Assembly: GCA_043806135.1 (NCBI GenBank)
Contig: JAZDHG010000098.1
Coordinates: 1,660-65,659 of the forward strand
Source of the DNA: Candidatus Omnitrophota bacterium
Lineage (GTDB): Bacteria > Omnitrophota > Gorgyraeia > B26-G9
Length of the DNA stretch: 64,000 bases
Reading direction: 5' to 3'
Positions 1-64,000 of this stretch are shown here, piece after piece. The position numbers and the translations under genes are program-made. Within the stretch, counting starts at the first letter, position 1. Every line of letters begins with the position of its first letter. Under the pieces are notes generated by a model that saw nothing but the letters and a program-made list of their open reading frames with translations, did no database searches and was not told the DNA's origin.

Positions 1-8
1 TTACCGGA

Positions 9-1172
9 TTGATTATTTTTGACGGCCCGGCCTGGATCCTGGCATTGGGAGGAGATGGAGAGTCTCTGGAGAGAACACAAAGAACGCATGTGACGACTTT
101 GTTTGAAAAAGGACAGATTGCGGGATTATTTGATACGGAAGACTATTTAAGGCAGAGTTATGCCGATGGAAACGATTCGATTGATATCCTTGCCCAAATG
201 GATGAATACTCTAAGCGCTTTAGCAGTGAAGTATCAAAAAATTTATTCAGGCGGCATAAACAGGTATCTCTTGATCATGATATGCAGAGTGTAATCAAGA
301 AATACGGACCATGGGACTATGCGGATTTACTCAGAACTGATGAAAGGATCGAGCCAACAACTCTGCGTTATGAAAAACGGGAAGAATATTTATCCAGATA
401 TTACCTGTCGGCATTAGTTGTGGACAGTACTCAAAGCATGCGGAACAATGTGCAGACAAAGGAGATATTAAGAGAGGATATTACCTGGTCAGAGCGCGAG
501 CAATTACTGCGAAAGCTCAATTATGCTACAGAAGGGCTGTCATATGTAGTTTATCGTTCAAAAATAAAAAATTTCTCAAATATGTTTCTTGAGATGCTTC
601 GAAAAGGGGAGACGTCATCAAAGGAGCTGAGTGGTCTGTTTTTCAGCGATGATTTTTCCATAGAACTGCGGTTAGCTGCAGTACAGGCTATATACAGAAA
701 CTTCCATTTTATCAATGGCGGGGAGAAGCTAACTCGAGAAATAGGCAGTAAGCTTATGGACATGATGCAGGACAAACAAAACAACGTGTTCCTGGTTGCA
801 GAAATAGCAAAAACTGTGGGCATTATCGGCTTTGAAGATGCTATTGATTTATTGCATGATTTTCTTGAAAATCCTAAGGCTTATGGTGACTGGCCGTTCT
901 TTAATCTTTATTTTTATCCTTATGCAAAAAGAAGGATAATAGATACCGCTGAGCGGTCTTTGCGGATGCTTATTGAAAAAGTATTAGCCCGTGATGGAGC
1001 ACAAAAGGCCTGGGTAATTTTCAATAAAGTCAACGGTACGCATCCTCTGTTTAAGGATCTGGGTGATAGGATCAGTTTGAAATTGGATACGGACAGGATC
1101 AATGCGGCATTAGGTAAAACGGATTTTCCGCAAATGCACTTTGCTTTTGAGGTCATTACTCAGGCGATATAA
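9..1172 (+). CDS. hypothetical protein, probably 5'-truncated at window edge; alpha-helical HEAT/ARM-like repeats
   Basis: Long ORF open to the window start (begins at a TTG at nt 9, no upstream stop in frame). Helical repeat-like composition. No catalytic motif recognised. Confidence 0.45.
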   Translation: MIIFDGPAWILALGGDGESLERTQRTHVTTLFEKGQIAGLFDTEDYLRQSYADGNDSIDILAQMDEYSKRFSSEVSKNLFRRHKQVSLDHDMQSVIKKYGPWDYADLLRTDERIEPTTLRYEKREEYLSRYYLSALVVDSTQSMRNNVQTKEILREDITWSEREQLLRKLNYATEGLSYVVYRSKIKNFSNMFLEMLRKGETSSKELSGLFFSDDFSIELRLAAVQAIYRNFHFINGGEKLTREIGSKLMDMMQDKQNNVFLVAEIAKTVGIIGFEDAIDLLHDFLENPKAYGDWPFFNLYFYPYAKRRIIDTAERSLRMLIEKVLARDGAQKAWVIFNKVNGTHPLFKDLGDRISLKLDTDRINAALGKTDFPQMHFAFEVITQAI

Positions 1173-1301
1173 AGCATCAAGTTAAAAGTTAAAAGTAAAA
1201 AGTAGGGGAAGCAGTATTGGCTAATAGTCAATGGCCGATAGTCGGGTAAAACAAAAAGCATATCAACAGGCTAACGCGTCAACGCACTAACTCTTAAAAG
1301 C

Positions 1302-2441
1302 ATGAAAAAAATAAACAGAATAATCGCATTTGTTTTACTGCAGATATTTTTAATTTCCTGCTCTGCTGCAGGAACGCAGAGAGTATCAGCGCCTGATGAA
1401 TTCGCAATAAGAGACAGTCTTTCTCCCGCTTTAAATCTGAATTCCTCTTATTTGGTAAACGTTTTCCATTACTGGGCGTATCTTAAAAACGTGAATGACG
1501 AGAATATCCAATTTGAACTTACGCGTGGTTTATTAGACAAAACGGGAAAACAGGCCGCAGTTGATAATTCCATAACAAAAGAAAAAGGTGATCCTTCCCG
1601 TGTTTATAATCTTAAAGCGGCATTGGAAGAGCATAAAACAAGTATTTTAATTTTAGTAGAAAAAGGCATGCTGTTTGAAGCATCAGCTAAGTTTCGGATG
1701 ATGAAAGGCCGTGGAGTTGATTTGGATGAGGAACAGGTTGAGCTGCTTAGGGCGCTCAAAAAAACCGGAGATTTTGTTTTTCAGGCCAGAGAATATAAAG
1801 AAGCGCTCAGGTATTATCAGGAGATCATTGATATTGCTCCGCATGAAACAGACATTTATTTTTATATAGGAGCAGCTATGTATATGCGGGGGAATATGGA
1901 CATTGCGCAGGTTAATTTTGAAAAAGCTGTAAAAAAACAGCCGCAGATGCCTATGTTTGTTCTTGTAACCCTGATGTTTGAGGCAAAGAAGCTGGGAGAA
2001 CGCATTTTAGAGCTTACAGATAAGAATAATTTGCAGGTGAAAAAAACACCCGGTAGTTTATTCGATACCTTAAAAAAGTATGATAAATTAATAGGGCATG
2101 TAGAGTACATATTTAAAAACCGGGCTGAAGAAATAGAAACTTTTGTTCTCAATGATGTAAACGGAATGATTATTGACAGCATTTTTGCTGATTTCATCGG
2201 TTATCTGAATAGCTTTGAGAGAAGTTTGCAGGATAGAGAAATACTAGAAATGAACGATATTCTCAAAACTCCTGAGCTTTTCTGGTGGTTGGAAAAGTTG
2301 ACTAAAGGCAAGGTTGTTCCGCTTATACGACCGGTCCGGAGCGGGGAATTTTTAAAATTGGAAAAAGATTTTTTAAAAATAGCAACGATTCTTTCTTTTT
2401 CGGATAAAAAGATGCTTGAATTTGCCGGCCAAGCAATATAA
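1302..2441 (+). CDS. putative lipoprotein with TPR-like repeat
   Basis: N-terminus MKKINRIIAFVLLQIFLISCSAAG has a signal peptide and a lipobox-like LISC. Internal TPR-like segment (REYKEALRYYQEIIDIAPHETDIYFYIGAAMYMRGNMDIAQVNFEKAV). Confidence 0.55.
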   Translation: MKKINRIIAFVLLQIFLISCSAAGTQRVSAPDEFAIRDSLSPALNLNSSYLVNVFHYWAYLKNVNDENIQFELTRGLLDKTGKQAAVDNSITKEKGDPSRVYNLKAALEEHKTSILILVEKGMLFEASAKFRMMKGRGVDLDEEQVELLRALKKTGDFVFQAREYKEALRYYQEIIDIAPHETDIYFYIGAAMYMRGNMDIAQVNFEKAVKKQPQMPMFVLVTLMFEAKKLGERILELTDKNNLQVKKTPGSLFDTLKKYDKLIGHVEYIFKNRAEEIETFVLNDVNGMIIDSIFADFIGYLNSFERSLQDREILEMNDILKTPELFWWLEKLTKGKVVPLIRPVRSGEFLKLEKDFLKIATILSFSDKKMLEFAGQAI

Positions 2442-2617
2442 AATTCAGCTTTAATTTGCCAAAAATCAGTTGAATTTATGCTGTTTTTAAACGGCTTAAA
2501 GCAGGTAAAAATAGGCAAATTTTGACAATAATTTTAAATCTAGAAAAAAAAGTATTTTATGATGTTGCATCTTGTTTATTTTCAATCATTTATGATATAA
2601 AAAATTTTAAAATAATG

Positions 2618-2646
2618 TTGATATCCTTAACTTTCTATGGTATACT
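2618..2646 (+). promoter_or_regulatory. sigma70-like promoter of giant gene 1 (TTGATA-17 bp-TGgTATACT, extended -10)
   Basis: TTGATA at 2618-2623, 17-nt spacer, TATACT at 2641-2646 preceded by TGG. The same -10 context (ctatggtatactt) recurs upstream of the other giant genes. About 250 nt upstream of the likely ATG. Confidence 0.5.
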
Positions 2647-2893
2647 TAAAATGTCTTAAAGAAGTGCTAATGGCTTGTAGATGTTGTTGTAAACACAGTA
2701 AGTTAGAAAAATTAGAAAAACAATTTAATCTGAACAAATTGGATGGGTGGGTGGGGTGAAAGTGTAAAATCGCTTTCACCTGGCCCGCTTTGTATATTTA
2801 GGAACTGGACGCAAAAGTTTCACTACACCTAAAAGTGTCAATCCTAAGTAGGGGCTAAGGACGAACACTTAATATAAATAAATTCGAAATCAG

Positions 2894-5800
2894 GTGATCA
2901 AAATGTTTAACGCTGGCAAAAAATATAATCTGGCTTTCAGAATAATATCGGCGTTCATTATCCAATCGTTTCTGATTATGGATATTGCTTTTGCTGCCGG
3001 CGGCGACCTGAGATGGATAAAGAAACCTCAAGTTCCCCAATCAAACCTGGCCCCGACTTTCAACATGGAAAAGGGCGCTTTCCGTACAAGATTTGACCTA
3101 ATCGTTTCTCTGATGAACGCTTTTAAAAATAAAGATGAATTGAACTTAGAGCAAATGCGTTCTATGGGAATTAAGTATTTTACAGATTCTATTCTTCAGC
3201 TAAGAGGAGAAAATGAAGTCCTCTATATTTATGAATCCGACAGCAAGGATATCCCGGCTTTTCTTCAAAAATCAGATAATAAGGTCCGCTTTAACGGGTA
3301 TGTGATCGCTGCGGTAACACTTAGCGAACTGGAAAGAGCGGAAAAACCTGCTTTTGACATAAGTAAAGAGGAGTTTAAAAAACAGGGGCTTTTTCCCCGT
3401 CTTAGAATAAAAGTCGAAGAGTACCAGCGAAGAAAACAGTTCATAGATACTTCTGGTCATTATAAGCTTGCTGCTTCTCTTTTAAATGAAGCAATTGATC
3501 TCCCGGAAATGGTCGAAGAACTGCTTTCCAACACCGGAAACCTTAAAAAACTTTATGCTGTTCTTGGTAAAGCCAAAAAGAAATATAATCTGGAAAAAGA
3601 AATTAACTCAAGCCAGCGGCTTTTCATAATAAATGCTTTGCGTGATTTTGATTTTATGCCAAAGGAAACTATCGATGAGCTGAAATGGCGTGCTGAGCAG
3701 GAAGGAATTAATGTAAAGCAACTTGAGCGTCTGAGTCTTGCCAAACTCCGTGTTGAAGGGGCAGCTCAGGCAATTAAAACACAAAGGCCGATCAATGTAT
3801 TTGAGGCTATCAAAGATATTACTTCGCTTGAAAAAGAAATGCTTGATCTTACGGACGAACAGCTTAAAGGGAAAACCGCAGAGTTAAGAGACAGGCTTTA
3901 TGGAAAAGGAAACTTTTCCGGCAAACAGGAAAATTGGGAAGATGTTTTGCCTGAAGCGGCGGCGGTTTTCCGCGAGGCGCTAAGGAGAAAACATCCTGAT
4001 CATCCGCTGCTTTATGATGTTCAGATGATCGCGGGTATTGTCGTTTCTTTCGGCGGCAAGCTCTTACAGCAGTCAACAGGTGAAGGTAAAACATTTACCA
4101 CTGCACTTGGCGCATACTTGCTTTCACTGCGTGATGAAATAAAAACAGGCGTGCATTGCGCAACTGTAAACAACTATTTGGCGCAAAGAGATGCTGAAGA
4201 GGTGGGCAACGTTTTTCAAGCACTGGGCATGAGCGTTAGTGCCTTAGGGGAAGATCATAAAGGTATAAAAATTGTAAACGGCCGCGCAGAAGACACCGAT
4301 CGCAGGAGTGCTTATGAAAGCGACATTGTTTACGGCACAGCTCATGGCTACGGATTTGATTATCTGCAGGATCATCTCAGTACAAGAGTCGGGACAAAGG
4401 TTCAGAAAGGGTTTTTCGCTTCTGTAATTGATGAAGCTGATGAGATCCTGGTTGAAGAAGCTAATACGCCGTTGGTTATGTCCGGCGCTGCTGAAGAAAT
4501 GCCGGAAAAAGAAAGAAATATAAATTACCAGATAGACAATCTCATCAGAAGCTTAATGACCCGTAATGAAAATCAGAAGTATTTCAAGATAAAGCTGGAT
4601 GGAGGAGACAGCCGCAGCGTTACATTTACTGAAGCGGGTTATGATTATATTTACGGCATACTTTCCGGCATGAGTGAAGAGGAATTAAACGACCCGAACC
4701 GGTCTTTTAATGAAGAGCTCGATAGTGAATGGGCATATTTGCGCGCCATTGCGGATAATGCCTTAAAAGTACATCACCTTTATGTTAAAGACACTAAGAG
4801 CGATGAGGCTATTGCAATCGAAGAAGGTAAAATTCGTTACGCGGTTGCAAACGGAGAAGTGTTAACTGTTGCCACAGGCCGAACCCAGGAAGGCCGGCGC
4901 TTTAAAGACGGAATTCACCAGGCATTAGAAGCAAAAGAGCATAATGAAGAAGTACTGGCAGGAATAACTCCGACCATTGAGGTAAGACAAGACCCGGAAA
5001 CAGTTGCCAGTATTTCATTACAGAGTTTTTTTAAAAATTATCTCATCCTTTCCGGGTTAACCGGAACTACCCAGGGTATTGAACAAGAAGTAGCGGAGAC
5101 TTACGATCTTGATACCTTGAATATTCCTACGAATAAGCCGAGCATTCGCCAAGATCTGCCGGATGTCATTTTCAAAACAAAAGAGCAGAAAGATGCGGCA
5201 GTAGCTGCGGATGTCATTAACGAGCATGAAAATGCTACCCCTGTTCTTATTGGAACCGGCGGTGTAAATGAATCTGCGGAAATGGCTCTAAAAATTCAAC
5301 AGGCATTTCCGCGGGCAGTGGGAACAGAAATCATTGATTCAAAAGAGGCTTTGATCAGCCTGGCAGCCAGGATTTTAAACCGCGAAGTTAATGAAAATAA
5401 TCTTTTTAAAGCACTGGAAGAGATCAAAACAAAGGGTGATTTCGGCAAAGAAACTCCCATATTTGTTTTAAATGATACCACTAAGCACCTCGAAAAAGAA
5501 ATAGTGCTGCTGTCCGGATTAAAGGGGTCGATAACTGTGGCTACGGATATGGCCGGCCGCGGTACAGATTTTAAACTGGTTGATTTTGCCAGGATGGTGC
5601 AGGGTTTGTATGTAATAGGTACTGAATATCCGGAAAGCCTGCGTACGGAATACCAGCTGCGCGGCCGAAGCGCCCGGCAGGGACAGCCGGGAAGAACGCG
5701 TTTTTATATAAGCCTTGAAGACAAACTTTTCACCGGTCTTGGCGCAGATATTCCTAAGAAGCTTGCAGATGCAATTAAAAATTCCGGGTCTGAGATATCC

Positions 5801-8800
5801 GGAAAGATAAAGTTGAGCATTACTGTCTTGCGCGGAAAACGCCTGAGTAATGCTTTTAAACAAAGACAGGAATTAAGTAAGGATGACGCGACCCTTAATG
5901 TTTATAGAAAGGTTATTTATAATTTGGTTGATAACCTTATCGATGAGGAACAACCTGTAGACATAGCATCAATTTTATTTTCTTTATATGGAGATAAGAT
6001 CAGCGCGCAGACCTTAGAGATGCAGAAGTCAGCGCTTCTTGAAAAGATGAGCGAGGACGATGTTAAAGCGATCATTGTTGATCTGCTTACCACGCACTGG
6101 ACATATTTTATTAACGGCCTTGAAACAATAAGTAAAACCCGCGGTTTATCAGATCAGCTTTCCGGAAAAGATGAAAAAGTCAACCGCGCTTTATATGAGA
6201 AGAAAACATCTGAGATATTCGATGAGATGCTATCAGACCTGAAGGAAAATGTATTTGCGGCATTGTTGATGCCGTTCATGTCGGAAAACGACAGGGCTGC
6301 TCTTAACAGCGAAGCAGAAGAGACTATAGCACTTGAAAAAGAAGGAGCAAGTATTTTTGATAAACTTGATCCTGAGGAGATAGCGCAAAGGATCAAAAAA
6401 GGGCTGAACATCACAGTAAAAGAAAAGGTGCCGAGTATTGCCGAGCGGTTCAGTAAATGGGTTTTTGGTGAGGAACGCGGAACTACAGCCTTATTAAGTT
6501 CTGTGCTTGCCAAAGGATTTTATGCGTTTATTACAATAGCAGGAATTTTTGGCGGGGTAATTACTCCTGCTAAAACTGAAGCTTCGATTATACCTTCTGA
6601 TGAAGGGTTAACTGTAAAAGTACAGGAAACAAAAGCAGAATTTTCCTTGAATGATAAGAGAAAAACACAGATACTGGCGGAAATTTCTTTTGCGAAGATA
6701 GCTCAGCTTGTCGACTTAAAACTTCGGTCTTCTGAGTTTCAGGAAAAATATACCGGCCGTCCAAAAGAGCAGTTACAAAGCCTGGCTTACGATGAAGTTA
6801 TCCGCGATATTATCAAAAAGTCAGAACTTGGCCAGGATGTGCTGGCTTCATTAAATGATATAAAGGAAGTTGAGCTTGAATCTATTCCTGTTGTGCAGAG
6901 AGCACAATCAGATGTTTTATCCGGTATTGTGGCTGATACGACGTTACAACAGGTTGTAAAAAAATTCCGTATTCCGGTAAAGACACCCTACCGAACAAAT
7001 CTAATGAGCGAGTTCGAAGCAATCCGTGACCAAGGACGGCGAATACATCAAGGTTTTGATTTCCTTGTACAGGCAGGTACGGATATCTATCCGGCAATGC
7101 CGGGAAAAGTAATTTTTTCAGGAGCACTTAACGGTTACGGGAACATGGTGCTGTTGGAGCATGAAGTTGCGGACAGCACAACAGGACTAGTAAATTATTT
7201 TTACACTCTATACGGGCATAATGAGTCGAATCTGGTTAAGGCCGGGGACTATATCGGAGTTGATACTGTGATCGCTAAAGCAGGAGTTACAGGCAACGCG
7301 TCATCAGCTACCGGCGGCTGCCTGCATTTTGAAATCAAACAAACCACGCAAAAAGTCACCAACTATGCTAAATACCTGAATTTGGCAGCTCTTGATCCAG
7401 AGGTTGTGTTAGGGAAAAATTTATATTTGCCTGCCGATATTAACAAACGCGAGCCGATTCTTGTTGCATCAGCAGATCCAAACATGCCTTTGTTCGCAGC
7501 GGATAGGCGGGAAAAGACAAAACAGCCAAAACCTGTTGAAGCGCGAACTCAGACAAGAAGTATTATCGGAGGCCAGATCAGGCATGAGGTAGCACCAGGG
7601 CAAACGCTTAGCATGATCGCTGAAAAATTCTTTGTTAACGGTACTTCCGGGGAAAAAATCAGAGAATTTTATAATAAACAGCATCCGGAAGCTCCTATGA
7701 AAAATTTGATGCTCCTTACCGGAAAGACACTTGTCCTGGATATAGACGAGGAGATAGCATCTTTATTAAGGCCGGAAGATAAAGACATATCAATACAAAG
7801 ACCTGATTCGGAGTTTTCTAATATAACAGAAAATATTCGAATAAGAGAGCAGGGAATAGAGGGGATAGTCAACTTGCCAGTGCGCCTTAAGGGTGGAAAA
7901 ACATCCTTTGAATTTGATGAACGCACGAAGTTTATGGCTTTGCGCGGTGAAAATAAAGACAAAAAAAATCCGGGAGTTGATTTTGTCTTAAAAGAAGAAA
8001 CGCCTGTATATGCTGCAGCTCCAGGAGAGGTTTTCTTTGTAGGTAAAGCAGAAGCATACGGCAATCTTGTTATTATTCATCATACTGTTAAGGATCAAAG
8101 GGAAAATATAAATCATTTTTACTCTCTGTATGCGCACAATAAGAGCAATAATGTAAAAGTAGGACAGTTGGTAGATGCGACAACTCAGATTTCTGTTGCC
8201 GGCAAAACAGGCAAACCGCCAATAAGTGATGCAGATGCTGTGCTTCATTTTGAAATCAGGCGCGGGATAGAAAAACTTGAAAATCATCAGGAATATCTAC
8301 ATGATGCTTCCTACAGTGCTCTTTATCCCGGAATTGCTCTGAAAACTCAGGTGTTAAATCCTGAATTGTTTTTCAATAAGACATTTGACTCAGGCCTTAA
8401 AGCAGGAAGGCTGATTGTTCCACAAAATGAATATAAGCCTTTATCTGCTCGAAATATTGAGCAAGATAAAGTAATATCCCGTCAGGATCTTGAGTATAGA
8501 ATTGCCCAAAGTATGAGAAATAGAAATTTAAACATTATCCCTGAAGGATTGATGAACGCGATTGTATATCAGCAGCTGGCTAAGGAGTTTGGAGTTGAGT
8601 TTTATCAGCCTGAGGCGGGTCTAAAGGGTGATGATTATTTTGAAAAACTTATGAAGGCGGTTCGTGCAAAGCATGGAGAAGATGTTCTTATTGTTGAAGG
8701 GCATTTTAATTCAGTACCAGAAATGATGTTCTTTTTTAAAGAAAACGGGATTCAATATATCTCTAAAGTTAAGCACGGTGAAGTAAAACAAAAAAAACAT

Positions 8801-11800
8801 GAATACCCAGATGTATCTGCAATGATTAAAGAATATGCTGTTGTTGCTGAATTCGGGTCTGCAGAATTGTTTTGCTCCTTACAACAGGAAGATTACCAGC
8901 GATATAAAATGGAATTCAAGAAAATGCTACAGCTGTATATCGATAATCATCCTGAGTGTAAAGGGAAGAAGATTGTTTTTATCCCCGGGCATGGAGGAGC
9001 AAATTATAAGACATCCTATTATATAGGGCCACAAGGACATTCTACAGGAGCTAATATTTCCAGATCAATTGTTAAAAGTACATTAGCTGAATATGATAAA
9101 TATACGCAGGATCTGCTGACTGCGGCTTTGGAAAAGGAGCATCAATTACCAAAGGTTGTGCAAGAAATAACTAGAACTGAGTTAGCGGTTATGGATTCAA
9201 GGTTAGAGCCTGTTGCAGGACAGGAAGGTATTGTAATTAGGGATTTAGCGCCAATTCCGGTTATATCAAAAGAAAAGGTTATTACTCCTAACGAAAAAAT
9301 AATCAAGCAGCCGGTTGCGCCGAAAACTCCGGAACCTACAGCAGGTGAATTCCAAAAGAAAAAATGGGAATATACAGTTAAACACGGTGATACATTGTCT
9401 GGAATTGCAAAAAAGTTGTTAGGCAGAGCTGATCTTTGGGAAAAACTTCGGGAGGATTATAACAAACAGCATCCGCAAAGACAGATACAGATAACTACTA
9501 ATGAAAATACGGGAATTATTAATGCGCTGATATATGCTGGTGAAAAATTAACTCTTGATATTGACCGGGATATTGCCGCATTGATTACGCCCCAGGCGCG
9601 GGAAAATCTGGGCATAGTTCTCAGTGCCGGCGGCCCGCCACCGTTAGCGCCTTTACCACCGCAAGAGAAACCTGAAATTACTGCGCCCCTGGCGGTCCCT
9701 GCTTATGTTGCAGCTGATGACAAGAAACAACTTGATAAAGAAAAGGTTGCTGTTCGTGCCGCAGAATTAATGGAAAAGGCGAAAAGTAAACAAGGTGAGG
9801 AGATATACTATCCGGAAAATCCTACTCCTGAGCGCAATTATGAACGCGGCATAGCCAAGGCGATCATACAGGTCATGATCAATAATAAGGACGGGGGGCA
9901 TTTTGCGGTTGCGGAAAACCCTGCTTTACAAGGTGAACTAAAAGATCTTGGTAATCTGCATTTTTATTTTCGTGATACAGGTAAAGAAATCAATGCCCGT
10001 GATAAGAGATTGTATGAACTTATTCAAAAAGATATAGCAGACAAGACAACTAAAGCAGCAGATATTGAGATATGGATCGGCAAAAAAGGAACCCCGGGTG
10101 CAAAGCCTTATATCCCTACGATAAAAGATGATCTTACTAAAAAAGAAAAACAGCTTGTATTTGATTCCTTGCTTGATATCAGTAATGTACAGCATTTACT
10201 GCATTTTTATAAATTCCCTACTCAGCTTGAAAAAAGAGACGAATTTGGCAGAGGACAGGAATTCACAAGCCCTACTGAAATCCGTGAGCATCAGGAGAAG
10301 GGATTTCCATTTGATATCTGGATTGAAAAAAGAGATACTCAGGAAAAACTCATCAGAATTTTCGGGCCTCAGAGTAAAGATTGGCAGCAATTTGTCAAAC
10401 CACCTGACCCAACAGATAAAGACCGGACATATATACAGTTTAAACCTGACTTCCTTGATTTGGTAAATAAATCCAGTGTTGTAAATAAAAAAGAATTAAT
10501 ACGGTTGTGGGAGGATTCCGAACGTACCGGTGATTATGCCTATCGCTTGCATTTTGGGTCAGTTGCGGCGAGTAAGACTCTTGAAGGTGTAAACAGTTAT
10601 GCTCTAGCTAGAGCTCTGCAGCTTGAAGTTGCCGATAAGATATTAAGCAATTTGGATATAGAAGCGCAACAGGGATTAATAAATAGGGCTAATTCTGAAG
10701 GCATTGTTTCTTTAGGTCCTAATGTTCCTGTAAAAGGAGTTGCCGGGCAGATACCGGAAAATCCAATGATGAAGAAAAGCCCTTATATAGGAGCTATTGT
10801 CGTTCAGAGAGAAGGCAACCCGGTAAAGGTAAATACATATTTTCAAAGCGAAAACCTTAATCAGAACTATGCTGAAGAACTGAAATTACCTAGGTTGGAA
10901 AAGACAGGTTTTGATATTGTTTACTATTTTTACAAGGATTCTCAAGGTAACATACAGCATAGGCGGATGCATTTCTTATCTTATAACCGTCAGGGAAAGC
11001 TGGTGGAGGTTAATGCCCGCTCTGCTCACGATATTATAGTTCTAGAAACTGACAAAAAGGCAGAGGAAAACGGGGATTGGTCAAAAAGCGATGTTCTATG
11101 GTTTGGCAAGAACGCAACCAATAAAGAAATCCTTAATGTATCTATCGGCACCCTGATGCATCAGATCGCTGTTGAAAACGCGCATAAGACCGCTAAACAG
11201 TTAAAGCGAAGGATGGTTTTTGAAGCCGTACTTCTTCCGATCAATGTTCTCGGCGGGTACGGGGTAGGCGGTATTGTATCAAAGTTGTCACAGCCATGGG
11301 CGCAGGCAGGGATACGTTTAATATATGATATGCTTTTTACTGCCTGGGAACTGCCGACAGGCGCGAAGATGCAAGGCCCGCCCAGTAAGGATACGGTTGA
11401 GACCTTTATTTCAAGTTATTTGTTCTTTACACAAGGCCCCGGAAAAAACAGGGAACAAAAAGGGCTGGAATTTATCACGACAGAAGATAAAAGCGGAAAT
11501 TTAACTATTACTGATGAAGAGTTTCGTACTTATGTTGAAAACCAGAAAAAAGATACAAAATCACCTCTTAACCTCTGGCTTACTATGGCCATGGATGATG
11601 AGGCCAGTAAAGGGTTTGTTAAATATGTGCAAGGGCAGAGAAAATTTGCTATTGCCATGTTCAGTATCGGGATTCTGGATAACCTGGCGCGTTTAAATAC
11701 AGAAAGCTATAATACACCGGGTAATGCGTTCAAAGATATTCTTGCCAGCCGGTATTTCAGTTTAACCGGAGAAGTAAATGTGTTGGCAGTAATCGGCGCG

Positions 11801-14800
11801 ATTGCCGGAAACGATGTACTTGGCGCCGGAGTGCATATGGGAGCTTTCCGCGAGGGATGGGGGAATTTCTGGGAGAATTATTTAAACTTCTTCGGTGTTA
11901 CAGTTGATGCTAAAGCTGTTATTAATACATTGAGTACTTTATTTACTAAAGACGGGAGTAAGGTATTTGAATATACTCCTGAAGTTCCGCAGAGACGTGC
12001 TTTTAGCCTTTACTTCCTTGGGTTCCCGATCATGACGTATTTTGACCTTAAAAACACAGAAGGTTTTATTAACTCTTCAACCTCGTTTGCTTTTGAAATG
12101 GAAAGCAGTAAGAATCCGTTTAATAAAAAATGGTGGAAAGATAAGGTTACCCAATACACAGAAGATGAATTTAAGCAGCTGAAACTGGTTCCGCTTGGCA
12201 AGGTAAAAGCAGAAGGTGAAAACGGACAGCCGATATGGAGAGTTTATTATATCAATGCTGATACCGGCGGGATTGTCTTCTTAGGTGATAAAGGGTACAA
12301 AAGCAAACTCCAGAGGTTAAAAGACGATGTGCAGCTTTTTGATAGATTTATGTCTTTAATCGGCGAAGGCGGCGGACGCATAGAAAAGAAAAGCTATGAC
12401 GCCGGTGCTGTAGTTGAAATAAAAAGAACAACACCATCTCAGCAGCAATCTTCACAACAGCCAATTCCGGATCTAACCGGGAAGATGCTTTCTTTTGCGC
12501 TTAATGTTAGACATCCTTTGACCGGAGTTTCTCCAAGCCATGTTTATGATACAAAGGCCACAGCCAACAATATTAACTGGGCTTTTACTTATGATATGGC
12601 TTTACAGTCTTTAGGGTTTTCCGCAGGGGGGTTGTCCAAAGAGTCGGATGCTTTACTTGATTATTTTGTTCAAAACCGTTGGTTATACCGTTATGAGGAA
12701 AAAGGTAAGTTTAACGGCGGAGTATATAATGCGATAGATATATCTCAACTTCCTACCGACACACAAAAACCCATTGCTGATTTTAGAAATGATGCAGGAA
12801 ACAGCAACTGGGTAGCAGCTGCGCTTATAAAGGGTGCAATGCGCCATGTTAGTGATCCTAATGCATGGCAGGCGGTTCTTGATGAGCAAAGAGAAGACAG
12901 GCAAAAGGCTTCGGCTAATTTCATTAAAACCGGAGATATTAATAAAATTTTTGAAGGCCGCGGGGAAACGCAGTGGCGCTTTTTAGGACTGCGTACTACC
13001 AAGCTAAAAGTTTTTCTTGAATCACTTGATGTGAAAGGAAAACAATATCTTTCTCAGGCAGAAAAAATTGCTGAGTCCCTGATAAGTTTGCAGGATAAAG
13101 ACGGCGGGATCCGTCACGGGCCGACAGAACTTAATATAAAATCAACAGAAGAAAATATAAACGCGTTTGGATTATTTATGATGCTTCATGATGTTACCGG
13201 AGAGAGCAAGTATAAAGACGCGGCTAAAAAAATCCTACAATGGCTGCCAAAAGTTTATGATACAACTCAAGGAATGTTTTTGCGCGGAATGCAAAATAAA
13301 TCAAAAGAGGATCAACCTGCTAAATGGGAAGTTGATCATATTTACGCAACAGATGCTAATGCTTTAGCAATAATCGTAATCGGACCGCAAATATTGGACA
13401 AATTAAAATCTAAAAATGAATATATTTCAGCGGATAAAATTATGGGATCGCTTGCGGACAGAAAGGTAGAACTGCTAACTGAAAGTGGAGACAAAATTTT
13501 AGGCTATGACTATACAGATAAAGTAGGCAGAGGAGACAGGGATGCTGTTATCTCACCGGAAATGACCGCTCATGTGGTTAAAGCGCATAAAGTAATGTCC
13601 AGATATTATGCTGAGCAGGGTGAAGATCTGATTGCAGATATTCATGCAAAACAGGCAGAATCCTTACTTACTAGTATTCAGCAATTAGCCGTTAACTCTT
13701 TACTTGGGATATCATTCCCTGACAGTACTCTGCCTAAAGATGCAATAGGCGGACAGATAAAAAGATATCATGACAGCAACTTTAATACTGTATCTTTAGC
13801 CAGCTTAAATTCTCTTTGGATAGTATTGGCCAAGGAAGATGTAAATCCTTTTGATGTACGCGCAAATGATCAAGTCCCTCTTATGCCTGTTTCAATAAGC
13901 GAGGAAAAAGGTTTTAATGCGGAGATAATAAAGCAGAAAACAACTATCCAGACTCTTTTGATTCGAAAACAGAATGATCCAAAATCTTGGACAGATAATG
14001 ATGAACTTGAATTGAACCAGTCCATTGAAAAGATAAATGAAATGATCCGTGAATATACAAAGGGTGCAATATTCACGGCCACAGAAGAAGATGAAACAAC
14101 ACTTAAAAGGATAATAGAACTTTTAAGTAACAAAGCCAAAGGCATACAATTAACTGATGCTGAAATAAAAGAACTGGAACAAAAGAAAGCGTCTCATCCC
14201 TATTATGAAGGGTGGATACGTCTTAGCGCGCTTTCTGAAAAAAAATTTATAATGAGTAAGTTTGAACAGATAAAACAGCTTCTAACTAAAAAAGCAAAGG
14301 AGATGCAGCTTAAGGAGTTAGGGCAAGAGTTGGATAGACAAACGGGTGTTGAAGAAAAGAAGCGTTTGCAAGAAGAGATCCAGAAACTTAAAGATAAAAT
14401 AGCTATTAGCGAGGAGTTAAAAGATCAAAAGTTTGTAGTATTAATCAATGAAACTATAGATGGCTACTTCGGTAAAGGAGAAGAAAAATCCGTAGAAAGA
14501 GAATCAACAAGAAATAGATTTTTTGGTAAACTTTCTAATACCCCAGCTGAAGATGTTGTTGTAGGTCTGATAGAAAAATTGTATGGCAAAAACAGGCTTC
14601 TCAGTGAAGATATTTTTAAGGGTGTTTATCAGTATTTCAATGCTGAAGATAACAGCGTGGTCACCGTTACCTTAATCGCTCCTGCACAGGCTATTGAAGT
14701 TGAAAGAATAAAAAGAGAAAAAGAACAGGAAACAGCAGCGAAACAGTATAAATTACTTGATGAAGGCGGAGTTATTATTACTGATAAATCAACGGGAAGA

Positions 14801-17800
14801 CTTATAGAGATAAGAGTTGGAGACAAACAAAAGGGAGTTGATGTATTAGGAGATTTTCTGGGTAGGATAAAGAATATGGTGGCTGCTGATGAAATCAATG
14901 CTGCTCAGATGCAGAAGATTATGCGCGATAGATGGGTTTTTACAATTCCAAAAACAAGTTCACAGGCTGTTGATATAAATGGGCAGAAGCAAGATCAAGA
15001 TATAACTGTTACTTTGGTTTTCCCGTATCATAGCGAATATGTGAGGGAAGAGACAAATTTAAGAACCGGAGAATCTGAACTTCGTATTTTTAATTACGGA
15101 TTACTTGATCGTGTAATTACCCGCGATAAGATTACAGTAATGAAATATAATGATCTTGATGTTGAAATTTCAAGCGATGTCTATGTGAATGAAACCGGCG
15201 AGATTATAAAAGATGCAAAGGAAGGAAGCTACTTACAGAAAACAGAAACTGTAGCTTTTGATACAAAGGATGTTGATCCTGTTTCTAAAGCGGTGAGCCC
15301 GGTGGTTATCAAAAAAGTCACAGACCCTGCTTCCCATGCGGTTAAATATGAAGTGTATAAGGATTATGAATTGCCGGTCATGACCTTTAGCGAAAAATAT
15401 GTTACGATTATTGAATTTGATGAATGGGGCAGAGAAAAAACAAGCAGAACTTATGTTAATACCGGATCGCTGGATAAACCGCGCTGGGGCAAACAACCTG
15501 TGCTTAGTTCAGAAGTTTTACCGCTTGTGGGTGAATTGGACGTAAAGGGCCGTCCGGCTACCTGGGATAAGAATTCAAAATGGTCAAGCAAGCTGGTAAT
15601 TGATCATGAAAGGAATAAACATTTTGTTGAAGTAAGGGATCAATACGGACGTCTTATCAAAAAGTATGACGGAAAAATGGAAGAAAAGCCAGGTGCCGAG
15701 CAGAACAAACTGCAGGTAATTCCTTACGGAGCGAATCAACCTTTTGAAATAGATGCCAGAGACCCGCAAGGCAGGCGCTTTGTAGTTGAGAAAGAAACAT
15801 CATTTTATCATAAATATGAGGAGCGCTTTGCTGCTCTTGGTGTTGATGCGTCTGTTATGAACCTATTAGGACTGCAGGGCACGGCTATGGTTGGGGAAAC
15901 TTATCTTTATGAGTTTAACCCGAAAACCGGACAAGGTAAAAGGGTAAGTGAAGATCCTGTCGGCAGGTCTGTGGCTCAAGTGCAGCGGCCTCAAAAAACA
16001 GGCATAGAAAAATACTTTGATGATCAAGGTAATGTTTTACTGCAGATGTCCGCACCAAGACAAAAACTTGTCTGGCAGCAGGTGATTGACAACCAGGGAA
16101 GAAAAGTTACGGATTATTATGGTTATTTGGTCGATGCTCAGGGTAGAAGAGTAACGGATATCTCAAAATATAAAGGTGATATTGATAAACTGAGATTTGT
16201 CAGGGAAAAGGTCTCTTACTCGATATATACGATAGGACAATTAAATGTTTTAAGAAAACAATACCCGAAACTCTACGATGAACTTAAAACAGAGCTCAAA
16301 AATTTGAATGTGGATATAGAATCAGAGCAATTCTTAAAAGATCTAATCTCTCAGGGGAAAATTGATGTTGCCTTAATGGGAGTAACATTTTCCTATGATG
16401 ATAAGACAAAAGCCCCTATTGAACTGGCAGCATTTTCCACAGTGCAGAAAAATGAGAAAAACAAATATATAAGTGACGGCGGAGAAGTTTTAGTTATCAG
16501 CAAAGATACACAGAAAAAGGAAGCTACTCAGCAGATAATCGATAGCGAGGGAAGAATTAAACTCAAGTACAACGGGAGATTTGACAGCAAAGCAAAACGT
16601 TTTATCAGGGAAAAGATAACCAAGTTTTTCTATACATATGAGGATCGTTTTGCCGGTGAATATTTCATTAATCCTGAGTTTGCCCGTGATATGAAAATCC
16701 TTGGCCTTTACGGCGTGGCCATGGTTGGAGAAACATTTACTTATGACGATACAACAGGCCGGCAGAGCAAAGAGCCTATTGCGTATTCTTTCTTGAGAAC
16801 ATTTAAAGACGGCAATTATGTTGACAATGAGGGTAATATCCTTGTTCAGATGACTAATGCCAACCAGCATATGAGCCGCCAGGATGTTATTAATAATCAG
16901 GGGCATACAATTATCCGGTATCTAGGAAAACTAATTGACCCCGAGACAAAGGAATTTGAAAAAGCCCAGTCATCGCGTTTTTTCTACAGCACGCAGCAGC
17001 TTGAGGAATTCAGCCAGAACGAGAAAACAAAAGGGCTTTATACTCAACTGATCAAAGAGTACGCGGCATTAGGCTGGGATATAGAAAGTCCTGCATTTAA
17101 AGCAGATCTTAATCGATATGGTAAATTCGGTGTTGCCCTTATCGGAGCAACCTATATCTATGATCAGGAGAATGATAAAGAAGTTGCTTTAATGTCTGTA
17201 TCTCGTATTAAGAAAAATGAACAAGGTGCACATATTGATGCTCAGGGTAATGTTCTTGTTGAGATGAAGAATATCATTAACAACCTGCATTGGCAGGAGT
17301 TAATTGACAATTCAGGCCGGATACAGGTTAAATATGACGGTGTTGTAATAGATGGCCAGTTTATTAGAAATCAAAAGACTTATTATTTTTATGATTACGC
17401 CAGTTATGATGCCTACCGCAAGGCACATCCTGAACTTAAGGCTGAGCTTGATGCATGGGAAGAAAAACTGACAAAACTTAAGAAAGTTAATGTTCAGGGA
17501 ATAATGGATGAACTTGGCCGCCGCAATATCGCTTTGTTTGGATTTACTTACCTTTATGATGAAGCGAATGCTGTAGCAGAAGATGTCATTAAAGAGTTGG
17601 GTTTGAATTCAGATAATAAAGAGCTTCTAAATGATATAAAAAATGAAGTATTTGCTATTGCCCAACCTGATAAGCAAAAGTCTCAGCTGGCTGTCAAAAA
17701 ATTAACTGAATTATTGGGTTCCAAATATAATTTTATAATTACAGATCAAAAGCTTGAGGGTATTGTAAAGGATAGCAGACTTAAATTAGCTGCATCTACT

Positions 17801-20800
17801 AAATATTCGCAAGTTGCTGATACAGAGGCTCTTGCTTTTTCATCTTTGAATGTAATGCAGGGAGACGGAACTGATGTTAAGGATTATTTCAGTGAAAAAG
17901 AGGGTGAAAAAGGCAATATATCGGTACAAAATGTTCGCCTAAAACAGCAGCTTACCTGGGAGGAAATAAAGGACAATTTCGGCCGTCCGGTCAAGGTATA
18001 TGACTATCAGCTTGGCAAGGACAAGAAATATCATCCCATAAAAGTCTCAAACTATTACTATGTCTATCAGGATAGGTTCAGCAAATTAGGTGTAACTGAG
18101 AGAGCAATGAATGAGATGGGCAGGCTTGGATTTGCCATGGTAGGTGAAACTTATCTGCTTAAACGAGACTCAAAAGAAGCGTTGGTATCTGTGTCTGTAA
18201 TGGTACCGCATAAAAACACAACGGGAAGTAAGTTCAACGATTATTTTAATAAAAGAGGCGAAATGATCATCGAGCTTGATAATCAGAGAACGCATCTTGT
18301 CTGGAGGGAAGTGAAGGACGCTCACGGACGCGTTCTTGTGTCCATAGACGGCAATAAAGAGAACGGTATCTTCAAGCCTCAGAAAGCAACAAGATTTTAT
18401 TATGATTTTGAAAAAAGAGTATTTGATTCTATTGCTACTAAGATGGAAAAAGACTGGGCAAAACTTGGCATAACAAAAGATAAGATGGGTGTTGAGATGC
18501 TCAATGCTATGTCGCGCCTGGGTAAATTTGATATAGCTACTTTAGGCAGTACTTATTTATATGATGGCCGTTATGAATACGGCATTAATCCTGATCTTGA
18601 TCAGCTGAATGAGAGTGAAAACAGACTGTTAGCTGTATCAATATTGGGAAAATTTGAAAAAAATGAATACGAAAAAAATGTTCCGGCTGGAGAAACAGAT
18701 TATATCAATGATGCCGGATATGTTAAAGCCATGATCTATGATGCCAAGACCAAGCTGCTTTGGGTAGGGCTTAAGGATAATAAAGGTGATATACGCGTTA
18801 AATATGCCGGTTATGAATACATGAACCCTCAGACAAAGCAGGATGAATTTAAATGGGTATGGGTTTCCAGAATAAATTATAATTGGCCTGATGAACTGGA
18901 AAACCTTGGCGCTTTAGGTATTGCTTATGATTCCAAGACATATTTTTATTATGACCCTCCTGCAGGGAAAAAGATAGAACGAGTTGATTTTCATAAGCTT
19001 GCTCCTGAAATCACGGAACTCGTGATTAGAAACGGGAAAAATGATCTGGAGGATATTTTAAAGAAGAAACTGGCTCCTTATGTGCAGGGTAAACATCACG
19101 CAAGAAAAATAATCAAAGAGATACAGGATCTTCCAAAAATCGATGATAATCAGGCAAAGAGCAATGCGATCATGGATATACTTGTCAAATATTTCTCTCA
19201 TAATATTAATTATGAATTCGGTGAAGGTGATTATCTGGTTACTGAATCCCAGATAGTACCTTTTAATTATGACCCCAATGATCCTAAAAAGAAATTAGAA
19301 TTTATAGATAAAAAAGGCAATGTTATCTTCCATATGCATCAGGTAAAAAGAAATCTTGATTATCAGGAAGTAAAAGATAATAAAGGCAGAATAATTATCC
19401 TGTTTGACGGTGATTTGGAGCCGGGGAAGAAGTTTGATTTAAGATATCAGGTATTTAACCGGAATATAATGTCTTTTTCCTATTTTGAAGATAATGATCT
19501 TGATGCAGTTGGGATTTCAAACAGAGGAGAAGCTTTCTTCTCCCGTACAAATGAAGAAACCCTGCAGGGGCTGTCTTTAACGACATTGGAAAAGGCAAAG
19601 GCTGCTTTCAGGGTATACAGAGGGACTTTAAGAGGTGACCAGCTTCTGAAATTTGATCAGGCAGTAAAGAAAGCCGGCGGTGAAGATGCTGTGGCGGCTA
19701 AGTTTCATAAAGCGGTTTTAACCATTCTCAAGTCAAATTACAGCGAGCCTAAAAATATACTTCGATTTATATCTCCTGCAGATATTGCGGAAAATATTTT
19801 TATACAGAGAAATAGTTATAATCTTGATGATTTTCTGGAAATGCATCTTGCCGGTATGTGCAGCGGATTGTTTGAAGATAAAGTCAGCAGATCATGGCTT
19901 GTAGAGATTGACAAAGAATTCTTCTGGGATACAAGCAGTGAACAAAACAAAAAGAAATGGCTTACAAGAAACGGAAATGATAAATCTGCGGCAAAAGAAG
20001 CATTGTTTAAATATATGAAATGGGATAGGCTTACTAACGATGTAAAACAACAATGGCTTGCAAGATACGAAAATAATGAAGCTCGGGCAAAGGAAGCTTT
20101 TTATAAAGATAATCTTACTTCTATAGACAGGTACATCAATGCTGAAGGAAGCATACAATACGAAGGAGAGGAGCACTGGAGATCAGACATTACCAAAGAC
20201 GGCCGGCCTATGAGCACAAAAGCAGATGTGCATTACCGCAAGATAAAAGATAAGCTCGGGCGGGTTATGAATCATATCTGGGGGTACTGGGATAAGCAAA
20301 GCGATTTTCGGGGCATAATGCAGCTTAGGGCCAGATTCGACACCTTATACGGTAAATTCGGTATTGCTGATGTTACAACTGCTTTTTTAACGGAACAGGG
20401 ATGGACATTGTTTAACTACTCAAAAGCGGTCAATCTTGAATACGAGACAGGTGCTGTAGACTATGCGGTTGTTAAAACCCTTGTTCCTGAGGACAAAAAA
20501 GAGGCGTTGAAGATGGATGAATCAAGAGCTGCTCCGCTTGAGAAGAAGTTTGAAGATTCATGGGTATTATTCCGTTTACCGAAGCCGCGTGCGGAATTAA
20601 TACGTGAATTAATAAACATAAGGCCAAGTACGGCGCAAGGAGATATAGCAGATAAAATCATTGATAAGATGATCAAAGATAAATATTACAAAGAAGGCTT
20701 TACAGACGAAGAAGATGTTGTTGCTTTTTTTGAAAAAGAAGGTATTAAGCTGGATTTTAAAACAGATAGTGAGTTTATTTCTAGGCTTTACAGAGGATTG

Positions 20801-23800
20801 CAGCACCGCACCGCAACAATCGCTGTCGCGCCGAAAGGCGATGCCGCTGAGCGTCCGAAAGTAATTCAGATGTGGATGGAAATAAAGAACAAAAAGGGAG
20901 AGCTTGAAATAATATTCAACGGCTATGTTGACCGCATTTCTGAAGCAGGTAAAAAAGGACAGATAAAGCAGATAGAGCTTGAAAAAACATATGTTACTTT
21001 TCTTGAATATCTGGAAAAGAAAAATATGGGTTTATCGCAAAGAAGTTCGACTTTTGATTTTAACCCAAATTTCATGAAAAACGGCCAGTCTACGGAAAAG
21101 ATGCTTAAGCAGTTTAAAGCAAAAATCTCCCTGCGTGCCTCTACAGACCAGCTGATATTACTGCCTGATGGGACGATGGTCTATGACATGAAAGATACGA
21201 GCAAAGATAAGCTGGCGCTGGTAAGAACTCTTTATTATCCGGACGGAAGAATTAAATTCCAGATATCCAAGAAAATGATGGGTGAAGACCCGCGCTGGAG
21301 AATTGATGTTTTTGATGAGCGCCAGAACCTGGTAGCAACACTGCGCGATGATACATCGCGTACGCCTGAAGAGGTGATTAGCAACCTCGGTAATATTGAA
21401 AACTGGCGGCCTTATGAGATACATCACTCTGTACATACTGAATATGCGCATACATTTGTGCTTACAGATATGGTAGGAGAGACCGGCATTTCCACATTTG
21501 CAGGACAGAAAGCGCTGCTGTTAAGCAACGGCAAGCCTTTGATTAAAGGTACAAATATCCATCAAAATATCGGACTATCGCAAAAAGAGCATTTTTCAGA
21601 TAAAGCGGTGCCTTACGAAGAAACAAAATATATTAATCGCCAGTTATGGTGGCTTTATTTTGATAAATTCCAAAATAATTTTATTAATCAGGTGGGTAAT
21701 ATTGGAAAACACCAGTTGGAGCGTTTTAATATCAAGCTGACCAGTGAGCGGTTTAGAGATGAACAATTGTTTGCGGATTTGCTGCAGGAGGCAAACGCGC
21801 AAAAAGCTAAGGATGATATTCAGCAGGGGGCCGCGGTTAAAGTAAGCTATTTGAAAGACGGACAGATGCAGGAAGTGGAGATCGCGCCGCGCGGATTAGG
21901 GTTTAAAATTAAAAAGATTTTTGACTATAAAATTCAGGTGCCTTTTACCGGATGGTATGTATTCTGGTGGACAATGCCGCTGGCTTTAGGAATTTATCTC
22001 TTAGGCGCAAACCGCATTACAAGCTGGTGGTGGGGAAGAAAAGCGCGCAAAGCAAAGGAAAAAGGCAGGAATAATATCAACCGCATGTGCGAAGATGAAA
22101 TAAAGGATCTCCTGCTGCCTGATAAGAAAAATGCGAAAGAGCTGGAAAAAACTGATGCCGTGAATATAGCAAGTCAAATTGTAGATCGCAGAAGGCGAGT
22201 AAAGAGCTTTATGGATGAAGCTGAAGTAGAAGAGTTCTTAGGTAAATTAGGTGTAACTGCTGAAACTATATCCAGGATCATGGATAATATTGTAGTTGCA
22301 GATATTATTCCCGACTTCTATAATGACGCGAATTTAAGATTGCAGCAAGTTAACAGGATGAATGAACAGGAACTGGCCAAATTACTGATGCAGGCAGGAG
22401 TTGAGAAAGAAACAGCGCTGAATGCATCCGAAGCCTTTGTCAAAGAACTGGCAGATAAAAAACCATTTATCAAAGCACTTGGTCAAAACGGATTTGAAAC
22501 TCTGGATCAGGTTAAGGCATTTTTAAGAGACCATGGCATTGCGTATAAGATTTTGAATACTATCTTCGGCTCAGGCGATCTTTTACGCGCACCGCCGCGT
22601 TCAGCGCAGTCAAGGCAGCAGGTAATCGATGAACTGCAGGAAATCCTTGCTGCTGCGGATATTAGCTTGGATGAATTAAACAAAGTATTAAGTGAAAAAC
22701 TCCCTGATCCAAAAGATTCTTTTGACTCTACCCTTACCCCGCCGATCGCGTTAATCGTGAAAAACCTTCTGGATGAAGAAGGCCTTGGTTTATTAACAAG
22801 AGAGCAATTTAAAGAAGTAATTAACGAGCTTATCGAAAAACTGCGTAATAACAAAAGAATCCCTTCTGCTATTGACTACTATGTCATAGAAGAATGCATA
22901 GACAAGGCCTTTAGTCCGATAGTAAAGCAGTATTTAATGGATTTAGACCCTAATAATGAACTTGAAGGTGAATACGAGCGGTTGATAAAAATGCGCTTAA
23001 GTGAAGTTCTTTCTGTAATGATAAAAAATCCTTATGGCATAAGAAAAAAAGAAAGTGGCACATACAAAGGAGAATATGAAATAGAAGAACCTGAAATGAT
23101 AGGATTGGATAAAGATAATGCTCTTAAAAAAGAAGCATTTGATGGAGAACCTGCTCCGTTTACATTGCGCTTTCAGGCATGGCAAAGTGTTTTCTTGCTG
23201 CCATATTATCCTTATAAGTTAGGATCAGCCTTGGCATCGCGTTCTACTTTAACCCGCTATTTGTTCCGTAAATCATTTGCTTTATATATGGATAAAAGAG
23301 CTAATGAGATATTACCTTTAATGAGATTACATGTTCAATTATGGAGAGCCATTATAGTTGATCAGATACAGGGCAAGCTGGAGCCTTATCGTAGAAATAA
23401 TATAGGGATAAATGAAAGGCTTATCGATGACCCTACGATATTATTTGGACAAGAAGATATGGACGATTTGTTCCGTTATTATGAAGACCCTATAAATGAA
23501 CTTAATATTAATTTAAGTCAGGAAGTCGGTAATATCAAAAATCAGCCTGATGAGAAAACTGCTTCTGATTATATACAGAAGCTTGTTGATAGCAAGCTTA
23601 AACCTGCTGTAGACAAAGCGTTAAACGAACACGAATCATTTATTGGTACTTACAGATTAGGCTGGCTGGCTTTCTGGCATGAACTCATGACTCCTTTTAG
23701 AGCGCTGTATAGCAAATGGACCGGTAAAGAACAGCGTTTTTGGACTGAAGGTACGGAAAAAGGGCCGGCAGGGTTAAAAAGCAAAAAAGGCAAACGTTTC

Positions 23801-26800
23801 TGGCAACAGACTATGATAGTTACGGCATTTTTCAATTTTATTATGGGATATATTGTGATCGAATATGCCATCGCCTGGGGTATTGCCTTAGGATTTCCTT
23901 TAGGGCTTGTGTTTATATTCTCAGTGCTGCCGTTCCTGATTTTCATGCCGCTGACATATTTTTCCATTAAGGAAATGGGTGTGACATTTGTATCCTGGTT
24001 GACGGAAAGAAGGCAAAAAATAGCTCCTATAAACAACTGGGTTTGGGGCTGGAGCCGGTCACGACTTAAAAACCATCTTGATAAGATATTCATAGATACA
24101 AATGGTGAGCTTAAAATAGAAGATTATTCCGGTAAAACCAGAGTTCAGGTATGGAATGAAGGAGTTGAACATTTATTTGAAATCGCAAAGATTTCTGAGA
24201 CTGAACGCAATGACTATTTGTTTGGGCTTGAGGATATGATTAATGCTGCTTCAGTGAGAAGCAAATTGAATAGAATGAAGCTTGCTAAGCCAAAGAATAA
24301 AGAAGCTAGGCAGCGTTTACGCAGATGGATTGCCGGATATTTGCGTTATAAACCCGGCATAGAAGGTTTTGAACGTTTGCCTACATTCAGCATTTTTATT
24401 CTTAACGGCGGTGGAGATGAAGCGTATTATTTCTTTGCTGATGATTTGCTTAAGCGAAGAGTTGAAAAAGGTGTAATAGAAGATACTACGCATTTGCAGT
24501 ATCTCAAAAACCGGTATGATGATGAGTTTGATAATTTGATGCATTTAATAGATACAAAATGGAACGTATTAAAGAGTTTATTAGATAAAAATGATGCAAA
24601 AGTTATCAGCGAATTTGTTGAGAGTATTCGGGATTTGAGTTTTGGCCAGGAAATTGATGTTACGCAAATTAGAGCAAAACTTACAGACCAAGAGTCCATT
24701 AATGAATTTGACAGCCTGGTTGAGATGATTGAGGATTGGGCAAATTACAGATTGTCTACAACCTGGCGCTGGACACAGTCTCATAAGTATATGAGACAAA
24801 GATATTATGAATATATTGAGAATTATTATCAGAATGAATTATTTAAAATTCTGAAAATGGAAAGAGATGGGAAAGAGTTAACAGAAGAAGAAGCAAAAAC
24901 GATTGCCGGAATGACGCAGGATCAGAAAGTGGAATATTATGAGAAAATTGCTGCTGAATATACCCGCCTGGTTGACTTAAAATATCAGTTTATCAACTCT
25001 GAGAGTGCTACTAAAGCGCAGAATAACCCTAATTTCCTGAGAATTAATTTTGATACAATGACAGAAGAAGATCTTAAGAGCTTGGATATCGGCAATGCAA
25101 AGCAGAAAAGGATCCTGATTGATTATAAAAAGTATAAAGCGGAATATATAAAATATTATATGCCAAGTAAACCTGATGGAAAGCAGATCAATCCGAATAT
25201 TATAGGTAAGCAAGGTGATCAAATCCGTTTTTCAAAATACGGCCAGGCAAGTTTTTCATCTCCTTATGTGCGCGGTGAGATTGTCTGGGGTATGGATACG
25301 CATCTTGAAATAGATTACGAAGAGACCCCCAATATGCTCCGCACACTTACAGAGTTTAATAGAAATCCAAAACTGGGTGTTGTTTTAAGCACTATTACAA
25401 TTTTTGTTGAAAAGTTAAATGCTATCGGTCGGGCTATGGCACTTGCTGAGCAGGCATGGCAGAGCTCAGTAATGAGAGCTAAAGAAACAGTGGATGTTCT
25501 TGGCTATTATGGAAAGGGAATTTACCGCAATGATTTCATGAATAAATATGAAGGGTTGCAGGATGATTATGTATCTGAAGATATTGTTACTGCTTTTATG
25601 TTTATGCTTTTTGGTTTGATGACTAAGCATGTCAGCTATCTGAAACTGCAATGGAGAATGCCGCCGCCGCTTAAAAGTATTATTGTTCCGCTTGCCAAGT
25701 GGGCAGCTGGAAGCGTGGAATTTCTCTTAAGACGCCAGTTCAAGCGTGTGCTTGCAAGCAGAATAATTCCATGGAATGAAAAATTTGGGACGATGGTTTC
25801 AGCGGCGCATTACTGGAAAAAACCGTTTGTAATCCTAGGGGTTATATCTTTTACAGTAGTTGGTCTTATCATGACCGGGCTTTTAATGCCGGTTAACCCG
25901 TTCTTGTCATTATCGTTTCCTCTTTTCTGGATTGTTATGGGTGCATTCTTTGCCGAGGCAATAAACTTGCCGTCCTTTTGGTCTCATTCAGAAAGGGAAG
26001 GAAGTTACTTGAAGGGTGTTGGGGCAACATTATGGGGCATTGCAACGAACTTTGTATTTTTTAATATGCTTATACCGTTATATGTTATTAAAGGCATAAA
26101 CGAAGGCGTCTGGGCGCGTCCGGTATTTTTGCCCACAGATAAAGAGCTCAAACTTGAAAAGCCGTTAAAAGCTACTTATGAATATTTCCGAAAAGAATTC
26201 GGCAGCTGGCCGGCCAAAATAGCAGCGGTATTACTGCCGATTACAATGCTTGTGGTTCCGGTAACTGTGATGCTTTTAGGCACATGGTTCCTGTATTTCT
26301 TTGCTTTGGGTGCCTGGGTATTCAGTCCGTATATATTGAGCTTTGCTATCAGAAGCAAGATACTTACAGTTTTCAATAAATACATAAAGGAAAAATTTGC
26401 TAAAAAGGCTATAGATCAAAAGAGAAAGAGCTTTGCACAGGTTTGGACGGAAAACTTCAGACAGGATATGTTTGATCAGAATATTTTCAGAGGAGTGTTC
26501 TCAGGTATAGGTAATCTTTATATCAGACCTGCTTGGAGAGGAATACATGAACGCTTATTTAAAAAAGGCAGTTGGTTTGATAGACACTTTTATGTTGTCC
26601 CTTCGACTATTCTTAGCTTAGTAGCTTCCGGGCATATTATTGCTATGCTGTGTGCACCGGCAATCTCAGTTTTAACAACTCCGTTTATTATATTGTTTCT
26701 CCTGTATTTCCCGTTGCGTTTACTTTTTACTCCAAAATATGATGAAACAACCTTTACACTTAAAGAGCAGTGGAAAGAAGCTGGTATAAATTTTAAACCT

Positions 26801-29800
26801 GCTGATTGGTCCAAAGCACAGGATGCAGGAGCAAGGCCGGCTCGTTATATAATTGAAGCTTTAGCTATTCTTTTATATTTTCCATTTAGCGGTTGGATGG
26901 CAGCAGCTTTTGGTATTACAGCAGTTGTAGAGATTGCGATAGCTAAATTCATTCCGTCGCCGATGTACGGGCCGGATTTAAGATCAAGATTATTCCGCTA
27001 TATTGGATGGGGATCTTTGCTGTTATCCGGGTCATTCTTACCTTTAACCGGAGCCGTATCTATAGGATTTTACGCTCTGGTGATGTTGGCTATTACTGCA
27101 GAAATTTTCTGGGCAATATTTAATAAAAAACCATTATTTTCTTTGATCAGAAGCAAGGAACTAAAAAGTCCAGGGACAGAAGCTACTTTTCAAAAAGGTG
27201 AAGATTTCGATTCAAGAGCAAGTCAAACACAACGCGATACTATAGCTGGCTACACGAGAGAGAAAATAAGATACTATCGTGGTCTTAAATGGGGTGATAG
27301 CCTGGTTGATATTGATAATATCAGTACAGAAGTGCTGGATAAAATATTTGCTTCTGTTGAAATAAGAGCCCTATATGATGCAAATAAAGAAAAGTTAAGA
27401 AATATACGCAGGAACAATACTGAATACGAGAGCCTTAAAGAAACAATATGGGCTGGTATTTCAGCGCAGGAGCAGGAACTTTGGCTGACTGATAACAACA
27501 ACGATGAAAATCAGGCAAAGCAAGCGCTATATGAATATATGCAGGCATATGACCAGCATATATTGAAAAGTATGAAATATGAGGCAGAGGAGATAGTTCT
27601 GCCTGCTGTTTTAAATAGCCTGACTTCAGACATGAGGGCAATCAGAAGAATTAAGGCAGGGGTAACAAGCGGAGAGCTTGAGCAGCAGGTTTTAGATAGC
27701 AAAGCAGCTGACTTAAGAGAAAAATTTTGGAACGCTTTACCAGTTGAAATACAGCAATATCTGCTGTTTACAAATAATTTTGACAGGGAAGCTGTTTTAG
27801 ATCAGCTAATGAAAAAGCTTGAAGAAGTTACTAACGATAAAATTAAAGCTGATTTTAATAGAATCAAGGACTATATTGTTCCTCAAATAGTAGGACGCTA
27901 CAAACGACAGTTGATTGATGTTATAACTGGCAGGGTAGAGAAAAACAGCATTTTAAATTTTTATTATGTGGATAGTCTAATGAATATTCTTGATGAGATA
28001 ACAAGTTATGACAAGCAAGCATCAATTGATTTGTTGTTTGGATTGCTTTTGAGAGGGTTGCATAATTCATTAATTCCGGATATTAAACCCAAAGTCATAA
28101 TTGAAAAATTAATAGATAAGGGGTTAGATGAAGGACAGCTTGCTAAGATCAATTGGCTTACCGAGGTGTTGAGTAATGAAGAGATTGTCAATTTTGTAAG
28201 ATTGAACAGAACTAGTATTAGAATGGCTAAGTATGATAATGATTTAATACGAGAAATTGAATTGACCAGAGAATTGCTGGATTTGGTTGAAGGTATTAAT
28301 CCGGATGTTTTAAATAAGCTTAAGAGTATTTTTGAATCAGATGAGGAAGCACAAGCTTATCTATTCACAAGCTTGGATATAATAATTATCAAAGGAGCAA
28401 TTAAAAACATAAATGAATTCAATAATTTAAAAGAGAATGAAACAAGCAAACAATTATTCAATGAATTTGTATCTTCAAACTGGCAATATTTCTTAAGTGC
28501 TCATTTTTCAAATGACAATAATGCTGAGAAGTATTTAAAAGCTGCTTCCTGGGATATGTTGCCTTTAGATATAAAGGAAGCATATCTAGATATTGCTAAA
28601 GGTGATTTAGAATTAGCAAAAAAACTAGCTGTTGAAGGAAAAGGATGCAGTTACGCTACAGTATTAGGAACAGCTAAAGATAAAATTAAAAAAATATCGG
28701 AGGGATTGAAATCAATTAATAATGAAGAAAGAGATGATTTGCTGCGCTGGTTATCATCTGTTGGCGGAATTCAGGAAGTACAGACTGTTGAATCAGCATG
28801 GCTTCTCCAAAGGATAATAATAATGCTCGATGCAAATAAAGATAATTTTAAGGGTTTATTTAATGCAGATGATTTAAACATATTTATAATTGAGTTAATT
28901 ATTGCTAGCTCTGGAATTACTTCAAGAAGGTCCGAAATTGAGCAGGAATTGAGATTAGTTGTTAACACTTATTTAGCAATTCTTAATGAGGGGCTTGATA
29001 TAGATGCGTATATATTAAGCAAAGATGAACAGGGTCTTAAGAATAAATTGGTGAATACAGCGATTTTCTTATTTGGTAAAGTACTTGATGATTATCTTAA
29101 TTTCGAGAAATTGGCCTCTAATTATGGGCAGATAACTAATGAAATTAAAGAAGCATATCTTAATCAGCTTTATGCGGATTACGGGTTGACCGGTGTTGAG
29201 CCTATGCCGGTATGGATGTCTGAAATTGCGCGTGCACTTAAAAACCATATTTTAGACAGGCCATATCCTACATTTGATGGTTTTGTAAAGGAAATCTTTG
29301 ATGCTTTAAAAGCGAAATTACCCAATGATTCAGGTAAGCCTGGCGCACCGGTCACTTCTGCAGATTCGCCTGATAATCCAAATGCTCCTGCCCCTGGTAC
29401 AGGTACAGAAGTTGTTTATCAGGAAAGTACAGCGGATACTGGTACAACAGGAGCAGAATCTAAAGTTGAAGAGATTATTGACTTAACACCTGAGATGATG
29501 GTTAGACCTGAAGAGGATAAAATTATTGACCTTGTAGATGTTGTTGAAGAACGTGAATTACCGGTTCCGGATAAGGGAGACATAACTGAAGAGGAAGCTC
29601 TTGAAGGGGATGTTGATTTAGTTGCGTATAGGAAATCATTAGAAGAACCTGACCAGGCTGTTATGGATGCTTTAGATGAAATCCTTATTAATGAGCCGAT
29701 GGCTGAAGAACCTGATCTGGATGCTGCTGTAAATATAATGGAAACATATCTTATGGAGATAGAACGTCAATTAGGCGAAGAAACGCGTAATGGATTTAGA

Positions 29801-30283
29801 GACTTTGTGGAGGAGTTTGGCTTTGGTGATTTAATAAAAACGCAAACAGAGCAGATTGTGAGATTATTGCTTATACTCTATATGGTTAGTAAAGAAGTAA
29901 CGATTAATATATTTGATTTACCCGATGATCCGGCTGGTTTTATAAATGCCATGGAACATCTCAATATTAATTATAAAGCGATTGAAGATGAGATTATTAA
30001 CACTGATTTGAATGTTAAGGCAAAACTTGAAAGCGGGCAATCAGTAGGACTCTTTAATGGTTTATTAGAGATAAGGGTTAATGAAAGAGGTCAAGATAAG
30101 GTTTTGGTATTAACAGTTTCAGAGTCTGCTGACAAAGAAAAGATCATTGACTTAACACCGGAGATGATCATTAAGCCTGAAGCTCAAAAGGCTACTGAAG
30201 ACGCTTTAGATAAGGCAATACCCGGAATTGAGAAAAAATTAACGCTTGAAGATACCAGAGAGCTTATTGGTAATGCAATTTAG
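2894..30283 (+). CDS. giant multidomain protein (9129 aa): signal-like leader; embedded SecA-like ATPase motor; two M23 peptidase-like and two LysM-like modules; ~9 tandem repeats; polytopic membrane domain
   Basis: Uninterrupted 27.4-kb ORF. A good RBS (AGGTGA) sits 5 nt before the ATG at 2903, which is the likely true start; the GTG at 2894 is in frame. The SecA hallmarks span nt ~3830-5950. They include [110 protein letters not shown]...[76 protein letters not shown] and an HSD-like [25 protein letters not shown]. M23 motifs: HQGFD...CLHFE (7046-7345) and NPGVD...VLHFE (7966-8265). LysM-like segments lie at 7577-7745 and 9370-9566. TM helices lie at 21950-22020, 23800-24010 and 25806-27130. 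Confidence 0.85.
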   Translation: [9129 protein letters not shown]

Positions 30284-30498
30284 AAAAAGAGTAGCGAGTA
30301 GCAAGGAGCAAGTAGCGAGAAAAAAGAACGAAGACCGAAGGACGAGAAATAAGTTATGAATGACGAATTATGAATTATGAGTGAAAAGCTGAGGTATTGT
30401 AGCAAAAGTAACAGAATAAGAAAAACAAAGACACGAGAGAGTATTTTTTACTATCAGCCATGAGCTATTAGCTATCAGCTGATTACGGAGTAATCACA

Positions 30499-30858
30499 AT
30501 GGATAAAGAAAGACGTTACAGCATAAGAAAAGAAGCACGCAATATTTCCGTAAGCCTGCGTCCGCTTGACCCTAGCGTGTGGTTTCGTTGCTGGAATGGA
30601 ACAGAATGTATTATACGTGATATGAGTATGGTCGGAGTAGGAGTATTTTCAAAAGAGAATATACCTCAAGGGACGCCTTTGAGCGTTGATTTGCGTCTTG
30701 GCGAAAGTGCCGCTACCATCCGTATTTTCGGAAAAGTGGCATGGGTTATAAAGGAAGAAAACTGCTTCAGATCCGGAGTGAGCTTTTCCTGGTGGAAGGA
30801 TGACCAGGACAAAAAAATCGCCGGCACCTTTCTTGAAAAACTATCGTCTATTAACTGA
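30499..30858 (+). CDS. PilZ domain protein (c-di-GMP-binding family)
   Basis: N-terminal ERRYSIRK (RxxxR-like) followed by DMSMVGVGV (D/NxSxxG-like). Size 119 aa is typical of stand-alone PilZ. RBS ACGGAG upstream. Confidence 0.65.
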   Translation: MDKERRYSIRKEARNISVSLRPLDPSVWFRCWNGTECIIRDMSMVGVGVFSKENIPQGTPLSVDLRLGESAATIRIFGKVAWVIKEENCFRSGVSFSWWKDDQDKKIAGTFLEKLSSIN

Positions 30859-30961
30859 AAGATGTAATTCTCTAGCATAAGACAGTTTTTCAACCCCAAT
30901 CCTAAATCCACAATCTCATGATTTCTTGACACCCCCCACCAATTCAATCTAAAATATAGCT

Positions 30962-30996
30962 AACCCAATTCTGACACCGGGAGTCAGAATTGGGTT
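30962..30996. repeat. REP-like perfect hairpin upstream of the RAYT (14-bp stem aacccaattctgac / gtcagaattgggtt, 7-nt loop)
   Basis: Read directly from the sequence. It shares the core ctgac-N-gtcag with the hairpin downstream of the RAYT. Confidence 0.6.
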
Positions 30997-31048
30997 AAAT
31001 GGATGATTTTGGATATAGGGGAATTATTGATTTAGGAAAGGAGCTGGT

Positions 31049-31687
31049 ATGCCTATAAGAGCGGACGTGGTTAGCGGAAGAATGTATCATGTTTTTACGA
31101 AAAGCATCGCCGGATTTATTGTTTTTAATAATGATGCTGAGTATGACAGGATGATCTATGCATTAAACTATTATAAGATCATGGGAATTGGCTACTGCTA
31201 TTCAGACTATATCAAACATGTTTATAAAACTGATTTATTGAAAGATAAAGATCAAACAGTAGATATTATCGCATATTGTTTAATGCCCACACATTTACAT
31301 TTTATTCTCAAACAAAATGTCGATAAAGGCATATCACTCTTTATGAGAAAGGTTCTCAATAGTTATTCTAAATATTTTAATTGCAAAATTAAAAGAAAAG
31401 GCCCTTTGTGGGAAAGTAGATTTAAAAATGTTAAGATAGAGAATGATGAACAGTTAATGCATTTAACCCGATATGTGCACTTAAATCCTGTTACCGCAAA
31501 CTTGGTAAAAAAACCAAATTTTTGGAAATATTCTTCATATAATGAATATCTGAACAAGACAAAAGAAAAAATATGCAACTATGGCGAGGTTTTGGATATT
31601 GATCCAGGGGAATATAAAGAATTTGTTGGGTCCCAAATAGATCATCAAAAAGAATTAGCGCATATCAAGCATTTAATCCTTAAATAA
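31049..31687 (+). CDS. REP-associated tyrosine transposase (RAYT) / IS200-like Y1 (HUH) transposase
   Basis: HUH motif in CLMPTHLHFIL. Conserved GPLWESRF (compare G-x-LWQ-RF of Y1 transposases). Catalytic Tyr context RYVHLNPV followed by ...WKYSSY. RBS AAAGGAG upstream. Flanked by REP-like hairpins. Confidence 0.8.
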   Translation: MPIRADVVSGRMYHVFTKSIAGFIVFNNDAEYDRMIYALNYYKIMGIGYCYSDYIKHVYKTDLLKDKDQTVDIIAYCLMPTHLHFILKQNVDKGISLFMRKVLNSYSKYFNCKIKRKGPLWESRFKNVKIENDEQLMHLTRYVHLNPVTANLVKKPNFWKYSSYNEYLNKTKEKICNYGEVLDIDPGEYKEFVGSQIDHQKELAHIKHLILK

Positions 31688-31691
31688 CCAG

Positions 31692-31714
31692 ACTCTGACC
31701 CCCGCGGTCAGAGT
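31692..31714. repeat. REP-like hairpin downstream of the RAYT (9-bp stem actctgacc / ggtcagagt, loop cccgc)
   Basis: Read directly from the sequence. Same tctgac...gtcaga core as the upstream hairpin. Confidence 0.55.
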
Positions 31715-31861
31715 GGGGTTGGGTTTTACAATTAACTTGATCTGTTTTTTTTCTTGCGTTTAAATTTTTAGTTTATCCCGCTTGTTTTATCAAAAAAATC
31801 AACTCTGTAACCCGCAAACGCGTTAACACGATAACTATCTTATTTTCAATATGTTATGAGC

Positions 31862-31890
31862 TTGCATTGTCGTGAATCCTATGGTATACT
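31862..31890 (+). promoter_or_regulatory. sigma70-like promoter (TTGCAT-17-TGgTATACT) within a diverged copy of the repeated promoter cassette, upstream of giant gene 2
   Basis: TTGCAT at 31862-31867, 17-nt spacer, TATACT at 31885-31890. The surrounding caatatgttatgagcttgca...aatcctatggtatacttt matches the repeats at 40367-40416 and 41857-41906. Confidence 0.5.
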
Positions 31891-32040
31891 TTCACGTGTT
31901 TTTAAAACGCTTTATAAAGTAATTTAATTTTGAACAAAGAGATAAGTTAAGTATGTAAAATTTTTTAAGATTTTATTTAAAGTATTATTTTGAAGAATGT
32001 AATAACTTTCGTTTAAGCGTAAGGCAAATTAGGTGAGCAC

Positions 32041-32400
32041 ATGAAAAATATCATGCATTTTCTTAGTTGGAGGTTGATGTTCTTAACGACCGTACTTCTA
32101 TTTTTAATGCATTTTTTTGTCTTTATGTCGTGTAGTAAGTTAGATGAAAAAGTGATTGCCTGTGACCAAGGTAATAAAATGCGATTTGTTATCTATAATA
32201 CACTTTCAACTAAAGTTATGATAGGTTATGAGGATTTTAGGCAATTATTTTATCAACCCCTGCGCAAAGGTTCAACAGCAGTAATGAATGCTGAGTTATT
32301 AGGTTCAATGTTTTATTCTTCATCAGTGCCTGTAATTACGAGACGACTCAGGATCAAGGATCCCAGGGGTCACTATATAATGATAGGTAGTGCTATTTAG
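32041..32400 (+). CDS. small hypothetical protein with N-terminal hydrophobic/signal-like segment, immediately upstream of giant gene 2
   Basis: ORF with AGGTGA RBS. Hydrophobic N-terminus ending in FMSCSK (possible lipobox). 8-nt gap to the next ORF suggests co-transcription. Confidence 0.4.
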   Translation: MKNIMHFLSWRLMFLTTVLLFLMHFFVFMSCSKLDEKVIACDQGNKMRFVIYNTLSTKVMIGYEDFRQLFYQPLRKGSTAVMNAELLGSMFYSSSVPVITRRLRIKDPRGHYIMIGSAI

Positions 32401-32408
32401 TTGGAAAA

Positions 32409-35400
32409 TTGCTTATGAAAAGCTTGACTTTAAAAAAACAAAAGGCAGTATATTATCGCGCAAATTCCTTAATTATTGCTTTTGCCTTTGTTTGTACATC
32501 GATAATCCCTCCTGGGTATGCACAGAGCATAACGACTTTGAATCTTCCAAAACCGGGAGTAATGATTCCCCAAAGCCCTGCATTTGTGCCAGTTTTGCTT
32601 AAAGGTATGACGATTTATCCGGATAATCCATTACGGTTTGACTTCATTGTTGATAATGGAAATACTAATTTTATACCTGATGAAATCAAAGAAGAGTCTA
32701 ATCGGCTAGTAAAATATTTTCTTGCCGCCATGACTATTCCGCAGAATGATTTGTGGGTCAACCTGTCTCCCTATGAAGCAAATAAGATTATTCCAACTGA
32801 ACTTGGGAAGACTGAATTAGGCAGAGATATGCTGGCGCAGGATTATATTCTTAAGCAGTTGACAGCATCATTACTTTATCCCGAAAAAGAGCCGGGAAAA
32901 GCTTTCTGGGCCAAGATATATATGAAAGCTAAAGATAAGTTCGGCACAGCAGAAATCCCCATCAATACATTTAATAAGGTCTGGATAATCCCTGAAGAAG
33001 CGCTGGTTTATGAAAATGGCAATGCGGTCTATATTGTTAAAAGCCGTCTAAAAGTGATGCTGGAGGAAGATTATCAGGCTTTGCATCAAAACAGAAAAAG
33101 CGTGAAACTTAAAGTAGATCAATCATCGGATTTACAGACTAAAGGTGCAGCATTAATTTCTTCACAAATAGCGCGTGAAATTATTCTTCCGGAAATTGAA
33201 CGTGAAGTTAATGAAGGTAAAAATTTTGCTTCTATCCGGCAAATTTATCAAGCTTTGATTCTTGCCAAGTGGCACAAAGAAACAATCAAAGAAAGTCTTA
33301 TGTCAAAAGTTTATATTGATCAGAAGAAAATAATGGGAGTAGATTTGTCTGACCCAATGGTTAAAGACAAGATTTATGCCCAATATGTCGAAGCGTTTAA
33401 GAAGGGAGTTTTTAATTTTATCAAGGAAGATTATGACCAAGTGAGTCAGAAGGTTATCCCGAGGAAGTATTTCTCTGGCGGTGAAAAGTTTGGCGATATA
33501 CCTTTGAAGCGAACAAAAGACGCCAGACAGCTTAATTCTTCGCCAATAGGCGATTATTATAAATTAGTAGTAAAAATAGATCCACAGATGAAAACTGGAA
33601 ACGATGATCATGAGATAAAGAATTTGGCTGGAGTCAATCCAAGTAGGGGGTCTCCCCAACTTAAAGAAACTAACGCCGACAAACTAGAATTTGACGCTGA
33701 AGGACTTGATATTGCATTTAAAATTTTCGATTCAAAGGCAGATGTCCCTGAACTCCTTAAAAAAATATCAGGGATTCACGGGGTTGAGAGAGTTGATTGG
33801 AAAGACGGAGTCTTAACAATTATCAGTAAAACAGAGGCTGTCAAAGTCCACCCTAAAGATTTGGAAATAAATGAACGCCATCAAATAAAAGATAGATTTT
33901 ATGTTAAACCTATCTCTGCTTGCGGTGAGATGGCTGTAAAAATTTATCACCGTGATTCTCGTGATGAAATAAAACGGCCCAATAAACCGGTTTATGTGCT
34001 TGGCGTTGTGCGTCCTAGCCATGATGCAGGGGCTGCTTTAATTAAAGACGGGGTTCTTGTCGGAGCTATCGAAGAAGAACGTTTGAATTTGGACAAACAT
34101 GCCAATGCGTACTTCCCTAAGGAGGCAACGCGTTATTTATTAGAAGCTAACGGAATTACCTGGGAAGACATCGACCATATAGCGGTTACTTATGATTATA
34201 ATTTTTACCAGGAAACTCCAAGCAGCAAAGAGCCACATTATTATTATCGTCAAAAATACAATCTTCCTTTTAAGAATTCTTATCGACGATACGATATAAA
34301 TAAGTTTCAATCATTTTTAGAAGGTATGGCTGTTGATTATGGCACAGGATATATTCCTCCAGTTACTTTTGTCAAGCATCACAAGGCTCATGCAGCAGCC
34401 GCATATTATTCTAGTGGATTTACAGAACCGACTTTAGTCGTGTCCATTGATGGCCAAGGAGAAGATGAATCCACAACCATTTGGATAGCGAAAGATGGTC
34501 AATTAAAAAGGATCGCACGCACAACTCCTTTCACGCATTCGTTAGGACATTTTTATCATATCATGACAGTTTACTTGGGATATCAAAGACATGATGAAGG
34601 AAAAGTCATGGGGTATGCTCCTTATGGGGCGCCAAGAAATCTCCAAGAAGAGAGGACGGTCAATCAATTAAGAGAAATAATGCGAGAATTGATATGGTTT
34701 AATCGGAAAACCGAGCAAATTGAAATGAATCAAGAGAATTTTGAATTAACAACAATATCTGCTTTTCCTGGAGTTAAATTTTCAGAAAGTTTTTTACAAC
34801 GGTTAGTTAAGATTATCCCGCCTATGCCTGAAAGCAAGTCTGGTCGTGATTTACAACCAGAAGACCGAAAGAGGGCACATTTGGCATTTGCCATGCAAGA
34901 ACGAGTGGAACAAGTTATTGATGATATGGTTTCTTATTATCTTAATGAAAATAAGGAAACAAAGGGAGTAAAATACGTTGTCATGACTGGAGGCCTTGCT
35001 CTTAATATTGCTTCCAATGGGAAACTTATTGAAAAGGGCACCGTTCAAGCAGATAAATTTTTCGTGCCGGCTTATCCGGCTGATGACGGGACAAGTGTCG
35101 GCGCTGCTCTCTCGGTTTCAACTGAAGAGTATGGCTTGGATGTTCAGAATAAGGTTCAAAAAATATCTTTTGGAAAAACATATTCTGATGAAGAAATTCA
35201 AAGGACATTAGAATGTTTTGGCTTAGAAGAGGGCGTTGACTATGAGCGTATTCAGAACGATGAGCAATTAGTTAATGAGGTAACTGATGCGATTGTGCAT
35301 GACAAAACGGTGGCTTGGTTTCAGGGAGGATCAGAATTAGGTCCAAGAGCCTTGGGGAATAGAAGTATTTTGAATAGGTTAACTGATCCGGAAGGGAATC

Positions 35401-38400
35401 TCAAAGTTAATCGAATCAAAAACCGGGAACTTTGGCGACCATCTGCTTTATCTATTCAAGAAGAACGGGCAGCAGAATTTTTGGATGGAGTAAACACATC
35501 TCCTTTTATGACAATATCATTCCCAGTAACAAAGGACAAAAAAGATATAATCAAAGCTGGGGCTCATCCAGGAGATGGAACGACTCGTCCTCAAACAGTT
35601 TCTCGTGAGGCCAATCCTCTTTATTGGGAATTGCTTGGTGAAATGGGAGAACGCACAGGCGTTCCAGGAGTCCTTAATACATCTTTTAATAGGCGAGGAC
35701 CTATTGTTGAGACACCGGAAGATGCCCTCAATACGTATTTTTATGGCGAAGGATTAGATGTGTTAACCATAGGGCATTATATTCTAAGGAATAAGGAAAA
35801 AATCGTTCCAAGTGTGTTGAATGGTGGAGATGAAGTAGATTTGAAAGAATTTTTCAAGTTAGGAAAAAATAAATCCGAACCATTAAACAAAGTGTGGGAT
35901 GAGTTTTGGCTACAAGCCAATAACGTAGCGGCTTCAAGAGCTTCTGCGCATCAGCACTACTTGATAGTTAATGTTGATGATGCTGGTGAGAATCGTGAAA
36001 TCTTAAGAATTCCATTAATTAAAGAAATGTTTCAAGAGGGGCCGCGTGAATTTATGGTTGCAGACCTTGCCGCAAGAATTCAAAAAGGCATAGGGAGTGA
36101 TAAACTGACAACAATAGCTATTGAAACAACAGCACCTCAATTTAGAGAGATAGTTGTTGATTTATTTGAAAAGTTAGCCCCGGAAAATCTTAAAAGAAAT
36201 TGGAATATTGTTAAATTAGGTTTTGGCGAATGCTCGTCTCTTAAAGAGGAGCTACAACAAAGACGAGTTAATTCTACGGAAGCTGTTAAGGACTTAAATA
36301 GGAATATTAAAAAATGGCAAGGAGAACAGCGTATTGATCCTATTTTTATTGCTGTTACGGGACCAGGCGAAAGCGGCAGAACTTCCATTGTGAATGGATT
36401 GCAAGAGAAACATTTTGTGATTAATGCCGATAGATGGAAGCTATCAGAACATCAGATAAATAATTTGCTCAACTATCCATTTTCGCATATGAGATTTAAT
36501 GATTATGTCAATGCGTTAAAAAGATTACAACAGGGTCAAACAGCTATGATCCCGTTACAGAAAACTCTATCAGCAAAATCGCCACAACGAGGGTTTGCTC
36601 TTTTAAATGAAGAAACAAAAGAAAAATATAAGTATATTTTGGTAAAGGAAAACAGTCAGGTTTGGATCCGACATGACGGACAACTATTTGAGGAAGTTAG
36701 ACCTGAGGCGTCTGATATTTTTATTGTCAATACATCTGTTGCATTAAACTATCCGATATTGCGAAATTTATTTGAAGAAGTTTATTTTGTCGCATCCAAT
36801 GAAGAATTGAAAGAACCATCGAAAAAAGGCGAAGATGGCATTATTCCACCCCACAGGCGTGGAGTTGAATTTGCAACAACTATCGTTGAATTAGATGATG
36901 CCCAAACTTTTTGGACTCCGCTTAAGACCCCGCAGCCAATTAAGCAAATAGACTCAATGTGTGTAGCCCTTGCGAATTATTGTCCAGTGGGTTGTTCATT
37001 TTGTTTTATGCGGTCAGTTCAAGATAAAAGAAAAAGAATAGCATTAGGGTCTAAAGCTATAGAAAGAATTCTTTCTTATGCTAAAGAAAATCAAGTTTTT
37101 CGTATTATGTTATCAGGGGGTGAACCTCTTAGCGAGATTGCAACTGTATTAAGGGTAATACGCGAGGCGGAAGTGCCGCATATCACGATTTTTACTAGTG
37201 GCTATTTTGCAGTAAATGCATCTCGGACGGAAGAGGTCCTTGATCAGTTAGTTGCGGCTGTTAGAGAAAGGAAGCAATCGGGAAAGAAGCCTGTACATAT
37301 ACTTTTTGAAGTAAGTGTTGATGAGTTTCATGGCCGGCGTGTACCGCAAAAGAATATTATCAATATTATCAGAGAATTCGAAAAGGATATGGGTGCGAAG
37401 TACTCAGATATGACCCTTGAAGTTAAGGGCATACTAAATGATGGGGATACAATTCCAGAAATAATGCAAACATTAGGGGGAAAGATCCAGGAAGTTCATC
37501 AAAGCGGACCTTTTCCTACTAAACCGATTATTCTCCCATCTGGCTACACATTTAATGTTCGCTATTCTGAAATAAAACTTGTAAAAGACACGATAAATAC
37601 GAAATTATCAAAAAAACGGTTTGATAGGGTCTATCAAAGAAGATTGGAAGATGATATTATCTATATGGGGAGGGGAGAGAAAAGTGGCGCTAGTTTCTCT
37701 GTTAATTATGACGGAGTGGTCTCTGTTAATGACTATTTAGCAAAAGATTTCGTGTTGGGGAATGCAAATAATGATAACTTCAGTGAGGACGTTGACAGGC
37801 GTTTAAGGTTTGACCCTCTTGTTGTTGCATTACGAGAAATTGGATTAAATACTGTTTTAGACATTACTTCTCGTTTGCGACCAAATATACGGAAAAAATC
37901 GATAGAAATGAACAATCAGTTTATTACAATATCCGATATTTTGGAAGACGAAGAATTGAGAGAAAATATCTATAAGGAATTAATTCAATTGATAGAAAAA
38001 AAAGAGAATCCTGCGTTAAAAGGATCAGCTAATAATGTGCAGTTCTTAAATACTGGTGTTGCTGACTTGACTAAAAAGGTATTTATCATTGGTGATGGCC
38101 ATATTGAATTAGGTGGTTCAGTGACCGTAAAAGGCAATAGAAGCCAGATTAGATTCCAAGGAGAAAATCAAGAGAACTTAGTTATTCGGATGGGTAACGG
38201 CTTGGTAATGGAAGATTGCTTTATTTCTTTAAGAAGGAGCCAAGGGGAGGCTCGTGTGGAATGGCAGGGCGATACTTTGATAATAGAGGAAATGGATATT
38301 GGGGAAAATGTCAGAATCACTAAAGGTGGGGAAATCATGAATGTTCCATGGATAGGTGATGATGTAGAGATTGCAGGGTCATTTTTGATTGAGATGGATA

Positions 38401-39938
38401 ATGCGGGCGTTGGCGACCGAACAAAAATTCTAAGTAATAGCGAAGCAAGAATGAGTACTATTGGTTCAGATGTTGTTATTGACCAGCAATCAAAGATATT
38501 TAAATCAATAGTATCTTCAGGAGCTAAAATCATAAATACGAGTTTAGTGGGGGGGCAGGATGAACTCGTTGGTGGATGGAGACAAAAAGATGACGGAGGA
38601 AAAGGGCGCGGTGTGGTTATTGGAAAGGGCGTGGAGTTTCGTAATGGGATTGCACAACATTTAGGTGTTAAAGAAGGCAAAATAAATCCAATAACTGTGG
38701 CTGATGGAGTAAATCTGGATGGAGTTTTTCTGATTTCCGAAAGGAACAAAGGCATACATGCAATCGTTGATTTAGAGCTCGAGGTAGGTCAACGTGTTTA
38801 TATTTTTGATGGTGTTATTGTTGATGAAGTGGTTAAAAAACAAATTCTAGATAAGCTTGATACGTCGGACATTGTTAAAGTAAGTTTTGAAGAGGGGATT
38901 GCCAAAGTAGAAAGTGTTGCTGGATCAGTGGTAACGCCGGAATTATTAAATGTACCCCAGCTAAAAGAGGAATACGCAACTCAAAAGACTCGTGGAATAC
39001 CAAAGGTATACTCAATAGATACCATACAAGAAGCTAAAGATTTAAACGATCTTTTGTTAAAGAGTGATATTTTTATTAGTCGAGCAGGGGAGATCCTGAC
39101 TTCAAGAGGCGAGAGGGATGACATTGCGGTTCGGATTGGTCAGGGAGCATTTGTTTACCCTGGGGTAGAGATTTATGCGAATGAAGGACGAACAGTTAAT
39201 ATAAATGTTTGGGATTTAGGTAATAGGGGTGGAGCTCTAATAATTGCTGATGAACAAGATGTTCAACTTGGCCCCAAGAATCGGCTGGCAGGCCGTATAG
39301 TTGCGGCAGTTATCAGAGATGTAAATGTCGATGCAGAATTTAATAATTTTGGAGGTATTGCGGATACTATTACAGGAAATGCTAAGATTACTATTAGGAA
39401 TCAAGGCATGCTTAAAAATGCTAATCTTTCATCTGATGGAAAAGGCAAAGGTGAGATCGTTTGGGGGTCGTATCAAGGTGAAAACGTTGATATCGAAGTA
39501 ACTGGTGATGTTGTCGTGGGTTTATCATATGGTGGAATAATTCAAGGACAAAGTTTAAGTGATGGGAGAAACTCAATAAAATTAGTTTCAGGATTTAATT
39601 CTGGTTATAGGTCAGTAATTATAGATGAACGTCAAGAACCGGTTGAACAAATTATTTATGATAGTCTTTATAATGCAACGGATTTTATAATGAAGAGTTT
39701 TTCTTCGCATTCTCCTAAGTATGGTGGTATTGATATGACTGATATAAAGTTCAATCGTAGGGGGGCTGGTGTTGATATCCAAATTGATCCGGTGGTGTTG
39801 CAGAGCATGCTCGAACGGGGAATAAATGGATTTACTCCAGTGATTATCAATTTAACACCGATTAATAACATTATGCCTCTTTTAGGACTTGAACCGAAAA
39901 GCAGAGAAAAGGAGTATGAGTTGTCGAGTTTAAATTAA
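32409..39938 (+). CDS. giant multidomain protein (2509 aa): signal peptide; NodU/CmcH-type carbamoyltransferase; degenerate P-loop; radical-SAM core; C-terminal beta-helix-like repeats
   Basis: Likely true start is the ATG at 32415 (MKSLTLKK...). Signal peptide ends ...SIIPPGYAQS. Carbamoyltransferase N domain spans 33985-35110 (VYVLGVVRPSHDAGAALIKDGVLVGAIEEERLNLDKHANAYFPKEA; HHKAHAAAAYYSSGF; VMTGGLALNIASNGKL; FVPAYPADDGTSVGAAL). Carbamoyltransferase C domain spans 35310-35800 (GPRALGNRSIL, SPFMTISFPV, NTSFNRRGPIVETPEDA). IAVTGPGESGRTS lies at 36346-36390. The radical-SAM motif CPVGCSFC lies at 36981-37004, followed by MLSGGEPL. Glycine-rich hexapeptide-like beta-helix repeats span 38080-39560. 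Confidence 0.85.
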   Translation: MLMKSLTLKKQKAVYYRANSLIIAFAFVCTSIIPPGYAQSITTLNLPKPGVMIPQSPAFVPVLLKGMTIYPDNPLRFDFIVDNGNTNFIPDEIKEESNRLVKYFLAAMTIPQNDLWVNLSPYEANKIIPTELGKTELGRDMLAQDYILKQLTASLLYPEKEPGKAFWAKIYMKAKDKFGTAEIPINTFNKVWIIPEEALVYENGNAVYIVKSRLKVMLEEDYQALHQNRKSVKLKVDQSSDLQTKGAALISSQIAREIILPEIEREVNEGKNFASIRQIYQALILAKWHKETIKESLMSKVYIDQKKIMGVDLSDPMVKDKIYAQYVEAFKKGVFNFIKEDYDQVSQKVIPRKYFSGGEKFGDIPLKRTKDARQLNSSPIGDYYKLVVKIDPQMKTGNDDHEIKNLAGVNPSRGSPQLKETNADKLEFDAEGLDIAFKIFDSKADVPELLKKISGIHGVERVDWKDGVLTIISKTEAVKVHPKDLEINERHQIKDRFYVKPISACGEMAVKIYHRDSRDEIKRPNKPVYVLGVVRPSHDAGAALIKDGVLVGAIEEERLNLDKHANAYFPKEATRYLLEANGITWEDIDHIAVTYDYNFYQETPSSKEPHYYYRQKYNLPFKNSYRRYDINKFQSFLEGMAVDYGTGYIPPVTFVKHHKAHAAAAYYSSGFTEPTLVVSIDGQGEDESTTIWIAKDGQLKRIARTTPFTHSLGHFYHIMTVYLGYQRHDEGKVMGYAPYGAPRNLQEERTVNQLREIMRELIWFNRKTEQIEMNQENFELTTISAFPGVKFSESFLQRLVKIIPPMPESKSGRDLQPEDRKRAHLAFAMQERVEQVIDDMVSYYLNENKETKGVKYVVMTGGLALNIASNGKLIEKGTVQADKFFVPAYPADDGTSVGAALSVSTEEYGLDVQNKVQKISFGKTYSDEEIQRTLECFGLEEGVDYERIQNDEQLVNEVTDAIVHDKTVAWFQGGSELGPRALGNRSILNRLTDPEGNLKVNRIKNRELWRPSALSIQEERAAEFLDGVNTSPFMTISFPVTKDKKDIIKAGAHPGDGTTRPQTVSREANPLYWELLGEMGERTGVPGVLNTSFNRRGPIVETPEDALNTYFYGEGLDVLTIGHYILRNKEKIVPSVLNGGDEVDLKEFFKLGKNKSEPLNKVWDEFWLQANNVAASRASAHQHYLIVNVDDAGENREILRIPLIKEMFQEGPREFMVADLAARIQKGIGSDKLTTIAIETTAPQFREIVVDLFEKLAPENLKRNWNIVKLGFGECSSLKEELQQRRVNSTEAVKDLNRNIKKWQGEQRIDPIFIAVTGPGESGRTSIVNGLQEKHFVINADRWKLSEHQINNLLNYPFSHMRFNDYVNALKRLQQGQTAMIPLQKTLSAKSPQRGFALLNEETKEKYKYILVKENSQVWIRHDGQLFEEVRPEASDIFIVNTSVALNYPILRNLFEEVYFVASNEELKEPSKKGEDGIIPPHRRGVEFATTIVELDDAQTFWTPLKTPQPIKQIDSMCVALANYCPVGCSFCFMRSVQDKRKRIALGSKAIERILSYAKENQVFRIMLSGGEPLSEIATVLRVIREAEVPHITIFTSGYFAVNASRTEEVLDQLVAAVRERKQSGKKPVHILFEVSVDEFHGRRVPQKNIINIIREFEKDMGAKYSDMTLEVKGILNDGDTIPEIMQTLGGKIQEVHQSGPFPTKPIILPSGYTFNVRYSEIKLVKDTINTKLSKKRFDRVYQRRLEDDIIYMGRGEKSGASFSVNYDGVVSVNDYLAKDFVLGNANNDNFSEDVDRRLRFDPLVVALREIGLNTVLDITSRLRPNIRKKSIEMNNQFITISDILEDEELRENIYKELIQLIEKKENPALKGSANNVQFLNTGVADLTKKVFIIGDGHIELGGSVTVKGNRSQIRFQGENQENLVIRMGNGLVMEDCFISLRRSQGEARVEWQGDTLIIEEMDIGENVRITKGGEIMNVPWIGDDVEIAGSFLIEMDNAGVGDRTKILSNSEARMSTIGSDVVIDQQSKIFKSIVSSGAKIINTSLVGGQDELVGGWRQKDDGGKGRGVVIGKGVEFRNGIAQHLGVKEGKINPITVADGVNLDGVFLISERNKGIHAIVDLELEVGQRVYIFDGVIVDEVVKKQILDKLDTSDIVKVSFEEGIAKVESVAGSVVTPELLNVPQLKEEYATQKTRGIPKVYSIDTIQEAKDLNDLLLKSDIFISRAGEILTSRGERDDIAVRIGQGAFVYPGVEIYANEGRTVNINVWDLGNRGGALIIADEQDVQLGPKNRLAGRIVAAVIRDVNVDAEFNNFGGIADTITGNAKITIRNQGMLKNANLSSDGKGKGEIVWGSYQGENVDIEVTGDVVVGLSYGGIIQGQSLSDGRNSIKLVSGFNSGYRSVIIDERQEPVEQIIYDSLYNATDFIMKSFSSHSPKYGGIDMTDIKFNRRGAGVDIQIDPVVLQSMLERGINGFTPVIINLTPINNIMPLLGLEPKSREKEYELSSLN

Positions 39939-40269
39939 ACTTGTAGTAGTAGAAATCATTTATTCCTACAGATGACAAAACGATTTACAGCGAAGACACA
40001 GCATCTCAAAACGTAGATATTATTGCTGAATTCAATTATTTGGAATTAAATCGCACTAAATAATCAATTGATTAATCGGTTTAACTCTCTCTCCTTGCTT
40101 TGTAATTAGAGAAGCTAATTTAGTGCTTTGCATTTACTCTAGATGGGTTTACGTGTGTTTGGAGATATTTCAGTTTTTAACAACCATAAACTAGATTCTA
40201 TACTTATTGGCGATAAGCCATCACTACTGTCCCATTATAAGCTATAAGTTTTTCTTAGCATCTGCAACT

Positions 40270-40460
40270 TAAATACTTCTTATTACTTGCGGCATATAGT
40301 TTGCAGCATTCAGCCAGATTTTTTAACTTTTCTTCAAACGCTAATCGTTATACGCTAACATATGTATTCGCAATATGTTATGAGCTTGCAAAGCTTCTAA
40401 TCCTATGGTATACTTTGCTGTAATTTTTACTTACTTTTTAAAGTCCTTTAATTTTAAAAT
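40270..40460. repeat. ~190-bp intergenic direct repeat, copy A (second copy at 41770-41950), containing a strong promoter
   Basis: Near-identical 94-nt core (tat(t/c)(c/a)caatatgttatgagcttgcaaagcttctaatcctatggtatactttgctgtaatttttac(t/a)tacttttttaaag) plus ~100 nt of more diverged upstream similarity (gcagc(a)ttcagcc...aaacgctaatc). Confidence 0.8.
40387..40415 (+). promoter_or_regulatory. sigma70-like promoter TTGCAA-17-TGgTATACT (in repeat copy A) driving the MntA/HepT pair
   Basis: TTGCAA at 40387-40392, 17-nt spacer, TATACT at 40410-40415 preceded by TGG. Confidence 0.55.
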
Positions 40461-40758
40461 GATCACACAGATTTTAGAAAAATGATTACACCGATTAATA
40501 ATAAATCAACGCGGTAACGCGTTAACGCATATTTGCATATAGCTGATAGCTCATGGCAAAAGCAAAAAAAGAGTAAAAAGTTTATGGTCAATGAGAAAAG
40601 CAAAAAAGCTCTAAGCTTTTATAGCTGAGTGCTCCCCTTTTAATCTCCATAACCCTATTAAATTTGCTTTTATTTTTTTCTTTTGCTATACTTATAATTA
40701 AATTAGACACGAAGTTATTTAATGCTGATTGGATATATAATTTTAAAAAGGCAGAAAA

Positions 40759-41160
40759 ATGAGTATATTATTAAAAGAAGACATAATCAGGAAAGCAACG
40801 GATTTCTTTTTAAAAAGGCCGGAAGTTAAATTTGCTTATTTGTTTGGGTCTGTCGCTCTTGGAAAGAGCAATAAATTGAGTGATGTGGATATTGCTGTGT
40901 TTATTGACAATGATTATTTAAAAGAAAATAAATTTACTTATGGATATAAAGCAGAGCTTATAACAGAGCTTATTAAAGTTCTAAGAACAAATAGCGTGGA
41001 TTTAGTTATTTTAAACAGTGTCCCTGTTCTGCTTAAGCATAAGGTTTTGGTAGGAGGTAAATTGCTTGTTTGCCGTGATGATTCAGAAAGAATTAGATTC
41101 CAAGTGAAAAGCCTGAATGAATACAGTGATCTTAAATGTTTGTTTTTAACGCATAATTAG
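40759..41160 (+). CDS. mntA: MntA-type minimal nucleotidyltransferase, antitoxin of a HepT/MntA type VII TA pair
   Basis: GS-x9-11-DxD Pol-beta NTase motif in YLFGSVALGKSNKLSDVDIAVFID. 133 aa. Directly followed (11-nt gap) by a HEPN/DUF86 gene. Confidence 0.8.
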   Translation: MSILLKEDIIRKATDFFLKRPEVKFAYLFGSVALGKSNKLSDVDIAVFIDNDYLKENKFTYGYKAELITELIKVLRTNSVDLVILNSVPVLLKHKVLVGGKLLVCRDDSERIRFQVKSLNEYSDLKCLFLTHN

Positions 41161-41171
41161 AAGAGGCCGCA

Positions 41172-41591
41172 ATGGTTGACGCGCAAATATTGGTCGTAAA
41201 GCTTAAGGAATTAGAAAAATATATCGCTGAATTAGAAAAATTAAAAACAACTTCCCTTGAAACGCTGTCAAAGGATTTAAACAAAATATGGTCACTTGAA
41301 CATGGTTTGCAGTTATCGATTCAAATAATTATTGATATTGGCAATCATATTTTAGCTGATATGAAAGAAAGCAATATAGAAACTTATACTGATGTTATTG
41401 ATCTGTTAGGTGTGAAAAAAGTAATTCCCGTTGATTTCGCGAAACGTATACGCGCAATGGTTGGGCTTAGGAATATTCTTGTTCATGAATATGTAGAAGT
41501 GGATTTAAAACAGCTTTATTCAGTATTGCGGAATAATTTAGATGATTTTAAAGAATTCGTTAAATTAATTAGATGTTTTTTGAAGAAATAA
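41172..41591 (+). CDS. hepT: HepT-type HEPN (DUF86) toxin of the type VII TA pair
   Basis: R-x4-HxY HEPN motif in GLRNILVHEY. 139 aa. Gene order NTase-then-HEPN is typical of MntA/HepT. Confidence 0.8.
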   Translation: MVDAQILVVKLKELEKYIAELEKLKTTSLETLSKDLNKIWSLEHGLQLSIQIIIDIGNHILADMKESNIETYTDVIDLLGVKKVIPVDFAKRIRAMVGLRNILVHEYVEVDLKQLYSVLRNNLDDFKEFVKLIRCFLKK

Positions 41592-41769
41592 TTGTTGCGT
41601 TAAATGTTAATTAAGTTTTTAGCTGTCCTATGAGCCATGAGCTAGAATCTGTCATCTTTTTTCCAACCTCCAAATTACAAACCAAGTTTCTTATTTCCCC
41701 TTGTGACCTTTTGACTTGTGTCTGATGACTTTATTTCTGTTTTTTCCACCATCCCCAAACCAACCACTT

Positions 41770-41950
41770 TTTCATTGCTTGCGACATGCAGCTTGCAGCT
41801 TCAGCCCAAATCGTTCAATTTTTCTCTAAACGCTAATCCCTAGGCTCTAAACGCTGTATTTACAATATGTTATGAGCTTGCAAAGCTTCTAATCCTATGG
41901 TATACTTTGCTGTAATTTTTACATACTTTTTAAAGGCCTTTAATATTAAA
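41770..41950. repeat. ~190-bp intergenic direct repeat, copy B (matches 40270-40460), containing a promoter
   Basis: See copy A. The embedded promoter is TTGCAA (41878-41883), 17-nt spacer, TATACT (41901-41906). Confidence 0.8.
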
Positions 41951-42005
41951 TAATAAAATTATTTTACGAAAACGTGCAAACTCGATAACGTGAAAGGAAT
42001 ATGTC

Positions 42006-45000
42006 ATGAACAATTTACTTTCCAAATCCTGGTTTCGCTTTATTTCCATTATACTTATCCAGTCATTTTTAATATTAGATATTGCCTGGGCAGGAGGCAC
42101 AGAACTTAATCTTAAGAAAAATTCCGATACGCTTTCCGCCCCGGTTGAAATCTCCCAGCAGATGTTTAATACAAGTTTTGGGAAACTTTATGAGATGAAC
42201 GTTCCTAAGGCGGCTAAGAATTTATCTGTTGGAATAGAAGAAAAAAAATCAAAATGGTCATTATCACAAATATGGCAATCTTTTAAGAAAAGTTTAAAAA
42301 ATAATCTGAGTTTGTTGCATCAGGCTTTTTCAATGGACAAAAAATCTGATGATGACAATGATTTTACGTCAGGCCTTAGATCTATCTTAATCCTGGCAAT
42401 GCTAACCCCCGCTCTTATTGCTTTAAGCTCAAGTCTTGGCTGGACAGGAGATAAAAATTTAATAGAAAGTACAAATGGGCTTATTTCTTATATCCCATTT
42501 AAAGAAATAAAAGATAGCACATATGCTTTCTATTACAACCTTTCCATACAGGGGCAAGTGGTTTTGTTTTATACAATTCTGCCGGTAATGCTCGGTCTTG
42601 TTATTGCTGGAGTTAAGGGTGTATTCGATAGTATAAGTAATAGAAATATTAAAAAAGCTGATCGCTCAAAACTACAATCATTTATGATTCCTCTTATACT
42701 CTCTCCCGCACTTATTGCCTTAAGTTCCAGTCTTAGCTGGGCAGGGGAGGGCACATCAATAGATGGCTCAATAATAGGCGGGGTGTTGGGTACATTGGCC
42801 CTTGCTGTAGGTATCGGGGCGGTGAAGTTCAGGAAAAATATACGCCTTGGTTTAAAGAAGTCATCAAATAAAATTACAGATAAAACTGCCAATGTGTTGA
42901 CGCCAATTTTACAGAAAGTTGTGAAGTCAAAATATTTCTGGGCGGGTCTTGTTGGGCTTTCGGTTTTTGTGAATGGGGGGGGTGTTCCAATGAATGTTGC
43001 TGTAATAGCAACTGTGATATCAGTTTCAGCAGCAATTTCGATTTTGTTTACAACTAAAATATCCCGTTCAACTAAAAAATTACTTACTCTATTATTGTCA
43101 GTGGTTATTTTTACTATTATGGGGTGTTCTCTTCATGAAACTAAAGTTACGAGCAGAAGCTTAACCGAATATCAAAATGTTGGTGATAATAAAGATACAT
43201 TTTCAAAAATAAGTAAAGAAAAAATGAGCTTTAAACAATTGGTTGCTATTTTAGAAAACGAAAATGAGCAGGAAGAAAATAGAATTAAAGCAGCTTTAAT
43301 GTTAAGTGACTTTAAACATAAAAAATTAGAGGATATACTCATAAAACAATTATATGCAACTAAAAAAGTTGATATAAACTTTGAATCAGGGCGAGAAATT
43401 GGTTATATCCGTAGTTTTCATTATGATAAACTAGATGCTAATAAATTGCAAGCAACAGCTGCTTGGATATTGGGGGAAAGGAAGAGTGAAAAAGCTGTTG
43501 AGAACCTGATACTTTTATCTGAATCAGGAGATAACTATGATCATTATCCTAAATTGAATAACTATATTTCTGCTTACTGGCCTCAATATACGGATTTGAT
43601 TGATTCCCGCTTAAATCTTCAAATTAATAGTATTATTGCTTTGGGAAAGATAGGCAACAAAAAAGCAGAGAAGTATTTAAAAACAAGGATGCTAAATAAT
43701 AATAATTGGCAAGTAGATTACGCGGTGTTATCTGCGCTATCTGAATTGGGAGATGAGAAAGCAATATTTTATGAGAAAATTTTTCGAAGTGATATTAGTT
43801 TTGTAGATAGAATAAGCAATGTTGCTAAACAAATAATCCGTGAATACCAGGAAAAGGGATTAGAAAGTCGTGTTAGAGAATATCTGATCGAAGTTTTTGT
43901 GGCAAATTCTAAATGGATAAATAATAGCTTGTATTCTAATCTTCGCTATCAAATGACGGCAGGTGTCTTGCTAAAGTTTTTAGGCGGAGATGATGTTGAT
44001 AGAATCTTTGCTGAATTTTCGAATAACATAGGGTCGAGAAGTATTGGTTATGATTTAAAAGTATTCTATGATCGTCTATTATCAAAGCATGATGATTATT
44101 TCGTTGATTCTTTAGATGTAAGACAATTAATTGATAATTTAAGTTTTACAGATCGAGTAGTGCTATTAACTCGATTAGAGAAGTTATTTGCTCTTAATGA
44201 AGAAGTAAAGCGAACAAATCAATGGTTTCTATTACGAAGGAATGAAATGAAGCCTTCAATAAGGGATAGGGTGGGCAGAGAAATCCCAAAACTAAAAGAG
44301 TTTATTATTAAAGAAATTTCTTCTATTGATGGTTTCGAAGAAATTGTAAAAGAAATGTGCTTTCTTAGGGGGCAAGGTGCTCTTTTTAGAGAAATAAAAG
44401 AGAAACTAAAACAATTTGAATATAAAGATGATAATAGTTCAAAGGAAAGATCGAATATCAGCAAGATTATAATAGCAGTTTTAGCTTCTCCCGTTCTTGT
44501 TGCCTTAAACTCAGGTATTGGCTGGGCGGGGGACGGGGGGCAACAGACGGCAGCGGGATTTAGTAGCCTTTTGAATGGGCAAACGGCACTGGGGATTTTG
44601 TTGGCTGCAGCTGCGTTAATAAGTTTAGACTTTGTATTTTATCGTCACTTTTCAACTAAGATTAAACAATGGGTTTCAAATATTAAGAGCAAGCTAAAAG
44701 ATGATAATACTTCAAGTTATAAAGTAATATCCCCCTCTGAACATGGAAAAAGCAGGCTTTCTGAAAGTCGTGATGAGGCTCAGAAGATCATTTCGTTTTT
44801 AGCCCCACAGGATCAACTGCCTGAAAAAGTAAACGCACTACTGGCGTTTGGTAATGAAGATCTCGAGACGCCTATCCGGGCGGCCAAAGTATATTTTGAT
44901 ACAAAGCCTGAGGTTGTTGTTTTTGCCGGTGGTATTGGTCATTCTACACAAAATCTTTGGGAAATAGGCAGCGAATATTTAGGCGTAGATCTGGAAACAT

Positions 45001-47975
45001 TGAAAGGCTTAAGCGAGGCAGAAATTTTTGCCTGGATTTTTAAGGAAGAATTGAAAAAACTTGGCATGCCTGCCGAGGAAATAGGCAAAATAAAAATATT
45101 ATTGGATACAACCTCACGCAATTCTCAGGAAAATGCCAGAAACAGCTTAAAACTGCTTTATAATAACGGATTTCTAGCAGGCCAGATGAGTATTATTCTT
45201 ATGCAAAAGCCATTGCTGCAAATAAGAGCAGGCGCGAACTTAAGAAGAGAAATTAAGACCATGGAAACAGAGCTTGGGGAGAAATTTTCAATACAATGCT
45301 TTAATCATGCACCATATGTGCCGGATATAAGCTTGATGCAAGATGCAGAATTAGAAGAAATCACAAATGATGCCTTGGGTGAGATTGAAAGGCTGAAGAT
45401 GTACCCTGCTCTGCGTTTTAATTTCATTGATACAATTGAAATTCCAGAAAATGTAAACAAAGCGTATTATGAACTTAAAAAAAATCTTTACCCGGACCGA
45501 TCTATTGAATCTGAGGGAAAACTTGTTGCCGGGTTAATTAAGGAACAGGATAGAACAAGGACTGATATAGATAGGCCTATCCAGGTTGAGTCAGGAGAAT
45601 ATAAAGCAGGTTCGTCTTTTATTAACTTTGCGACTGAACGTTATCAGGGATCCTTATATTTGATTGAAGGAAGCGCTAATGCACAGATAAAAGGTGAAGA
45701 GGGAATTATTCAAACCATAGAATTGGGTAAAGGAGATATTATTAATCTGTTTGTTAACTCTGATATTGTTTTTACAGAGGATTCTAAATTTTATATTTTT
45801 AGGCAGACCGATGCTTCTCAAACTTCAGTAGATCATAAAGAAAAACTTGATGGTGAGGTAACCATTGATTCACGCAATGTTATCGAAAAAGATAGGAATA
45901 TAATTGCTGACGTTTACAGAGATGCGCGAGGTGACTTAATAGCTACTGTTCATAGAATTGATATGGCTTCGCCGGCAAAAATGGTGATGACTACGCCGCG
46001 CAGCGCTGCTATTGGTATTGGTGTAAAAACAGCTATTGGAGATGAAGCTGCTCATCGTCATGAATTAGACGGAAAAAGCAAGATAGAGATTGCACTTTGC
46101 CGAATGGGGTCTCTGACTGCCTATGTTGGGAATAAAGAGGGTAAAGATGTTAATGAAGTCGATGTTAAACAGAATGAGCTGTTAATTCTTTATCCAGACA
46201 GTACTCATGGATTTGAATTCAATAACGCTAAAATGGCAATTATTATCCAGGATCCCGGACGCGGGATTGACAAGGTTGATGCTAAACTTGAAAAAACAAC
46301 TGAAATAACGCTTGGTGCAGCGGAAAAACTTAAGACAGAGCCGGAATCGGTAATTACGGAAGCTATTAAACTTCAGGAACAGGATAAACAGGAAGAGGCA
46401 ATGGCTCTTATCCTTAACTCTTTGCTGGACAAGAACCTTAATCCAGCGGATTATGCGTCTTTTTACCAGGTTTTTGATAAAGAAAGCGGCGATTTTATCG
46501 GATATATGCTTGACGGCAAAGTATATATCAGAGGGGTAGGGTATGAATATAAAGAGTTACTTAATGGCGGGTATAATCCTCTTAAACATGTGCTTCGTGC
46601 CATTTCTGATTTATCTTTTGAAGAAATTATTTCGCTGCCATATGCAGGCAGCTCTTTTAACAAGAATGGGAGGTTGATCGGCACGGTTATTAAAGCAGAT
46701 GATTCGAGGGCACAGAACGGGCCGTATTTGTATACAGCCCAGGAAAATCCTTTAAGAGTCAGGAGTTTTCACGCCGCAAAAGGAACAAAAAGCGAAAAGT
46801 ATCTGCTATCGCCGGTCTCTGAACCTAATCCGTTTGGCAACAGGCCGAGACAGGAAGTATGGCATGTGTTAAAGGGAAAAATCAGGTGTGTGTTCTATAC
46901 CAAAGACAATGAGTATATAGGCGAACAGGTCATGTCTAAAGGCGACACTGCTTTGTTTTCAGAAGCTCATCAGGTGTTTTTTGAAGAAGATTCTATAGTC
47001 CTTGAAATAAGGCAAGGCCCGTGCTCTGCTGATGAGTCGGATAGGCAGATTCTGGATGATGTTGATAATGCTGTTTCAGGATATATAGAAAATGCCGCAG
47101 ACCTTTCGTTCACCGCATTCAAAAAGGAAAACAGGTTAGTTGGAGCAGTAGTCAAAGCAAATCATGTGCCTTTTGACAAGCTGCAAAAATTCTCCGCAAT
47201 GCCTGATCCTATCCAATTTAACAGCTTTTACAAGGATAAAGGCATGAGGGGAACAAAACTTTATCACCCTCCTGTACAGGGTGAAAGTCCCTTCAAGGAC
47301 CAGCCGAGACAGGAAGTGTTATTTATCCTCAAAGGTAAGGTAAGGGTTAAATTTTCTACTGTGGAAAATATCGATGTGGCAGAGGAAATATTAGAGGCCG
47401 GGGATGCTGTTTTGTTTACAGAGGGACATGTGGTTGAGTTCCTGGAAGATACGGTTTTTTTAGAAGCTAAACAAGGACCGTATCCGTCTTCAGGCAATAA
47501 AGATGATGATCAGATTGTATTAAATGAAAACATTGCTCCGGAAAATACAAAATTCGGAAAGCTGGGAATTAATTTTGAACATATTACAAAAACAGCACAA
47601 CTTAACCCTGAGCTGCCGCTTTTTGACTTGATTCTTCAAGATAGTAATTCTCTGGATCCAACCCTGAAGGGAAAAGTTGACCAGTTACAACAGATGGCAA
47701 CAGCGTTCTTTATTAAAGGGGAATTTGATAAAGTAATAGAAACTATTCAAGAAATAATCAAGATATATCCAAATAGTTTTGAAGTGATGCGGCTAATAAT
47801 GGACGGAGTGAAAGAACATAAAGCATTAGCTTCACGCGAACCTGAGATGAAGCTTTTTATTGAATCTAAAGGGACTGTTCTTGAACTGACCGGGGATGAA
47901 ATGCCGTTAAAAGATGCTGTAGGAGCCATTGAAGCAGGTATGAGAGCCGGACAGTTTTTGATGCAGGCGATATAA
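42006..47975 (+). CDS. giant membrane-associated protein (1989 aa): conserved leader; reiterated hydrophobic-helix+WAG modules; DUF218 (SanA/ElyC/YdcF-like) domain; two tandem cupin-like domains
   Basis: RBS AAAGGAA upstream of the ATG. Leader MNNLLSKSWFRFISIILIQSFLILDIAWAGG. Internal modules PALIALSSSLGWTGD (42381-42452), PALIALSSSLSWAGEG (42681-42752) and PVLVALNSGIGWAGDGG (44466-44540). Several other TM helices lie in 42540-43130. DUF218-like segment at 44815-45250 (LLAFGNED...VVFAGGIGHST...TTSRNSQENARNSLKLL). Cupin-like repeats at 46680-47030 and 47140-47490, each with PRQEV...LKGK(I/V)R...GD(T/A)(A/V)LF(S/T)E(A/G)H. Confidence 0.85.
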   Translation: MNNLLSKSWFRFISIILIQSFLILDIAWAGGTELNLKKNSDTLSAPVEISQQMFNTSFGKLYEMNVPKAAKNLSVGIEEKKSKWSLSQIWQSFKKSLKNNLSLLHQAFSMDKKSDDDNDFTSGLRSILILAMLTPALIALSSSLGWTGDKNLIESTNGLISYIPFKEIKDSTYAFYYNLSIQGQVVLFYTILPVMLGLVIAGVKGVFDSISNRNIKKADRSKLQSFMIPLILSPALIALSSSLSWAGEGTSIDGSIIGGVLGTLALAVGIGAVKFRKNIRLGLKKSSNKITDKTANVLTPILQKVVKSKYFWAGLVGLSVFVNGGGVPMNVAVIATVISVSAAISILFTTKISRSTKKLLTLLLSVVIFTIMGCSLHETKVTSRSLTEYQNVGDNKDTFSKISKEKMSFKQLVAILENENEQEENRIKAALMLSDFKHKKLEDILIKQLYATKKVDINFESGREIGYIRSFHYDKLDANKLQATAAWILGERKSEKAVENLILLSESGDNYDHYPKLNNYISAYWPQYTDLIDSRLNLQINSIIALGKIGNKKAEKYLKTRMLNNNNWQVDYAVLSALSELGDEKAIFYEKIFRSDISFVDRISNVAKQIIREYQEKGLESRVREYLIEVFVANSKWINNSLYSNLRYQMTAGVLLKFLGGDDVDRIFAEFSNNIGSRSIGYDLKVFYDRLLSKHDDYFVDSLDVRQLIDNLSFTDRVVLLTRLEKLFALNEEVKRTNQWFLLRRNEMKPSIRDRVGREIPKLKEFIIKEISSIDGFEEIVKEMCFLRGQGALFREIKEKLKQFEYKDDNSSKERSNISKIIIAVLASPVLVALNSGIGWAGDGGQQTAAGFSSLLNGQTALGILLAAAALISLDFVFYRHFSTKIKQWVSNIKSKLKDDNTSSYKVISPSEHGKSRLSESRDEAQKIISFLAPQDQLPEKVNALLAFGNEDLETPIRAAKVYFDTKPEVVVFAGGIGHSTQNLWEIGSEYLGVDLETLKGLSEAEIFAWIFKEELKKLGMPAEEIGKIKILLDTTSRNSQENARNSLKLLYNNGFLAGQMSIILMQKPLLQIRAGANLRREIKTMETELGEKFSIQCFNHAPYVPDISLMQDAELEEITNDALGEIERLKMYPALRFNFIDTIEIPENVNKAYYELKKNLYPDRSIESEGKLVAGLIKEQDRTRTDIDRPIQVESGEYKAGSSFINFATERYQGSLYLIEGSANAQIKGEEGIIQTIELGKGDIINLFVNSDIVFTEDSKFYIFRQTDASQTSVDHKEKLDGEVTIDSRNVIEKDRNIIADVYRDARGDLIATVHRIDMASPAKMVMTTPRSAAIGIGVKTAIGDEAAHRHELDGKSKIEIALCRMGSLTAYVGNKEGKDVNEVDVKQNELLILYPDSTHGFEFNNAKMAIIIQDPGRGIDKVDAKLEKTTEITLGAAEKLKTEPESVITEAIKLQEQDKQEEAMALILNSLLDKNLNPADYASFYQVFDKESGDFIGYMLDGKVYIRGVGYEYKELLNGGYNPLKHVLRAISDLSFEEIISLPYAGSSFNKNGRLIGTVIKADDSRAQNGPYLYTAQENPLRVRSFHAAKGTKSEKYLLSPVSEPNPFGNRPRQEVWHVLKGKIRCVFYTKDNEYIGEQVMSKGDTALFSEAHQVFFEEDSIVLEIRQGPCSADESDRQILDDVDNAVSGYIENAADLSFTAFKKENRLVGAVVKANHVPFDKLQKFSAMPDPIQFNSFYKDKGMRGTKLYHPPVQGESPFKDQPRQEVLFILKGKVRVKFSTVENIDVAEEILEAGDAVLFTEGHVVEFLEDTVFLEAKQGPYPSSGNKDDDQIVLNENIAPENTKFGKLGINFEHITKTAQLNPELPLFDLILQDSNSLDPTLKGKVDQLQQMATAFFIKGEFDKVIETIQEIIKIYPNSFEVMRLIMDGVKEHKALASREPEMKLFIESKGTVLELTGDEMPLKDAVGAIEAGMRAGQFLMQAI

Positions 47976-48470
47976 AGACACAGATTGACACAGATAGACA
48001 AAAACCGTGCAGATGAACACTGATAACTACTGAGGGATGAGGGACGCAATAAAAATTATTAGCTATGAACGACTAGTTATGAGTTATTAGTTACGAATTA
48101 TAAGTTATTTGTATTATTTGGGAGATATGTTTACAATGAAAGATGTTATCAGTTGGTGGCTGAAAAAACTATTTTTACTCATTCTCGACAGACATCCATG
48201 TCTGTCTGCGAGGGCAAAACCTGCTTTTACACATCCATGTATCAGCAGTCTTTGAATCCGCAAAAATAGTTATTTCCATCCAAATACTGTCAACACCAAG
48301 TTACAATAATACAAGTTATTTGTGAAAAATAAAAGCAAAGGAAGAGCTGGTCAATAGTCCATAGTCGATGGTTAATGGGAAAAGAAGTTTCCTGTTACCG
48401 GTTGCCGGTTATGCTGCGGAAAAGAATAGAGTCTAAAAGTGAAAAATAGTTGGAAAACACAAGGGAATAA

Positions 48471-49343
48471 ATGGAAAAAAATTTGATTTTAAAGACGATA
48501 TTGATTTTGCTGATGAATAGTTTTTTATTGCTTGATATCGCTTGGGCAGGGGGTGTTAATTTGTCTGTGTCTGAAAATTCGGATACCCTTGCTGCCCCTA
48601 TACAGATAAATAAAACTTCATTTTTCAATACAGCCTATACCATCAATGTAAAACCCCAAATACTTACGAGTGAAAAAGGAGAGATGCCTGCTGAACTTGC
48701 CAAATTGCTTCCCAGAAGGAAGGTGGATAGATGGGTTTGGAATGATGAATTAAATATGTATATAGGTATTTATGCTAAAGACAATACGGAAGAAAAAAAG
48801 AAGAATTTGGAATTGTCCGGCCCAGAAGAACAAACATCTGCTCAACTAATTGAAAAACGCCGTATTCCTATATTTGAATCAAAAAGGGATGTAATTCTTT
48901 GCATAGGATTATTGGCGACGTTTTATGTCGCGGTTATGGTCCCGCTGATAGCGGGGGTTTGGAATCGTGTCTATGACATCTTCCCGAGAATGTTTATGTC
49001 GTATTCCATATGTATGGGTGGGGCTATTGCCATAGCTGCTATAGTTTCTGCGTTAATAATCCCTAATTTACTGCCTTGGCAAAAAATCGGGTTGGCTTTA
49101 AGTGAAATATTTAAATCTTCATCTACAGAGCCAGAACCGATAGTTAGCAACAAAAAAGATCAGTATTTGCTGAATAGTCAGAATTTAGACAGCTTGCCGG
49201 GAAATCTATATCAAGAGCCTGTACAGGCTGGAAAAACACCTGAGCCTATAGCCTTTAGCGAAGCGGTGAAAAGCCTTGATAAGGGGTTGTTAGAGAATAA
49301 CCTTCTTTTATTTAATCTTAAACTTATTGCTGCTTCTTTATAA
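48471..49343 (+). CDS. membrane protein (290 aa) carrying the same conserved N-terminal leader as giant proteins 3 and 1
   Basis: N-terminus ...LILLMNSFLLLDIAWAGGVNLSVSENSDTLAAPIQINKTSFFNTAYTINV aligns with G3 ...LIQSFLILDIAWAGGTELNLKKNSDTLSAPVEISQQMFNTSFGKLYEMNV. Two to three C-terminal TM helices. RBS AAGGGA upstream. Confidence 0.6.
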   Translation: MEKNLILKTILILLMNSFLLLDIAWAGGVNLSVSENSDTLAAPIQINKTSFFNTAYTINVKPQILTSEKGEMPAELAKLLPRRKVDRWVWNDELNMYIGIYAKDNTEEKKKNLELSGPEEQTSAQLIEKRRIPIFESKRDVILCIGLLATFYVAVMVPLIAGVWNRVYDIFPRMFMSYSICMGGAIAIAAIVSALIIPNLLPWQKIGLALSEIFKSSSTEPEPIVSNKKDQYLLNSQNLDSLPGNLYQEPVQAGKTPEPIAFSEAVKSLDKGLLENNLLLFNLKLIAASL

Positions 49344-49465
49344 AAAATAAAAGAGTATGTATTAAAGCGATAGTTAATTTATTGATAGCCGATGGAATAC
49401 CAGCCTATATAATAAGGAAACAAATATAGAAAATTAATGCTGGATCATGCTTTTGGGGATTAATC

Positions 49466-49494
49466 TTGACATATATTCTTATTTATGTTATAAA
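49466..49494 (+). promoter_or_regulatory. sigma70-like promoter TTGACA-17-TATAAA upstream of a leader region and the GPH transporter gene
   Basis: TTGACA at 49466-49471, 17-nt spacer, TATAAA at 49489-49494. Confidence 0.5.
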
Positions 49495-49639
49495 ATTAAC
49501 TTCTATAGATATCGGAAAGAGACTAGATCTTAACTACTTTTAATTAGGTTTTAACACTTTTAAAGAGGATGTTACTATTAAAATGACTGGTATTTGCGCC
49601 TGTTTTGGGCGCTTAACATATAGAATAATCGGGAAAAAT

Positions 49640-49667
49640 TGGATAATATGCCCATACCTTATGGTAT
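49640..49667 (+). terminator. rho-independent terminator/attenuator hairpin (cccatacc-ttat-ggtatggg followed by TTTTTTT) in the leader of the transporter gene
   Basis: Perfect 8-bp GC-rich stem, 4-nt loop, then a 7-T run. Lies ~110 nt upstream of the start of the 49773 gene and downstream of the 49466 promoter. Confidence 0.6.
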
Positions 49668-49772
49668 GGGTTTTTTTGTCTGTATAAACAGGACTTGATC
49701 AGACTTGTAGGGTTTAGTGATGCAGGGAAGAAGATAGCAGCTATCTACAAAAAAACTAGGAAGGAGCTCTAA

Positions 49773-51212
49773 ATGAGTGAGGGGAAACATATCGCTACCG
49801 CACCCAAAGACCGTGTTAGTGTTTCGCAGAAATTAGTCTATGGGATAGGCGGGCTGGTTAATAATTTGCTGGGTGCAGCAGTAGGATGTATGGCGATCGT
49901 GCTTAATCTGGGCCTGGGCATGAATCCGGTAACAGTAGGCATGCTTATGTCTATTCCCCGTATTTGGGATGCTGTAACAGATCCTGTAATGGGCTATATT
50001 TCTGATAATACAAAATCCCGGTGGGGCCGACGCAGGCCGTATATATTCTGGGGCGCGATTTCTTCGGGAATTATATTTGCTCTGATGTGGCAACTTCGCT
50101 CCGGATGCACTCAGAATTTCTATTTCTGGTATTTTCTTATTGCGTCATTGGGTTTTTATGTTGCTTATACTGTTTATGCAACGCCCTGGGTAGCTCTTGG
50201 ATACGAAATGACTCCGGATTATCATGAGCGCACACGCCTTATGGGTTTCAGTAACTGGATTGGCCAGTTTGCCTGGGTTATAGCGCCCTGGTTTTGGAAG
50301 ATAATGAACTTTAAATATTTTAGCAGCAATGTTGAAGGAGCTCGTGCACTGGCGATCATGGTTGGAGCATTTGTTTGCGTAGCCGGGATATTACCTGCTA
50401 TTTTCTGTCGTGAAAAGCAGGGTTATCAGAAAAAAGATAATGGAAAAAAATCCGTAGAAATCGTGGGTGTTTTGAAGCACACCGCAAAGTTTTTTAAAGG
50501 TTTTGCGATTACTCTGAGATCTATGTCATTTCTTAAACTTTGCGGAGCGACGTTACTTGTGTTTAATGGGTTTATGGCTGTATCCGCATTTTCTTCATAT
50601 GTGATCATTTATTATATTTTTAAAGGAGACCAGAATGCAGGATCTACATATATGGGTTGGTTTGGCTCTGCTTCTTCTATTGCAACTTTTTGTGTTATTC
50701 CCTTTATTACCTGGGTCTCTACGAAAATAGGAAAAAAGAATGCTTTTATCCTTTCAACAACTATTTCTATTGTCGGATATGCGATGAAATGGTTTTGCTA
50801 TGATCCGGATGCACCATGGAAACTGCTTATTCCGGCTCCTTTAATTGCGTTTGGGCTTGGCGGACTTTTTACTCTGATGGGAGCGATGATCGCTGACGTA
50901 TGTGATGTCGATGAACTGGAAACAGGAGAACGCCGTGAAGGCGTTTTTGGCGGTATATACTGGTGGATGGTAAAGCTTGGAATGGCGTTGGCGTTTGCGA
51001 TATCAGGATATCTTCTTAACGCGACAGGTTTTAATGTTGAGCTGGCGGGCAATCAAACAGTTAATACATTATTAATGTTAAGGGTATTTGATATTAGTGT
51101 TCCGGTTATAACATCTCTTCTGGCTGTAATTATAATTAGCACTTTCGACGTCACTGAAGAAAAGGCATATCAGGTTCGCTTAGAGCTTGAGAAGCGGCGG
51201 GGCTGCCTGTAA
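49773..51212 (+). CDS. GPH-family (MelB/glycoside-pentoside-hexuronide:cation symporter-like) MFS sugar transporter
   Basis: N-terminal signature KLVYGIGGLVNNLLGAAV...RIWDAVTDPVMGYISDNTKSRWGRRRPY matches the GPH motif (K..YG.G......DA..DP..G...D.T.SRWG..RP). About 12 TM helices. 479 aa. Confidence 0.8.
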   Translation: MSEGKHIATAPKDRVSVSQKLVYGIGGLVNNLLGAAVGCMAIVLNLGLGMNPVTVGMLMSIPRIWDAVTDPVMGYISDNTKSRWGRRRPYIFWGAISSGIIFALMWQLRSGCTQNFYFWYFLIASLGFYVAYTVYATPWVALGYEMTPDYHERTRLMGFSNWIGQFAWVIAPWFWKIMNFKYFSSNVEGARALAIMVGAFVCVAGILPAIFCREKQGYQKKDNGKKSVEIVGVLKHTAKFFKGFAITLRSMSFLKLCGATLLVFNGFMAVSAFSSYVIIYYIFKGDQNAGSTYMGWFGSASSIATFCVIPFITWVSTKIGKKNAFILSTTISIVGYAMKWFCYDPDAPWKLLIPAPLIAFGLGGLFTLMGAMIADVCDVDELETGERREGVFGGIYWWMVKLGMALAFAISGYLLNATGFNVELAGNQTVNTLLMLRVFDISVPVITSLLAVIIISTFDVTEEKAYQVRLELEKRRGCL

Positions 51213-51307
51213 TAAAAGTTACGATGGGATCAAAGAAAAACCTGATGCCTTTGTTAGGTCTGGTAATAAAGAATAAATTTTGACAAAATTAAAAAGGGTG
51301 ATTTGAA

Positions 51308-53206
51308 GTGAATAAAAAACCGGTACTTTTAACTGTCCTGAGCATGAGCGTATTTTTTATGGTAGCCAATGTTTTTGCCGCTCCTGCGCCTGCTTTTGAG
51401 CTGGATGACAAGGGAACGGAACAGATCGTCGACTATGAGAAATACGGCGAGTTTCAAAACGTGGACAAAGCCGGTTATAAATATAAAATAAAAGACCAGC
51501 AAGGATTAGCAAATGCAGTAGGGGAAGGAATCTATCCTAATACAAAAAGCGTGCTGAAGTCCCCTCAGTTTAAAAAATATAAGGATGAAAAAAAACTCCT
51601 GGGCAGTCATTGGGCTTTTGTGAACACCTCGGATCATCAGGCAAATTTTTACCGCTGGGCAACAGCAGCGGAAAGTCCGGGTGTGAAATTGTTCTATACT
51701 GCCCAGGCCCTGGAAAATGCCATGCAGATCAGGCATGCGGTCAAGGCTTATTATGCCCTTGTGGTGAATTTTCCCAAAGAAGTCGGAACGACTTACTGGG
51801 GGACCCCTTGGTATGTGGGGCCGGCATCACTGGACAGGATACTTTATCTGACGAGAAAATATCCTGAGATGGGGATAAAACTTGTCGGTGCTAATATAAC
51901 GGTTGAAAATCGTTACGATGATGATAGGAGTAATGATGTTTTTGTAGTCGATCCCGGTAAATTGGTTTTTTGCGATCCGAATGATGTTGTAGAAAAAAGA
52001 GCGGATCTAAGTAAACTATCAGTCATAGAAAACAAAGAATTCGGAGAGATCAGTTTTGTTAAATATGAAAACGGCCATTGGCAAATGCGTCTTAAAGACG
52101 AGCCTTTTATGGTCAAAGCAGTTGCTTATCAGCCGTCTAAAATCGGCCAGAGCCCGGATATCGGAACGCTTGAGGATTGGTCAAAGGCAGATGAAAACAA
52201 AAACGGTAAAATTGACAGCCCATATGATGCGTGGGTAGATAAGAATAAAAATAATATTCAGGAAGGCGATGAGCCGGCAGTCGGTGATTTTCAGCTGATG
52301 AAGGATATGGGTGTTAACGTCATCAGAGTTTATCATCATGCTTTTGTTAGTAATAAAAAGATATTTCAGGATTTGTATAAAAATTACGGGATCCGGATCG
52401 TAATCGGTGATTTTCTGGGAATGTACGCGGTAGGTTCCAAAGCCCCCTGGGATCCGGGCACTGATTATTCTGACCCCCAGCAGCAGCGCAATATGCTTGA
52501 ATCGGTAATGAAGATGATAAATGAATATAAGGATGAGCCATGTGTTCTGATGTGGGTTTTAGGCAATGAAACTAATTACGGAACGGCTAACAACGCAGAT
52601 GTAGAGCCGCAAGCCTACTATCATTTTGTAAATGAAGTCGCGAAAAAAATAAAAGAAATAGATCCGAATCATCCGGTAATGATTTGTAACGGCGATATCC
52701 AATTTCTTGATATCTTTGCCCAAAAGTGTCCGGATGTTGATGTGTTCGGGATCAATTCGTATAGAGGTAAACCTGGATTCGGATATTATAATTTCTGGCT
52801 GCCGGTAAAAGAACTTGCCGATAGACCGGTGTTTATAACAGAATACGGCTGCCCTGCTTATGGACACAAATATAGCCGTGAATATGCGGAAAATTTTCAA
52901 GCGGAATACCTTGTGGAAAACTGGATGGATATGGTAATTAACAGCGCGGGAGAGGGAGCAGGTGTTTCTATCGGCGGCTCTTTGTTTGAATTTGTTGATG
53001 AGTGGTGGAAGACAGGAGCTCCTCCCGGATATCCTGATATTATTCAGGATGTAGTGCCTAATGTGGGGGGGCCTTTTGTGGACGGATGGTATTACGAGGA
53101 ATGGTTTGGAGTAGTCAGCCAGGGAGACGGTACGGATTCTCCTTTTATGCGTCAGCTGCGTAAGTCTTATTTCGAACTGCAAAAAATCTGGAAAGAGAAA
53201 GAATAA
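51308..53206 (+). CDS. secreted glycoside hydrolase, clan GH-A TIM-barrel (GH2/GH5-like), paralog 1
   Basis: GTG start with RBS AAAGGGTGA. Signal peptide (…VANVFAAPAPA). Asn-x-x-Arg-x-x-His context VNVIRVYHH. Acid/base motif MWVLGNETNYG. Nucleophile motif FITEYGCPAYG (compare ITEYG of GH2 beta-glucuronidases). Paralogous to the 54574 gene. Confidence 0.65.
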   Translation: MNKKPVLLTVLSMSVFFMVANVFAAPAPAFELDDKGTEQIVDYEKYGEFQNVDKAGYKYKIKDQQGLANAVGEGIYPNTKSVLKSPQFKKYKDEKKLLGSHWAFVNTSDHQANFYRWATAAESPGVKLFYTAQALENAMQIRHAVKAYYALVVNFPKEVGTTYWGTPWYVGPASLDRILYLTRKYPEMGIKLVGANITVENRYDDDRSNDVFVVDPGKLVFCDPNDVVEKRADLSKLSVIENKEFGEISFVKYENGHWQMRLKDEPFMVKAVAYQPSKIGQSPDIGTLEDWSKADENKNGKIDSPYDAWVDKNKNNIQEGDEPAVGDFQLMKDMGVNVIRVYHHAFVSNKKIFQDLYKNYGIRIVIGDFLGMYAVGSKAPWDPGTDYSDPQQQRNMLESVMKMINEYKDEPCVLMWVLGNETNYGTANNADVEPQAYYHFVNEVAKKIKEIDPNHPVMICNGDIQFLDIFAQKCPDVDVFGINSYRGKPGFGYYNFWLPVKELADRPVFITEYGCPAYGHKYSREYAENFQAEYLVENWMDMVINSAGEGAGVSIGGSLFEFVDEWWKTGAPPGYPDIIQDVVPNVGGPFVDGWYYEEWFGVVSQGDGTDSPFMRQLRKSYFELQKIWKEKE

Positions 53207-53209
53207 GCA

Positions 53210-53827
53210 ATGAAAAGAAGCATTTTTTGGACAACTTTGTCAGGGTGGTTTATTATCCTGTTTTTGTTGGCTTTTGCTTGTTTTGCTCAAGATACAAAAC
53301 AGATAAAGGAAGAAAAACCGCAGGAACTGCTGGTTTATTTTGATAAGGACAGTATTGATAATCATTACTTTGCTTCCCAAAGGATCGGAGATTGCGAGTC
53401 CTTAGAGTTTGATGATCAGTGGAAAGAAAATGTCCAGTCAGGTCAAACCTGCATAAGGATTAAATATAACGCGACCGGACCGTTTGGTTTTGCCGGTATT
53501 TACTGGGTTAATCCCAAGGATAATTGGGGGGATGAAAAAGGCGGTTATGACCTGCGTTTTGCCAAAAAACTCACTTTTTGGGTCAGAGGGGAAAGCGGTT
53601 CAGAACATGTTGCCGTGTTTAAATTTGGAGGACTTAAGGGAGTGTACCCTGATTCGGACAATCATGGAATCGGGCCTTTAGTGCTAAGTGATCAATGGCA
53701 GCAAATAACAGTTGATCTAAACGGCAGAGATATGCGGCGTATAAGTGCCGGATTCAGTTTTGCTATTACAAAAGCACATAATCGTAAGGGTTGTGTTTTT
53801 TATATAGATAATATAAAATATGAATAG
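53210..53827 (+). CDS. secreted beta-sandwich (putative carbohydrate-binding, CBM-like) protein, paralog 1
   Basis: Signal peptide. Shares TCI(R/K)..Y...G..G..G..W.NP..NWG(D/E)(E/V)KGG(Y/F)DL..AKKLTFW..GE.G.E....F..GG..G.YPDSD..GIGP..L...W.Q.T.DL...D with the next gene. Aromatic/Gly-rich pattern typical of jelly-roll binding modules. Confidence 0.4.
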   Translation: MKRSIFWTTLSGWFIILFLLAFACFAQDTKQIKEEKPQELLVYFDKDSIDNHYFASQRIGDCESLEFDDQWKENVQSGQTCIRIKYNATGPFGFAGIYWVNPKDNWGDEKGGYDLRFAKKLTFWVRGESGSEHVAVFKFGGLKGVYPDSDNHGIGPLVLSDQWQQITVDLNGRDMRRISAGFSFAITKAHNRKGCVFYIDNIKYE

Positions 53828-53878
53828 AAACAATTTGATTTGGTTTAATTTGGTTATTAATGAAAGGAGGAAGTTTAA

Positions 53879-54538
53879 ATGAAAAAGCTGAATTTATTGG
53901 TTGTGATGTTTTTTTTCTGCTTGATTTTGAGTTTTAATGTTCAGGCCCAGCAGATGCTCGATGATGATAAGTATATCGAGGAGGAAGAGCTGGTGGGCAA
54001 GGAAGTAAAATTTGATGATGACGGGATTTTCCATGTTTATGTTGACCGCGGGGATCGGGGGAATCATTATATACCGTCCGGCTGGATGGGAGATTACGGT
54101 GATATTAAGATGAATGACAACTTTAAAGATTTTGCGCATAACGGCAAAACATGCATAAAATTTACTTATACTGCTGAGGGTAAGCAGGGTGCAGGATGGA
54201 CCGGAGTTATGTGGCAGAATCCGGCGAATAACTGGGGAGAAGTAAAAGGCGGGTTTGACTTAAGCGGCGCTAAAAAGCTGACATTCTGGGCCAAAGGTGA
54301 AAAGGGCAATGAGCGGATAATGGAGTTTAAAATGGGCGGTATCGGCGGCCCCTATCCGGATTCTGATTCTATCGGAATCGGGCCTATTGACCTGACTACT
54401 GAATGGAAACAATACACGATAGATCTGACTGATATTGATCTGAGTTATGTTAACGGGGGTTTTTGCTGGTCCTCTAATGCGGATTCAAATCCCGAAGGCA
54501 TGGTTTTTTATCTGGATGACATCCAGTACCAATTATAA
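53879..54538 (+). CDS. secreted beta-sandwich (putative CBM-like) protein, paralog 2
   Basis: Paralog of the 53210 gene. See the shared motif listed there. Signal peptide present. Confidence 0.4.
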   Translation: MKKLNLLVVMFFFCLILSFNVQAQQMLDDDKYIEEEELVGKEVKFDDDGIFHVYVDRGDRGNHYIPSGWMGDYGDIKMNDNFKDFAHNGKTCIKFTYTAEGKQGAGWTGVMWQNPANNWGEVKGGFDLSGAKKLTFWAKGEKGNERIMEFKMGGIGGPYPDSDSIGIGPIDLTTEWKQYTIDLTDIDLSYVNGGFCWSSNADSNPEGMVFYLDDIQYQL

Positions 54539-54573
54539 ATCTTATTTTGTAAAATAAAGGGTAGGGGCTAGGT

Positions 54574-55857
54574 ATGATGAGGCTTCTACCCTTTATTTCT
54601 ATGCAATGCTGGATGAGGAGTTTTTATATGATCGCGCGTAAATTAGTAATAATTTTAATGATTCTCTTAGCTGCCGGTTGCGGGAAGGCAAAAGCGAAGA
54701 AAGACAGTGTTTCTATCAAGAAACTTGAAAATGGACATTATCAATTGCTTGTTAATAAAAAACCTTATGTTATAAAGGGTGTCTGCTATTCTCCCGTGCC
54801 TATCGGCAGGAGCCCCTTGTTTAATTTTATGTGCGATCCGGCTAAACCATGGATTGTAGACGGAAAACTTATGCAGGACATGGGCATTAATACGGTACGT
54901 TTGTATATGACAGGGGACGAGCTTGAATTTTGCAAAATTATGATTGAAGAGCTGTATACATTGTATGGCATAAGGACTATACTAGGGCATGATCTTGGAT
55001 TCTGGGGATATCCGCCAGCCAATTACGCGGATCCAGAGTTTAGAGAAGAAATTACGAAGAACATGATGGAGGTAGTTGCCTATTTCAAAGACACCCCGGG
55101 ATTGCTGATGTGGAATCTGGGTAATGAAAACAACTATAGTTTTGACGGGCGGTTAAACCCGTGGAGCTCCGATGAAATAGATGCAATGCAGAATTTTAAT
55201 GACAAACGGGAAGCCCGTGCCAGGATTTATTATTCCTTTGTTAATGACCTTGCTAAAAAAATAAAAAAGATCGATAAGGCTCATCCTGTGGGTCTTGGCA
55301 ACGGGGAGACAGTCGGCCTTAAGAGCGCTGCCAAGTATTGTCCTGATGTGGATTTTATCGGAGCGATTGTTTATCGCGGCAAGGTATTCGGCAGTTTCTT
55401 TAAGGAAATCAAGAGAATGTTTGATAAGCCTGTTATTTTGACAGAATTCGGCTGTGACGCGTATAATATGGAAAAACAGGAAGAAGATCAGAATAACCAG
55501 GCGAAATTTTTGAAAAGCCAGTGGCTGGATATGCAAAAGCACATGGTAAACGGAGAAGGCGAGGGCAACTGCCTGGGCGGAGCTATCTTTGAATGGAATG
55601 ATGAGTGGTGGAAAACATCAGACAGTGACCGGGACAGCTGGAATGTGCATGATACAGTTGCCGGATGGGGGATGGGATCCTATGACTTTGATGCTAAAGC
55701 AGGCAAAAATATGAATGAAGAGTGGTTTGGTATTGTTGCGATATCCCCGGAACTAGAAAATGGGATCAATAAAAGAACTCCCAGAAAAGCCTATTATGTT
55801 TTGCGCCAGTTATGGAATGAAGCATATAAAAAAGAGGAAAGTAAATCCGCGAAATAA
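54574..55857 (+). CDS. glycoside hydrolase, clan GH-A TIM-barrel, paralog 2 (probable lipoprotein)
   Basis: Motifs NTVRLYMTG, LMWNLGNENNY, ILTEFGCDAYN and FEWNDEWWKTSDSD parallel the 51308 gene. The lipobox LLAAGCG suggests the true start is the internal Met (MIARKLVIILMILLAAGC, ~nt 54631). Confidence 0.65.
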   Translation: MMRLLPFISMQCWMRSFYMIARKLVIILMILLAAGCGKAKAKKDSVSIKKLENGHYQLLVNKKPYVIKGVCYSPVPIGRSPLFNFMCDPAKPWIVDGKLMQDMGINTVRLYMTGDELEFCKIMIEELYTLYGIRTILGHDLGFWGYPPANYADPEFREEITKNMMEVVAYFKDTPGLLMWNLGNENNYSFDGRLNPWSSDEIDAMQNFNDKREARARIYYSFVNDLAKKIKKIDKAHPVGLGNGETVGLKSAAKYCPDVDFIGAIVYRGKVFGSFFKEIKRMFDKPVILTEFGCDAYNMEKQEEDQNNQAKFLKSQWLDMQKHMVNGEGEGNCLGGAIFEWNDEWWKTSDSDRDSWNVHDTVAGWGMGSYDFDAKAGKNMNEEWFGIVAISPELENGINKRTPRKAYYVLRQLWNEAYKKEESKSAK

Positions 55858-55883
55858 TACCGAAGTCGATAACCTAAATAGGG

Positions 55884-55912
55884 TCTGCTGAAAAACTCAT
55901 CAGACCCTGATT
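55884..55912 (+). terminator. terminator-like hairpin after the GH paralog 2 (agggtctgctga...tcatcagaccct), lacking a clean U-tract
   Basis: A ~11-bp imperfect stem read from the sequence. The downstream sequence is gattatag rather than a T-run, so assignment as an intrinsic terminator is weak. Confidence 0.3.
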
Positions 55913-56217
55913 ATAGAGATTAAAGACAAGATTACATAGATTAAATATAGACGGGAAAATTACTGTAATCATTTAAAAATCTGTGTAATCATGGTTCGCT
56001 GAAAAATGTATTTCTGTTAAAAAGTGCAAGGGTTGGAACACTTTTATTCAAAAATCATGCACTTTTGGATATATTTTTGCTGCTGGTTATGTTTAAAATA
56101 CCGACAACATATGAGTTCACATTTGTATTTTCAGTGAACCCTAAATACTGGAAGAAATGGCGAGTAAGACCAAAAGGAAGTAGCGAGAAAAACTTATAAA
56201 AAAAGAAGTGGTGAGAT

Positions 56218-58044
56218 ATGAAATATTTACTCAAAAATGATCAATTTTGTTGCAGAGCGCTGTTAATAATTTGTTGTTTTGTTTTAATGATTTTTGTAAG
56301 TATACATGCAGTGGATACGGTTTTTGCTCTTGAGCTAAAAGCGCAGGTAGAGGATTTTATTAGGCAGGAGAGATTTACCGACCTGCTGGATTTTTTAGAT
56401 ATTCTAAAGCTGGAAAAGGGACAGAATATAACAGATCTGCAGATAGAATATTACTCTGTGCTCGCAAAATCAAAGTACCTCGATTATCTTGAGCAAAAAG
56501 AGGATTGGGAAAATTATTACAGTCATGTGGATCTTTTTAATGCTGAGATAATAAAAAGTGCCAGAGATTTTGTGGCAAAACATCCTGCCTCGCTTGAGAC
56601 CATCGAAATACAGTATATGGCCTGGAAAGCTATTACCCGGGATGAGGAAACGGCATCCGCGGAAGAGACCTTTAGCAAACTTATTGATTTAGTTATCACT
56701 TATACAGAAAAAAGCGGTGATACAGCTGTTTTTAGGGAAATTGCCAGTAGAATGAGTGATGCAGGCAGAGTTCGTCAGCTGAACAAGCTGTTTGATTCTT
56801 ATAAGGAGTTTTTGTCTACCAATGCCGGAAGCGATTCAATTGAACGTCTTGGAGGTATTGCCGAGGAATATTTGCAAAAAGAAAGAATAGAAACAGCAAT
56901 AGTTATTTATGAACATTATATCGACTTGGTATTAAGGCAGTATCCTCAGGCCAAAGCCCAGCTTGTACTAAATGAGCTTGCCGATAAGTTTAGACATCAT
57001 GGGTTTTCTCCTGCTAAAGACGCTGATTTTGCGGAAAAAATTTATAAGTTGATCACCCAAAAATTCGGCCAAGATGCTCTGCGAGAAGAGGATTTGTTCG
57101 GCCGCGGATATAATTTGGAATCGCTGAATATCTATGACAGGGCACAGGAGGAGTATAAATATTTCGTTAAAAAATTTCCCGAAAGCGTTTACTTACCGGA
57201 AGTTTATACGAGAATTGCTGTTATTAATTTGTATTCCCTGGGGCGTTTTGGCATAGCTTTGCAGTTTTTTCAAAAAGTATCGGATGATTTTCCGGATTCA
57301 GCATATGCAGAGTTCTGCGCTTATAAAGCGGCAATACTTTTGCAGTGGAAATCAGAAGATGAACAGGCTAGCCGTCTTTATTCCATGCTTGTTGCCTCCG
57401 GAGGACTTTTTTCCGAGCCGGCAAAGAATCGCCTTAATGAAATAAAAAACAAGGATAAAATGGATGAAGAGGTGCGAAATGTACTTGAGCATTTATCCGG
57501 CAGTGAAGAAAGTTCTGCTATTATGATGACGCTTAAAAGCATGCCGCAAAGGTCTTTTGTCGGTGAACAGGTTATATGGTCGGGCACTGCTCAGGATTTT
57601 TCATCAGGTACTGTGCAGCCGTTTTTTGTCTATGAATGGTTTGGGGATACGGGTATCAATGAAGACCCGGGAAATACCGCTGAATTTTCCACCGGTTATG
57701 ATAATGCTATGCCTCAAATAGCGTGTTTTTCTGCAATGGTTGTCCAGACACAGGGAATAATATGTAAATCACTTTGGGTACATGAATTGAGAGTGAAAAC
57801 ACCAAATAATATTATGAGCTTTAAAACAGGCGAGCCGGTTGAACTTATTGCGGAAGTTTTTCCGAAGAGTATTGAAGATAAAGGTGTGCTCTGGCAATGG
57901 AAGATCGGCGCGGAGGCCGCTAGAGTCATAGGAAATAAGTTCCTGCATTCATATGATGCGCCGGGACGTTACGAAATAGAACTTGTTGCTGATGTGCAAG
58001 GTTCAAGAATATTTAAAAAAATTAATGTGGATATTGTAGAATAG
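56218..58044 (+). CDS. hypothetical secreted protein (signal peptide, helical N-domain, beta-rich Ig/PKD-like C-terminus)
   Basis: ORF with RBS GGTGAG. Hydrophobic N-terminus ...LIICCFVLMIFVSIHA. No catalytic motif recognised. Confidence 0.45.
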   Translation: MKYLLKNDQFCCRALLIICCFVLMIFVSIHAVDTVFALELKAQVEDFIRQERFTDLLDFLDILKLEKGQNITDLQIEYYSVLAKSKYLDYLEQKEDWENYYSHVDLFNAEIIKSARDFVAKHPASLETIEIQYMAWKAITRDEETASAEETFSKLIDLVITYTEKSGDTAVFREIASRMSDAGRVRQLNKLFDSYKEFLSTNAGSDSIERLGGIAEEYLQKERIETAIVIYEHYIDLVLRQYPQAKAQLVLNELADKFRHHGFSPAKDADFAEKIYKLITQKFGQDALREEDLFGRGYNLESLNIYDRAQEEYKYFVKKFPESVYLPEVYTRIAVINLYSLGRFGIALQFFQKVSDDFPDSAYAEFCAYKAAILLQWKSEDEQASRLYSMLVASGGLFSEPAKNRLNEIKNKDKMDEEVRNVLEHLSGSEESSAIMMTLKSMPQRSFVGEQVIWSGTAQDFSSGTVQPFFVYEWFGDTGINEDPGNTAEFSTGYDNAMPQIACFSAMVVQTQGIICKSLWVHELRVKTPNNIMSFKTGEPVELIAEVFPKSIEDKGVLWQWKIGAEAARVIGNKFLHSYDAPGRYEIELVADVQGSRIFKKINVDIVE

Positions 58045-58066
58045 GCTACAGCAGGTATAAAAACAC

Positions 58067-60013
58067 ATGTATATAGAAAAAAGAAAGTATATCCGTCTAA
58101 ATAAGGTTTTTCCCGTCGAATTACAGGTTCAAAACTCTGAAAACGAAACTCTTGATGACTTAATCCAGGGGTTTACCCGGGATGTAAGCTTGGAAGGCCT
58201 ATGTGTTCAGGTTAATGACTTTAGCAACGAAAACATAAAGGCGCTAAGAGAGAGAAAAGGCAAGGTTGTTGTCTTTTTAAACTTCCCTTTAAAGCGCTTT
58301 CCGATTAAGGCAGTTGCCAATGTTGCCTGGGTTAAAAAAGTGGCAAAGCCTTATCCGGAAAGCTGTCTGTTGGGACTGCACTACGAAGTGATCGATCCCA
58401 AGGAGCAAAAACGCATTATAAGTTTTGTGAAATACTGCAATGCTGTTCCCAGAATAGCCGGTTTGTTGATCTTGCTGCTGTTAGTTGTCTGTTCTGCTCT
58501 TGCACTTAAAAATCTCCAGCTCATTCATGATAATACAAAGCTTATTTACAATATTAGTAAATTCAGCAGAGAACAGTCGGATATAAACCAGGAACTCGAC
58601 ATGATCAAAACCGAAAAACAGGATTTGATCATGATGATGAAGAAAAGCGCAGCACAGGTAATTTTATTAAAAAAAGAACTTGCTGCTGTTGAGGCGGTAG
58701 CACAAAAGCAATGGAAGAAAAAAGACGGAGCGAACCTTGATATCTCCATGGAAGAGCGTAATAAACTTAATCTTGAATTAGTCCGGTTGATAGAAGAAAA
58801 TGCAGTTATGGAAAAGCGTCTGCATGAGCATGCCAACAGCCAGGAAAAGTTGAGATATCAACTAGAAGAAATTAAAAGAAAAAGAACAATTATCGACGAC
58901 AAAACACTTGAGCTAATGCGTCAGTGGCTAATCTCGTCCCAAAGCTCAAAGACAGGACTTGTCATCAGCTATGATGATGATTATGGATTCCAGGATGTAG
59001 GGTTTACTTATGATCAGGCTCTGAGCGCTTTCAATTTTATTAATTTTAAACAGTACAAAAACGCAAAAAGAATTTTTGAATTTTACAAATCCGAGGCCGT
59101 TAAAGTCAAAGAAGGATATGCAAATGCGTATGATGTGATAACCGGTAATGTCAGCGAATATATTGTTAACAGCGGTCCTTCAATTTACCTTGCTTTGGCA
59201 ATGCTCAGGTTTGAAGAGTTAACAGGTGATGACAGCTATCACAAAGTGGTTGAGGAAATAGGACAGTGGCTAATAAATCTTCAAAACGAGAAAAGCGATG
59301 GATCTTTGCCGGGAGGACCGCAGATGCAGTGGTCTGGAACTGAGCAAAATATTGCCGCGTATAGGTTTTTCGTCAAGCTCTTTAGCAGAACAAAAGACGC
59401 GCAGTATGATTTGGCGGCAAAAAAGATCCGCAGATGGCTCGGGATGCATGCTTATAACAAAAATCTGAAACGATTTAACCGGGGCGCAGGGGATCCAATG
59501 ATAGCAACAGATGCGATTGCTTTAAGTATTATGGGGTTGGGGCCGAAACTGCTTGAAGAGATGGGAGTTGATCTTGACCTTTTGGTCGCTTCTGTTGAAG
59601 AAAACTGTAAAACCAAAGTGCGGGTTGAGAATTTACTAGGAAAAAAAGCAGAAGTCAACGGATTTGATTTTTGTTCTCCCTCAAGTGTGGGCAGGAGCGG
59701 GGCGATTTCTGTAGAATGGACATCGCAAATGATAATTGCTTTTCAGATCCTAAGCAGGTTTTATCAAGAAGAGCAAATGATGCAAAAAGCAGATGATTAT
59801 AGGCGGAAGGCGGATTATTATCTGGGAGAGCTGGAAAAGCTGCTTATAATTCGGGCAAATTTCGGTATGCGCAAAGCTCATGCTGGATTGCCTTATGCAA
59901 GCAGCGGCGGGATTGATACCGGACATGGCTGGCATACTCCAAGTGATAGCTCGATATCTGCCGCGGGAACTAACTTTGCAATTTTTGCCAAAGAGGAGTA
60001 TAATATATTTTAG
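58067..60013 (+). CDS. PilZ-domain membrane protein with coiled coil and a C-terminal domain homologous to a segment of giant protein 1
   Basis: N-terminal PilZ motifs KRKYIRLNK and RDVSLEGLCV. TM helix IAGLLILLLLVVCSALAL, then a long coiled coil. The C-terminal segment (59010-59545: GFTYDQALSAF...LINLQNEKSDGSLPGGPQ...TEQNIAAYRFF...AAKKIRRWL...ATDAIALSIMGLGP) aligns with G1 nt 12520-13390. Confidence 0.55.
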   Translation: MYIEKRKYIRLNKVFPVELQVQNSENETLDDLIQGFTRDVSLEGLCVQVNDFSNENIKALRERKGKVVVFLNFPLKRFPIKAVANVAWVKKVAKPYPESCLLGLHYEVIDPKEQKRIISFVKYCNAVPRIAGLLILLLLVVCSALALKNLQLIHDNTKLIYNISKFSREQSDINQELDMIKTEKQDLIMMMKKSAAQVILLKKELAAVEAVAQKQWKKKDGANLDISMEERNKLNLELVRLIEENAVMEKRLHEHANSQEKLRYQLEEIKRKRTIIDDKTLELMRQWLISSQSSKTGLVISYDDDYGFQDVGFTYDQALSAFNFINFKQYKNAKRIFEFYKSEAVKVKEGYANAYDVITGNVSEYIVNSGPSIYLALAMLRFEELTGDDSYHKVVEEIGQWLINLQNEKSDGSLPGGPQMQWSGTEQNIAAYRFFVKLFSRTKDAQYDLAAKKIRRWLGMHAYNKNLKRFNRGAGDPMIATDAIALSIMGLGPKLLEEMGVDLDLLVASVEENCKTKVRVENLLGKKAEVNGFDFCSPSSVGRSGAISVEWTSQMIIAFQILSRFYQEEQMMQKADDYRRKADYYLGELEKLLIIRANFGMRKAHAGLPYASSGGIDTGHGWHTPSDSSISAAGTNFAIFAKEEYNIF

Positions 60014-62403
60014 TGCTTTTAGATTTAAAACATTTACCAAGGACGGTTAAAATTAAAGTGTTAGAATTATTAAATGCAAAAAGCATAAAAGTCTTTGATT
60101 TCTTCAGGCTTTATTTTCAAAATAAAGCACTCCGGTTTTTATTTCTAAATACATTATCTTTTCTTTTACTTCCTAAAAATAGTAAATATTTTCTTAAGCT
60201 TCTTTTTATTGTCTTCACCGGATTTTTCTTTTTATGTCTGTTGCTGCCAAATGGCCTTTATGCCCAGAATTATTCTGCGCAGCGGTATCCTGGATATGTC
60301 GATGAAGAAGATGAGGAAGAGGTTGCGGAGGAAGATGAATATGAGCCAACAGAACTTAGGGAGACGGTTGTAAAGGGAAGTTATCGTTTTAATTTTGGCG
60401 TTGAAGACAATGATTTTATCTGGAAAGATGCGAATTATCTTTTACAGGAAGGTTCGTGGAGATATTTTTTCGGCGAAAAACGCTATAATACTTATGATCC
60501 GGCCATTTATAATAATCTCAAGCTGACCATAGATTCTCCTTTAAATGAGAAATTGTCGTTTTACACAAAAATAGCGGTTGATCCCTGGTCTTTTGTAGGG
60601 AAATCAAAATTAACGACAATCCCCAGCTGGTATGGTACGACCAATGGTGATGACCCGGTTGAAATACAGTTAAAATACTGGTCTAATTCTGGCCGGCTCT
60701 ATCCGCAAATCGTGCGCTCGGAACAAGGAGACTCGTTTGCTTTGCCGGAGACAAAAGTTGTGGATGACTATACGCAGACGGATAGTGTGTTAAGTGACTG
60801 GGGAGGCGGGACGCACAGGCTCGATCTGCCAAGTTTAGAAATTGACCGCGAATTTAAACCGATAAGAGCTTTATGGTTTGATTTAAAAGAAGATGAATAC
60901 CGGGCCATCCTTTTCCTGTATGCTGAGGAAAACATTTCTATGTGGACGGATGATCCGCTATCGCTGGTCAATAATCATATTGTATGGGAGCCAAGTCCCT
61001 GGCTGAATATGTGGCAGAAAGGGAAACTTTATGGGGCAACAGGCTGGGAGAACGGCACATGGACATTCGACAGCCAACTGCGTGACAGTGAAAGTAACTG
61101 GCTTACACTGCTGCGCGCGTTTCGCTACGAGGGTGAAATCGCTTCGATATATACGGATTTTATGATCGCAGCGCCTATGGACCCATGGGATGATTATGAT
61201 CAGATTAATAATGTCCCAATGGCGGTGCGGTTTAAAAAGGGAATAACAGACTGGCTGACGCTTGGCTCAATCTATACCGCGCGCTGGGGATATGATCTGG
61301 GATCCTATGATGCCTTTGATCAGGCCATGGCCGTAGATAGCGTTGTTGCCGTGAACGAATACCATAATTTAAAACTTGAATATGCGGTTGCGATGACAAA
61401 GCATAATCTCAATGTTGAGGCCCAGAAGACCGCAGAGGATGACTCTGCCTATAAAATGGTAATAGAGAGTGATGTCAATCCATTTGACCTTGAAATAAAA
61501 TCAGACCTTAGCTTTTCCCGCATGGGCAGGGAATTTGAAGCGCCTTTGTCAAACTATACATATACACGTGATGACCTGGCGTGGGGAAGACACCTTTCTT
61601 TTTATAAACGCAGTAAAGAGGAAGAGATGTATCGTGTAGGAAACGGTCTTGATAAGGATAGGCAGGTAGCGGCCTGGGATGTATTCTTTGGCGGATATGA
61701 TGAGGCAGATGCTTATTTTAACTACCGCAATGTTAGAAACGCAACAGACAGCGGCTTTATTGAAAATGTTTTCCGCAATGAATTCTCTTATCAGTACAGT
61801 GATGAATTGTTTTATAAGTTATTGTTTTTGTATCACCAGAGAGATGAGACCGCAGATCATAAAAGCCAGGATACGTCAACAGTGTCTTTGGGATTTCAAT
61901 ATGATTTTTGCCAGTGGATAAGATGGGAGGAAATTTGGGAGAGAACTAATCAGTACCCGGATTATCCGGACAGGATTTATGACTGGCTGACGATCAACCC
62001 TGTGCCGCCTTATCCGAATTATTATATTGTTTCATCGCGACTGATACTTGTTCCCCGTGATTGGGTAGAGATATCTCTGGAAAACACCTACAATGAATTT
62101 GAGCACGCGACAACGCTGGATGATTTTATGAATTATTCAGGGACAACAATTCGTTTTTGGCCCAACCGCAAGTTATCTGCCAATGTGGTTTACCGCTACA
62201 GTAATGTCGCTGATTATCATAGAAATTATAAGAAAATCGGACATCATAATGTATACTTTGATTTTGCTTATGATATATTCAACGATGCCCGCGTCAAACT
62301 GCAATTCAGTGACCTCGGTACTTATATAGAGGGCAGCGGCTGGCAATCCTCAGTATTAGATACGCAGCATATTATACGTTTGATTTATGAAGGAAAATTT
62401 TAG
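60013..62403 (+). CDS. putative outer-membrane beta-barrel protein (true start probably internal, near nt ~60190)
   Basis: Signal-like segment KLLFIVFTGFFFLCLLLPNGLYAQ. Tyr/Trp/Asp/Gly-rich alternating composition. C-terminal ...YEGKF ends in an aromatic residue, as OMPs typically do. Confidence 0.45.
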   Translation: MLLDLKHLPRTVKIKVLELLNAKSIKVFDFFRLYFQNKALRFLFLNTLSFLLLPKNSKYFLKLLFIVFTGFFFLCLLLPNGLYAQNYSAQRYPGYVDEEDEEEVAEEDEYEPTELRETVVKGSYRFNFGVEDNDFIWKDANYLLQEGSWRYFFGEKRYNTYDPAIYNNLKLTIDSPLNEKLSFYTKIAVDPWSFVGKSKLTTIPSWYGTTNGDDPVEIQLKYWSNSGRLYPQIVRSEQGDSFALPETKVVDDYTQTDSVLSDWGGGTHRLDLPSLEIDREFKPIRALWFDLKEDEYRAILFLYAEENISMWTDDPLSLVNNHIVWEPSPWLNMWQKGKLYGATGWENGTWTFDSQLRDSESNWLTLLRAFRYEGEIASIYTDFMIAAPMDPWDDYDQINNVPMAVRFKKGITDWLTLGSIYTARWGYDLGSYDAFDQAMAVDSVVAVNEYHNLKLEYAVAMTKHNLNVEAQKTAEDDSAYKMVIESDVNPFDLEIKSDLSFSRMGREFEAPLSNYTYTRDDLAWGRHLSFYKRSKEEEMYRVGNGLDKDRQVAAWDVFFGGYDEADAYFNYRNVRNATDSGFIENVFRNEFSYQYSDELFYKLLFLYHQRDETADHKSQDTSTVSLGFQYDFCQWIRWEEIWERTNQYPDYPDRIYDWLTINPVPPYPNYYIVSSRLILVPRDWVEISLENTYNEFEHATTLDDFMNYSGTTIRFWPNRKLSANVVYRYSNVADYHRNYKKIGHHNVYFDFAYDIFNDARVKLQFSDLGTYIEGSGWQSSVLDTQHIIRLIYEGKF

Positions 62404-63107
62404 TGAACAGACTTTTAAAGCGCTCCGCTGTAACGCTTATCGAGCTGCTGGTTACTATGGGTATTCTTGTGCTTCTTGTGACCATCCTGTATTCCGTCTT
62501 TAATGTAACTCTTCGCGGCTGGCAAAAGTCTGATAATCTACTGCAGGTTACTACGGCTGCCCGGGTTGCTCTTGATCAAATGTCCAAAGAGATAGCAAGC
62601 TCTATTATAAAAGCAGGCAGTAACTCCTATTATTGCCTGGGGTTTGATAAGAGTTCAGGCAGCGGTTGGAGAACCGACAGTATTGGGGATGAGTTTTACT
62701 TTATTGCGCCTTTAAAACCCGGCAACACTGACGGAGGATCTGACCTGTGTGAAGTCGGATACTGGCTTGACGGGCAAGGCACGGCAGATACAAACGATGA
62801 TAGTCTGAGACGGTTTTATGTTACAGATACAAGGGACCAAGCAGGATCATTATTTGATTTTAATTTTTCCTCTCCATCCGGAAAGTCAAATTCGGATGAA
62901 TTTGTATTTAATGTTATTGGACTTGAATTTGAATTTTATAAAGCCGGGGATCCTACCCCCCAGAATACTTGGGATTCTACAACAGAAGGCGGTCCCCCGG
63001 CAAAGATAAAAATCCGCATAACCGTAGCCTTTGGTAAAGGCAACTCTTCTACTAATCCTGAATTTGCCAGTAAAATTTTCAGCACAGTTGTTTCCTTACC
63101 TCAATAG
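62403..63107 (+). CDS. prepilin-type N-terminal cleavage/methylation domain protein (type II secretion / type IV pilus pseudopilin-like)
   Basis: N-terminus MNRLLKRSAVTLIELLVTMGILVLLVTIL fits the class III signal (positive charge, TLIELLV with conserved Glu at +5). 234 aa. Confidence 0.6.
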   Translation: MNRLLKRSAVTLIELLVTMGILVLLVTILYSVFNVTLRGWQKSDNLLQVTTAARVALDQMSKEIASSIIKAGSNSYYCLGFDKSSGSGWRTDSIGDEFYFIAPLKPGNTDGGSDLCEVGYWLDGQGTADTNDDSLRRFYVTDTRDQAGSLFDFNFSSPSGKSNSDEFVFNVIGLEFEFYKAGDPTPQNTWDSTTEGGPPAKIKIRITVAFGKGNSSTNPEFASKIFSTVVSLPQ

Positions 63108-63307
63108 GTTATATCCAGGAGTAGTTATCCCAACCAACTTGTTTTTATAAAAAATTCCTCAAAAAATGTGTATAGTGGGATGATTATCCAATCTTTTTAT
63201 TGGAAACCTAACGTATTTATTTACAGCGAGTTAAAATTAAATACGCTGAGGGTCAAGAAGCAAAGCTTTTATGTTCTTTTTTATATAGCAGATACTAGGC
63301 GATTTGA

Positions 63308-63336
63308 TTGACAATCATGACCTTTTTTGTTATATT
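63308..63336 (+). promoter_or_regulatory. sigma70-like promoter TTGACA-17-TATATT upstream of the tandem inverted-repeat elements and the 63853 gene
   Basis: TTGACA at 63308-63313, 17-nt spacer, TATATT at 63331-63336. Confidence 0.45.
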
Positions 63337-63493
63337 ATTTTCAAATCAAAATAATCTAACTATTTATATTTACAATCTATTGCGATAAATTTTATTTTTG
63401 CAATTATGCTAAATTCATATAATAAAGAGAGCTATTTTAGTGAATGTTCGCGGTGTTCCTAGGCGCTGATACCTATTGTAGCCACTCCTGAAT

Positions 63494-63830
63494 ATTTGAT
63501 GGCACTGTTGAAAAACACACATCTGATGCGTTAAACGCTAGCTTACTTGTGCGGCGTACGACGAGTATGCCTCCGCGTTCGTTCCCGAATGCCTTGCCTG
63601 TGCCCAGAAGGGTACATCTGCACATTTTGTAACAGCGCCTTGATTGCCCCAGATGTAAACCAGGAAAGTTATCCCTATGTGTCTAATAGGGGGCTGTTGA
63701 AAAACACAGTTCTATACAGAACAGCGCAGATTAAAGATACGAGATAATCACAGATTATCGAAGAGCGATCTGCGATCATCAGTGAAACATCCGTGATCAT
63801 CTGCGCGGCTGTGTTGTTTTGTAACAGAGC
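63494..63830 (+). repeat. two tandem ~150-nt units each bounded by imperfect inverted repeats (ctgttgaaaaacaca ... tgttttgtaacag); candidate structured leader RNA or MITE-like pair
   Basis: ctgttgaaaaacaca at ~63497 and ~63683. ttttgtaacag(c/a)gcc at ~63625 and ~63815. The reverse complement of the 3' box resembles the 5' box. The unit interiors are GC-richer than their surroundings and contain internal hairpins. Confidence 0.4.
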
Positions 63831-63852
63831 CAATATATAAGGGTTCAAGATA

Positions 63853-64000
63853 ATGTACAAAGTTATTCTTACAGTTTTATCCAGCGCCTTCGTATTATGT
63901 TTATGGCTGCTGCCTGTTTTGGAAAAACTTGCCAAAAAAAAAGGTCTTATTACCCATGAATCTCCTGAAAAAATTGACAAAAGGAAAATCCCGTATATTG
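63853..64000 (+). CDS. 3'-truncated ORF, possible glycosyltransferase family 4 (WecA/MraY-like) N-terminus
   Basis: Open to the window end. N-terminal TM helix then ...LPVLEKLAKKKGLITHESPEKIDKRKIPYI loosely resembles the L..LA...GL.D.P..RK.H...P..GG entry motif of WecA/MraY enzymes. The match is weak. Confidence 0.3.
   Translation, partial: MYKVILTVLSSAFVLCLWLLPVLEKLAKKKGLITHESPEKIDKRKIPYI

Follow-up and report, generated by a model that had tools for sequence, protein, structure and literature searches.

The window, by which we mean the whole 64,000-nucleotide stretch of DNA that was analysed, contains a compact cassette in which a gene for a Y1/HUH protein, preceded by a promoter-like sequence, is bracketed by two copies of a palindromic unit of 37 nt. 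The features of this cassette are as follows:

30926..30955, + strand: putative sigma-70-like promoter, TTGACA-18-TAAAAT, agreeing with the consensus at 11 of 12 positions.
30961..30997, no strand assigned: HP1, the upstream 37-nt palindromic unit, TAACCCAATTCTGAC-accggga-GTCAGAATTGGGTTA, from direct reading and folding.
31038..31043, + strand: Shine-Dalgarno-like AAGGAG, 5 nt before the ATG, read from the sequence.
31049..31687, + strand: gene for a RAYT/TIRYT-like Y1/HUH single-strand DNA nuclease-ligase of 212 aa, from HMM, PDB and fold matches.
31292-31300, + strand: HUH motif H82-L-H84, aligned with the HUH motif of 4er8.
31472-31474, + strand: putative catalytic Y142 in YVHLNP, aligned with Y115 of PDB 4er8.
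31685..31721, no strand assigned: HP2, a decayed downstream copy of the 37-nt unit, TAACCAGACTCTGACC-cccgc-GGTCAGAGTGGGGTTG, overlapping the stop codon.

The initial annotation had reported a RAYT between two REP-like hairpins, with a 14-bp stem 52 nt upstream of the gene and a 9-bp stem 5 nt past its stop codon, and both stems were found again exactly so. The HP1 core, AACCCAATTCTGAC-accggga-GTCAGAATTGGGTT at 30962-30996, pairs perfectly over 14 bp around a loop of 7 nt (15 bp if the closing T/A at 30961/30997 is counted), and its end lies 52 nt from the ATG of the Y1 gene; the promoter-like sequence, which is the best such site in the region, ends 5-6 nt ahead of it. In HP2, the perfect 9-bp stem (ACTCTGACC-cccgc-GGTCAGAGT, 31692-31714), which begins 5 nt past the stop, is prolonged by an imperfect extension (AACCAGACTCTGACC/GGTCAGAGTGGGGTT, 31686-31720) that is nevertheless 87% complementary, which identifies HP2 as a decayed copy of the 37-nt unit seen in HP1. 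The two hairpins form one family of 37-nt units built as TAACC...TCTGAC...GTCAGA...GGTTA, and the palindrome pattern of the window lineage can be written as TAACCYAAYTCTGAC-N3-9-GTCAGARTTRGGTTA. The shared tctgac...gtcaga core on which the initial annotation relied is far from a chance occurrence: TCTGAC-N3-9-GTCAGA has 2 matches in the 64 kb against 0.01 expected from shuffled sequences, none of 100 of which reached 2. The window holds no further copy of the palindrome, since a search with the 14-mer and up to 3 mismatches gave 8 matches against 6.4 expected, the real ones among them being the four hairpin arms only. Folded as single-stranded DNA, HP1 reaches -14.9 kcal/mol (z -7.6) and HP2 -11.4 kcal/mol (z -3.3). 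The foot of the hairpins carries neither a GT[AG]G nor a CGTC tag, the unit being symmetric (TAACC...GGTTA); no Rfam family was matched at the hairpins or elsewhere in the window, and the hairpins have no consistent T-run and give only weak terminator-like matches. The relative orientation of HP1 and HP2 is ambiguous in the window, because their loops have diverged. A check for target duplications had also been proposed, and no direct repeat brackets the cassette in the window; target duplication is not expected for Y1 elements, so this absence is uninformative.

The Y1 open reading frame is intact, with an ATG start, and an identical protein is annotated as a 'transposase' in a metagenome-assembled genome (MAG) of a Candidatus Omnitrophota bacterium. 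The protein matches Pfam Y1_Tnp at 1.6e-7 and no Pfam domain beyond this Y1 core; it scores 69.8 bits with NCBIfam REP_Tyr_transpos (NF047646), under the equivalog cut-off of 80, and is not matched by transpos_IS200 (NF033573). By sequence, the closest PDB entry is 4er8, E. coli TnpA_REP (1e-7), and a PDB profile search gives 2.9e-8 for the same structure versus 2.6e-3 for ISDra2. An AF2 model built from 32 relatives (pLDDT 87.9) likewise has 4er8 as its best Foldseek match (6.7e-9, target TM-score 0.71, identity 19%), the values for the IS608, ISDra2 and IS200 transposases being about 1e-4. The relatives point the same way: all 32 in the alignment match REP_Tyr_transpos (best 1e-21), whereas a single one matches transpos_IS200, at 1e-3. 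Among these 32 relatives H82, H84, Y142 and 39 other columns are invariant, and the conserved motifs include Y[VIL]HLNP, PLWE and W-x-[FY]-SSY; the HuH context is T-H-L-H in the window protein and T-H-x-H in the family. Judged from HMM matches and the predicted fold, the window protein is nearer to the RAYT E. coli TnpA_REP than to IS200/IS608 TnpA, and by its sequence it belongs to TnpAY1 class 2, for which Y---NP is the signature (Quentin et al. 2018, PMC6006769, Table 1). The E. coli residues that contact the GTAG tag (PMC6006769), Q95, E100, H101 and R104, are replaced by E122, N127, V128 and E131. The window protein also has about 50 aa more at its C-terminal end than E. coli TnpA_REP, and this region is conserved. 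The RAYT identity proposed at the outset is thus essentially right but needs to be narrowed: the HMM and fold comparisons place the protein on the RAYT side and not with IS200, but a score below the cut-off and hairpins lacking the GT[AG]G tag set it apart from the canonical RAYTs of subclasses 2.2 and 2.5.

The same cassette layout (promoter, hairpin, variable spacer, gene, hairpin at the stop) is common to five related Omnitrophota genomes, at the same locus, with orthologues that are 90% (L001), 72% (L005), 71% (L011) and 66% (L008-10, equal to L017) identical to the window protein. In the alignment of these five genomes TTTCTTGACAyyCCC...TAAAATA is invariant; HP1 has the same sequence in L001 and is conserved in L005, L008 and L011, and the loops of the two hairpins of L001 are exact reverse complements, i.e. 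an inverted pair. The gene order comprises a giant ORF (5,000-9,000 aa), PilZ, an optional gene of 650-973 aa, Y1, a large ORF, MFS and GH; it was found in L005, L008-10 and L011, and in part in L001, which lies on a shorter contig. Protein identity across the syntenic relatives is 63-90%, dS is about 0.3-1.4, at or near saturation, and the dN/dS of the Y1 gene is 0.12-0.28. This fixed syntenic position together with purifying selection argues for a resident gene and not for a recently arrived IS. In annotating the window, the Y1 gene should not be taken for a sign of an active IS or a recent insertion. An origin of the window arrangement by hairpin-by-hairpin deletion from the layout of L005 (PilZ, hairpin, the gene p973, promoter, hairpin, Y1) was considered and rejected, because in the window the promoter is still present between PilZ and HP1. 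The hairpins of the clade are themselves conserved as structures: all 15 are units of 36-37 nt, 94.2% of the cells are paired, and compensatory changes occur at five stem pairs (14 cells). The cell count, the paired fraction and the covariation score were reached by none of 500 shuffles, and the pair count by 22 of 500. The stems thus keep pairing through compensatory changes, and the hairpins are under selection.

Beyond this clade, relatives of about 217 aa with 50-57% identity occur in Omnitrophota, Nitrospirota and Brocadiaceae, among others. When 1.84 billion cluster representatives were searched with a profile, 711, standing for clusters at 50% identity, passed E<=1e-30, and 16,323 passed E<=1e-10. 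The cassette was surveyed in eighty metagenomic loci plus the loci found earlier. Perfect stems of 8 bp or more are present within 130 nt upstream in 60% of the loci and within 90 nt downstream in 50%, against 1-5% in controls. When the upstream 200 nt were compared with the downstream 130 nt, identical words of 12 nt or more (median 19) occurred in both flanks in 62 of 73 evaluable loci, as against 0 of 73 shuffled controls. The hairpin sequence varies by lineage (CCCTTGTTAACCT, ACTTACACCT and TTCCGTCC are examples, and in CP070837.1 the hairpin is ACTTACACCT-NNN-AGGTGTAAGT), while its apex mostly reads ...ACC(T)-3 nt-(A)GGT... across the family. Across the family, the hairpin sequence co-varies with the protein lineage. 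The unit is compact, roughly 760 bp, with one hairpin about 35 nt before the gene start and the next about 18 nt past the gene end; as to orientation, 44 loci have the two flanking copies as direct repeats and 17 as inverted ones, and in 1 further locus the two cases are indistinguishable. REPIN-like double palindromes were seen in L069, L038, L091 and L073. Among 95 loci, none had a second full copy of the cassette or a near-identical duplicate. Neither this protein family nor its hairpins were found described in the literature searched, which took in an Omnitrophota genome preprint of 2026; the element is of a known kind, and the subfamily is large, environmental and undescribed.

The palindrome also occurs without the gene. 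A collection of genomes was scanned with a stringent pattern of 28 specified bases, which misses diverged copies, so that the resulting counts are lower bounds; six stretches were returned. Each of the sister MAGs has at least 3-5 matches to the exact pattern, the window having 2. In the genome of L011 (GCA_043814605.1) two more copies (L013 and L014) lie on another contig, one 6 nt past the stop codon of an unrelated gene and the other overlapping such a codon, and the genome of L008 has one solo copy (L012) between two genes. Hence palindromes other than HP1 and HP2 do exist in the sister genomes. A further match on a Saprospiraceae contig (L015) was rejected as a chance look-alike, an intrinsic terminator. 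Extra local copies follow PilZ in L005 and the 650-aa gene in L001 and L011; distant copies are rare across 728 kb of family loci, the exception being L082/L087, with seven intergenic copies within 5 kb. In all five copies of the L011 genome the C-rich loop strand is the sense strand of the adjacent gene. All that the solo copies have in common is the 37-nt unit, without any flanking homology, and a copying mechanism is thus needed to account for them. On these counts the palindrome is a dispersed but low-copy repeat, and from the behaviour of related enzymes we infer that the Y1 enzyme may be what disperses it. Calling the hairpins REPs is accordingly apt in one respect, as they are copies of a single gene-tied element of which solo copies exist, but the 2 copies of the window and the 3-5 matches per sister MAG do not show the highly repetitive nature that the name implies.

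Two observations bear on the mobility of the cassette as a whole. Two genomes, CP070837.1 (Omnitrophota, complete, 1.55 Mb) and GCA_974502255.1, carry the hairpin-gene-hairpin unit within the dcw operon, where it separates murB from ddl. In related genomes murB-ddl is without the cassette, so that there has been at least one gain or loss of the whole unit. Between these two genomes identity is 86% for Y1, as compared with 60% for MurB, 72% for Ddl, 68% for MurC and 44% for FtsQ. In terms of sequence identity, the value for Y1 beside those for MurB and Ddl indicates strong constraint or recent homologous replacement, and not decay. The two genomes have the same hairpin stems, but in both hairpins the 3-nt loop is flipped from one genome to the other. 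The second observation is one of incongruence: Y1, MFS, GH and PilZ display incongruent similarity patterns among the relatives, L001 and L008 being 65% identical in Y1 and 91% in MFS, and L001 and the window 90% in Y1 and 50% in MFS. The window and L001 are homologous (88.9%) over 30892-31721, and homology to all relatives ends at the 3' end of HP2. Taken together, the murB-ddl insertion and the incongruent patterns mean that the unit has been gained, lost or swapped over long time scales. The initial annotation had seen in the locus a likely insertion or recombination hotspot. Gene content is indeed variable among the relatives, both between PilZ and Y1 and after Y1, and neighbouring genes display incongruent similarity patterns, which supports a hotspot indirectly; nothing ties this variation to the Y1 enzyme.

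Several explanations can be considered for this anatomy. The cassette might be an autonomous IS200-like element, quiescent in this clade, with the hairpins as its subterminal ends, the unit of about 760 bp moving by 'peel and paste'. The compactness of the unit, the predominance of direct over inverted hairpins (44 versus 17), its presence between murB and ddl in two genomes and absence from related ones, the end of the window-L001 homology block at HP2 and the discordance between cassette and flanks would all fit. We nevertheless regard this explanation as unlikely. Five genomes keep the locus, at protein identities as low as 63%, with dS at or near saturation and a low dN/dS; each locus has one copy and none of the 95 a near-identical duplicate; the tyrosine motif is Y---NP, not Y---Q, and 31 of the 32 members have no match to the IS200 HMM. 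Solo hairpins without the gene exist, the conserved promoter lies outside the left hairpin, and the high identity of the Y1 protein in the dcw operon relative to MurB and Ddl speaks for constraint or homologous replacement and against decay.

Still less probable, in our view, is that the hairpins are purely RNA-level structures unrelated to the DNA activity of the enzyme, serving to stabilise the mRNA at its 5' end and to stabilise or terminate it at its 3' end, the solo copies being ordinary stem-loops at 3' ends. The promoter ending just before HP1, the fact that only a few nt separate HP2 and the L013 and L014 copies from stop codons, and the constant strand of the C-rich loop in the L011 genome are in keeping with it. 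However, generic terminators would not show one and the same sequence on either side of the gene, as 62 of 73 loci do, nor would this sequence change with the protein lineage, and such structures leave unexplained how a 37-nt unit without flanking homology came to be copied; moreover, a consistent T-run is absent, and in the dcw operon the hairpins flank the gene even though there is no room for a separate promoter. An association by chance or by assembly artefact, i.e. unrelated palindromes beside a transposase fragment, we hold to be extremely improbable. The element is small, and the Saprospiraceae contig does provide one chance look-alike, but against this stand the 2 core matches versus 0.01 expected and the recurrence of the same anatomy in independent NCBI, ENA, JGI and Logan assemblies; the core-match, shared-flank-word and covariation tests refute such an association.

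We therefore consider that the locus is probably a minimal, low-copy REPtron-like module and not an active IS200, and, with similar assurance, that it consists of a domesticated-type class-2 Y1/HUH gene with its own promoter, bracketed by two cognate 37-nt palindromes. The gene is intact and under purifying selection, its catalytic residues are invariant, the hairpins are paired and the position is syntenic. TnpA_REP and IS200/IS605 TnpA are known to bind folded single-stranded hairpins in a strand-specific manner and to cleave near the hairpin by means of the catalytic tyrosine, after which strand transfer is possible (PMC8266576, PMC6006769). By analogy, we infer that binding, cleavage and strand transfer are also activities of the Y1 protein. 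In this REPtron-like module, the protein would bind the palindrome folded as a single-stranded DNA hairpin, for instance on the lagging-strand template, and would nick beside it through Y142, with a metal held by H82 and H84; the cleaved end could then be rejoined to another cleaved hairpin. The expected outcome is that the palindrome is maintained and may occasionally be copied to new intergenic sites, mostly right past stop codons. As the unit is tagless and nearly symmetric, recognition would have to depend on the part of the hairpin that is conserved across the family, namely its loop and apical stem. Given that the putative promoter would fire into HP1 and that HP2 follows the stop, the palindromes would also cap both ends of the enzyme's mRNA. 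To judge from the position of the promoter, HP1 and HP2 are thus likely to be RNA end structures as well, a role compatible with one at the DNA level, and at the 3' ends of other genes the palindromes probably also act as RNA stabilisers.

Some features do not fit a REPtron-like module well: the low copy number, the tagless hairpins, the lost GTAG contacts and the score of 69.8 against 80 bits. In addition, subclass 2.1, of all published ones the nearest, is reported to be devoid of REPs, and the mostly direct arrangement of the flanking hairpins (44 versus 17) is that of IS200. It is conceivable, although we give this only limited credence, that the family of about 217 aa is an undescribed TnpAY1 subclass, sister to 2.1 and intermediate between an IS200-type element and a REPtron. 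Such an intermediate cassette would be a long-standing resident that is occasionally moved or swapped as a unit, as the murB-ddl insertion and the allele incongruence may suggest, and its enzyme would still act on its own hairpins, to which the solo copies and the flipped 3-nt loops may point; the strong conservation of Y1 (86%, versus 44-72% for MurB, Ddl, MurC and FtsQ) would then hint at a host-level function.

Among known systems, the REPtron of E. coli (TnpA_REP, 4er8; Bertels group 2, Quentin subclass 2.2) provides the best structural and sequence match to the window protein. Both have the HUH motif and a catalytic tyrosine in Y---NP, and both are encoded by a single resident gene that is vertically inherited within a clade, bracketed by cognate palindromes and accompanied by solo intergenic copies downstream of genes. 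There are also differences: the two proteins share only 19% identity, the window protein stays below the equivalog cut-off and has its additional C-terminal region, and its palindrome is a symmetric, near-perfect 37-mer without GTAG tag or bulge that occurs, in the window and the sister MAGs, in units, as opposed to the tens to hundreds of copies of the E. coli REP. Three canonical RAYT/REP features are therefore wanting here: a score at the equivalog level, a GTAG tag together with the residues that contact it and, going by the window and the sister MAGs, a high copy number.

TnpAY1 subclass 2.1 (Bertels group 1), together with the TIRYTs, is close in its motifs, namely Y[IV]HLNP, W-E and the SS tail (W-x-[FY]-SSY). 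Unlike subclass 2.1, the window protein has T-H-x-H instead of N-H-[VYF]-H as its HuH context, lacks a C-terminal HTH (Bac_DnaA_C, HTH_23, HTH_28), is 212 aa long versus a median of 238, and is devoid of the GGGGWSAS motif of subclass 2.1 and TIRYT. A protein combining Y1 with Bac_DnaA_C is encoded in the genome of the L008 relative, and it is 34% identical to the window protein over the core. Subclass 2.1 has been reported without REP-like structures (PMC6006769), whereas paired hairpins are the rule in the present family (62 of 73 loci). Among the TIRYTs, some have self-complementary terminal repeats, which make up families of moderate abundance (TIRtron; Di Nocera et al., PMC3733652). With IS200/IS605 TnpA (IS200, IS608 and ISDra2; subclass 1.1) the window protein shares the HUH/Y1 fold, and the cassette shares the compact size of about 0.75 kb, the hairpins close to both ends, which across the family are mostly direct repeats, and the lack of a target duplication in the window. 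It departs from IS200/IS605 in having Y---NP and not Y---Q, no match to the IS200 HMM and no tnpB, and in being single-copy (in that none of the 95 loci holds a second full copy) and syntenic over deep divergence, with solo hairpins. Subclass 2.6 and class 3, for which 'atypical secondary structures' were described (PMC6006769), are similar in having flanking hairpins without GT[AG]G and copies elsewhere in the genome; going by their descriptions, the motifs (NH[LIV]H, WQ and YIH[QN]NP in subclass 2.6, Y..EQ in class 3) and the taxonomic range set them apart.

To our knowledge, RAYT/REP systems have been studied almost solely in Proteobacteria and Cyanobacteria. The present locus and its about 80 sampled relatives represent a large environmental subfamily in which palindromes as a rule are paired and lineage-specific, lack the GTAG tag and occur in very few copies. 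With one enzyme and two to few candidate substrates, this simple system could serve to study symmetric-hairpin recognition by Y1 enzymes as well as the role of a 'domesticated' Y1 enzyme in its host.

Inside the dcw operon (cell wall, division) of two loci, one of them in the complete 1.55-Mb Omnitrophota genome CP070837.1 (L006), the cassette of hairpin, Y1 gene and hairpin occupies the gap between murB and ddl; in genomes that lack the cassette, a long palindrome rich in G+C and unrelated to it (GGCTCGGGTGCGTCC...GGACGCACCCGAG) is found in that gap.

L006, 9950-10700: cassette between murB and ddl
L098, 2382-3175: cassette between murB and ddl
L100, 3886-4086: unrelated G+C-rich palindrome in the murB-ddl gap
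L101, 1044-1193: unrelated G+C-rich palindrome in the murB-ddl gap

Between L006 and L098 identity is 86% for Y1 and 44-72% for MurB, Ddl, MurC and FtsQ, and both hairpins of the cassette have the 3-nt loop flipped.

The surroundings of the cassette in the window are as follows.

2894-30283, + strand: giant ORF, 9,129 aa
30499-30858, + strand: PilZ-domain gene, 119 aa (Pfam 2.5e-8)
31862-31890, + strand: promoter-like element TTGCAT-17-TATACT, downstream of HP2 and the second of the locus
32409-39938, + strand: 2,509-aa ORF with carbamoyltransferase and radical SAM domains
40759-41160, + strand: nucleotidyltransferase (MNT; Polbeta 9e-20), toxin-antitoxin pair with HepT
41172-41591, + strand: HepT-like RNase (7e-29), toxin-antitoxin pair with MNT

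The PilZ gene comes next after the 9,129-aa ORF; this pairing is kept in four related Omnitrophota loci, with giant ORFs of 5,372-8,616 aa or more. The TTGCAT-17-TATACT element, which presumably drives the following gene, is kept in L001, L005 and L008 and is not found in L011. The 2,509-aa ORF, whose place is taken in relatives by other large ORFs (1,032-1,064 aa), has carbamoyltransferase domains of both types, N and C, at residues 531-1127 and a radical SAM/4Fe-4S domain at residues 1518-1620, an unusual fusion. The MNT/HepT pair lies between this ORF and one of 1,989 aa, and is also present in L002, upstream of a 655-aa gene. An N-terminal segment is common to several large ORFs of the island: that from window position 42006, p973 of L005 and p1032 of L008.

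Other Y1-type genes, a fragment and a hairpin cluster occur in the relatives.

L011, 10776-11315: second Y1_Tnp gene, 179 aa, directly 3' of HP2
L024 (= L025), 3820-3942: 41-aa fragment resembling the C-terminal region of Y1
L012, 2026-3018, - strand: Y1_Tnp + Bac_DnaA_C protein, 329 aa, subclass 2.1 type
L082 (= L087), 6842-11758: intergenic hairpin cluster, seven copies

In one relative, L011, HP2 is directly followed by a second Y1_Tnp gene; its product (motifs NHVH...YIKTNP; 24% identical) is unrelated to the cassette Y1, and a copy of the promoter motif TTCTTGACACCC precedes the gene. The L024 fragment, close downstream of a full-length Y1 gene, is possibly the leftover of a tandem duplication. 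The subclass 2.1-type gene belongs to the same genome as the L008 relative and lies 1.5 kb from the solo palindrome there. In a single lineage (L082/L087), seven intergenic copies of the hairpin TACACCT-cgt/acg-AGGTGTA fall within 5 kb around the Y1 gene and, because they share extended flanks (ccccaaaaacc...gtaaactgatattgtatgcca), constitute a true REP-like cluster.

Follow-up and report, generated by a model that had tools for sequence, protein, structure and literature searches.

A repeated promoter-like leader segment heads large genes in a variable gene island of an Omnitrophota bacterium

We analysed a stretch of 64,000 nucleotides from a Candidatus Omnitrophota bacterium, hereafter called the window, which carries the giant gene G1 (2894-30283) and a gene island behind it. 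All features placed below from PilZ to G3, as well as the promoter-like site of G1, are on the + strand. Directly after G1 lies a PilZ gene (30499..30858), which is conserved and anchors the variable island on its left. Behind this gene comes a unit (30960..31718) that consists of an IS200-like Y1 transposase of the RAYT type (31049-31687) and two bracketing REP-like hairpins (30960-30998 and 31692-31718). Next comes a cassette (32041..39938) of two genes, orf119 (32041-32400), whose product has a lipoprotein-like signal, and G2 (32409-39938; 2,509 aa), which encodes an Omnitrophota-wide N-terminal module followed by carbamoyltransferase and radical-SAM domains. A toxin-antitoxin pair separates this cassette from G3 (42006..47975), the gene of a large secreted protein of 1,989 aa with HEAT, DUF218 and cupin domains that is identical to the NCBI Omnitrophota MAG protein V1739_08965. 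Several of the large secreted proteins have a common promoter, a common leader and, in part, a common N-terminal signal region in front of differing bodies. G4 (48471) shares this signal, yet lacks a copy of the repeat described below.

This repeat, a promoter-plus-leader segment of roughly 130–280 bp termed R, is present in three copies in the island. Two stand ahead of very large secreted-protein genes, c31k (31821..31937; nhmmer E = 3e-25) ahead of orf119 and G2, and c41k (41738..42005; E = 3e-27) ahead of G3. The third, c40k (40247..40526; E = 1e-26), is an orphan copy ahead of the toxin–antitoxin pair. A repeat search of the window aligns c40k and c41k with 82% identity over 182 nt (40277-40458 against 41769-41950), and local alignment finds 172/210 identical positions (40275-40481 against 41766-41972). 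With milder penalties the start of the alignment extends to 40247 and 41738, at ~80% identity (40247-40481 against 41738-41972). The longest identical run measures 60 nt (40371-40430), and the period of the R-X-R layout is 1,492 bp. Within the pair, a core of 97 nt (40362-40458) is 93% identical, compared to 70-74% in the flanks (Fisher p = 2.6e-5). The copy at 31.8 kb (31821-31937) shows ~76% identity to each of the other two and retains just the functional blocks; the repeat search groups all three into a 108-nt family at 31841, 40365 and 41857. Measured against shuffles, the alignments score z ~80 for the main pair and ~20 for the third copy. The original prediction of a near-identical repeat at 40270-40460 and 41770-41950, of a diverged third copy at ~31800-31900 and of a TTGCAA/TTGCAT-17-TGgTATACT arrangement in each (found at 40386, 41878 and 31862) is therefore borne out. 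An nhmmer profile of R finds exactly the known copies, with E-values of 1e-19 to 1e-27, and has no other match in the window. Moreover, a Logan unitig of 1,522 bp (SRR13662870) spans 40401-41922 and has both its ends inside the 60-nt identical run that flanks the toxin-antitoxin pair, the pattern expected of a real two-copy exact repeat in an assembly graph.

The anatomy of R was compared in nine copies, three from the window and six from four other Omnitrophota loci, which are termed L122 (GCA_043805415.1), L124 (JGI Ga0180007), L125 and L127 (Logan SRR33089659). The locus of the closest G2 homologue, L123, was rejected for this comparison; it belongs to a more distant organism and is without an R-like promoter. 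In c41k, which corresponds to the putative promoter and full 5' UTR of G3, the block CAATATGTTATGAGC (41863-41877) is followed by the -35 hexamer TTGCAA (41878-41883), a TG (41898-41899), the -10 hexamer TATACT (41901-41906), a conserved G that is the predicted +1 (41912), the leader box CTTTTTAAAG (41926-41935) with TTTAAT (41939-41944), and the ATG of G3 (42006). Its 5' UTR aligns with that of the L124 orthologue up to the start codon. The same parts recur in c40k, namely the upstream block (40371-40385), TTGCAA (40386-40391), TATACT (40409-40414), the conserved G (40420) and the leader box (40434-40452), so that both copies read TTGCAA-17-TATACT with an upstream TG (40386-40414 and 41878-41906). 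For c31k, the sequence reads TTGCAT-17-TATACT (31862-31890), made up of TTGCAT (31862-31867) and TATACT (31885-31890), with the upstream block at 31847-31861, the conserved G at 31896 and the leader box CTTTATAAAG at 31910-31919 together with TTTAAT at 31923-31928. Common to all three are thus CAATATGTTATGAGC, TTGCAA/T, a 17-bp spacer, TGGTATACT, the conserved G and a leader box of the form CTTTWTAAAG-N3-TTTAAT. The upstream block reaches from about -55 to -37 and has a CAA-N4-TTA core, whose likeness to the IHF core makes the block a tentative candidate for an IHF-like site. The G lies six nt past TATACT, and a T-rich stretch of 12-13 nt then leads to the leader box at about +14 to +33, in which CTTTWTAAAG forms a 10-bp DNA palindrome.

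These parts are those of a sigma-70-type extended -10 promoter, with a -35 hexamer, a 17 +/- 1 bp spacer of free sequence, and a TGn joined to a TATAAT-like hexamer. TATACT agrees with TATAAT in 5/6 positions, and the -35 element agrees with TTGACA in 4/6 (TTGCAA; 40386 and 41878) or 3/6 (TTGCAT; 31862). TTGCA and TGGTATACT are invariant in 9/9 copies and the leader in parts, and the spacer measures 17 bp in every copy while its sequence varies between orthologues. That the repeat carries a promoter, as had been proposed, is supported by this pattern, in which the -35 element, the spacer length, the TGn -10 element and the leader box are kept across paralogues and orthologous loci. The leader box is not universal, since it is absent or degenerate in L127_R2 and L125. 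By consensus and conservation, the invariant G would be the transcription start and R the site at which RNA polymerase with the housekeeping sigma factor initiates; the leader box would act as an operator, or as an AU-rich translation or stability element. The same extended -10 element is found, as an identical 15-mer, ahead of tRNA and RNase-P-like genes of other phyla and also before other genes in five Omnitrophota MAGs, which would fit a strong housekeeping-type promoter. With the extended -10 (TGn) sigma-70-type promoters of rRNA, tRNA and highly expressed genes, R shares the TTGxxx -35 element, the 17-bp spacer and the TG one base before the -10 hexamer. It also has a conserved block just upstream of the -35 element, where UP elements and activator or IHF-type sites are located, but this block differs from the A/T-tract UP consensus, and R further differs by the palindromic leader box after the predicted start.

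The string CTATGGTATACTT occurs exactly four times in the window, always on the + strand, at 2635, 31879, 40403 and 41895. The first of these belongs to a promoter-like site ahead of G1 (2618..2647), in which we read TTGATA-17-(TGg)TATACT (TTGATA to TATACT at 2618-2646) and which shares just a 13-nt -10 context with R. Beyond this context, the upstream region of G1 scores z < 4 against R, and the nhmmer R profile has no match to it at E <= 10. The extended -10 element of G1, 13-15 nt long, is itself generic: a contig scan with the pattern TTG-N12-TYCTATGGTATACTT returned more than 120 unrelated genomes among the matches listed, mostly Firmicutes. The proposed match between G1 and the repeat at the -10 region therefore holds for these 13-15 nt and does not extend to membership in the repeat set. 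The G1 site is a separate predicted promoter outside the repeat family.

The orphan copy c40k has no ribosome-binding site and no G3-type gene behind it. Its UTR remnant ends at AACGCGGTAACGCGTTAAC (40508-40526), and the homology thus stops at ~40526, just short of the expected ribosome-binding site. The UTR tail matches the UTRs of L124 and L127_R1 (z = 5.7 and 3.7). Between c40k and the toxin-antitoxin pair lies a conserved 72-nt element (40584..40655), which folds into an imperfect 11-bp hairpin with an A-run on its 5' side and a T-run on its 3' side and which looks like a terminator, a better one on the - strand. It is 96-97% identical to the DNA right after PilZ in L128-L131, four PilZ contigs from other assemblies that end less than 250 nt after PilZ and hold no R copy in the retained sequence. 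A further promoter-like site (40664..40698; TTTGCTATACT), read from the sequence ~60 nt ahead of the antitoxin gene, consists of TTGCTT (40664-40669), a 17-bp spacer, TGc-TATACT (40684-40692) and an overlapping TATAAT (40693-40698). The pair itself is made up of an MntA-type nucleotidyltransferase antitoxin of 133 aa (40759..41160; Pfam Polbeta 9e-20, NTP_transf_2 6e-10) and a HepT-type (HEPN) toxin of 139 aa (41172..41591; Pfam HepT-like 7e-29). In the translations, the GSx10DxD motif of MntA is present as GSVALGKSNKLSDVD and the Rx4HxY motif of HepT as RNILVHEY. The Pfam domains, the antitoxin-first order, the 11-nt gap and both motifs agree with MntA/HepT (type VII, nucleotidyltransferase/HEPN) systems; the likeness concerns the cargo between the repeats, not R. 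It had been proposed that c40k drives this pair. This is doubtful, since the UTR is cut before the ribosome-binding site and both the hairpin element and a separate promoter-like site intervene. On these grounds c40k probably does not drive MntA/HepT.

In the four other loci, R heads orthologous or paralogous large genes at unchanged spacing. L122, L124 and L127 have TTGCA-17-TGGTATACT and a leader box 18-19 nt past TATACT. L127 contains three R copies, each ahead of a gene of 970-1,170 aa, and in L125 the promoter is present and the leader has diverged. The recurrence of the same module with the same spacing argues for a selected promoter and 5' leader and not for a chance similarity of AT-rich DNA. 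The content of the interval from PilZ to the G3-like gene, in contrast, differs in 5/5 informative loci, which supports cassette turnover. It comprises RAYT-orf119-G2-MntA/HepT in the window; geneA, a PilZ fragment, a REP hairpin, RAYT and geneB in L127; a geneB-like gene in L125; and AbiEi/AbiEii, flanked by a 33-nt direct repeat plus a duplicated PilZ 3' fragment, in L122. In L124 there is nothing between PilZ and the G3-like gene. Since the related genomes keep R while the genes between its copies differ, we regard R as a real, conserved module with a predicted regulatory role and as a likely recombination handle, of a familiar kind. The idea that the repeats mark cassette boundaries is supported in that the region is rearranged, and the c40k/c41k tract is homogenised as well.

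Most probably, then, R is a paralogous promoter-leader that heads large secreted-protein genes in a hypervariable island behind the giant gene and PilZ in one Omnitrophota clade, with copies that recombine and with c40k left stranded. With the same ~100-250 bp at every cassette head, the copies would offer homologous stretches for recombination, and the island would have gained and lost cassettes between related genomes. c40k and c41k would either be recent duplicates or have been homogenised by gene conversion over ~97 bp; their 17-bp spacers are identical, though the spacer is variable among orthologues, and identity falls sharply at the core edges, from 93-100% to ~70%. This contrast between core and flanks could instead come from strong selection on the core, or from the integration, by a single crossover, of a circular DNA with an R copy of its own. 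c41k would be the working promoter of G3, and c31k would serve orf119-G2. c40k would be a stranded head, its UTR cut just before the ribosome-binding site and followed by an MntA/HepT cassette with its own promoter-like site. A more far-reaching version of this model, which we consider possible but doubtful, is that R, in some copies together with the N-terminal signal region, is the handle of a cassette system with which this clade swaps, adds and deletes large effector-like genes for secreted proteins, as well as toxin-antitoxin stabilisers, at a hot spot behind the giant gene and PilZ, and that stranded heads such as c40k still fire non-coding transcripts. If true, this would be a counterpart of the integron that handles very large genes by homologous recombination, in a phylum that is uncultured and possibly predatory.

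It is unlikely that the conserved part is an RNA element and the promoter incidental, be it a cis-regulatory leader or riboswitch or, in c40k, a small RNA of ~200-230 nt with its 3' end at the 40607-40640 hairpin. In favour of such an element are the conservation of the leader box past the predicted start, the lack of a coding gene between c40k and a hairpin with a T-run, and a fold of 40420-40540 that is somewhat better than its shuffles (z = -2.3). However, RNAalifold returns zero consensus pairs in eight leaders, the remaining leaders gain nothing over their shuffles (z = -0.7 to +1.5, mostly at or above 0), and conservation is strongest in the -35 and -10 blocks, which would not be transcribed. 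Rfam has no match at the gathering threshold in the whole window, nor at E <= 1 in 39939-42010. We think it very improbable that the repeat is a plain, functionless recent tandem duplication, in which unequal crossing-over or replication slippage gave rise to a ~1.5-kb unit of R and the toxin-antitoxin segment, with the similarity as its neutral leftover. The R-X-R layout does look like a duplication junction, and the flanks decay to ~70% identity. Yet the module is kept block by block in four other loci, at constant positions relative to the downstream start codon, and the copy at 31.8 kb keeps the functional blocks only. Moreover, where c41k differs, the UTR tail of c40k is like the UTRs of L124 and L127_R1, which indicates that c40k and c41k are not simple copies of each other.

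Least probable of all is a dispersed mobile or recombination element (MITE, IS end, REP/BIME or integron attC-like) with chance promoter-like hexamers: although the RAYT unit lies immediately upstream of c31k, the same RAYT-then-R order with REP hairpins recurs at L127_R2, toxin-antitoxin cassettes between repeats recall chromosomal integron arrays and several contigs stop just after PilZ, all 9/9 copies are co-oriented at a fixed distance to the downstream gene, the promoter-plus-leader pattern has no match in viral contigs, and its single match in a scan of JGI metagenomes is L124, the orthologous G3 promoter locus. The individual classes were rejected as well. For a MITE or IS-derived repeat, terminal inverted repeats and target-site duplications were not found around the copies, which are all co-oriented with the downstream gene. 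For REP/BIME, GC-rich hairpins do exist near RAYT, at 30960-30998 and at 31692-31718, and match sequences in L127, but their sequence is not that of R. For an integron array, Pfam searches of all ORFs of 150 aa or more in the window and of the smaller island ORFs detected RAYT as the only recombinase-like gene and no IntI or other integrase; R is located on the 5' side of the genes, contains no long inverted repeat and folds no better than shuffles, unlike the imperfect palindromes of attC sites at the 3' ends of cassettes.

Returning to R as a recombining promoter-leader, it is already a familiar phenomenon that paralogous promoters stay alike and provide homology for recombination. Shared 5' regions with concerted evolution or cassette exchange are known from polymorphic-toxin Rhs/CDI loci, which have orphan modules, and from surface-protein families whose members use a common expression-site promoter. 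Like such multigene families, the island has a common promoter, leader and partial N-terminal signal, differing bodies, an orphan head, content that varies between strains or species, and signs of homogenisation. Unlike these families, the island shows no sign of programmed switching and has no archive of silent cassettes, what varies are entire genes for enzyme-like domains and not toxin tips, and we infer recombination from genome comparison. Chromosomal integron arrays, for example the Vibrio superintegrons, carry toxin-antitoxin cassettes. The island is alike in having toxin-antitoxin pairs (MntA/HepT here, AbiEi/AbiEii in L122) between repeats in a variable gene array. The differences are that the Pfam searches detected no integrase, that the repeat is a putative 5' promoter and not a 3' attC hairpin, and that the cassettes are huge genes with predicted promoters of their own.

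Omnitrophota are uncultured, and we know of no experimental work on the expression of their giant or very large genes. R is conserved, has a predicted start and includes a box that may be an operator or leader element, which makes it a concrete target for expression studies. The stretch behind the giant gene and PilZ, in turn, is a hot spot for the gain and loss of large genes and toxin-antitoxin pairs, and this bears on how these loci are read in fragmented assemblies. Passages of two preprints report that pilZ follows giant genes in Omnitrophota (West-Roberts et al. 2023, bioRxiv 10.1101/2023.11.21.568195; 2026 preprint 10.64898/2026.06.07.730766). The word 'promoter' is absent from the main text of both (10.1101/2023.11.21.568195 and 10.64898/2026.06.07.730766), and neither a repeated promoter-leader module nor a variable island behind pilZ is among their searched passages. 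As in the giant-gene loci that these passages describe, the giant gene of the window is of the SecA-DEAD class, has M23 peptidase domains and is directly followed by a small pilZ gene.

All genes of the region lie on the plus strand. The giant gene G1 (2894-30283; 9,129 aa, with SecA-DEAD/P-loop domains and two M23 peptidase domains) is followed by a small gene with a PilZ domain (30499-30858), a RAYT gene encoding an IS200-like Y1 transposase flanked by REP-like hairpins (31049-31687), the small orf119 (32041-32400), G2 (32409-39938; 2,509 aa, carbamoyltransferase and radical-SAM domains), the antitoxin gene MntA (40759-41160), the toxin gene HepT (41172-41591) and G3 (42006-47975; 1,989 aa). 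G3 is 100% identical to V1739_08965, an NCBI protein from a 75.5-kb contig of a Candidatus Omnitrophota MAG. The toxin-antitoxin pair had been identified correctly in the original prediction, since its Pfam domains, gene order and GSx10DxD and Rx4HxY motifs are all found. Small pilZ genes behind Omnitrophota giant genes have already been reported (10.1101/2023.11.21.568195; 10.64898/2026.06.07.730766). A second, far larger PilZ-domain protein (648 aa) is encoded downstream, at 58067-60013, in a glycoside-hydrolase/transporter part of the window.

The predicted repeat before the large-gene cassettes is real, as shown by repeat finding and by local alignment of the intergenic regions against shuffled controls. 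This promoter-plus-leader module, R, has three plus-strand copies, named after their positions: c31k (31821-31937), the orphan c40k (40247-40526) and c41k (41738-42005). Repeat finding in the window recovered a two-copy family (40277-40458 and 41769-41950; 82% identity over 182 nt) and a three-copy family of 108 nt at 31841, 40365 and 41857. In the local alignment, 40275-40481 and 41766-41972 share 172 of 210 columns, with a score about 80 SD over shuffles, and milder penalties extend this alignment out to 40247/41738; c31k is about 76% identical to each of the other two (z about 20). Identity between c40k and c41k is uneven: a 60-nt run (40371-40430) is free of mismatches, and the core (40362-40458) is 93% identical compared with 70-74% in the flanks (Fisher p = 2.6e-5). 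Moreover, an independent Logan unitig (SRR13662870, 1,522 bp) covers 40401-41922 and ends on either side of the toxin-antitoxin pair inside the identical run, which is the expected effect of a genuine exact repeat on a de Bruijn graph.

Pattern searches and direct reading of the sequence gave the promoter geometry that had been described. Related contigs were obtained through homologues of G3 and PilZ; one of them, L127, comes from Logan, and a JGI contig, L124, was found by the promoter-plus-leader pattern. Each large gene of L122, L124, L125 and L127 is preceded by TTGCA, a 17-bp spacing and TGGTATACT, an arrangement present three times in L127. In an alignment of nine copies, no variation is seen in the -35 TTGCA, TGGTATACT, a T-run and parts of a leader box. 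The box, CTTTWTAAAG-N3-TTTAA(T), lies 18-19 nt downstream of TATACT in seven of the nine, and a G six nt past TATACT is kept in the same proportion (7/9). The hexamers and their spacing are thus kept while the spacer sequence is free to differ among orthologues, which is what purifying selection on a promoter classically leaves behind. Judged by this pattern, the promoter reading is largely right: R is probably a conserved promoter under such selection, and the first 35 nt of the predicted transcript contain a selected element. Just upstream of the -35, all three window copies carry CAATATGTTATGAGC, and CAA-N4-TTA is kept in most of the nine; this block is a candidate UP element, activator site or architectural-protein site. 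For the leaders, RNAalifold found zero consensus pairs, single-sequence folding mostly yielded z-scores of 0 or more (-2.3 for the c40k stretch), and Rfam gave no matches. What is conserved in the leader box is therefore its sequence, a 10-bp DNA palindrome; its likeliest roles are those of an operator or of an AU-rich site for translation or stability. Other Omnitrophota MAGs also have partial R-like promoters (TTGCAAAG.., then TCCTATGGTATACTTTAAAA): one precedes a further large protein with a signal peptide (L067, 5921-5997), and two precede an HD-domain protein (L044, 356-476; L077, 6082-6149), which hints at a phylum-typical consensus for strong promoters.

G1 had been counted among the members of the repeat set, which did not hold. 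There are exactly four copies of the 13-mer CTATGGTATACTT in the window, always on the plus strand. The region upstream of G1 has no significant similarity to R, and a nine-copy nhmmer profile misses the G1 site. With a loose pattern, TTG-N12-TYCTATGGTATACTT was found on genome contigs of at least 120 genomes of many phyla among the matches listed; some of these sites precede tRNA and RNase-P-like genes, and five other Omnitrophota MAGs have such sites as well. By sequence, the 13-15-mer common to G1 and R is a generic strong extended -10, and the G1 promoter would be of the same class as R, not a copy of the repeat.

Comparison between loci shows what lies behind the giant gene. The stretch has two conserved anchors, PilZ at its left and a G3-like gene at its right, and the content between them differs in all five informative loci. 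L122 (GCA_043805415.1) has a giant gene (9,199 aa), PilZ, AbiEi/AbiEii and the G3-like gene; in L124, 271 nt of intergenic DNA separate PilZ from the G3-like gene; L127 has a giant gene, PilZ, geneA (973 aa), RAYT, geneB (1,064 aa) and the G3-like gene; and L125 has a giant gene, PilZ and a geneB-like gene. RAYT followed by R is common to the window and L127, whose RAYTs are 72% identical in amino acids, and the genes behind that R, G2 and geneB, are unrelated. Insertions repeatedly stand between duplicates of local sequence. The AbiE pair of L122 is flanked by a 33-nt direct repeat (7679-7711 and 9573-9605) and by 63 nt copied from the 3' end of PilZ (7115-7177 and 9617-9679); geneA of L127 is followed by a PilZ fragment (about 13840-13900) and by a second REP hairpin; and in the window, in parallel, MntA/HepT are flanked by two copies of R. 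The REP-like hairpins (AACCCAATTCTGAC...GTCAGAATTGGGTT) bracket the window RAYT (30960-31718) and recur with its orthologue in the L127 island (10385-10429, 13998-14036, 14077-14745).

The copies of R themselves carry probable traces of exchange. The 17-bp spacer is identical in c40k and c41k though variable among orthologues, identity drops abruptly at the core edges, and a 20-nt segment comprising the upstream block and TTGCA is exactly equal in the three window copies, while the three copies of L127 differ among themselves there. Together with the cassette turnover, these features argue that copies have recombined with each other, whether through gene conversion or in a recent duplication, and that R supplies the homology where cassettes join. 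The proposed recombination substrate and cassette insertion thus find broad agreement in the varying island content and the homogenised c40k/c41k pair. Possible paths are unequal crossing-over, block insertion, and the integration, by a single crossover, of a circular DNA that brought an R copy with it. Mosaicism is also seen in the N-terminal signal regions of the large proteins, where the first 165 aa encoded by geneA of L127 are closer to window G3 than the L127 G3-like protein is. Best matches that cross orthology lines suggest shuffling of 5' ends. The signal module (..SFLILDIAWAGG..SDTLSAP.EI.) is common to G1, G3, the 290-aa G4 and large genes of L122 and L127 (window 2903-3000, 42006-42180 and 48471-48620; L127 10795 and 18337; L122 10001 and 13618).

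One copy of R had been proposed to drive the toxin-antitoxin pair. c40k does have the promoter module, but it is probably not the promoter of the pair. It resembles the G3-type 5' UTRs of L124 and of one L127 copy (L127_R1) as far as about 40526 (AACGCGGTAACGCGTTAAC) and no further, some 15 nt before the point where the orthologues' Shine-Dalgarno sequence and start codon would come. Past it, a 72-nt element (40584-40655) is 96-97% identical to DNA directly after PilZ in four contigs of other assemblies (L128-L131), where the neighbouring PilZ is only about 80% identical; it folds as an imperfect, terminator-like hairpin between A- and T-runs, and of the two strands the minus strand has the stronger T-run. 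Finally, a promoter-like site, TTGCTT-17-TGcTATACT with an overlapping perfect TATAAT (40664-40698), lies about 60 nt upstream of MntA. From the truncated UTR, the hairpin element and this site we infer that c40k is a stranded cassette head, whose promoter may still fire, and that the pair most likely depends on a promoter of its own.

Overall, the sequence comparisons make R a conserved promoter-leader module that recurs in front of large-gene cassettes, within an island of variable content that follows a giant gene of Omnitrophota. R is undescribed in the Omnitrophota literature searched (10.1101/2023.11.21.568195; 10.64898/2026.06.07.730766), whose main texts do not contain the word 'promoter'. 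It is new as an instance of a familiar kind, paralogous promoters kept alike and used as recombination homology.

Several minor observations concern the surrounding DNA. The complete PilZ-trailing element measures about 97 nt, is noncoding and lies directly 3' of PilZ in the four contigs (10376-10472), with conservation well above that of the genes next to it; no Rfam family matches the copy that precedes MntA, and a second partial copy in the window lies between G3 and G4 (48343-48384, 90-93% over 42 nt). All four contigs, from different assemblies, stop 170-245 nt past PilZ, probably because of repeated or variable sequence there. The intergenic DNA after giant and large genes consists of short, stop-codon-rich period-7 tandem repeats with a changing unit (GAGTAGC, AAGAACG, TTATGAA, CTATCAG etc.; window 30289-30485 and 48054-48108, L122 6719-6803 and 7298-7385), and L128 9833-10000 is 87% identical to window 30329-30498, above the adjacent PilZ coding sequence (about 80%). 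The first 350-400 or so aa of G2 (window 32415-33600) are common to more than 2,300 Omnitrophota proteins of 1,400-4,300 aa, at 50-68% identity, with unrelated enzyme domains (NUDIX, kinases, methyltransferases, radical SAM, glycolytic enzymes), and look like a phylum-wide N-terminal carrier module.

Follow-up and report, generated by a model that had tools for sequence, protein, structure and literature searches.

A conserved leader and a C-terminal tail frame unrelated proteins in giant-gene regions of Candidatus Omnitrophota

The giant proteins of Candidatus Omnitrophota are a standing puzzle. Predictors place their ATP- and SAM-dependent modules outside the cell, and the two papers concerned (West-Roberts et al. 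2023, 10.1101/2023.11.21.568195; 10.64898/2026.06.07.730766) leave targeting and cutting unexplained. The window analyzed here, meaning the whole stretch of 64,000 nucleotides from contig JAZDHG010000098.1, raises this question in a form that can be followed in the sequence: about 65 amino acids are common to the N-termini of proteins G1 and G3 and of a 290-aa protein, and they also open ORF 1302-2441. What is such a common N-terminus for? A preliminary description had pointed out the leaders of G3, the 290-aa protein and G1 and had suggested a dedicated sorting or processing signal. All the sequences that it quoted were found in the window at their places; it had overlooked the fourth leader, the family-wide spread and a C-terminal tail coupled to the leader. 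The leaders and tails of the window are as follows (the arrow marks the predicted cleavage site).

42006-42197, + strand: G3 leader, whole (aa 1-64)
42006-42092, + strand: G3 leader, signal-peptide-like part (aa 1-29), with n-region MNNLLSKSWFR, core FISIILIQSFLIL, c-region DIAWA and predicted site A-W-A↓G-G
42093-42197, + strand: G3 post-site segment (aa 30-64), GGTEL...SDTLSAPVEIS (LSP box), then amphipathic QQMFNTSFGKLYEM
47949-47972, + strand: G3 C-terminal tail, GQFLMQAI-COOH
48471-48638, + strand: leader of the 290-aa protein (aa 1-56), predicted site A-W-A↓G-G after aa 26
49317-49340, + strand: variant tail of the 290-aa protein, LKLIAASL-COOH
2903-3109, + strand: G1 leader (aa 1-69 from the ATG at 2903), predicted site A-F-A↓A-G-G, with SNLAP box
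3779-6004, + strand: SecA-like ATPase module of G1 (aa 293-1034), Walker A GEGKT and DEAD motifs intact
30257-30280, + strand: G1 C-terminal tail, RELIGNAI-COOH
1302-1481, + strand: fourth leader, that of ORF 1302-2441 (379 aa, TPR), MKKINRIIAFVLLQIFLISCSA↓AG...DSLSPALNL
2415-2438, + strand: tail of ORF 1302-2441, LEFAGQAI-COOH
1146-1169, + strand: tail FEVITQAI-COOH of the ORF ending at 1172, whose N-terminus lies off the window
32374-32397, + strand: tail YIMIGSAI-COOH of the 119-aa ORF 32041-32400

The ATG at 2903 is the true start of G1. A homologue (L003 5023) of the ORF ending at 1172 bears the leader, and the N-terminus of ORF 32041-32400 has the look of a lipoprotein signal and matches the leader HMM marginally (E = 0.009).

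The similarity among the leaders is real and far above chance. The part following A-W-A in G3 and in the 290-aa protein scored z = 15.4 against shuffled sequences, with none of 2000 shuffles as high, and the helices of G3 and G1 scored z = 11.9. The G3 helix against an ordinary signal peptide of the same window (that of the GH at 51308) gave z = -0.1. Downstream of the site, G3 and G1 are not significantly similar in pairwise comparison (z = 0), yet G1 retains the family-invariant L-A-P box, so the preliminary wording that G1 is related "more loosely" is accurate. Moreover, the DNA of the G3 leader and that of the 290-aa protein differ at most wobble positions, which points to old paralogy with purifying selection on the peptide and excludes recent duplication or gene conversion.

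We searched for other proteins of this kind with a leader profile against 1.84 billion representatives, accepting clusters with E up to 1e-3. As a result, at least 177 clusters from otherwise unrelated protein families were obtained, and the named leader-bearing members all belong to Ca. Omnitrophota, a single phylum. The matches lie nearly always at residues 1–70 and only at true N-termini. Exhaustive profile searching was needed to see this spread, as word-indexed protein searches (leader alignments; G1 aa 1–300) returned 2–3 matches only, their index under-sampling the clade. A metagenome pattern scan used a 6-sequence subset of the leaders. Within the window and nine loci, 23 matches (21 distinct) were separated by a clean gap from noise, and the post-site part alone, used as query, recovered members outside the training set with E values of 1e-4 to 7e-3. 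No model in Pfam or NCBIfam matched the leader region, and searches of the literature brought up no description of such a leader or tail in Omnitrophota.

The leader has a constant anatomy. Its n-region is basic and ends with F-(K/R), with K or R at position 11 in 140 of the 146 leaders; in 22 leaders the charges count +69/-3 in the n-region versus +22/-36 in the 15 residues past the site. The hydrophobic core comprises the 13 residues of positions 12–24, bounded by K/R11 and D/N25, and near-invariant positions are Q/N19, F21, L22, D25, W28, L47 and P49. The conserved residues form a heptad-like stripe (positions 14, 17/18, 21, 24/25 and 28). The site is strictly small-x-small, A/S-W-A↓G/A (e.g. 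A-W-A↓G-G): position -3 is A, S, C, T, V or G in 144/146 leaders, position -1 is A, C or S in 143/146, and position +1 is mostly G or A, with Pro absent among the residues listed. The remark that the A-x-A junction fits signal peptidase I is thus borne out by the -3 and -1 counts. Past the site come 10–20 acidic or neutral residues, then an invariant L-(A/S)-P-x-(V/I/L)-x-(I/L) box (the LSP box, consensus LSP-x-V-Q-I...F) and a short F...F..LY helix. Conservation extends about 35 residues past A-x-A, as unusual for a plain signal peptide as had been suspected. In divergent members the helix drifts toward an ordinary-looking signal peptide, the spacing of the LSP box is unchanged, and the sites are still small-x-small (CSA↓A, VFA↓S, VYA↓G, ASA↓G, LYA↓A, SFA↓A). 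An AlphaFold2 model of a 66-aa leader with 5 sequences gave a helix at 3–31, a coil and a helix at 51–64, and at pLDDT 63 no usable tertiary structure.

We then compared the leaders with the known classes of export signal. The features of a Sec signal cut by signal peptidase I are present (basic n-region, core within 7–15 residues, small residues at -3 and -1, no Pro at +1), but the cargo is not of extracytoplasmic type, which lowers the claim of a secretion signal and does not exclude it. The lipobox of signal peptidase II, L-(A/S)-(G/A)-C, was not found in the leaders: Cys is never the majority at the site, and the W-C-G variants of 12/146 leaders do not match it. There is no RR in the leaders as in the Tat motif S-R-R-x-F-L-K, the n-region being K-rich with a single K/R before the core. 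The prepilin (class III) motif G↓F/M-T-L-x-E is likewise absent from them, an N_methyl motif occurring only in the unrelated ORF 62403.

At the other end, G1 and G3 share with many tagged proteins a fixed tail of 8 residues, L-x-L-(I/V)-(E/G)-(Q/S/R)-(A/S)-I-COOH. In the loci, leader and tail are coupled almost one-to-one (36/2/3/131, Fisher p = 4e-31), and this coupling is a new observation here. An (A/S)-I ending is found in 92 of 149 leader-bearing representatives; among the 57 without it, 30 are under 300 aa and probably fragments, and 5 more have near-variant endings. The tagged proteins range from 120 to more than 9000 aa with unrelated middles, and across 84 full-length members the alignment is limited to the two ends. 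No hydrophobic helix follows the tail, as a C-terminal signal of the sortase or exosortase type would have. The leader is thus the N-terminal half of a two-part tag in giant-gene regions of Omnitrophota, and a tag borne by at least 177 otherwise unrelated families marks a dedicated sorting or assembly route. The earlier proposal of a dedicated sorting signal gains support from the invariant core residues, the long conservation past the site, the number of unrelated clusters and the tail coupling. The neighbouring ordinary secreted proteins speak for it as well: glycosidase and CBM proteins in the window start with generic signal peptides unrelated to the leader, and they lack the tail.

By far most of the cargo is of cytoplasmic type and requires ATP, GTP, SAM or NAD. 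It includes the SecA motor, PPDK ATP-grasp, NDK, guanylate kinase, PGI, transaldolase, transketolase and glutamate dehydrogenase, and also GGDEF, cNMP-binding, HD, NUDIX and AAA+ domains, methyltransferases and HEAT. The GGDEF cargo adjoins PilZ genes that have no leader, a point in favour of the cell's own cytoplasm. Tandem arrays stand downstream of the giant gene and PilZ in the window and in three further loci (L005, L013 and L014), and SecA-bearing giants are syntenic in several loci.

The reading that we prefer, with a probability of roughly 45%, is that the leader is a specialized Sec signal cleaved by signal peptidase I, whose LSP box and partner tail would serve as second-step sorting or assembly signals. 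The helix would bring the nascent chain to the Sec machinery of the inner membrane in N-in orientation, and signal peptidase I would cut after A-W-A. A dedicated partner may then read the new N-terminus (GG... and the LSP box) together with the free C-terminal tail, and may sort, secrete or join the modules at the envelope or at the interface with prey, together with the likewise-tagged G1. The conserved residues within the core imply a specific reader already at the targeting step, and the SecA paralogue embedded in G1-type giants would be the obvious candidate, as the preliminary description had surmised. In a further-reaching form, which we consider rather unlikely, the tag would delimit a whole set of proteins, so far unseen, of predatory or host-dependent Omnitrophota, and these cytoplasmic-type enzymes, signalling domains and even a SecA motor would be exported by this specialized Sec step. 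They would then be joined head-to-tail, the N-terminal LSP strand of one with the C-terminal QAI tail of another, or be passed to a dedicated surface machine, and would be active not in the producer's cytoplasm but within the prey or in a compartment fed by it, as a split, non-covalent giant of the archaeovorin type.

Several other explanations have to be weighed against this one. The resemblance might reflect a generic Sec signal peptide, similar by chance, composition or recent local duplication. The n-h-c layout and the A-x-A site are indeed ordinary, but the shuffle scores stand against a score of -0.1 with a real generic signal peptide, and near-invariant core residues, conservation past the site, the 177 clusters of the profile search, wobble divergence and tail coupling refute this reading, to which we give almost no weight. 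Many members read ...A-W-A-G-G, so a double-glycine leader of bacteriocin type, cut after G-G by a C39 peptidase on the cytoplasmic side, may also be thought of. C39 domains are common in the giant proteins of Omnitrophota and are reported near N-termini of other such giants (10.1101/2023.11.21.568195; 10.64898/2026.06.07.730766). However, the G-G is variable (AAGG with inserted Ala, AGN, ASE, AGP, ATG, AAN) and what is conserved is small-x-Ala; the helix is hydrophobic throughout rather than of the amphipathic LSxxELxxIxGG type with its hydrophobic residues at -4/-7/-12/-15, and neither the window nor the scanned proteins of the loci yielded a C39 domain. On the variable register and the absence of C39 this very improbable reading was rejected. 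Weightier, though still doubtful, is a membrane tether or assembly tag, in which the helix would direct the protein to the membrane or translocon without being a secretion signal and would stay engaged there, for example packed against a partner helix or, in a Sec-type channel, as a signal-sequence loop, the cargo remaining on the cytoplasmic face. LSP box and tail would then serve to dock module to module, or modules to the giant, making a non-covalent giant protein, and in G1 the leader would stand in place of the lipid-binding N-terminus of canonical SecA. The cytoplasmic-type cargo favours this, as do the heptad-like stripe, which suits helix-helix packing, and the ordinary exoenzymes of the locus, which lack the tag. 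In G1 no hydrophobic segment lies between leader and SecA module; G1, P0022 and P0042 have a Walker-A ATPase after the leader and no intervening membrane helix, and one helix separates this ATPase from M23/LysM wall-degrading domains, an order that is sensible only with the post-leader region in the cytoplasm. The alignment of the G1 SecA module with solved SecA begins at residue 12 of the latter, so that a leader-bearing extension replaces the canonical N-terminal helix. Similarly, a DUF218/cupin module follows a basic-flanked hairpin in G3 and directly follows the leader in P0013 and P0023. A positive-inside count with Kyte-Doolittle windows placed the post-leader region inside in 11 of 13 locus proteins; among 69 complete representatives this crude count gave inside 42 versus 24 (p = 0.036), two-helix proteins gave 13 versus 5, and hairpin flanks held 113 versus 68 K/R. 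Since the signal weakened from the first set to the second, an inside location is suggestive only and lends the tether weak support. Against it, the N-in charge bias means that a spanning helix would place the cargo outside, there is no return helix, and 23 of 92 complete members have no hydrophobic segment besides the leader. A 13-residue core with a conserved Asp near its end would be a poor permanent anchor; a mere anchor would not need the small-x-small site that survives in divergent members, and a strictly N-terminal position is what signal peptides typically show.

The same question of cutting arises inside G3, where the preliminary description had seen the helix and GW(A/T)G element of the leader recur three times and had proposed processing sites.

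42360-42452, + strand: G3 internal element 1 (aa 119-149), basic flank, helix SILILAMLTPALIALSSSLGW, then TGD
42660-42749, + strand: G3 internal element 2 (aa 219-248), ends ...ALSSSLSWAGE
44445-44534, + strand: G3 internal element 3 (aa 814-843), ends ...ALNSGIGWAGD, with the return helix 13 residues on

These ranges contain the coordinates given before, and the three elements are present and repeat one another, but they are not detectably copies of the leader. The leader HMM gave i-E values of 0.27–250 on them, an HMM of the elements matched no leader, and hhalign against the leader gave a probability of 12% over 12 columns; homology of the two was rejected on these results. The helices are of 20–21 residues, each with a return helix, and only the terminal W-A-G is common with the leader. 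Judged from this layout, they are probably the first helices of membrane hairpins and form a separate family, whose conservation in 11 G3-like proteins bears out the expectation that they would be kept in relatives. It would be possible in principle that signal peptidase I cuts G3-type polyproteins at the outer helix ends (G/S-W-A/T↓G-D/E) and so frees separately anchored modules, as in flavivirus polyproteins. The elements look like N-in signals (basic N-flank, hydrophobic helix, small-W-small, acidic residue), the site obeys the -3/-1 rule, the elements are kept in relatives and share W-A-G with the leader site, and a lipobox-like ...IMGC stands behind a further internal helix (G3 aa 371–374). 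We consider such cutting improbable: helices of this length with a return helix are what stable membrane hairpins normally look like, no statistical homology ties the elements to the leader, and in no relative does a gene begin or end at an element.

Among known systems, the accessory Sec (SecA2/SecY2) pathway is the closest in outline. Its substrates, serine-rich repeat adhesins, have a long specialized signal peptide, an AST domain of 30–40 aa and a C-terminal LPXTG (PMC6973325). Both systems combine very large proteins, a specialized signal peptide with a conserved mature stretch needed for routing, a C-terminal sorting motif and a dedicated SecA paralogue in the same locus. However, there is no sequence similarity; the Omnitrophota cargo consists of many unrelated enzyme families and not of one adhesin, its SecA paralogue forms part of a giant that itself bears the tag, and the tail is 8 residues with a free carboxylate rather than LPXTG with a membrane helix. 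We found no match to SecY2 or Asp1-3 in the window, saw no set of glycosyltransferases, and found neither SRR repeats in the cargo nor a match to any NCBIfam signal model, such as that of KxYKxGKxW. We also take Omnitrophota to be two-membraned, a difference from accessory Sec hosts. In YSIRK-G/S, KxYKxGKxW and ESPR signal peptides, extra conserved residues likewise route a subset of proteins via Sec, but here these are F-K at the n/h border, Q/N-x-F in mid-core and D-x-x-W in the c-region, accompanied by conservation over ~35 mature residues and a paired C-terminal tail. Sortase/LPXTG, exosortase/PEP-CTERM, rhombosortase/GlyGly-CTERM and the type IX secretion CTD also frame unrelated cargo with N- and C-terminal signals, in lineage-specific families with many paralogues; the Omnitrophota tail lacks their membrane helix with basic cluster or folded CTD, no sortase-like gene was found here, and the cargo is of cytoplasmic type.

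Oomycete RxLR and Plasmodium PEXEL are eukaryotic host-targeting motifs behind signal peptides. As here, a signal peptide is followed 10–40 residues on by a short motif in diverse effectors of organisms that live on another cell, but there is no sequence relation and no C-terminal partner motif, and delivery of Omnitrophota cargo into prey is hypothetical (for Plasmodium export, see PMC10096305). Short end peptides could also join array-encoded subunits head-to-tail, as in chaperone-usher pilins and PKS/NRPS docking domains. Pilins have an N-terminal extension strand, a C-terminal strand held by the chaperone at its carboxylate, and one common Ig-like body, whereas the tagged bodies are unrelated; PKS docking domains are cytoplasmic and without the hydrophobic leader found here. 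The archaeovorin-type giants of Omnitrophota come from the same phylum and the same type of locus (SecA_DEAD, M23, many membrane helices, then PilZ); their enzyme domains make up the same set, and they pose the same puzzle of cytoplasmic-type enzymes being "extracellular" (West-Roberts et al. 2023, 10.1101/2023.11.21.568195). Term searches in that paper and in 10.64898/2026.06.07.730766 returned no leader, LSP box, tail or coupling, and the signal peptides mentioned there are predictor calls only.

A two-end tag that can be searched for is the first sequence handle on the targeting of these giants. It lists the proteins that share their fate (at least 177 clusters, 120 to more than 9000 aa), separates their companions from ordinary secreted hydrolases and makes the topology question directly testable. 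Export of the cargo would mean an unusual secretome made up of central-metabolism and signalling enzymes; its retention would mean a new way to tether and join modules at the membrane.

As to the machinery, the idea that leader genes cluster with a specific peptidase or sortase-like gene found no support: neither such a gene near the leader genes nor a gene for a dedicated peptidase or receptor turned up in the loci. A single M48 peptidase gene occurs in locus L009 and a weak Peptidase_A8 match on one tagged protein of locus L015, neither of them recurrent. Along with the tandem arrays, two points of context speak for the preferred reading: clusters resembling type II secretion have been described beside giant genes by West-Roberts et al. 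(10.1101/2023.11.21.568195), and the window has a prepilin-type gene at 62403.

Our results show that the leader of about 65 residues at the N-termini of the very large proteins G1 and G3 and of a 290-aa protein is one end of a dedicated two-ended tag, the other end being a conserved C-terminal tail that closes in Q-A-I-COOH. The window represents a giant-gene locus from a Candidatus Omnitrophota bacterium, and its layout matches that of the "archaeovorin" loci described by West-Roberts et al. (10.1101/2023.11.21.568195).

Features of the window, with the position of the tail where one is present
ends at 1172, + strand, unnamed ORF; tail FEVITQAI (1146-1169)
1302-2441, + strand, ORF 1302, 379 aa, TPR repeats; tail LEFAGQAI (2415-2438)
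2903 (ATG) to 30283, + strand, G1, 9126 aa; tail RELIGNAI (30257-30280)
30499-30858, + strand, PilZ gene after G1, about 119 aa
31049-31687, + strand, IS200/Y1 transposase after the PilZ gene
32041-32400, + strand, 119-aa ORF ending 9 bases before G2; tail YIMIGSAI (32374-32397)
32409-39938, + strand, G2, carbamoyltransferase and radical SAM domains
40759-41591, + strand, nucleotidyltransferase (MNT)/HepT toxin-antitoxin pair between G2 and G3
42006-47975, + strand, G3, 1989 aa, HEAT repeats, cupins and a DUF218-like region scoring below the Pfam cut-off; tail GQFLMQAI (47949-47972)
48471-49343, + strand, 290-aa protein; variant tail LKLIAASL (49317-49340)
downstream of the 290-aa protein, + strand, MFS transporter, glycosidases and CBM-like proteins
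62403, + strand, prepilin-type gene

The peptides quoted in the preliminary description are present at their positions, and the conservation it reported between the leaders is real. The regions of G3 and the 290-aa protein after A-W-A align with z=15.4 (0/2000 shuffles) and the helices of G3 and G1 with z=11.9 against shuffles, while comparing the G3 helix with an ordinary signal peptide, that of the glycosidase at 51308, gives z=-0.1; the similarity is therefore not due to chance. Between the two most similar leaders, most third-codon positions differ (e.g. GAT ATT GCC TGG GCA GGA GGC vs GAT ATC GCT TGG GCA GGG GGT), so the peptide is under purifying selection and a recent duplication is rejected. 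A fourth leader of the window is found on ORF 1302.

Pattern scans of genome and metagenome contigs, which do not allow a genome-wide census, yielded nine loci, three of them from genome records titled Omnitrophota MAGs. An HMM of ten leaders, searched against all ORFs, taken from stop to stop, in the window and in these loci, gave 23 matches (21 distinct) with E from 1e-29 to 3e-5, the next score being 0.009. Every one marks the N-terminus of an ORF, on the coding strand; tandem occurrence is frequent, and one locus (L007) has five consecutive leaders. The proposed search for relatives was also productive: a second profile, made from window sequences only and searched exhaustively against 1.84 billion representatives, matched 177 clusters with E no higher than 1e-3, of which 30 have E of 1e-10 or lower. 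The alignments span the full profile and lie at residues ~1-70, in proteins ranging from 49 to 6383 aa; exceptions are one repeat protein and a few matches starting 20-100 residues in, which are probably mis-called starts. Ten clusters were sampled from this library without annotation, and the named ones are all Ca. Omnitrophota (7/7). Pfam and NCBIfam hold no model for the leader region, and in two Omnitrophota giant-gene papers term searches brought up nothing on it.

Counted by profile position in 146 representatives, the leader has F at 10 (91) and K/R at 11 (140), then a hydrophobic core of 13 residues (12-24) with Q/N/H at 19 (139), F at 21 (142) and L at 22 (127). D/N follows at 25 (141), a small residue (A/S/C/T/V/G) at 27 (144), W at 28 (114), A/C/S at 29 (143) and G/A at 30 (129). 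After an acidic or neutral linker of 10-20 residues comes the LSP box, with L at 47 (144), A/S at 48 (140), P at 49 (123), L/V/I at 51 (134) and I/L at 53 (132), and finally F/Y at 62 (124). The fixed residues, followed by this conserved box, far exceed the needs of Sec or signal peptidase. The A-x-A site noted earlier is indeed a predicted signal peptidase I site, as the leader has the n-h-c layout, obeys the -3/-1 rule and lacks Pro at +1; the flanks carry +69/-3 charges before the core vs +22/-36 in the 15 residues past the site. Conservation past the site was likewise borne out, since an HMM of the post-site part alone correctly locates this region in members outside its training set (E 1e-4 to 7e-3). 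The helix of divergent members has drifted toward an ordinary-looking signal peptide, yet these members retain both a small-x-small site (CSA|A, VFA|S, VYA|G, ASA|G, LYA|A, SFA|A) and, at an unchanged distance, the LSP box; we take this to mean that a real signal peptidase I site is under selection.

G1-type leaders form a sub-family (window 2996-3030; P0003, P0005, P0010, P0014, P0017, P0022) with the extra invariants K-x-Y-N before and A-A-G-G-D-L-x-W-x-K after the core. They carry more positive charge just past the site than G3-type leaders, and their translocation or cleavage could differ. A G3-like gene has an in-frame TAG inside the leader domain (L001 1152-1154, L008 1132-1134), reading LSAPV*ISQQQF where G3 has LSAPVEISQQMF. 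Two contigs, one of a GTDB MAG and one of a JGI metagenome, have this TAG-bearing sequence in identical form, and its truncated 49-aa product is P0132 of the protein library; it could be a pseudogene, a case of read-through or the same population sampled twice.

The tail goes beyond the preliminary description and is new, no description being found in the searched literature. Comparison of representative ends gave the consensus L(-7)-x-L(-5)-(I/V)(-4)-(E/G)(-3)-(Q/S/R)(-2)-(A/S)(-1)-I(0)-COOH. The (A/S)-I ending is present in 92/149 representatives; the other 57 include 30 shorter than 300 aa, probably fragments, and five with near-variants (EQGV, NQAV, EQAV, QQGI, IEAA). Six proteins of the window carry the tail, counting the variant form of the 290-aa protein, and it is missing from G2, the PilZ protein, the transposase, the toxin-antitoxin pair, the MFS transporter and every glycosidase or CBM protein. 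Across the window and twelve loci, for complete ORFs 120 aa or longer, the tail is present in 36 and absent from 2 with a leader, and present in 3 and absent from 131 without one (Fisher p=4e-31). The 2 ORFs with a leader only are the 290-aa protein, with its variant tail, and a G1 orthologue that has a frameshift; the 3 with a tail only are the 119-aa ORF, an ORF whose divergent leader escaped the HMM and one that continues a gene past an in-frame stop. Of the dedicated sorting signal suggested earlier, the dedication of the tag stands, while the sorting role itself is a proposal. The tails have differing codons and stop codons, which places the selection at the protein level. When 53 and, separately, 31 full-length members were aligned globally, conservation was confined to the two ends, with mean column identity of 8-11%.

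The G1 orthologue of L003 changes frame after ~330 aa (~10950-10960), just before its SecA module, which reflects a faulty assembly or else a broken gene. The 119-aa ORF has a lipoprotein-like start, yet bears the tail. G2 begins with a different, signal-like SLIIAFAFVCTSIIPPGYA, then TTLNLPKPGVMIPQSPAFVPVLLKGMTIYPDNPLRFDFIVDNG (32409-32650), and lacks the QAI tail.

The middles of tagged proteins are unrelated. They include HEAT, TPR, DUF218, cupins and several methyltransferase families, enzymes (PPDK ATP-grasp, NDK, guanylate kinase, PGI, transaldolase, transketolase, glutamate dehydrogenase, PGM), and GGDEF, cNMP-binding, HD, NUDIX, AAA+, HATPase_c, CofD, patatin and GDPD. G1-type proteins carry a SecA motor, which in G1 matches solved SecA structures with E=1e-92 from SecA residue 12 and has intact Walker A (GEGKT), DEAD and MAGRGTD motifs; G1 further has two M23 peptidase domains, LysM, GH76 and a membrane-helix cluster around residue 7000-8100. 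Since this cargo is in essence the set of domains known from archaeovorin giants, the tagged proteins look, by domain content, like unfused modules of the same system. The only peptidase-like tagged member seen, P0123 (L015 18364-19701, 445 aa, six predicted membrane helices), has a Peptidase_A8 (signal peptidase II) match too weak to build on.

The order giant, PilZ, array, MFS, GH2_C is found again in three loci (L005, L013, L014). In every syntenic locus a PilZ gene of ~119 aa, without leader or tail, lies directly 3' of the giant gene (L005 4890-5249; L013 3657-4019 and 33693-34055; L014 1665-2024). GGDEF and cNMP-binding domains occur on some tagged proteins, with RGGDEF motifs in P0025 and P0032; together with the PilZ neighbours they hint that c-di-GMP controls the system from within the cytoplasm. 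The arrays also harbour mobile or selfish genes (window, L014 5741-6409, L012 2551-3609, L013 7898-8952): in the window they are the IS200/Y1 transposase, which recurs at the corresponding place in L014, and the MNT/HepT toxin-antitoxin pair, and DDE and rve transposases are seen in other loci.

The leader signals "exported and cleaved", while the cargo needs ATP, GTP, SAM or NAD, which is a paradox. Our leading reading, at a probability of roughly 45% on sequence grounds, is that the leader would be a Sec-type signal of a specialised kind, cut by signal peptidase I after A-W-A, and that the LSP box and QAI tail would be used in a second step, of sorting or assembly, which the giant protein would share. 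A serious rival, which we consider somewhat unlikely, is that the leader tethers or docks a cytoplasmic cargo. Besides the cofactor needs, the domain order of G1, P0022 and P0042 speaks for it: the ATPase follows the leader without an intervening membrane helix and one helix comes directly after the SecA module, with the wall-degrading M23/LysM domains next in G1, an order that fits only a cytoplasmic post-leader region. By contrast, eleven helices separate leader and ATPase in P0017. Membrane helices were predicted throughout by a simple hydropathy window. A crude positive-inside count weakly favours "inside" for the post-leader region (42 vs 24 proteins, p=0.036), as do the hairpin flanks (113 vs 68 K/R), and the DUF218/cupin module stands behind a basic-flanked hairpin in G3 and directly behind the leader in P0013 and P0023. 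However, the 13-residue core with Asp at its end is too short for a stable anchor, the charge bias is clearly N-in, and in 23/92 complete members the leader is the sole hydrophobic segment, so that a retained leader would need an unusual geometry, e.g. a channel-held signal-sequence loop. These localisation arguments are all inferential.

A generic signal peptide was rejected, given the z of -0.1 and the fixed residues beyond Sec needs, and so was a C39 leader. Membership tests failed for every named family, so the tag is an analogue and not a member. Functional analogues are the accessory-Sec adhesins with a specialised signal peptide, AST domain and C-terminal motif (PMC6973325), two-signal sorting systems, and eukaryotic parasites with a signal peptide plus host-targeting motif. 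No partner protein of the tag was identified in the window and comparison loci.

The helix+WAG recurrence described within G3 consists of three real, conserved copies, which are not copies of the leader: neither HMM finds the other, hhalign gives 12% and only ...W-A-G-(G/D) is common. The three are alike (HMM i-E 1e-15 to 1e-17), with 20 matches in 11 G3-like proteins, including those of L006, L001 and L014. They are helices of 20-21 residues with a mid-helix Pro, basic N-flank and acidic end, each followed after 8-38 residues by a return helix, and in our reading each of them opens a membrane hairpin. Their suggested use as processing sites agrees with the -3/-1 rule, which allows G-W-A|G, and is otherwise unsupported; cleavage there is improbable. 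G3 also has an internal lipoprotein-signal-like segment just before the HEAT region (aa 357-374, 43074-43127), made up of basic KISRSTKK, the helix LLTLLLSVVIFTI and M-G-C, and its equivalent in the G3-like P0009 reads ...ISGFTGC.

Follow-up and report, generated by a model that had tools for sequence, protein, structure and literature searches.

The initial annotation of a 64,000-nucleotide stretch of DNA from a Candidatus Omnitrophota bacterium (contig JAZDHG010000098.1; hereafter the window) singled out positions 44815–47490, where a DUF218 domain of the SanA/ElyC/YdcF type seemed to be joined to two tandem cupin-like domains. The question raised by this locus is whether such a fusion exists, how it is built and what it could do. 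The flagged coordinates correspond to aa 937–1829 of an open reading frame on the plus strand ('giant protein 3', 42006–47975), which codes for 1,989 aa plus a stop without interruption; all features described below lie on that strand. No meaningful ORF was seen among those of at least 50 aa on the minus strand underneath, and overlapping minus-strand genes were therefore rejected. The two larger neighbouring proteins were searched for additional DUF218 or cupin copies and none was found. Our analysis shows a mosaic protein of an Omnitrophota-type (PVC) bacterium that is anchored in the membrane and has its enzymatic half in the flagged stretch. There, a YdcF-type DUF218 domain, which is Rossmann-like, is followed by a bicupin, a linker domain of ~120 aa, a second bicupin and a C-terminal tail module. 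The novelty lies in this architecture; the folds themselves are known.

A protein of this kind could be generated artificially, by a chimeric assembly or by a sequencing error fusing neighbouring genes. The syntenic relative P0001 would fit such an origin, since it has no counterpart of aa 67–911 and its C-terminal half is different. However, the 5,970-nt ORF is uninterrupted, the segments flanking both junctions are conserved in frame, the gene order on either side of 42006–47975 is syntenic with locus L001, and the same cassettes recur within many long proteins that are independent of each other and come from different samples. An artefact is thus extremely improbable.

The protein begins with a conserved leader (aa 1–66; 42006–42203) which is 77% identical to aa 1–66 of P0001, and this identity confirms the start codon. 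The leader consists of a basic n-region, a hydrophobic helix, an AWA followed by GG (which resembles a signal-peptidase site) and, after it, ..LSAPVEISQQ. It is also carried by another ORF of the window (48471–49343; E = 1.5e-15), by a 9,129-aa ORF (E = 1.5e-5), by P0014 and P0023, and by PPDK-like/HAD proteins in loci L006 and L007. Downstream, Kyte–Doolittle peaks and motif listing delimit a polytopic membrane block (aa 125–377; 42378–43136) of about seven hydrophobic helices, two WAG hairpins inside the block among them (..SSLGWTGD and ..SSLSWAGEG). A HEAT-repeat region follows (aa 381–815; 43146–44450; Pfam HEAT_2, 48.1 bits, E = 1.5e-12, in three stretches) and then a third WAG hairpin (aa 816–880; 44451–44645), made of ..SGIGWAGDGG and a return helix with a K/R-rich flank, which ends 44 aa upstream of the DUF218 domain. 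The WAG hairpins thus precede the DUF218 and cupin domains, as had been proposed from the sequence.

On which side of the membrane these domains lie is a matter of conflicting indications. Judging from the K/R-rich flank behind the last helix, the C-terminal half would be cytoplasmic, and a positive-inside count likewise favours the cytoplasmic side for the DUF218 domain, but relatives argue otherwise: in P0001 the cassette stands directly after the signal-peptide-like leader, which opposes a cytoplasmic placement, and the stand-alone relatives P0020 and P0022 begin with hydrophobic signal-like helices. Hydrophobicity and positive-inside counting over the whole protein yielded no self-consistent topology model. 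Models with all WAG loops outside either place the WAG of the leader inside or leave a K/R-rich loop outside.

The DUF218 domain (aa 924–1160; 44775–45485) was delimited on the basis of PF02698, a profile match to PDB 3CA8, AlphaFold2 (AF2) modelling and Foldseek. The three strings on which the domain had originally been recognized are all there, namely LLAFGNED (residue 945, nt 44838), VVFAGGIGHST (residue 971, nt 44916) and TTSRNSQENARNSLKLL (residue 1035, nt 45108), and the motifs of the domain are FGNE, GGIGHST (containing His979), SRNSQEN (Ser1040 and Glu1042) and PLLQIRA (Leu1071). With the whole protein as query, PF02698 gave 23.5 bits (E = 5.6e-5), below its gathering score of 27.6 bits; the excised domain just exceeded that score (28.1 bits, E = 2.2e-6) and homologous cassettes in P0005, P0010 and P0011 reached 44–64 bits, so that the identification of a DUF218 domain holds. 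Escherichia coli YdcF (PDB 3CA8) was matched at E = 2.9e-4 in a single-sequence search and at E = 1.2e-18 with a profile of nine homologous cassettes. The AF2 model of aa 912–1440 (pLDDT 88, pTM 0.75; pLDDT mostly >90 within the DUF218 domain) led to the same structure in Foldseek (3ca8; TM 0.69, 25% identity for the DUF218 domain). In an alignment of the paralogues the domain is 28% identical to YdcF, 22% to SanA and 17% to ElyC. Judged by sequence and fold, it belongs to the YdcF branch and not to SanA/ElyC. Across the cassettes the FGN, GGxG, SxN and PxxQxR elements are invariant; two copies have Gln or Asp in place of His979, and one has Asn in place of Glu1042.

The 460 aa separating the DUF218 domain from the cupin repeats first noticed are not a linker: they hold a further bicupin and a domain of ~120 aa. 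The N-terminal barrel of this bicupin I, mid1 (aa 1166–1267; 45501–45806), is predicted as a beta-barrel by AF2 and gives bicupin matches in Foldseek; none of its ligand positions is occupied by His. The C-terminal barrel, mid2 (aa 1284–1421; 45855–46268), was identified by AF2, Foldseek and ligand conservation and displays the E(x)6G and PxSxH motifs. Its metal site, H1350-x-H1352...E1361...H1401, is complete (with codons at 46053, 46059, 46086 and 46206), and these four ligands are invariant in 9 out of 9 cassette copies, in spite of an overall identity of only 35–70%, which argues for a functional metal site. The domain next to it, mid3 (aa 1426–1545; 46281–46640), has no fold assignment and is homologous to segments of P0014 and P0023, where the homologue directly abuts the C-terminal module; AF2 confidence is low for aa 1480–1546.

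Bicupin II corresponds to the repeat described in the initial annotation. Its barrels A (aa 1548–1682; 46647–47051) and B (aa 1693–1839; 47082–47522) were defined by repeat alignment, AF2 (model of aa 1480–1845; pLDDT 86, pTM 0.80) and ligand alignment. The PRQEV signature occurs at aa 1614 and 1767, giving a period of 153 aa, and the unit measures ~140–150 aa instead of the ~115 aa initially estimated. The repeat is highly significant, both in BLASTP of one unit against the other (38% identity over 140 aa, E = 1e-32) and in profile–profile comparison (E = 3e-45). No repeat was found at the DNA level, so the duplication is old; a recent tandem duplication was rejected for this reason. The ligand positions are occupied by Y1599, L1601, E1617 and H1655 in barrel A (two of four kept) and by L1752, H1754, E1770 and H1808 in barrel B (three of four kept); at the columns of barrel B, all 22 stand-alone relatives show H, H, E and H. 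Tandem cupins are therefore real, but their number was underestimated, there being four barrels in two bicupins, and the only full set of His/Glu ligands belongs to mid2, which had escaped notice. Bicupin II is followed by the C-terminal module (aa 1846–1989; 47541–47972), which has weak TPR matches, aligns with the C-termini of P0014 and P0023 at ~50% identity, and comprises one TPR-like helix pair and a conserved tail ending in ..MQAI-COOH.

As to family membership, the double-stranded beta-helix barrel characteristic of the cupin superfamily is present, and the H-x-H...E plus H arrangement of metal ligands is found only in mid2. Matches to general cupin models were weak but consistent: the repeats scored 21.8–23.7 bits with Cupin_2 (cutoff 27.2) and 15–19.7 bits with Cupin_3 (cutoff 23.5), and the excised pair scored 24.1 bits with Cupin_1 (cutoff 22), but none of the individual stretches reached that cutoff. 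Among named families the best-scoring one was TIGR04366 (WbuC cupin), for the repeat as well as for 5 of 7 repeat units and for all 10 stand-alone relatives tested. It gave 34.8 bits (E = 1.3e-8, in two stretches) for both repeats together, at most 24.1 bits for single repeat units and 25–38 bits for the stand-alone relatives. Since every one of these scores is below the curated cutoff of 42, the cupins form a sister clade of WbuC. Comparison by hhalign connected barrel B with mid1 (E = 2.8e-10) and mid2 (E = 9.5e-8); alignments thus show that the four predicted barrels are homologues of one another as well as of small WbuC-like cupins that stand alone. A PDB sequence search with the cupin profiles returned nothing significant (best matches CooA and HppE, E = 0.01–0.4), and the structural neighbours of the bicupins are generic, with dioxygenases, decarboxylases and seed globulins ranking above sugar enzymes.

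An exhaustive HMMER search yielded 335 matches, which were mapped locally by domain. The succession DUF218–mid1–mid2 was found in P0001, P0005 (twice), P0006, P0007, P0008, P0009 and P0012; this YdcF plus bicupin unit is present in at least seven other proteins, of 1.0–6.4 k aa. The cupin pair occurs in P0002, P0003, P0010 and P0011, and DUF218 is combined with this type of cupin in P0010, P0011 and P0017, with differing domain orders. The named cassette-bearing relatives are all Candidatus Omnitrophota. These distributions show that other long Omnitrophota proteins reuse the YdcF plus bicupin unit as a conserved cassette of three domains, and that the cupin pair forms another cassette, reused independently of the first. 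The architecture had been called unusual; the fusion is indeed there, but it is not unique. The terms DUF218, YdcF and cupin have no occurrence in two preprints on giant Omnitrophota proteins (West-Roberts et al., bioRxiv 10.1101/2023.11.21.568195, and bioRxiv 10.64898/2026.06.07.730766).

Several lines of context connect these domains with sugar metabolism. The stand-alone cupins P0070 and P0090 are each encoded directly 5' of a DegT_DnrJ_EryC1 gene, with glycosyltransferases and an NDP-sugar epimerase in the surroundings, and P0043 adjoins genes for GT4, NTP_transferase and UDP-glucose dehydrogenase. Hence all three stand-alone cupin relatives with usable context are in polysaccharide or NDP-sugar clusters, two of them directly beside DegT aminotransferases. 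The contigs of another cupin, P0058, and of the stand-alone YdcF-like relatives P0022, P0031 and P0034 are too short to inform on context. Among the fused relatives, DUF4922 and CTP_transf_like domains are found in P0011 and a Glyco_transf_5 fragment at the end of P0008; P0004 is a cupin fused to a HAD hydrolase. Genes for an MFS_2 sugar transporter and two clan-A glycosidases lie 3' of the window gene. The cupins had been described as sugar-isomerase-like: their connection with carbohydrates is upheld indirectly, through relatives located in sugar clusters, but HMMs for sugar isomerases (e.g. FdtA) did not match them. The substrate class is assigned by guilt by association, the informative neighbourhoods being only three.

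The recurrent fusion of a YdcF-like domain with cupins suggests that they act on the same substrate or in the same pathway. E. coli YdcF is described as a binder of S-adenosyl-L-methionine (Chao et al. 2008, as cited in PMC12176290), an adenosine-containing ligand which, together with the clusters of the cupin relatives, the domains of the sister proteins and the neighbours in the window, points to nucleotide sugars or glycans. We judge that there is about an even chance that the protein carries out membrane-tethered processing of a nucleotide-sugar or glycan-type substrate by its YdcF-like domain and cupins. Binding of the nucleoside or diphosphate portion would fall to the YdcF-like domain, the intact metal barrel mid2 (and perhaps also barrel B) could perform an isomerisation or epimerisation-type step, and the ligand-poor barrels may be structural or substrate-binding partners, as is common among bicupins. 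Two of the four barrels are without a plausible active site, an observation which speaks against this reading.

That loss of most ligands from two barrels would be expected if the domains had no catalytic role and acted as binding modules or scaffolds within a large protein of the surface or membrane, for instance by recognising a ligand or glycan when the bacterium attaches to a host cell. Giant Omnitrophota proteins have indeed been proposed to be adhesins or coats (PMC10066038), the protein also contains HEAT and TPR elements, and the His of GGIGHST and the Glu of QEN vary across cassettes. We nevertheless regard this as unlikely, given the strict invariance of the mid2 ligands among nine cassettes that are otherwise so divergent and that of the FGN, GGxG, SxN and PxxQxR elements of DUF218. 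If a catalytic role is accepted, the chemistry could be of another type, with the cupins as non-haem metal oxygenases or decarboxylases of a small aromatic or organic-acid substrate and the YdcF-like domain supplying or binding a cofactor. This would agree with the top structural matches (gentisate and quercetin dioxygenases, oxalate decarboxylase), with the 3-His-1-Glu site of mid2 and with the 2-His-1-Glu site of barrel B. However, these matches reflect generic bicupin geometry (9–16% identity, high rmsd) with no relationship at the sequence level, and both the gene neighbourhoods and the accompanying domains indicate glycan metabolism. Omnitrophota are, moreover, largely anaerobic, which argues against O2-dependent chemistry, and altogether we find such an activity very improbable.

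The initial annotation connected DUF218 proteins with peptidoglycan and lipid-carrier metabolism. On such a reading the domain would work in envelope biogenesis as a periplasmic factor of the SanA/ElyC kind, with peptidoglycan or undecaprenyl-linked intermediates as its substrates and sugar-isomerase cupins as its helpers. Membership of the DUF218 superfamily, the signal-peptide-like leader, the cassette placed directly behind it in P0001, the hydrophobic starts of P0022 and P0020 and the carbohydrate-active genes in the surroundings are all compatible with this. SanA function requires a Thr125-His149-Glu182 triad (PMC12176290); Thr125 aligns with Ser1040, again in its favour, but the essential His149 corresponds to Leu1071 (Leu, Met or Pro across the cassette family, and Met in YdcF) and Glu182 falls in a region that does not align with the window domain. 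Furthermore, the domain is nearer to cytosolic YdcF than to SanA or ElyC and has YdcF-specific motifs, and sanA and elyC are described as mostly confined to Enterobacterales (PMC12176290). The envelope role is thus left unsupported, and we consider it quite doubtful.

Returning to the processing of nucleotide sugars or glycans, a bolder version of it can be formulated, to which we attach a low probability: the YdcF-like domain and the WbuC-like bicupin would form a previously unrecognised, Omnitrophota-specific enzyme pair, exported or displayed on the membrane via a lineage-specific sorting system (marked by the N-terminal leader and an x-(A/S)-(I/A/L) C-terminal tail), that remodels nucleotide-sugar or lipid-linked glycan intermediates at the host/prey interface. 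If so, the nucleotide-sugar-type substrate would be the first functional clue for the YdcF branch of DUF218 and for WbuC cupins. YdcF-type DUF218 and WbuC-type cupins are both widespread with no reaction assigned to either, and we know of no biochemical function for YdcF, WbuC or any cassette member; WbuC is known mostly as a passenger gene beside mcr-9 and blaCTX-M. Their recurrent fusion suggests a single pathway and points to nucleotide-sugar chemistry, an idea which the isolated cassette of ~520 aa allows to be tested directly. In addition, two reusable enzymatic building blocks are now defined for the mostly unannotated giant proteins of Omnitrophota, and an existing puzzle, that of cytoplasm-type enzyme domains behind signal-peptide-like leaders, is sharpened.

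Among known systems, the giant Omnitrophota proteins (bioRxiv 10.1101/2023.11.21.568195 and 10.64898/2026.06.07.730766) resemble the window protein in lineage, in being long, in uniting enzyme domains with TM helices and a signal-peptide-like leader, and in having pilZ, glycoside hydrolase and pilin-type genes nearby; they exceed 10 k aa, whereas the window protein has ~2 k aa. YdcF (PDB 3CA8) shares with the window domain the GGIGHST and S-x-N-x-x-E-N motifs, the Q-R-R segment and the C-terminal GE.xRL...P extension. It is, however, a free-standing cytosolic protein of 266 aa, whereas the window-type domain is part of a 1,989-aa membrane protein and is, unlike YdcF, always followed by a bicupin. 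SanA and ElyC, periplasmic envelope-biogenesis factors anchored in the inner membrane, belong to the same Pfam superfamily, with a membrane helix upstream and a Ser at the Thr125 position of SanA as further points of likeness; they differ in their lower identity, in the His149 position and in the motifs discussed above.

For the cupins, bicupins in which one barrel is active and the other degenerate (E. coli YlbA/ureidoglycine aminohydrolase, DR1152, PSPTO_0244 and YxaG) are only 9–16% identical with no relationship at the sequence level and, unlike them, both window bicupins derive from WbuC-like barrels. WbuC itself has barrels of equal size (~130–145 aa), and the stand-alone relatives of the window cupins have its H-x-H...E...H; barrels A and B differ in the loss of two and one ligands, respectively. 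No specific likeness to lyxose isomerase, RmlC or FdtA was found beyond the generic cupin fold. Cupins of the FdtA/QdtA/WxcM type are NDP-hexose 3,4-ketoisomerases that work with DegT-family aminotransferases, and the stand-alone relatives are similar to them in being small, in having the H-x-H motif and in being encoded directly upstream of DegT_DnrJ_EryC1 within glycan clusters.

The stretch singled out in the initial annotation (44815-47490), read there as a DUF218 domain followed by two cupins, corresponds to aa 937-1829 of an uninterrupted plus-strand ORF of 1,989 aa (42006-47975); the minus strand over this interval holds no overlapping ORF of note. The observation was confirmed, while its interpretation proved right only in part. 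All three DUF218 strings originally quoted were located (aa 945, 971 and 1035), and the excised domain matches Pfam PF02698 at 28.1 bits (E 2.2e-6; gathering score 27.6), against 23.5 bits for the whole protein. E. coli YdcF (PDB 3CA8) was matched at E 2.9e-4 by the single domain sequence and at E 1.2e-18 by a profile built from nine homologous cassettes, i.e. blocks of DUF218 and the two cupin barrels that follow it (mid1 and mid2). The AlphaFold2 model of aa 912-1440 (mean pLDDT 88, pTM 0.75) superposes on 3CA8 with a TM of 0.69 and 25% identity. When aligned with the E. coli MG1655 paralogues, the domain shows 28% identity with YdcF, against 22% with SanA and 17% with ElyC; a GGIGHST motif and a C-terminal GE.xRL...P extension are common to it and YdcF. 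SanA needs Thr125, His149 and Glu182 for function (PMC12176290). In the alignment, Ser1040 stands at the position of Thr125 and Leu1071 at that of His149 (Met in YdcF), and Glu182 has no alignable counterpart in the window domain. Because of the identity ranking, the motifs shared with YdcF and Leu1071 at the His149 position, the domain is classed as a YdcF-type DUF218, and the role in peptidoglycan and lipid-carrier metabolism suggested from SanA and ElyC is not transferable to it.

The tandem repeat is significant: its two units, barrels A (aa 1548-1682) and B (aa 1693-1839), share 38% identity over 140 aa (E 1e-32; E 3e-45 in profile-profile comparison) with a period of 153 aa, and the PRQEV motif occurs twice, at aa 1614 and 1767. 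No DNA-level repeat was found under the pair; therefore, the duplication is old. Cupin models do match, but those of Pfam only near threshold, and the best named family, TIGR04366 (WbuC cupin; 34.8 bits, E 1.3e-8, two stretches), stays below its cutoff of 42 bits. Both barrels proposed at the outset are real, but two others had been missed: the 460 aa that separate the repeat from the DUF218 domain do not form a linker, and aa 1166-1421 form a further bicupin in the model of aa 912-1440 (Foldseek matches to YxaG, OxdC and YlbA at E ~1e-12; 1rc6 at TM 0.65). Comparison with barrel B by hhalign (mid1, E 2.8e-10; mid2, E 9.5e-8) shows both to be related to the repeat barrels.

An H-x-H...E...H signature is present in 22 of 22 stand-alone relatives (130-147 aa) from the exhaustive search. 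None of the four ligands is kept in mid1 (no His at any position), two in barrel A (Y1599, L1601, E1617, H1655), three in barrel B (L1752, H1754, E1770, H1808) and all four in mid2 (H1350, H1352, E1361, H1401), so that the only complete site lies in a barrel not flagged earlier. This site is unchanged in nine of nine cassette copies, which elsewhere share only 35-70% identity; ligand losses in barrels A and B follow the same pattern in other tandem proteins. Judged by these residues, mid2 is the only barrel with a fully competent putative metal site.

Searched by HMMER with aa 912-1989, 1.84 billion representatives yielded 335 matches at E <= 1e-3, and domains were mapped on the best 151. Among these 151, the complete DUF218-mid1-mid2 unit is found again in P0001, P0005 (twice), P0006, P0007, P0008, P0009 and P0012 (proteins of 1.0-6.4 k aa), mid1-mid2 without DUF218 in P0013, P0016 and the 325-aa P0020, the cupin pair in P0002, P0003, P0010 and P0011, and single barrels of this type in P0004 (a HAD hydrolase fusion), P0015, P0017, P0024 and P0025. 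DUF218 and this cupin type occur in one polypeptide, with varying domain orders, in P0010, P0011 and P0017. The named relatives are Candidatus Omnitrophota, some labelled 'YdcF family' or 'ElyC/SanA/YdcF family protein' at NCBI. The domain preceding the pair, mid3 (46281-46640), and the C-terminal module (47541-47972) are contiguous in P0014 and P0023, whereas here the cupin pair lies between them, which suggests that it was inserted as a cassette. P0002 has aa 1480-1545 plus the pair in common with the window protein. In the stand-alone P0026 (313 aa), a YdcF-like domain ~36-41% identical to that of the window is fused to an N-terminal segment resembling a winged-helix DNA-binding domain; such a variant would be cytoplasmic and possibly regulatory.

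No mention of DUF218, YdcF or cupins was found in the giant-protein preprints (10.1101/2023.11.21.568195, 10.64898/2026.06.07.730766) or an Omnitrophota survey (PMC10066038), and the literature searched names WbuC solely as a flanking gene of mcr-9 and blaCTX-M. The protein is a new architecture with a conserved lineage-specific cassette, made from known folds without assigned function. The cassette is a defined building block of long Omnitrophota proteins, and a Rosetta-stone link joins YdcF-type DUF218 to WbuC-type cupins.

The syntenic relative P0001 is 66% identical over aa 912-1478 and 77% over aa 1-66; it is without aa 67-911, and its C-terminal half is unrelated. Compared with its locus (L001, 8891-13099), window 31049-47975 has three extras: a 2,509-aa gene (32409-39938), a toxin-antitoxin pair and an 845-aa WAG/HEAT segment inserted into the YdcF-cupin gene. 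The toxin-antitoxin pair, missing from L001 and located immediately upstream of the YdcF-cupin gene, comprises an MntA-type nucleotidyltransferase (40759-41160; Polbeta, 71 bits) and a HepT-like RNase (41172-41591; 100 bits). At the boundary there is a conserved Y1-transposase-like ORF (31049-31687; 66% identical).

Each of the three stand-alone cupin relatives from long contigs is encoded in a glycan cluster. P0070 and P0090 lie directly upstream of DegT_DnrJ_EryC1 aminotransferases, amid glycosyltransferases and an NDP-sugar epimerase, while P0043 has genes for GT4, NTP_transferase and UDP-glucose dehydrogenase next to it. FdtA/QdtA ketoisomerases pair with their aminotransferases in this arrangement, a likeness that may be taken as analogy only. 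Sister proteins carry DUF4922 and a cytidylyltransferase-like domain (P0011), a GT5 fragment (P0008) or a HAD domain (P0004), and downstream of the YdcF-cupin gene lie a leader-bearing 290-aa protein, an MFS_2 sugar transporter, two clan-A glycosidases and PilZ proteins. Together, these clusters, domains and neighbours lead us to favour a nucleotide-sugar or glycan-modifying role for the cassette. The region 51308-55857 holds two tandem paralogue pairs, the glycosidases (51308-53206 and 54574-55857; ~32-34% identical) and small secreted proteins without a Pfam match (53210-53827 and 53879-54538; ~43-48% identical). The N-terminus of ORF 62403-63107 (..RSAVTLIELLVTMGILVLL..) resembles a prepilin motif of the type IV pilin or pseudopilin kind, in keeping with reports of T2SS/T4P genes close to Omnitrophota giant genes.

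Many proteins of the lineage have in common an N-terminal leader (..SFL.LDIAWAGG..LSAP..; 42006-42203, 48471-48640 and 2894-3060) and a C-terminal tripeptide x-(A/S)-(I/A/L), e.g. QAI, NAI, RAI, QSI or ASL (47961-47972, 30269-30280, 1158-1169, 2427-2438 and 49329-49340); further examples are in L001 and two other loci, L006 and L007. Among 36 plus-strand ORFs of at least 120 aa in the window and these three loci, the tripeptide ends 7 of 7 leader-matching ORFs and 16 overall (chance expectation ~3-4%). The leader is borne by unrelated enzymes (PPDK-like, HAD, YdcF cassette), and the two signatures look like a lineage-specific sorting signal pair.

Hydrophobicity analysis gave the leader helix and ~9 further helices, among them three internal hairpins (42378-42440, 42672-42746 and 44466-44540) that echo both the helix and the (S/G)W(A/T)G motif of the leader. 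Each of these WAG modules has a hydrophobic helix, a signal-peptidase-like site (S-W-A|G, G-W-A|G or G-W-T|G) and a return helix; a polyprotein could use them as internal signal or cleavage elements. The K/R-rich flank that follows the final helix points to a cytoplasmic location for aa 881-1989, which would fit YdcF-like and nucleotide-dependent domains. However, the leader is built like a signal peptide, in n-h-c order and with an AWA|GG site; in P0001 the cassette follows it directly, and the stand-alone P0020 and P0022 begin with signal-like helices; no topology satisfying the hydrophobicity analysis, the leader and the relatives together was found. A 147-k aa Omnitrophota protein described in a 2026 preprint likewise combines metabolic Pfam content with a predicted signal peptide and TM helices (10.64898/2026.06.07.730766), so that both proteins present the same paradox of a signal-like leader and membrane helices joined to metabolic domains.

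Follow-up and report, generated by a model that had tools for sequence, protein, structure and literature searches.

Two short units, of 139 and 142 bp, lie in the leader of a gene for an MraY/WecA-family glycosyltransferase in the window (the whole 64-kb stretch of DNA analysed here), and we regard each of them as probably a separate non-autonomous, MITE-like transposable element with terminal inverted repeats and ~5-bp AT-rich duplications. This reading follows from the terminal inverted repeats, the AT-rich direct repeats around them, the empty sites found in relatives, the combination of shared termini with unrelated interiors, and the occurrence of a related element elsewhere in the window. 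Of these, the two kinds of repeat, the clean empty sites and the second-locus element can be read directly from the DNA. On the same basis, units 1 and 2 appear to be two different members of one terminus-defined family, inserted independently at two AT-rich spots. The host is a Candidatus Omnitrophota bacterium, and its nearest proteins and loci are all labelled Omnitrophota.

An earlier note on this DNA had proposed tandem riboswitch-like aptamers, a pair of small RNAs or a duplicated MITE. The last of these was right as to kind; the units were not duplicated, however, as their interiors are unrelated and each has a direct repeat of its own. A transposase acting in trans would recognise the terminal repeats (none fitting was found in the window), integration into AT-rich DNA would proceed through a staggered cut of ~5 bp, and repair of that cut would leave the short flanking direct repeats.

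The leader and its two units

The spacer between a pseudopilin-like gene and the MraY/WecA-family glycosyltransferase gene extends over 63108-63852. The features of this region are the following.

63308..63336, + strand: sigma-70-type promoter TTGACA-17-TATATT with a TG extension (score 11/12 with TG)
63426..63495, + strand: conserved leader core upstream of unit 1, with a conserved hairpin at ~63428-63489 (aligns with L038, L040, L041 and L043)
63496..63500, unstranded: left TTGAT direct repeat, 5 bp, putative target-site duplication of unit 1 (flank comparison)
63501..63639, + strand: unit 1, 139 bp, no ORF, termini GGCACTGTTGAAAAACAC... and ...ATTTTGTAACAGCGCC (flanking repeat, fold, absence in orthologs)
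63640..63644, unstranded: right TTGAT direct repeat of unit 1 (flank comparison)
63645..63684, + strand: conserved leader segment between the insertions, TGCCCCAGATGTAAACCAGGAAAG... (leader alignment)
63685..63688, unstranded: left AATA direct repeat of unit 2 (flank comparison)
63690..63831, + strand: unit 2, 142 bp, no ORF, termini GGGGCTGTTGAAAAACACAG... and ...CTGTGTTGTTTTGTAACAGAGCC (flanking repeat, fold, absence in orthologs)
63832..63835, unstranded: right AATA direct repeat of unit 2 (flank comparison)
63853..64000, + strand: start of the MraY/WecA-family (PF00953) glycosyltransferase gene, truncated by the window end

The strong TTGACA-17-TATATT promoter that had been placed upstream of the units is indeed found at 63308-63336, with a TG extension in addition, and the same TTGACA-17-TGnTATATT arrangement is kept in nine orthologous loci. 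It would drive the leader and the glycosyltransferase gene, whose ATG at 63853 likewise agrees with the start assigned earlier; the N-terminus of the product is identical to P0003. Genes downstream of the glycosyltransferase in relatives match Pfam Amino_oxidase/NAD_binding_8, ABC2_membrane and ABC_tran. The promoter is unusually conserved though the orthologs share only about 60% protein identity, and ~20-40 nt downstream of it a CTAACTATTTATATTT-CAA stretch is likewise kept unchanged in nine loci. The leader outside the units (63308-63500 and 63645-63852) contains, besides the conserved hairpin, a possible anti-Shine-Dalgarno pairing: UUGnCCC, in the 5' part of 63645..63684, can pair with the AAGGGUUCAA ribosome-binding region (alignment columns 182-188 with 235-242). 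This leader could be a protein- or NusG-paralogue-type control site of the polysaccharide operon. We do not claim its core as a true riboswitch: it is conserved, yet its folding energy is unexceptional against shuffles (z about 0.2) and only 2 of 48 predicted pairs covary.

Both units are ended by the inverted repeats GGnnCTGTTGAAAAAC. The 15-nt 5' box CTGTTGAAAAACACA has exactly two occurrences in the window (63505-63519 and 63694-63708), and the 3' box TTTTGTAACAG(C/A)GCC is exact at 63625-63639 and 63817-63831. The recurrence of the boxes described earlier was thus confirmed at exact positions, although the two 5' boxes are 189 nt apart and the two 3' boxes 192 nt, rather than ~186 nt. The described resemblance between the reverse complement of the 3' box (CTGTTACAAAAC/T) and the 5' box (CTGTTGAAAAAC) amounts to 10 matches in 12 positions. 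The inverted repeat reaches outward to GGCA/GGCG in unit 1 and to GGGG/GGCT in unit 2, and the ends of both units share the consensus GGnnCTGTT(G/A)(A/C)AAAAC. Outside these ends, the flanking repeat of unit 1 is perfect over 5 bp; that of unit 2 is exact over 4 bp only and, when taken as 5 bp, reads AATAG versus AATAT, with one mismatch.

Between the shared ends the two units have nothing recognisable in common, their interiors aligning no better than shuffled sequence (z = 0.17). They had been described as different, GC-rich and hairpin-rich. GC content is 53% in unit 1 and 44% in unit 2 against 19-30% in the surrounding leader, and + strand folding relative to shuffles gives z = -3.5 and z = -5.4, respectively. 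The GC-rich interior of unit 1 forms three hairpins, and its predicted fold is closed by a long-range end-to-end stem, as had been suggested for both units. For unit 2 that suggestion did not hold in the minimum-energy fold, which has a local hairpin at each terminus and a long central hairpin, although its ends could also pair. Pairing of the inverted repeats includes a G-U pair and is therefore better on the + strand.

Compact, highly structured units in a non-coding region might also be two independently transcribed small RNA genes, as the earlier note had allowed. We consider this extremely improbable: neither unit has a promoter-like site directly upstream or a terminator after it (the sole terminator-like match is weak and internal to unit 2), both lie inside a leader transcribed from the strong upstream promoter, and both are missing in close relatives.

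Further candidate identities were tried and set aside. A retron msr/msd was rejected in that the window ORFs scanned against Pfam gave no reverse-transcriptase match. For an integron attC site, the unit ends GAAAAAC ... GTTTTGT have purines and pyrimidines reversed relative to RYYYAAC ... GTTRRRY, and no integrase was matched in the Pfam-scanned ORFs. A CRISPR-like or TIGR-like array was dismissed on there being two units only, with interiors that are too long. Insertion of the IS200/IS605 type (PATEs), by a fixed tetra- or pentanucleotide and without duplication, does not agree with flanks that differ and are each repeated on the right.

Empty sites in orthologous leaders

Orthologous leaders were gathered via the glycosyltransferase and the neighbouring glycoside hydrolase. 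In eight other Omnitrophota assemblies one or both units are missing at clean empty sites, with promoter, leader and start codon retained. Loci that lack both units include the following.

L038: both units missing, 92% protein identity to the L001 ortholog
L040: both units missing, 88% protein identity to the L001 ortholog
L041: both units missing, 71% protein identity to the L001 ortholog
L043: both units missing, 64% protein identity to the L001 ortholog
L051/L052: both units missing

In L038, L040, L039 and L051/L052, which carry neither unit, the flanks rejoin exactly as predicted, and the window matches relatives once unit 1 is removed with one TTGAT and unit 2 with one AATA. The empty site of unit 1 reads ..GATTTGAT joined to TGACCC.. 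in L038, L040, L041 and L043, and that of unit 2 reads ..GCTAAT joined to TTATAAGGG.. in L038, L040, L041 and L051. The leader of L043 is conserved and empty at both unit sites; L041 has both sites empty and a different insertion elsewhere in the leader. In L046-L050 the promoter is retained and the boxes are missing, the leader being divergent there. Presence/absence polymorphism with intact empty sites in relatives is a pattern expected of MITEs.

Unit 1 is known from the window only and is missing in every orthologous leader examined. Unit 2 has a counterpart of 88.7% identity at the same site in L001, L044 and L045, and is missing in L038, L040, L041, L043 and L051 and also in L042. From this distribution, unit 1 appears to be a lineage-private insertion and unit 2 an older one common to one other lineage. 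Comparison of the gene DNA makes the window the outlier of the clade, and yet unit 2 is lacking in L038, L040 and L042; its presence in the outlier window and in L001 thus calls for precise losses or else for more than one insertion at a single site.

The L001 lineage has a history of its own. At L001 1-470 (also in L044 and L045) the TTGACA promoter and the entire leader core have been lost, apparently by a deletion between two TAAT microhomologies, and unit 2 follows right after a TGaTATAAT extended -10. A different element with 19-nt inverted repeats, GTCAAATAAGCTACAAGTT...AACTTGCAACTTATTTGAC, is found at L001 83-177.

Absence in relatives could also be loss, and the units could then be structured modules that an ancestral cis-regulatory leader RNA already contained (riboswitch-like or tandem aptamers, or else expansion helices). 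Several properties of unit 2 speak for this. Its identity of 88.7% between two lineages is close to the 87% of adjacent coding DNA; its last 35 nt and the stretch from there to the start codon are identical between the window and L001; it is retained in L001, where the remaining leader has been deleted; and its substitutions between the window and L001 keep seven + strand pairs and break three, against two kept and eight broken on the minus strand. This pair-retention test is not significant, however (P = 0.25, two lineages only), so that RNA-level selection on unit 2 is suggestive only.

Weighing on the other side, most orthologs are without the units and have exact junctions, direct repeats flank the units, the same termini enclose other interiors at an unrelated locus, and the interiors of units 1 and 2 are non-homologous. 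The Rfam/Infernal check for a known leader RNA was also negative, giving noise only on 62500-64000 at E up to 10 and no match at gathering thresholds in the whole window. Ancestral modules are consequently very unlikely in our assessment. The tandem riboswitch-like aptamers of the earlier note fall with them, there being only Rfam noise, non-homologous interiors and units that are missing from leaders otherwise aligning base for base.

Related elements and the search for a transposase

The expectation set out earlier for the contrary case was that the boxes would occur only here, with no mobility signature. What we find is the empty sites described above and a related element at a second locus:

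55881..56141, + strand: related 261-bp element, 5' end GGGTCTGCTGAAAAACTCATCAGACCC, 3' end as reverse complement GGGTTCACTGAAAATAC

The 5' end of this element can also be given as GGGTCTGCTGAAAAAC, and by itself folds into a strong hairpin (z -5.5). The element has a perfect TAAATA repeat on its two sides (55875-55880 and 56142-56147) and is missing from the orthologous 16-nt spacer in both L051 and L052. Nested inside it, at 55992-56141, is a 150-nt hairpin with inverted repeats. The 10-mer AGATTAAAGA, ~40 nt from the 5' end, is common to unit 2 and this element (read by eye). The ribosome-binding region of the gene that starts at 56218 (56148-56220) appears tandemly duplicated relative to L051 (GGAAGAAATGGCGAGTAAG ... 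AAGAAGTGGTGAGATATG).

Further insertions are seen in the orthologous leaders. L042, an 88% ortholog, carries an element with an unrelated interior that ends ...CTGTGTTTCGCAACAGTCCC (also ...GTTTCGCAACAGTCCC) at most 3 nt from the unit 2 site. Its ends, TGTTGCGAAAC and GTTTCGCAACA, are perfectly complementary and its fold has z = -6.8; the 5' end is cut by the contig start. The insertion of L041, ~130 nt long (L041 2770-2912), begins GGACTGTT, contains GTTTCGCAA close to the 3' end and has TATC on either side. It lies inside the conserved core hairpin, has a family-like match at the 5' end only and folds poorly. Its target region is also copied inside it (ATATCTATTG), which suggests that it arose in a composite or repeated event and not by one simple insertion; the L041 insertion is decayed or composite. 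Altogether, at least four insertions have occurred in this one leader among close relatives.

Units 1 and 2 fit the pattern GGnnCTG(T/C)TG..AAAC at both ends; the 55881 element fits it at its 5' end, and more loosely at its 3' end, and the L042 element fits it at its 3' end. The interiors of these family-like elements are mutually unrelated. Other attributes of MITEs are likewise present. At 139, 142 and 261 bp the window elements are small (MITEs being below ~500 bp) and have no transposase ORF, the only ORFs touching them being spurious ones that cross their borders. Terminal inverted repeats are shared, with variants carried by the L042 and 55881 elements, and target-site duplications are seen as TTGAT, AATA and TAAATA, with TATC at the L041 insertion.

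A more distant palindromic look-alike, GGTGGCTGAAAAAACTATTTTTAC... with reverse complement GGATGGAAATAACTATTTTTGC (z -5.5), lies at 48155-48282, and no target duplication is obvious around it. A portion of its interior (TTTTACACATCC.TGTA...AATCCGCAAA) recurs at another locus in L051 (17503-17565) and in L052, upstream of the glycosyltransferase promoter.

Searches for further copies by exact two-box patterns covered 185,579 GTDB representative genomes, JGI metagenomes and IMG/VR. The sole true match of these exact-end scans was the orthologous unit 2 in L001. All other exact-box matches (genes of Methanosarcinales and Melainabacteria, giant-virus contigs, termite-gut repeats and a eukaryote-like mat contig) proved on inspection to be coding sequence or unrelated repeats and were attributed to chance. 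BLAST of the units against plasmids and phages gave no match, and six-frame peptides of both units, compared with 5.8 billion proteins for copies under spurious gene calls, gave nothing. A literature search for the box sequences yielded PCR primers only. No repeat copy sharing the interior of unit 1 or unit 2 was found at another site in the searched collections, so copy number looks low for a classical MITE; the window itself holds three elements with related termini at two loci, with no interior in common.

In the window we found neither an autonomous element nor a transposase that has matching ends. Pfam scans covered its ORFs of at least 120 aa apart from three giant ones; the giant ORFs, of 9129, 2509 and 1989 aa, are at 2894-30283, 32409-39938 and 42006-47975. 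These scans also matched an adjacent ORF pair at 40759-41591, a nucleotidyltransferase (Polbeta/NTP_transf_2) and a HepT-like ribonuclease, that looks like an MNT/HepT toxin-antitoxin pair. No tRNA or tmRNA was found in the window.

The sole transposase-like gene in the window encodes a RAYT-like Y1 protein (ORF 31049-31687, Pfam Y1_Tnp), and it raises the prospect that the units are REPIN-like pairs of REP hairpins, moved as single-stranded DNA by this Y1 (HUH) transposase. The gene is bracketed by two related hairpins, at 30961-30997 and 31686-31720. Moreover, self-complementary hairpins of the type GGGnCUG..loop..CAGnCCC make up four termini, at the 5' end in unit 2, its L001 copy and the 55881 element and at the 3' end in the L042 element, and the G-U pair that makes inverted-repeat pairing better on the + strand is in keeping with such a route. 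Nevertheless, the hairpins that bracket the gene (..TCTGAC..GTCAGA..) occur nowhere else in the window and are unrelated to the GGGnCTGTTGAAAAAC hairpins of the unit termini, although REP hairpins are expected to match those flanking their RAYT. The protein scores 69.8 bits against NCBIfam REP_Tyr_transpos, under the curated cut-off of 80, and unit 1 is without terminal hairpins. Y1 transposition in the IS200/IS605 family uses a fixed target or cleavage sequence, whereas the flanks here vary (TTGAT, AATA, TAAATA, TATC) in a manner that fits staggered-cut duplications. We therefore consider mobilisation by the RAYT-like protein unlikely. In L051, a 212-residue gene at 1481-2119 also has a weak Y1_Tnp match.

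Possible roles in the leader RNA and comparison with known systems

As MITE-like insertions between the conserved promoter and the start codon, both units are probably transcribed within the 5' UTR. Each would fold alone into a closed domain and leave the flanking conserved leader intact, and by analogy with Correia and ERIC elements the units may alter mRNA processing, stability or translation. It is tempting to speculate further that low-copy, hairpin-ended cassettes repeatedly target two 5' UTR spots and have been co-opted as exchangeable RNA modules tuning expression of the surface-glycan operon. This idea draws on the maintenance of unit 2 since two lineages split, its retained + strand pairing (at the P = 0.25 given above), the invariance of its 3' end and of the ribosome-binding region, its persistence in L001 despite loss of the rest of the leader, and the L042 cassette that brings a different interior to within 3 nt of the unit 2 site. 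We nonetheless consider it unlikely.

In the uncultivated phylum Omnitrophota, the analysis identifies a family of small mobile elements that, to judge by searches of the literature and of databases, is undescribed. Bacterial leaders with MITE-like insertions are well known, and the biology here is ordinary. Recognising the units as such removes a false riboswitch or small RNA lead, offers the leader of a conserved surface-polysaccharide operon as a test case for the tolerance or use of 5' UTR insertions, and provides in the terminal-repeat consensus a handle for finding the mobilising transposase.

Among known systems, tandem riboswitches such as those for glycine also place structured RNA domains in tandem in a 5' leader. 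Unlike these and other Rfam leaders, the units have no Rfam match, are non-homologous to one another and are not conserved in orthologous leaders. Like the units, REP and REPIN sequences lie outside genes and form hairpins; two inverted terminal hairpins enclose a spacer, and a RAYT-like gene is present in the window. The units differ from them in termini that mismatch the RAYT-flanking hairpins, in the variable direct repeats at their flanks and in the lack of terminal hairpins in unit 1.

The nearest analogues of units 1 and 2 are Tn3-derived TIMEs and the Correia and ERIC elements. Tn3-family inverted repeats start with G-runs, GGGTCTG standing at the outer end of the Tn3 repeat, and the termini here likewise begin with G-runs. 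Like TIMEs, the units are small, non-autonomous and bounded by inverted repeats. TIMEs generate 5-6-bp duplications in AT-rich DNA, for example AAATT, AAATA and AATAT, and are usually present in one copy per genome (PMC4133298); the flanks here, TTGAT, AATA(T) and TAAATA, are of the same kind. Unlike TIMEs, which are 262 bp long and have 38-bp repeats homologous to those of the Tn3 family, the elements described here show clear end similarity over only ~16-20 nt, as judged by eye. An inner box of the ...ACGCTAAG type is not found at both ends of the units, the only ACGCTAG-like string being at one end of unit 1. The window showed no Tn3-family transposase, and the host belongs to the Omnitrophota rather than to Pseudomonas. 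We therefore do not assign the elements to the Tn3-derived TIMEs, which their ~5-bp repeats, AT-rich targets, G-rich ends and low copy number only recall.

Correia elements (CREE/NEMIS, in Neisseria) and ERIC elements (in enterobacteria) have common interiors and number tens to hundreds per genome, whereas interiors are unrelated here and copy number is apparently low. They also duplicate TA, in contrast to the ~5 bp duplicated around our units. In other respects the likeness is close. Like them, the units are small and palindromic, with inverted-repeat ends and intergenic or 5'-leader sites; their presence varies between strains, they would be co-transcribed with flanking genes, and their paired ends can form long stems. 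At the RNA level, the inverted repeats of Correia elements are sites of RNase III cleavage, and ERIC elements influence mRNA decay (PMC10969869).
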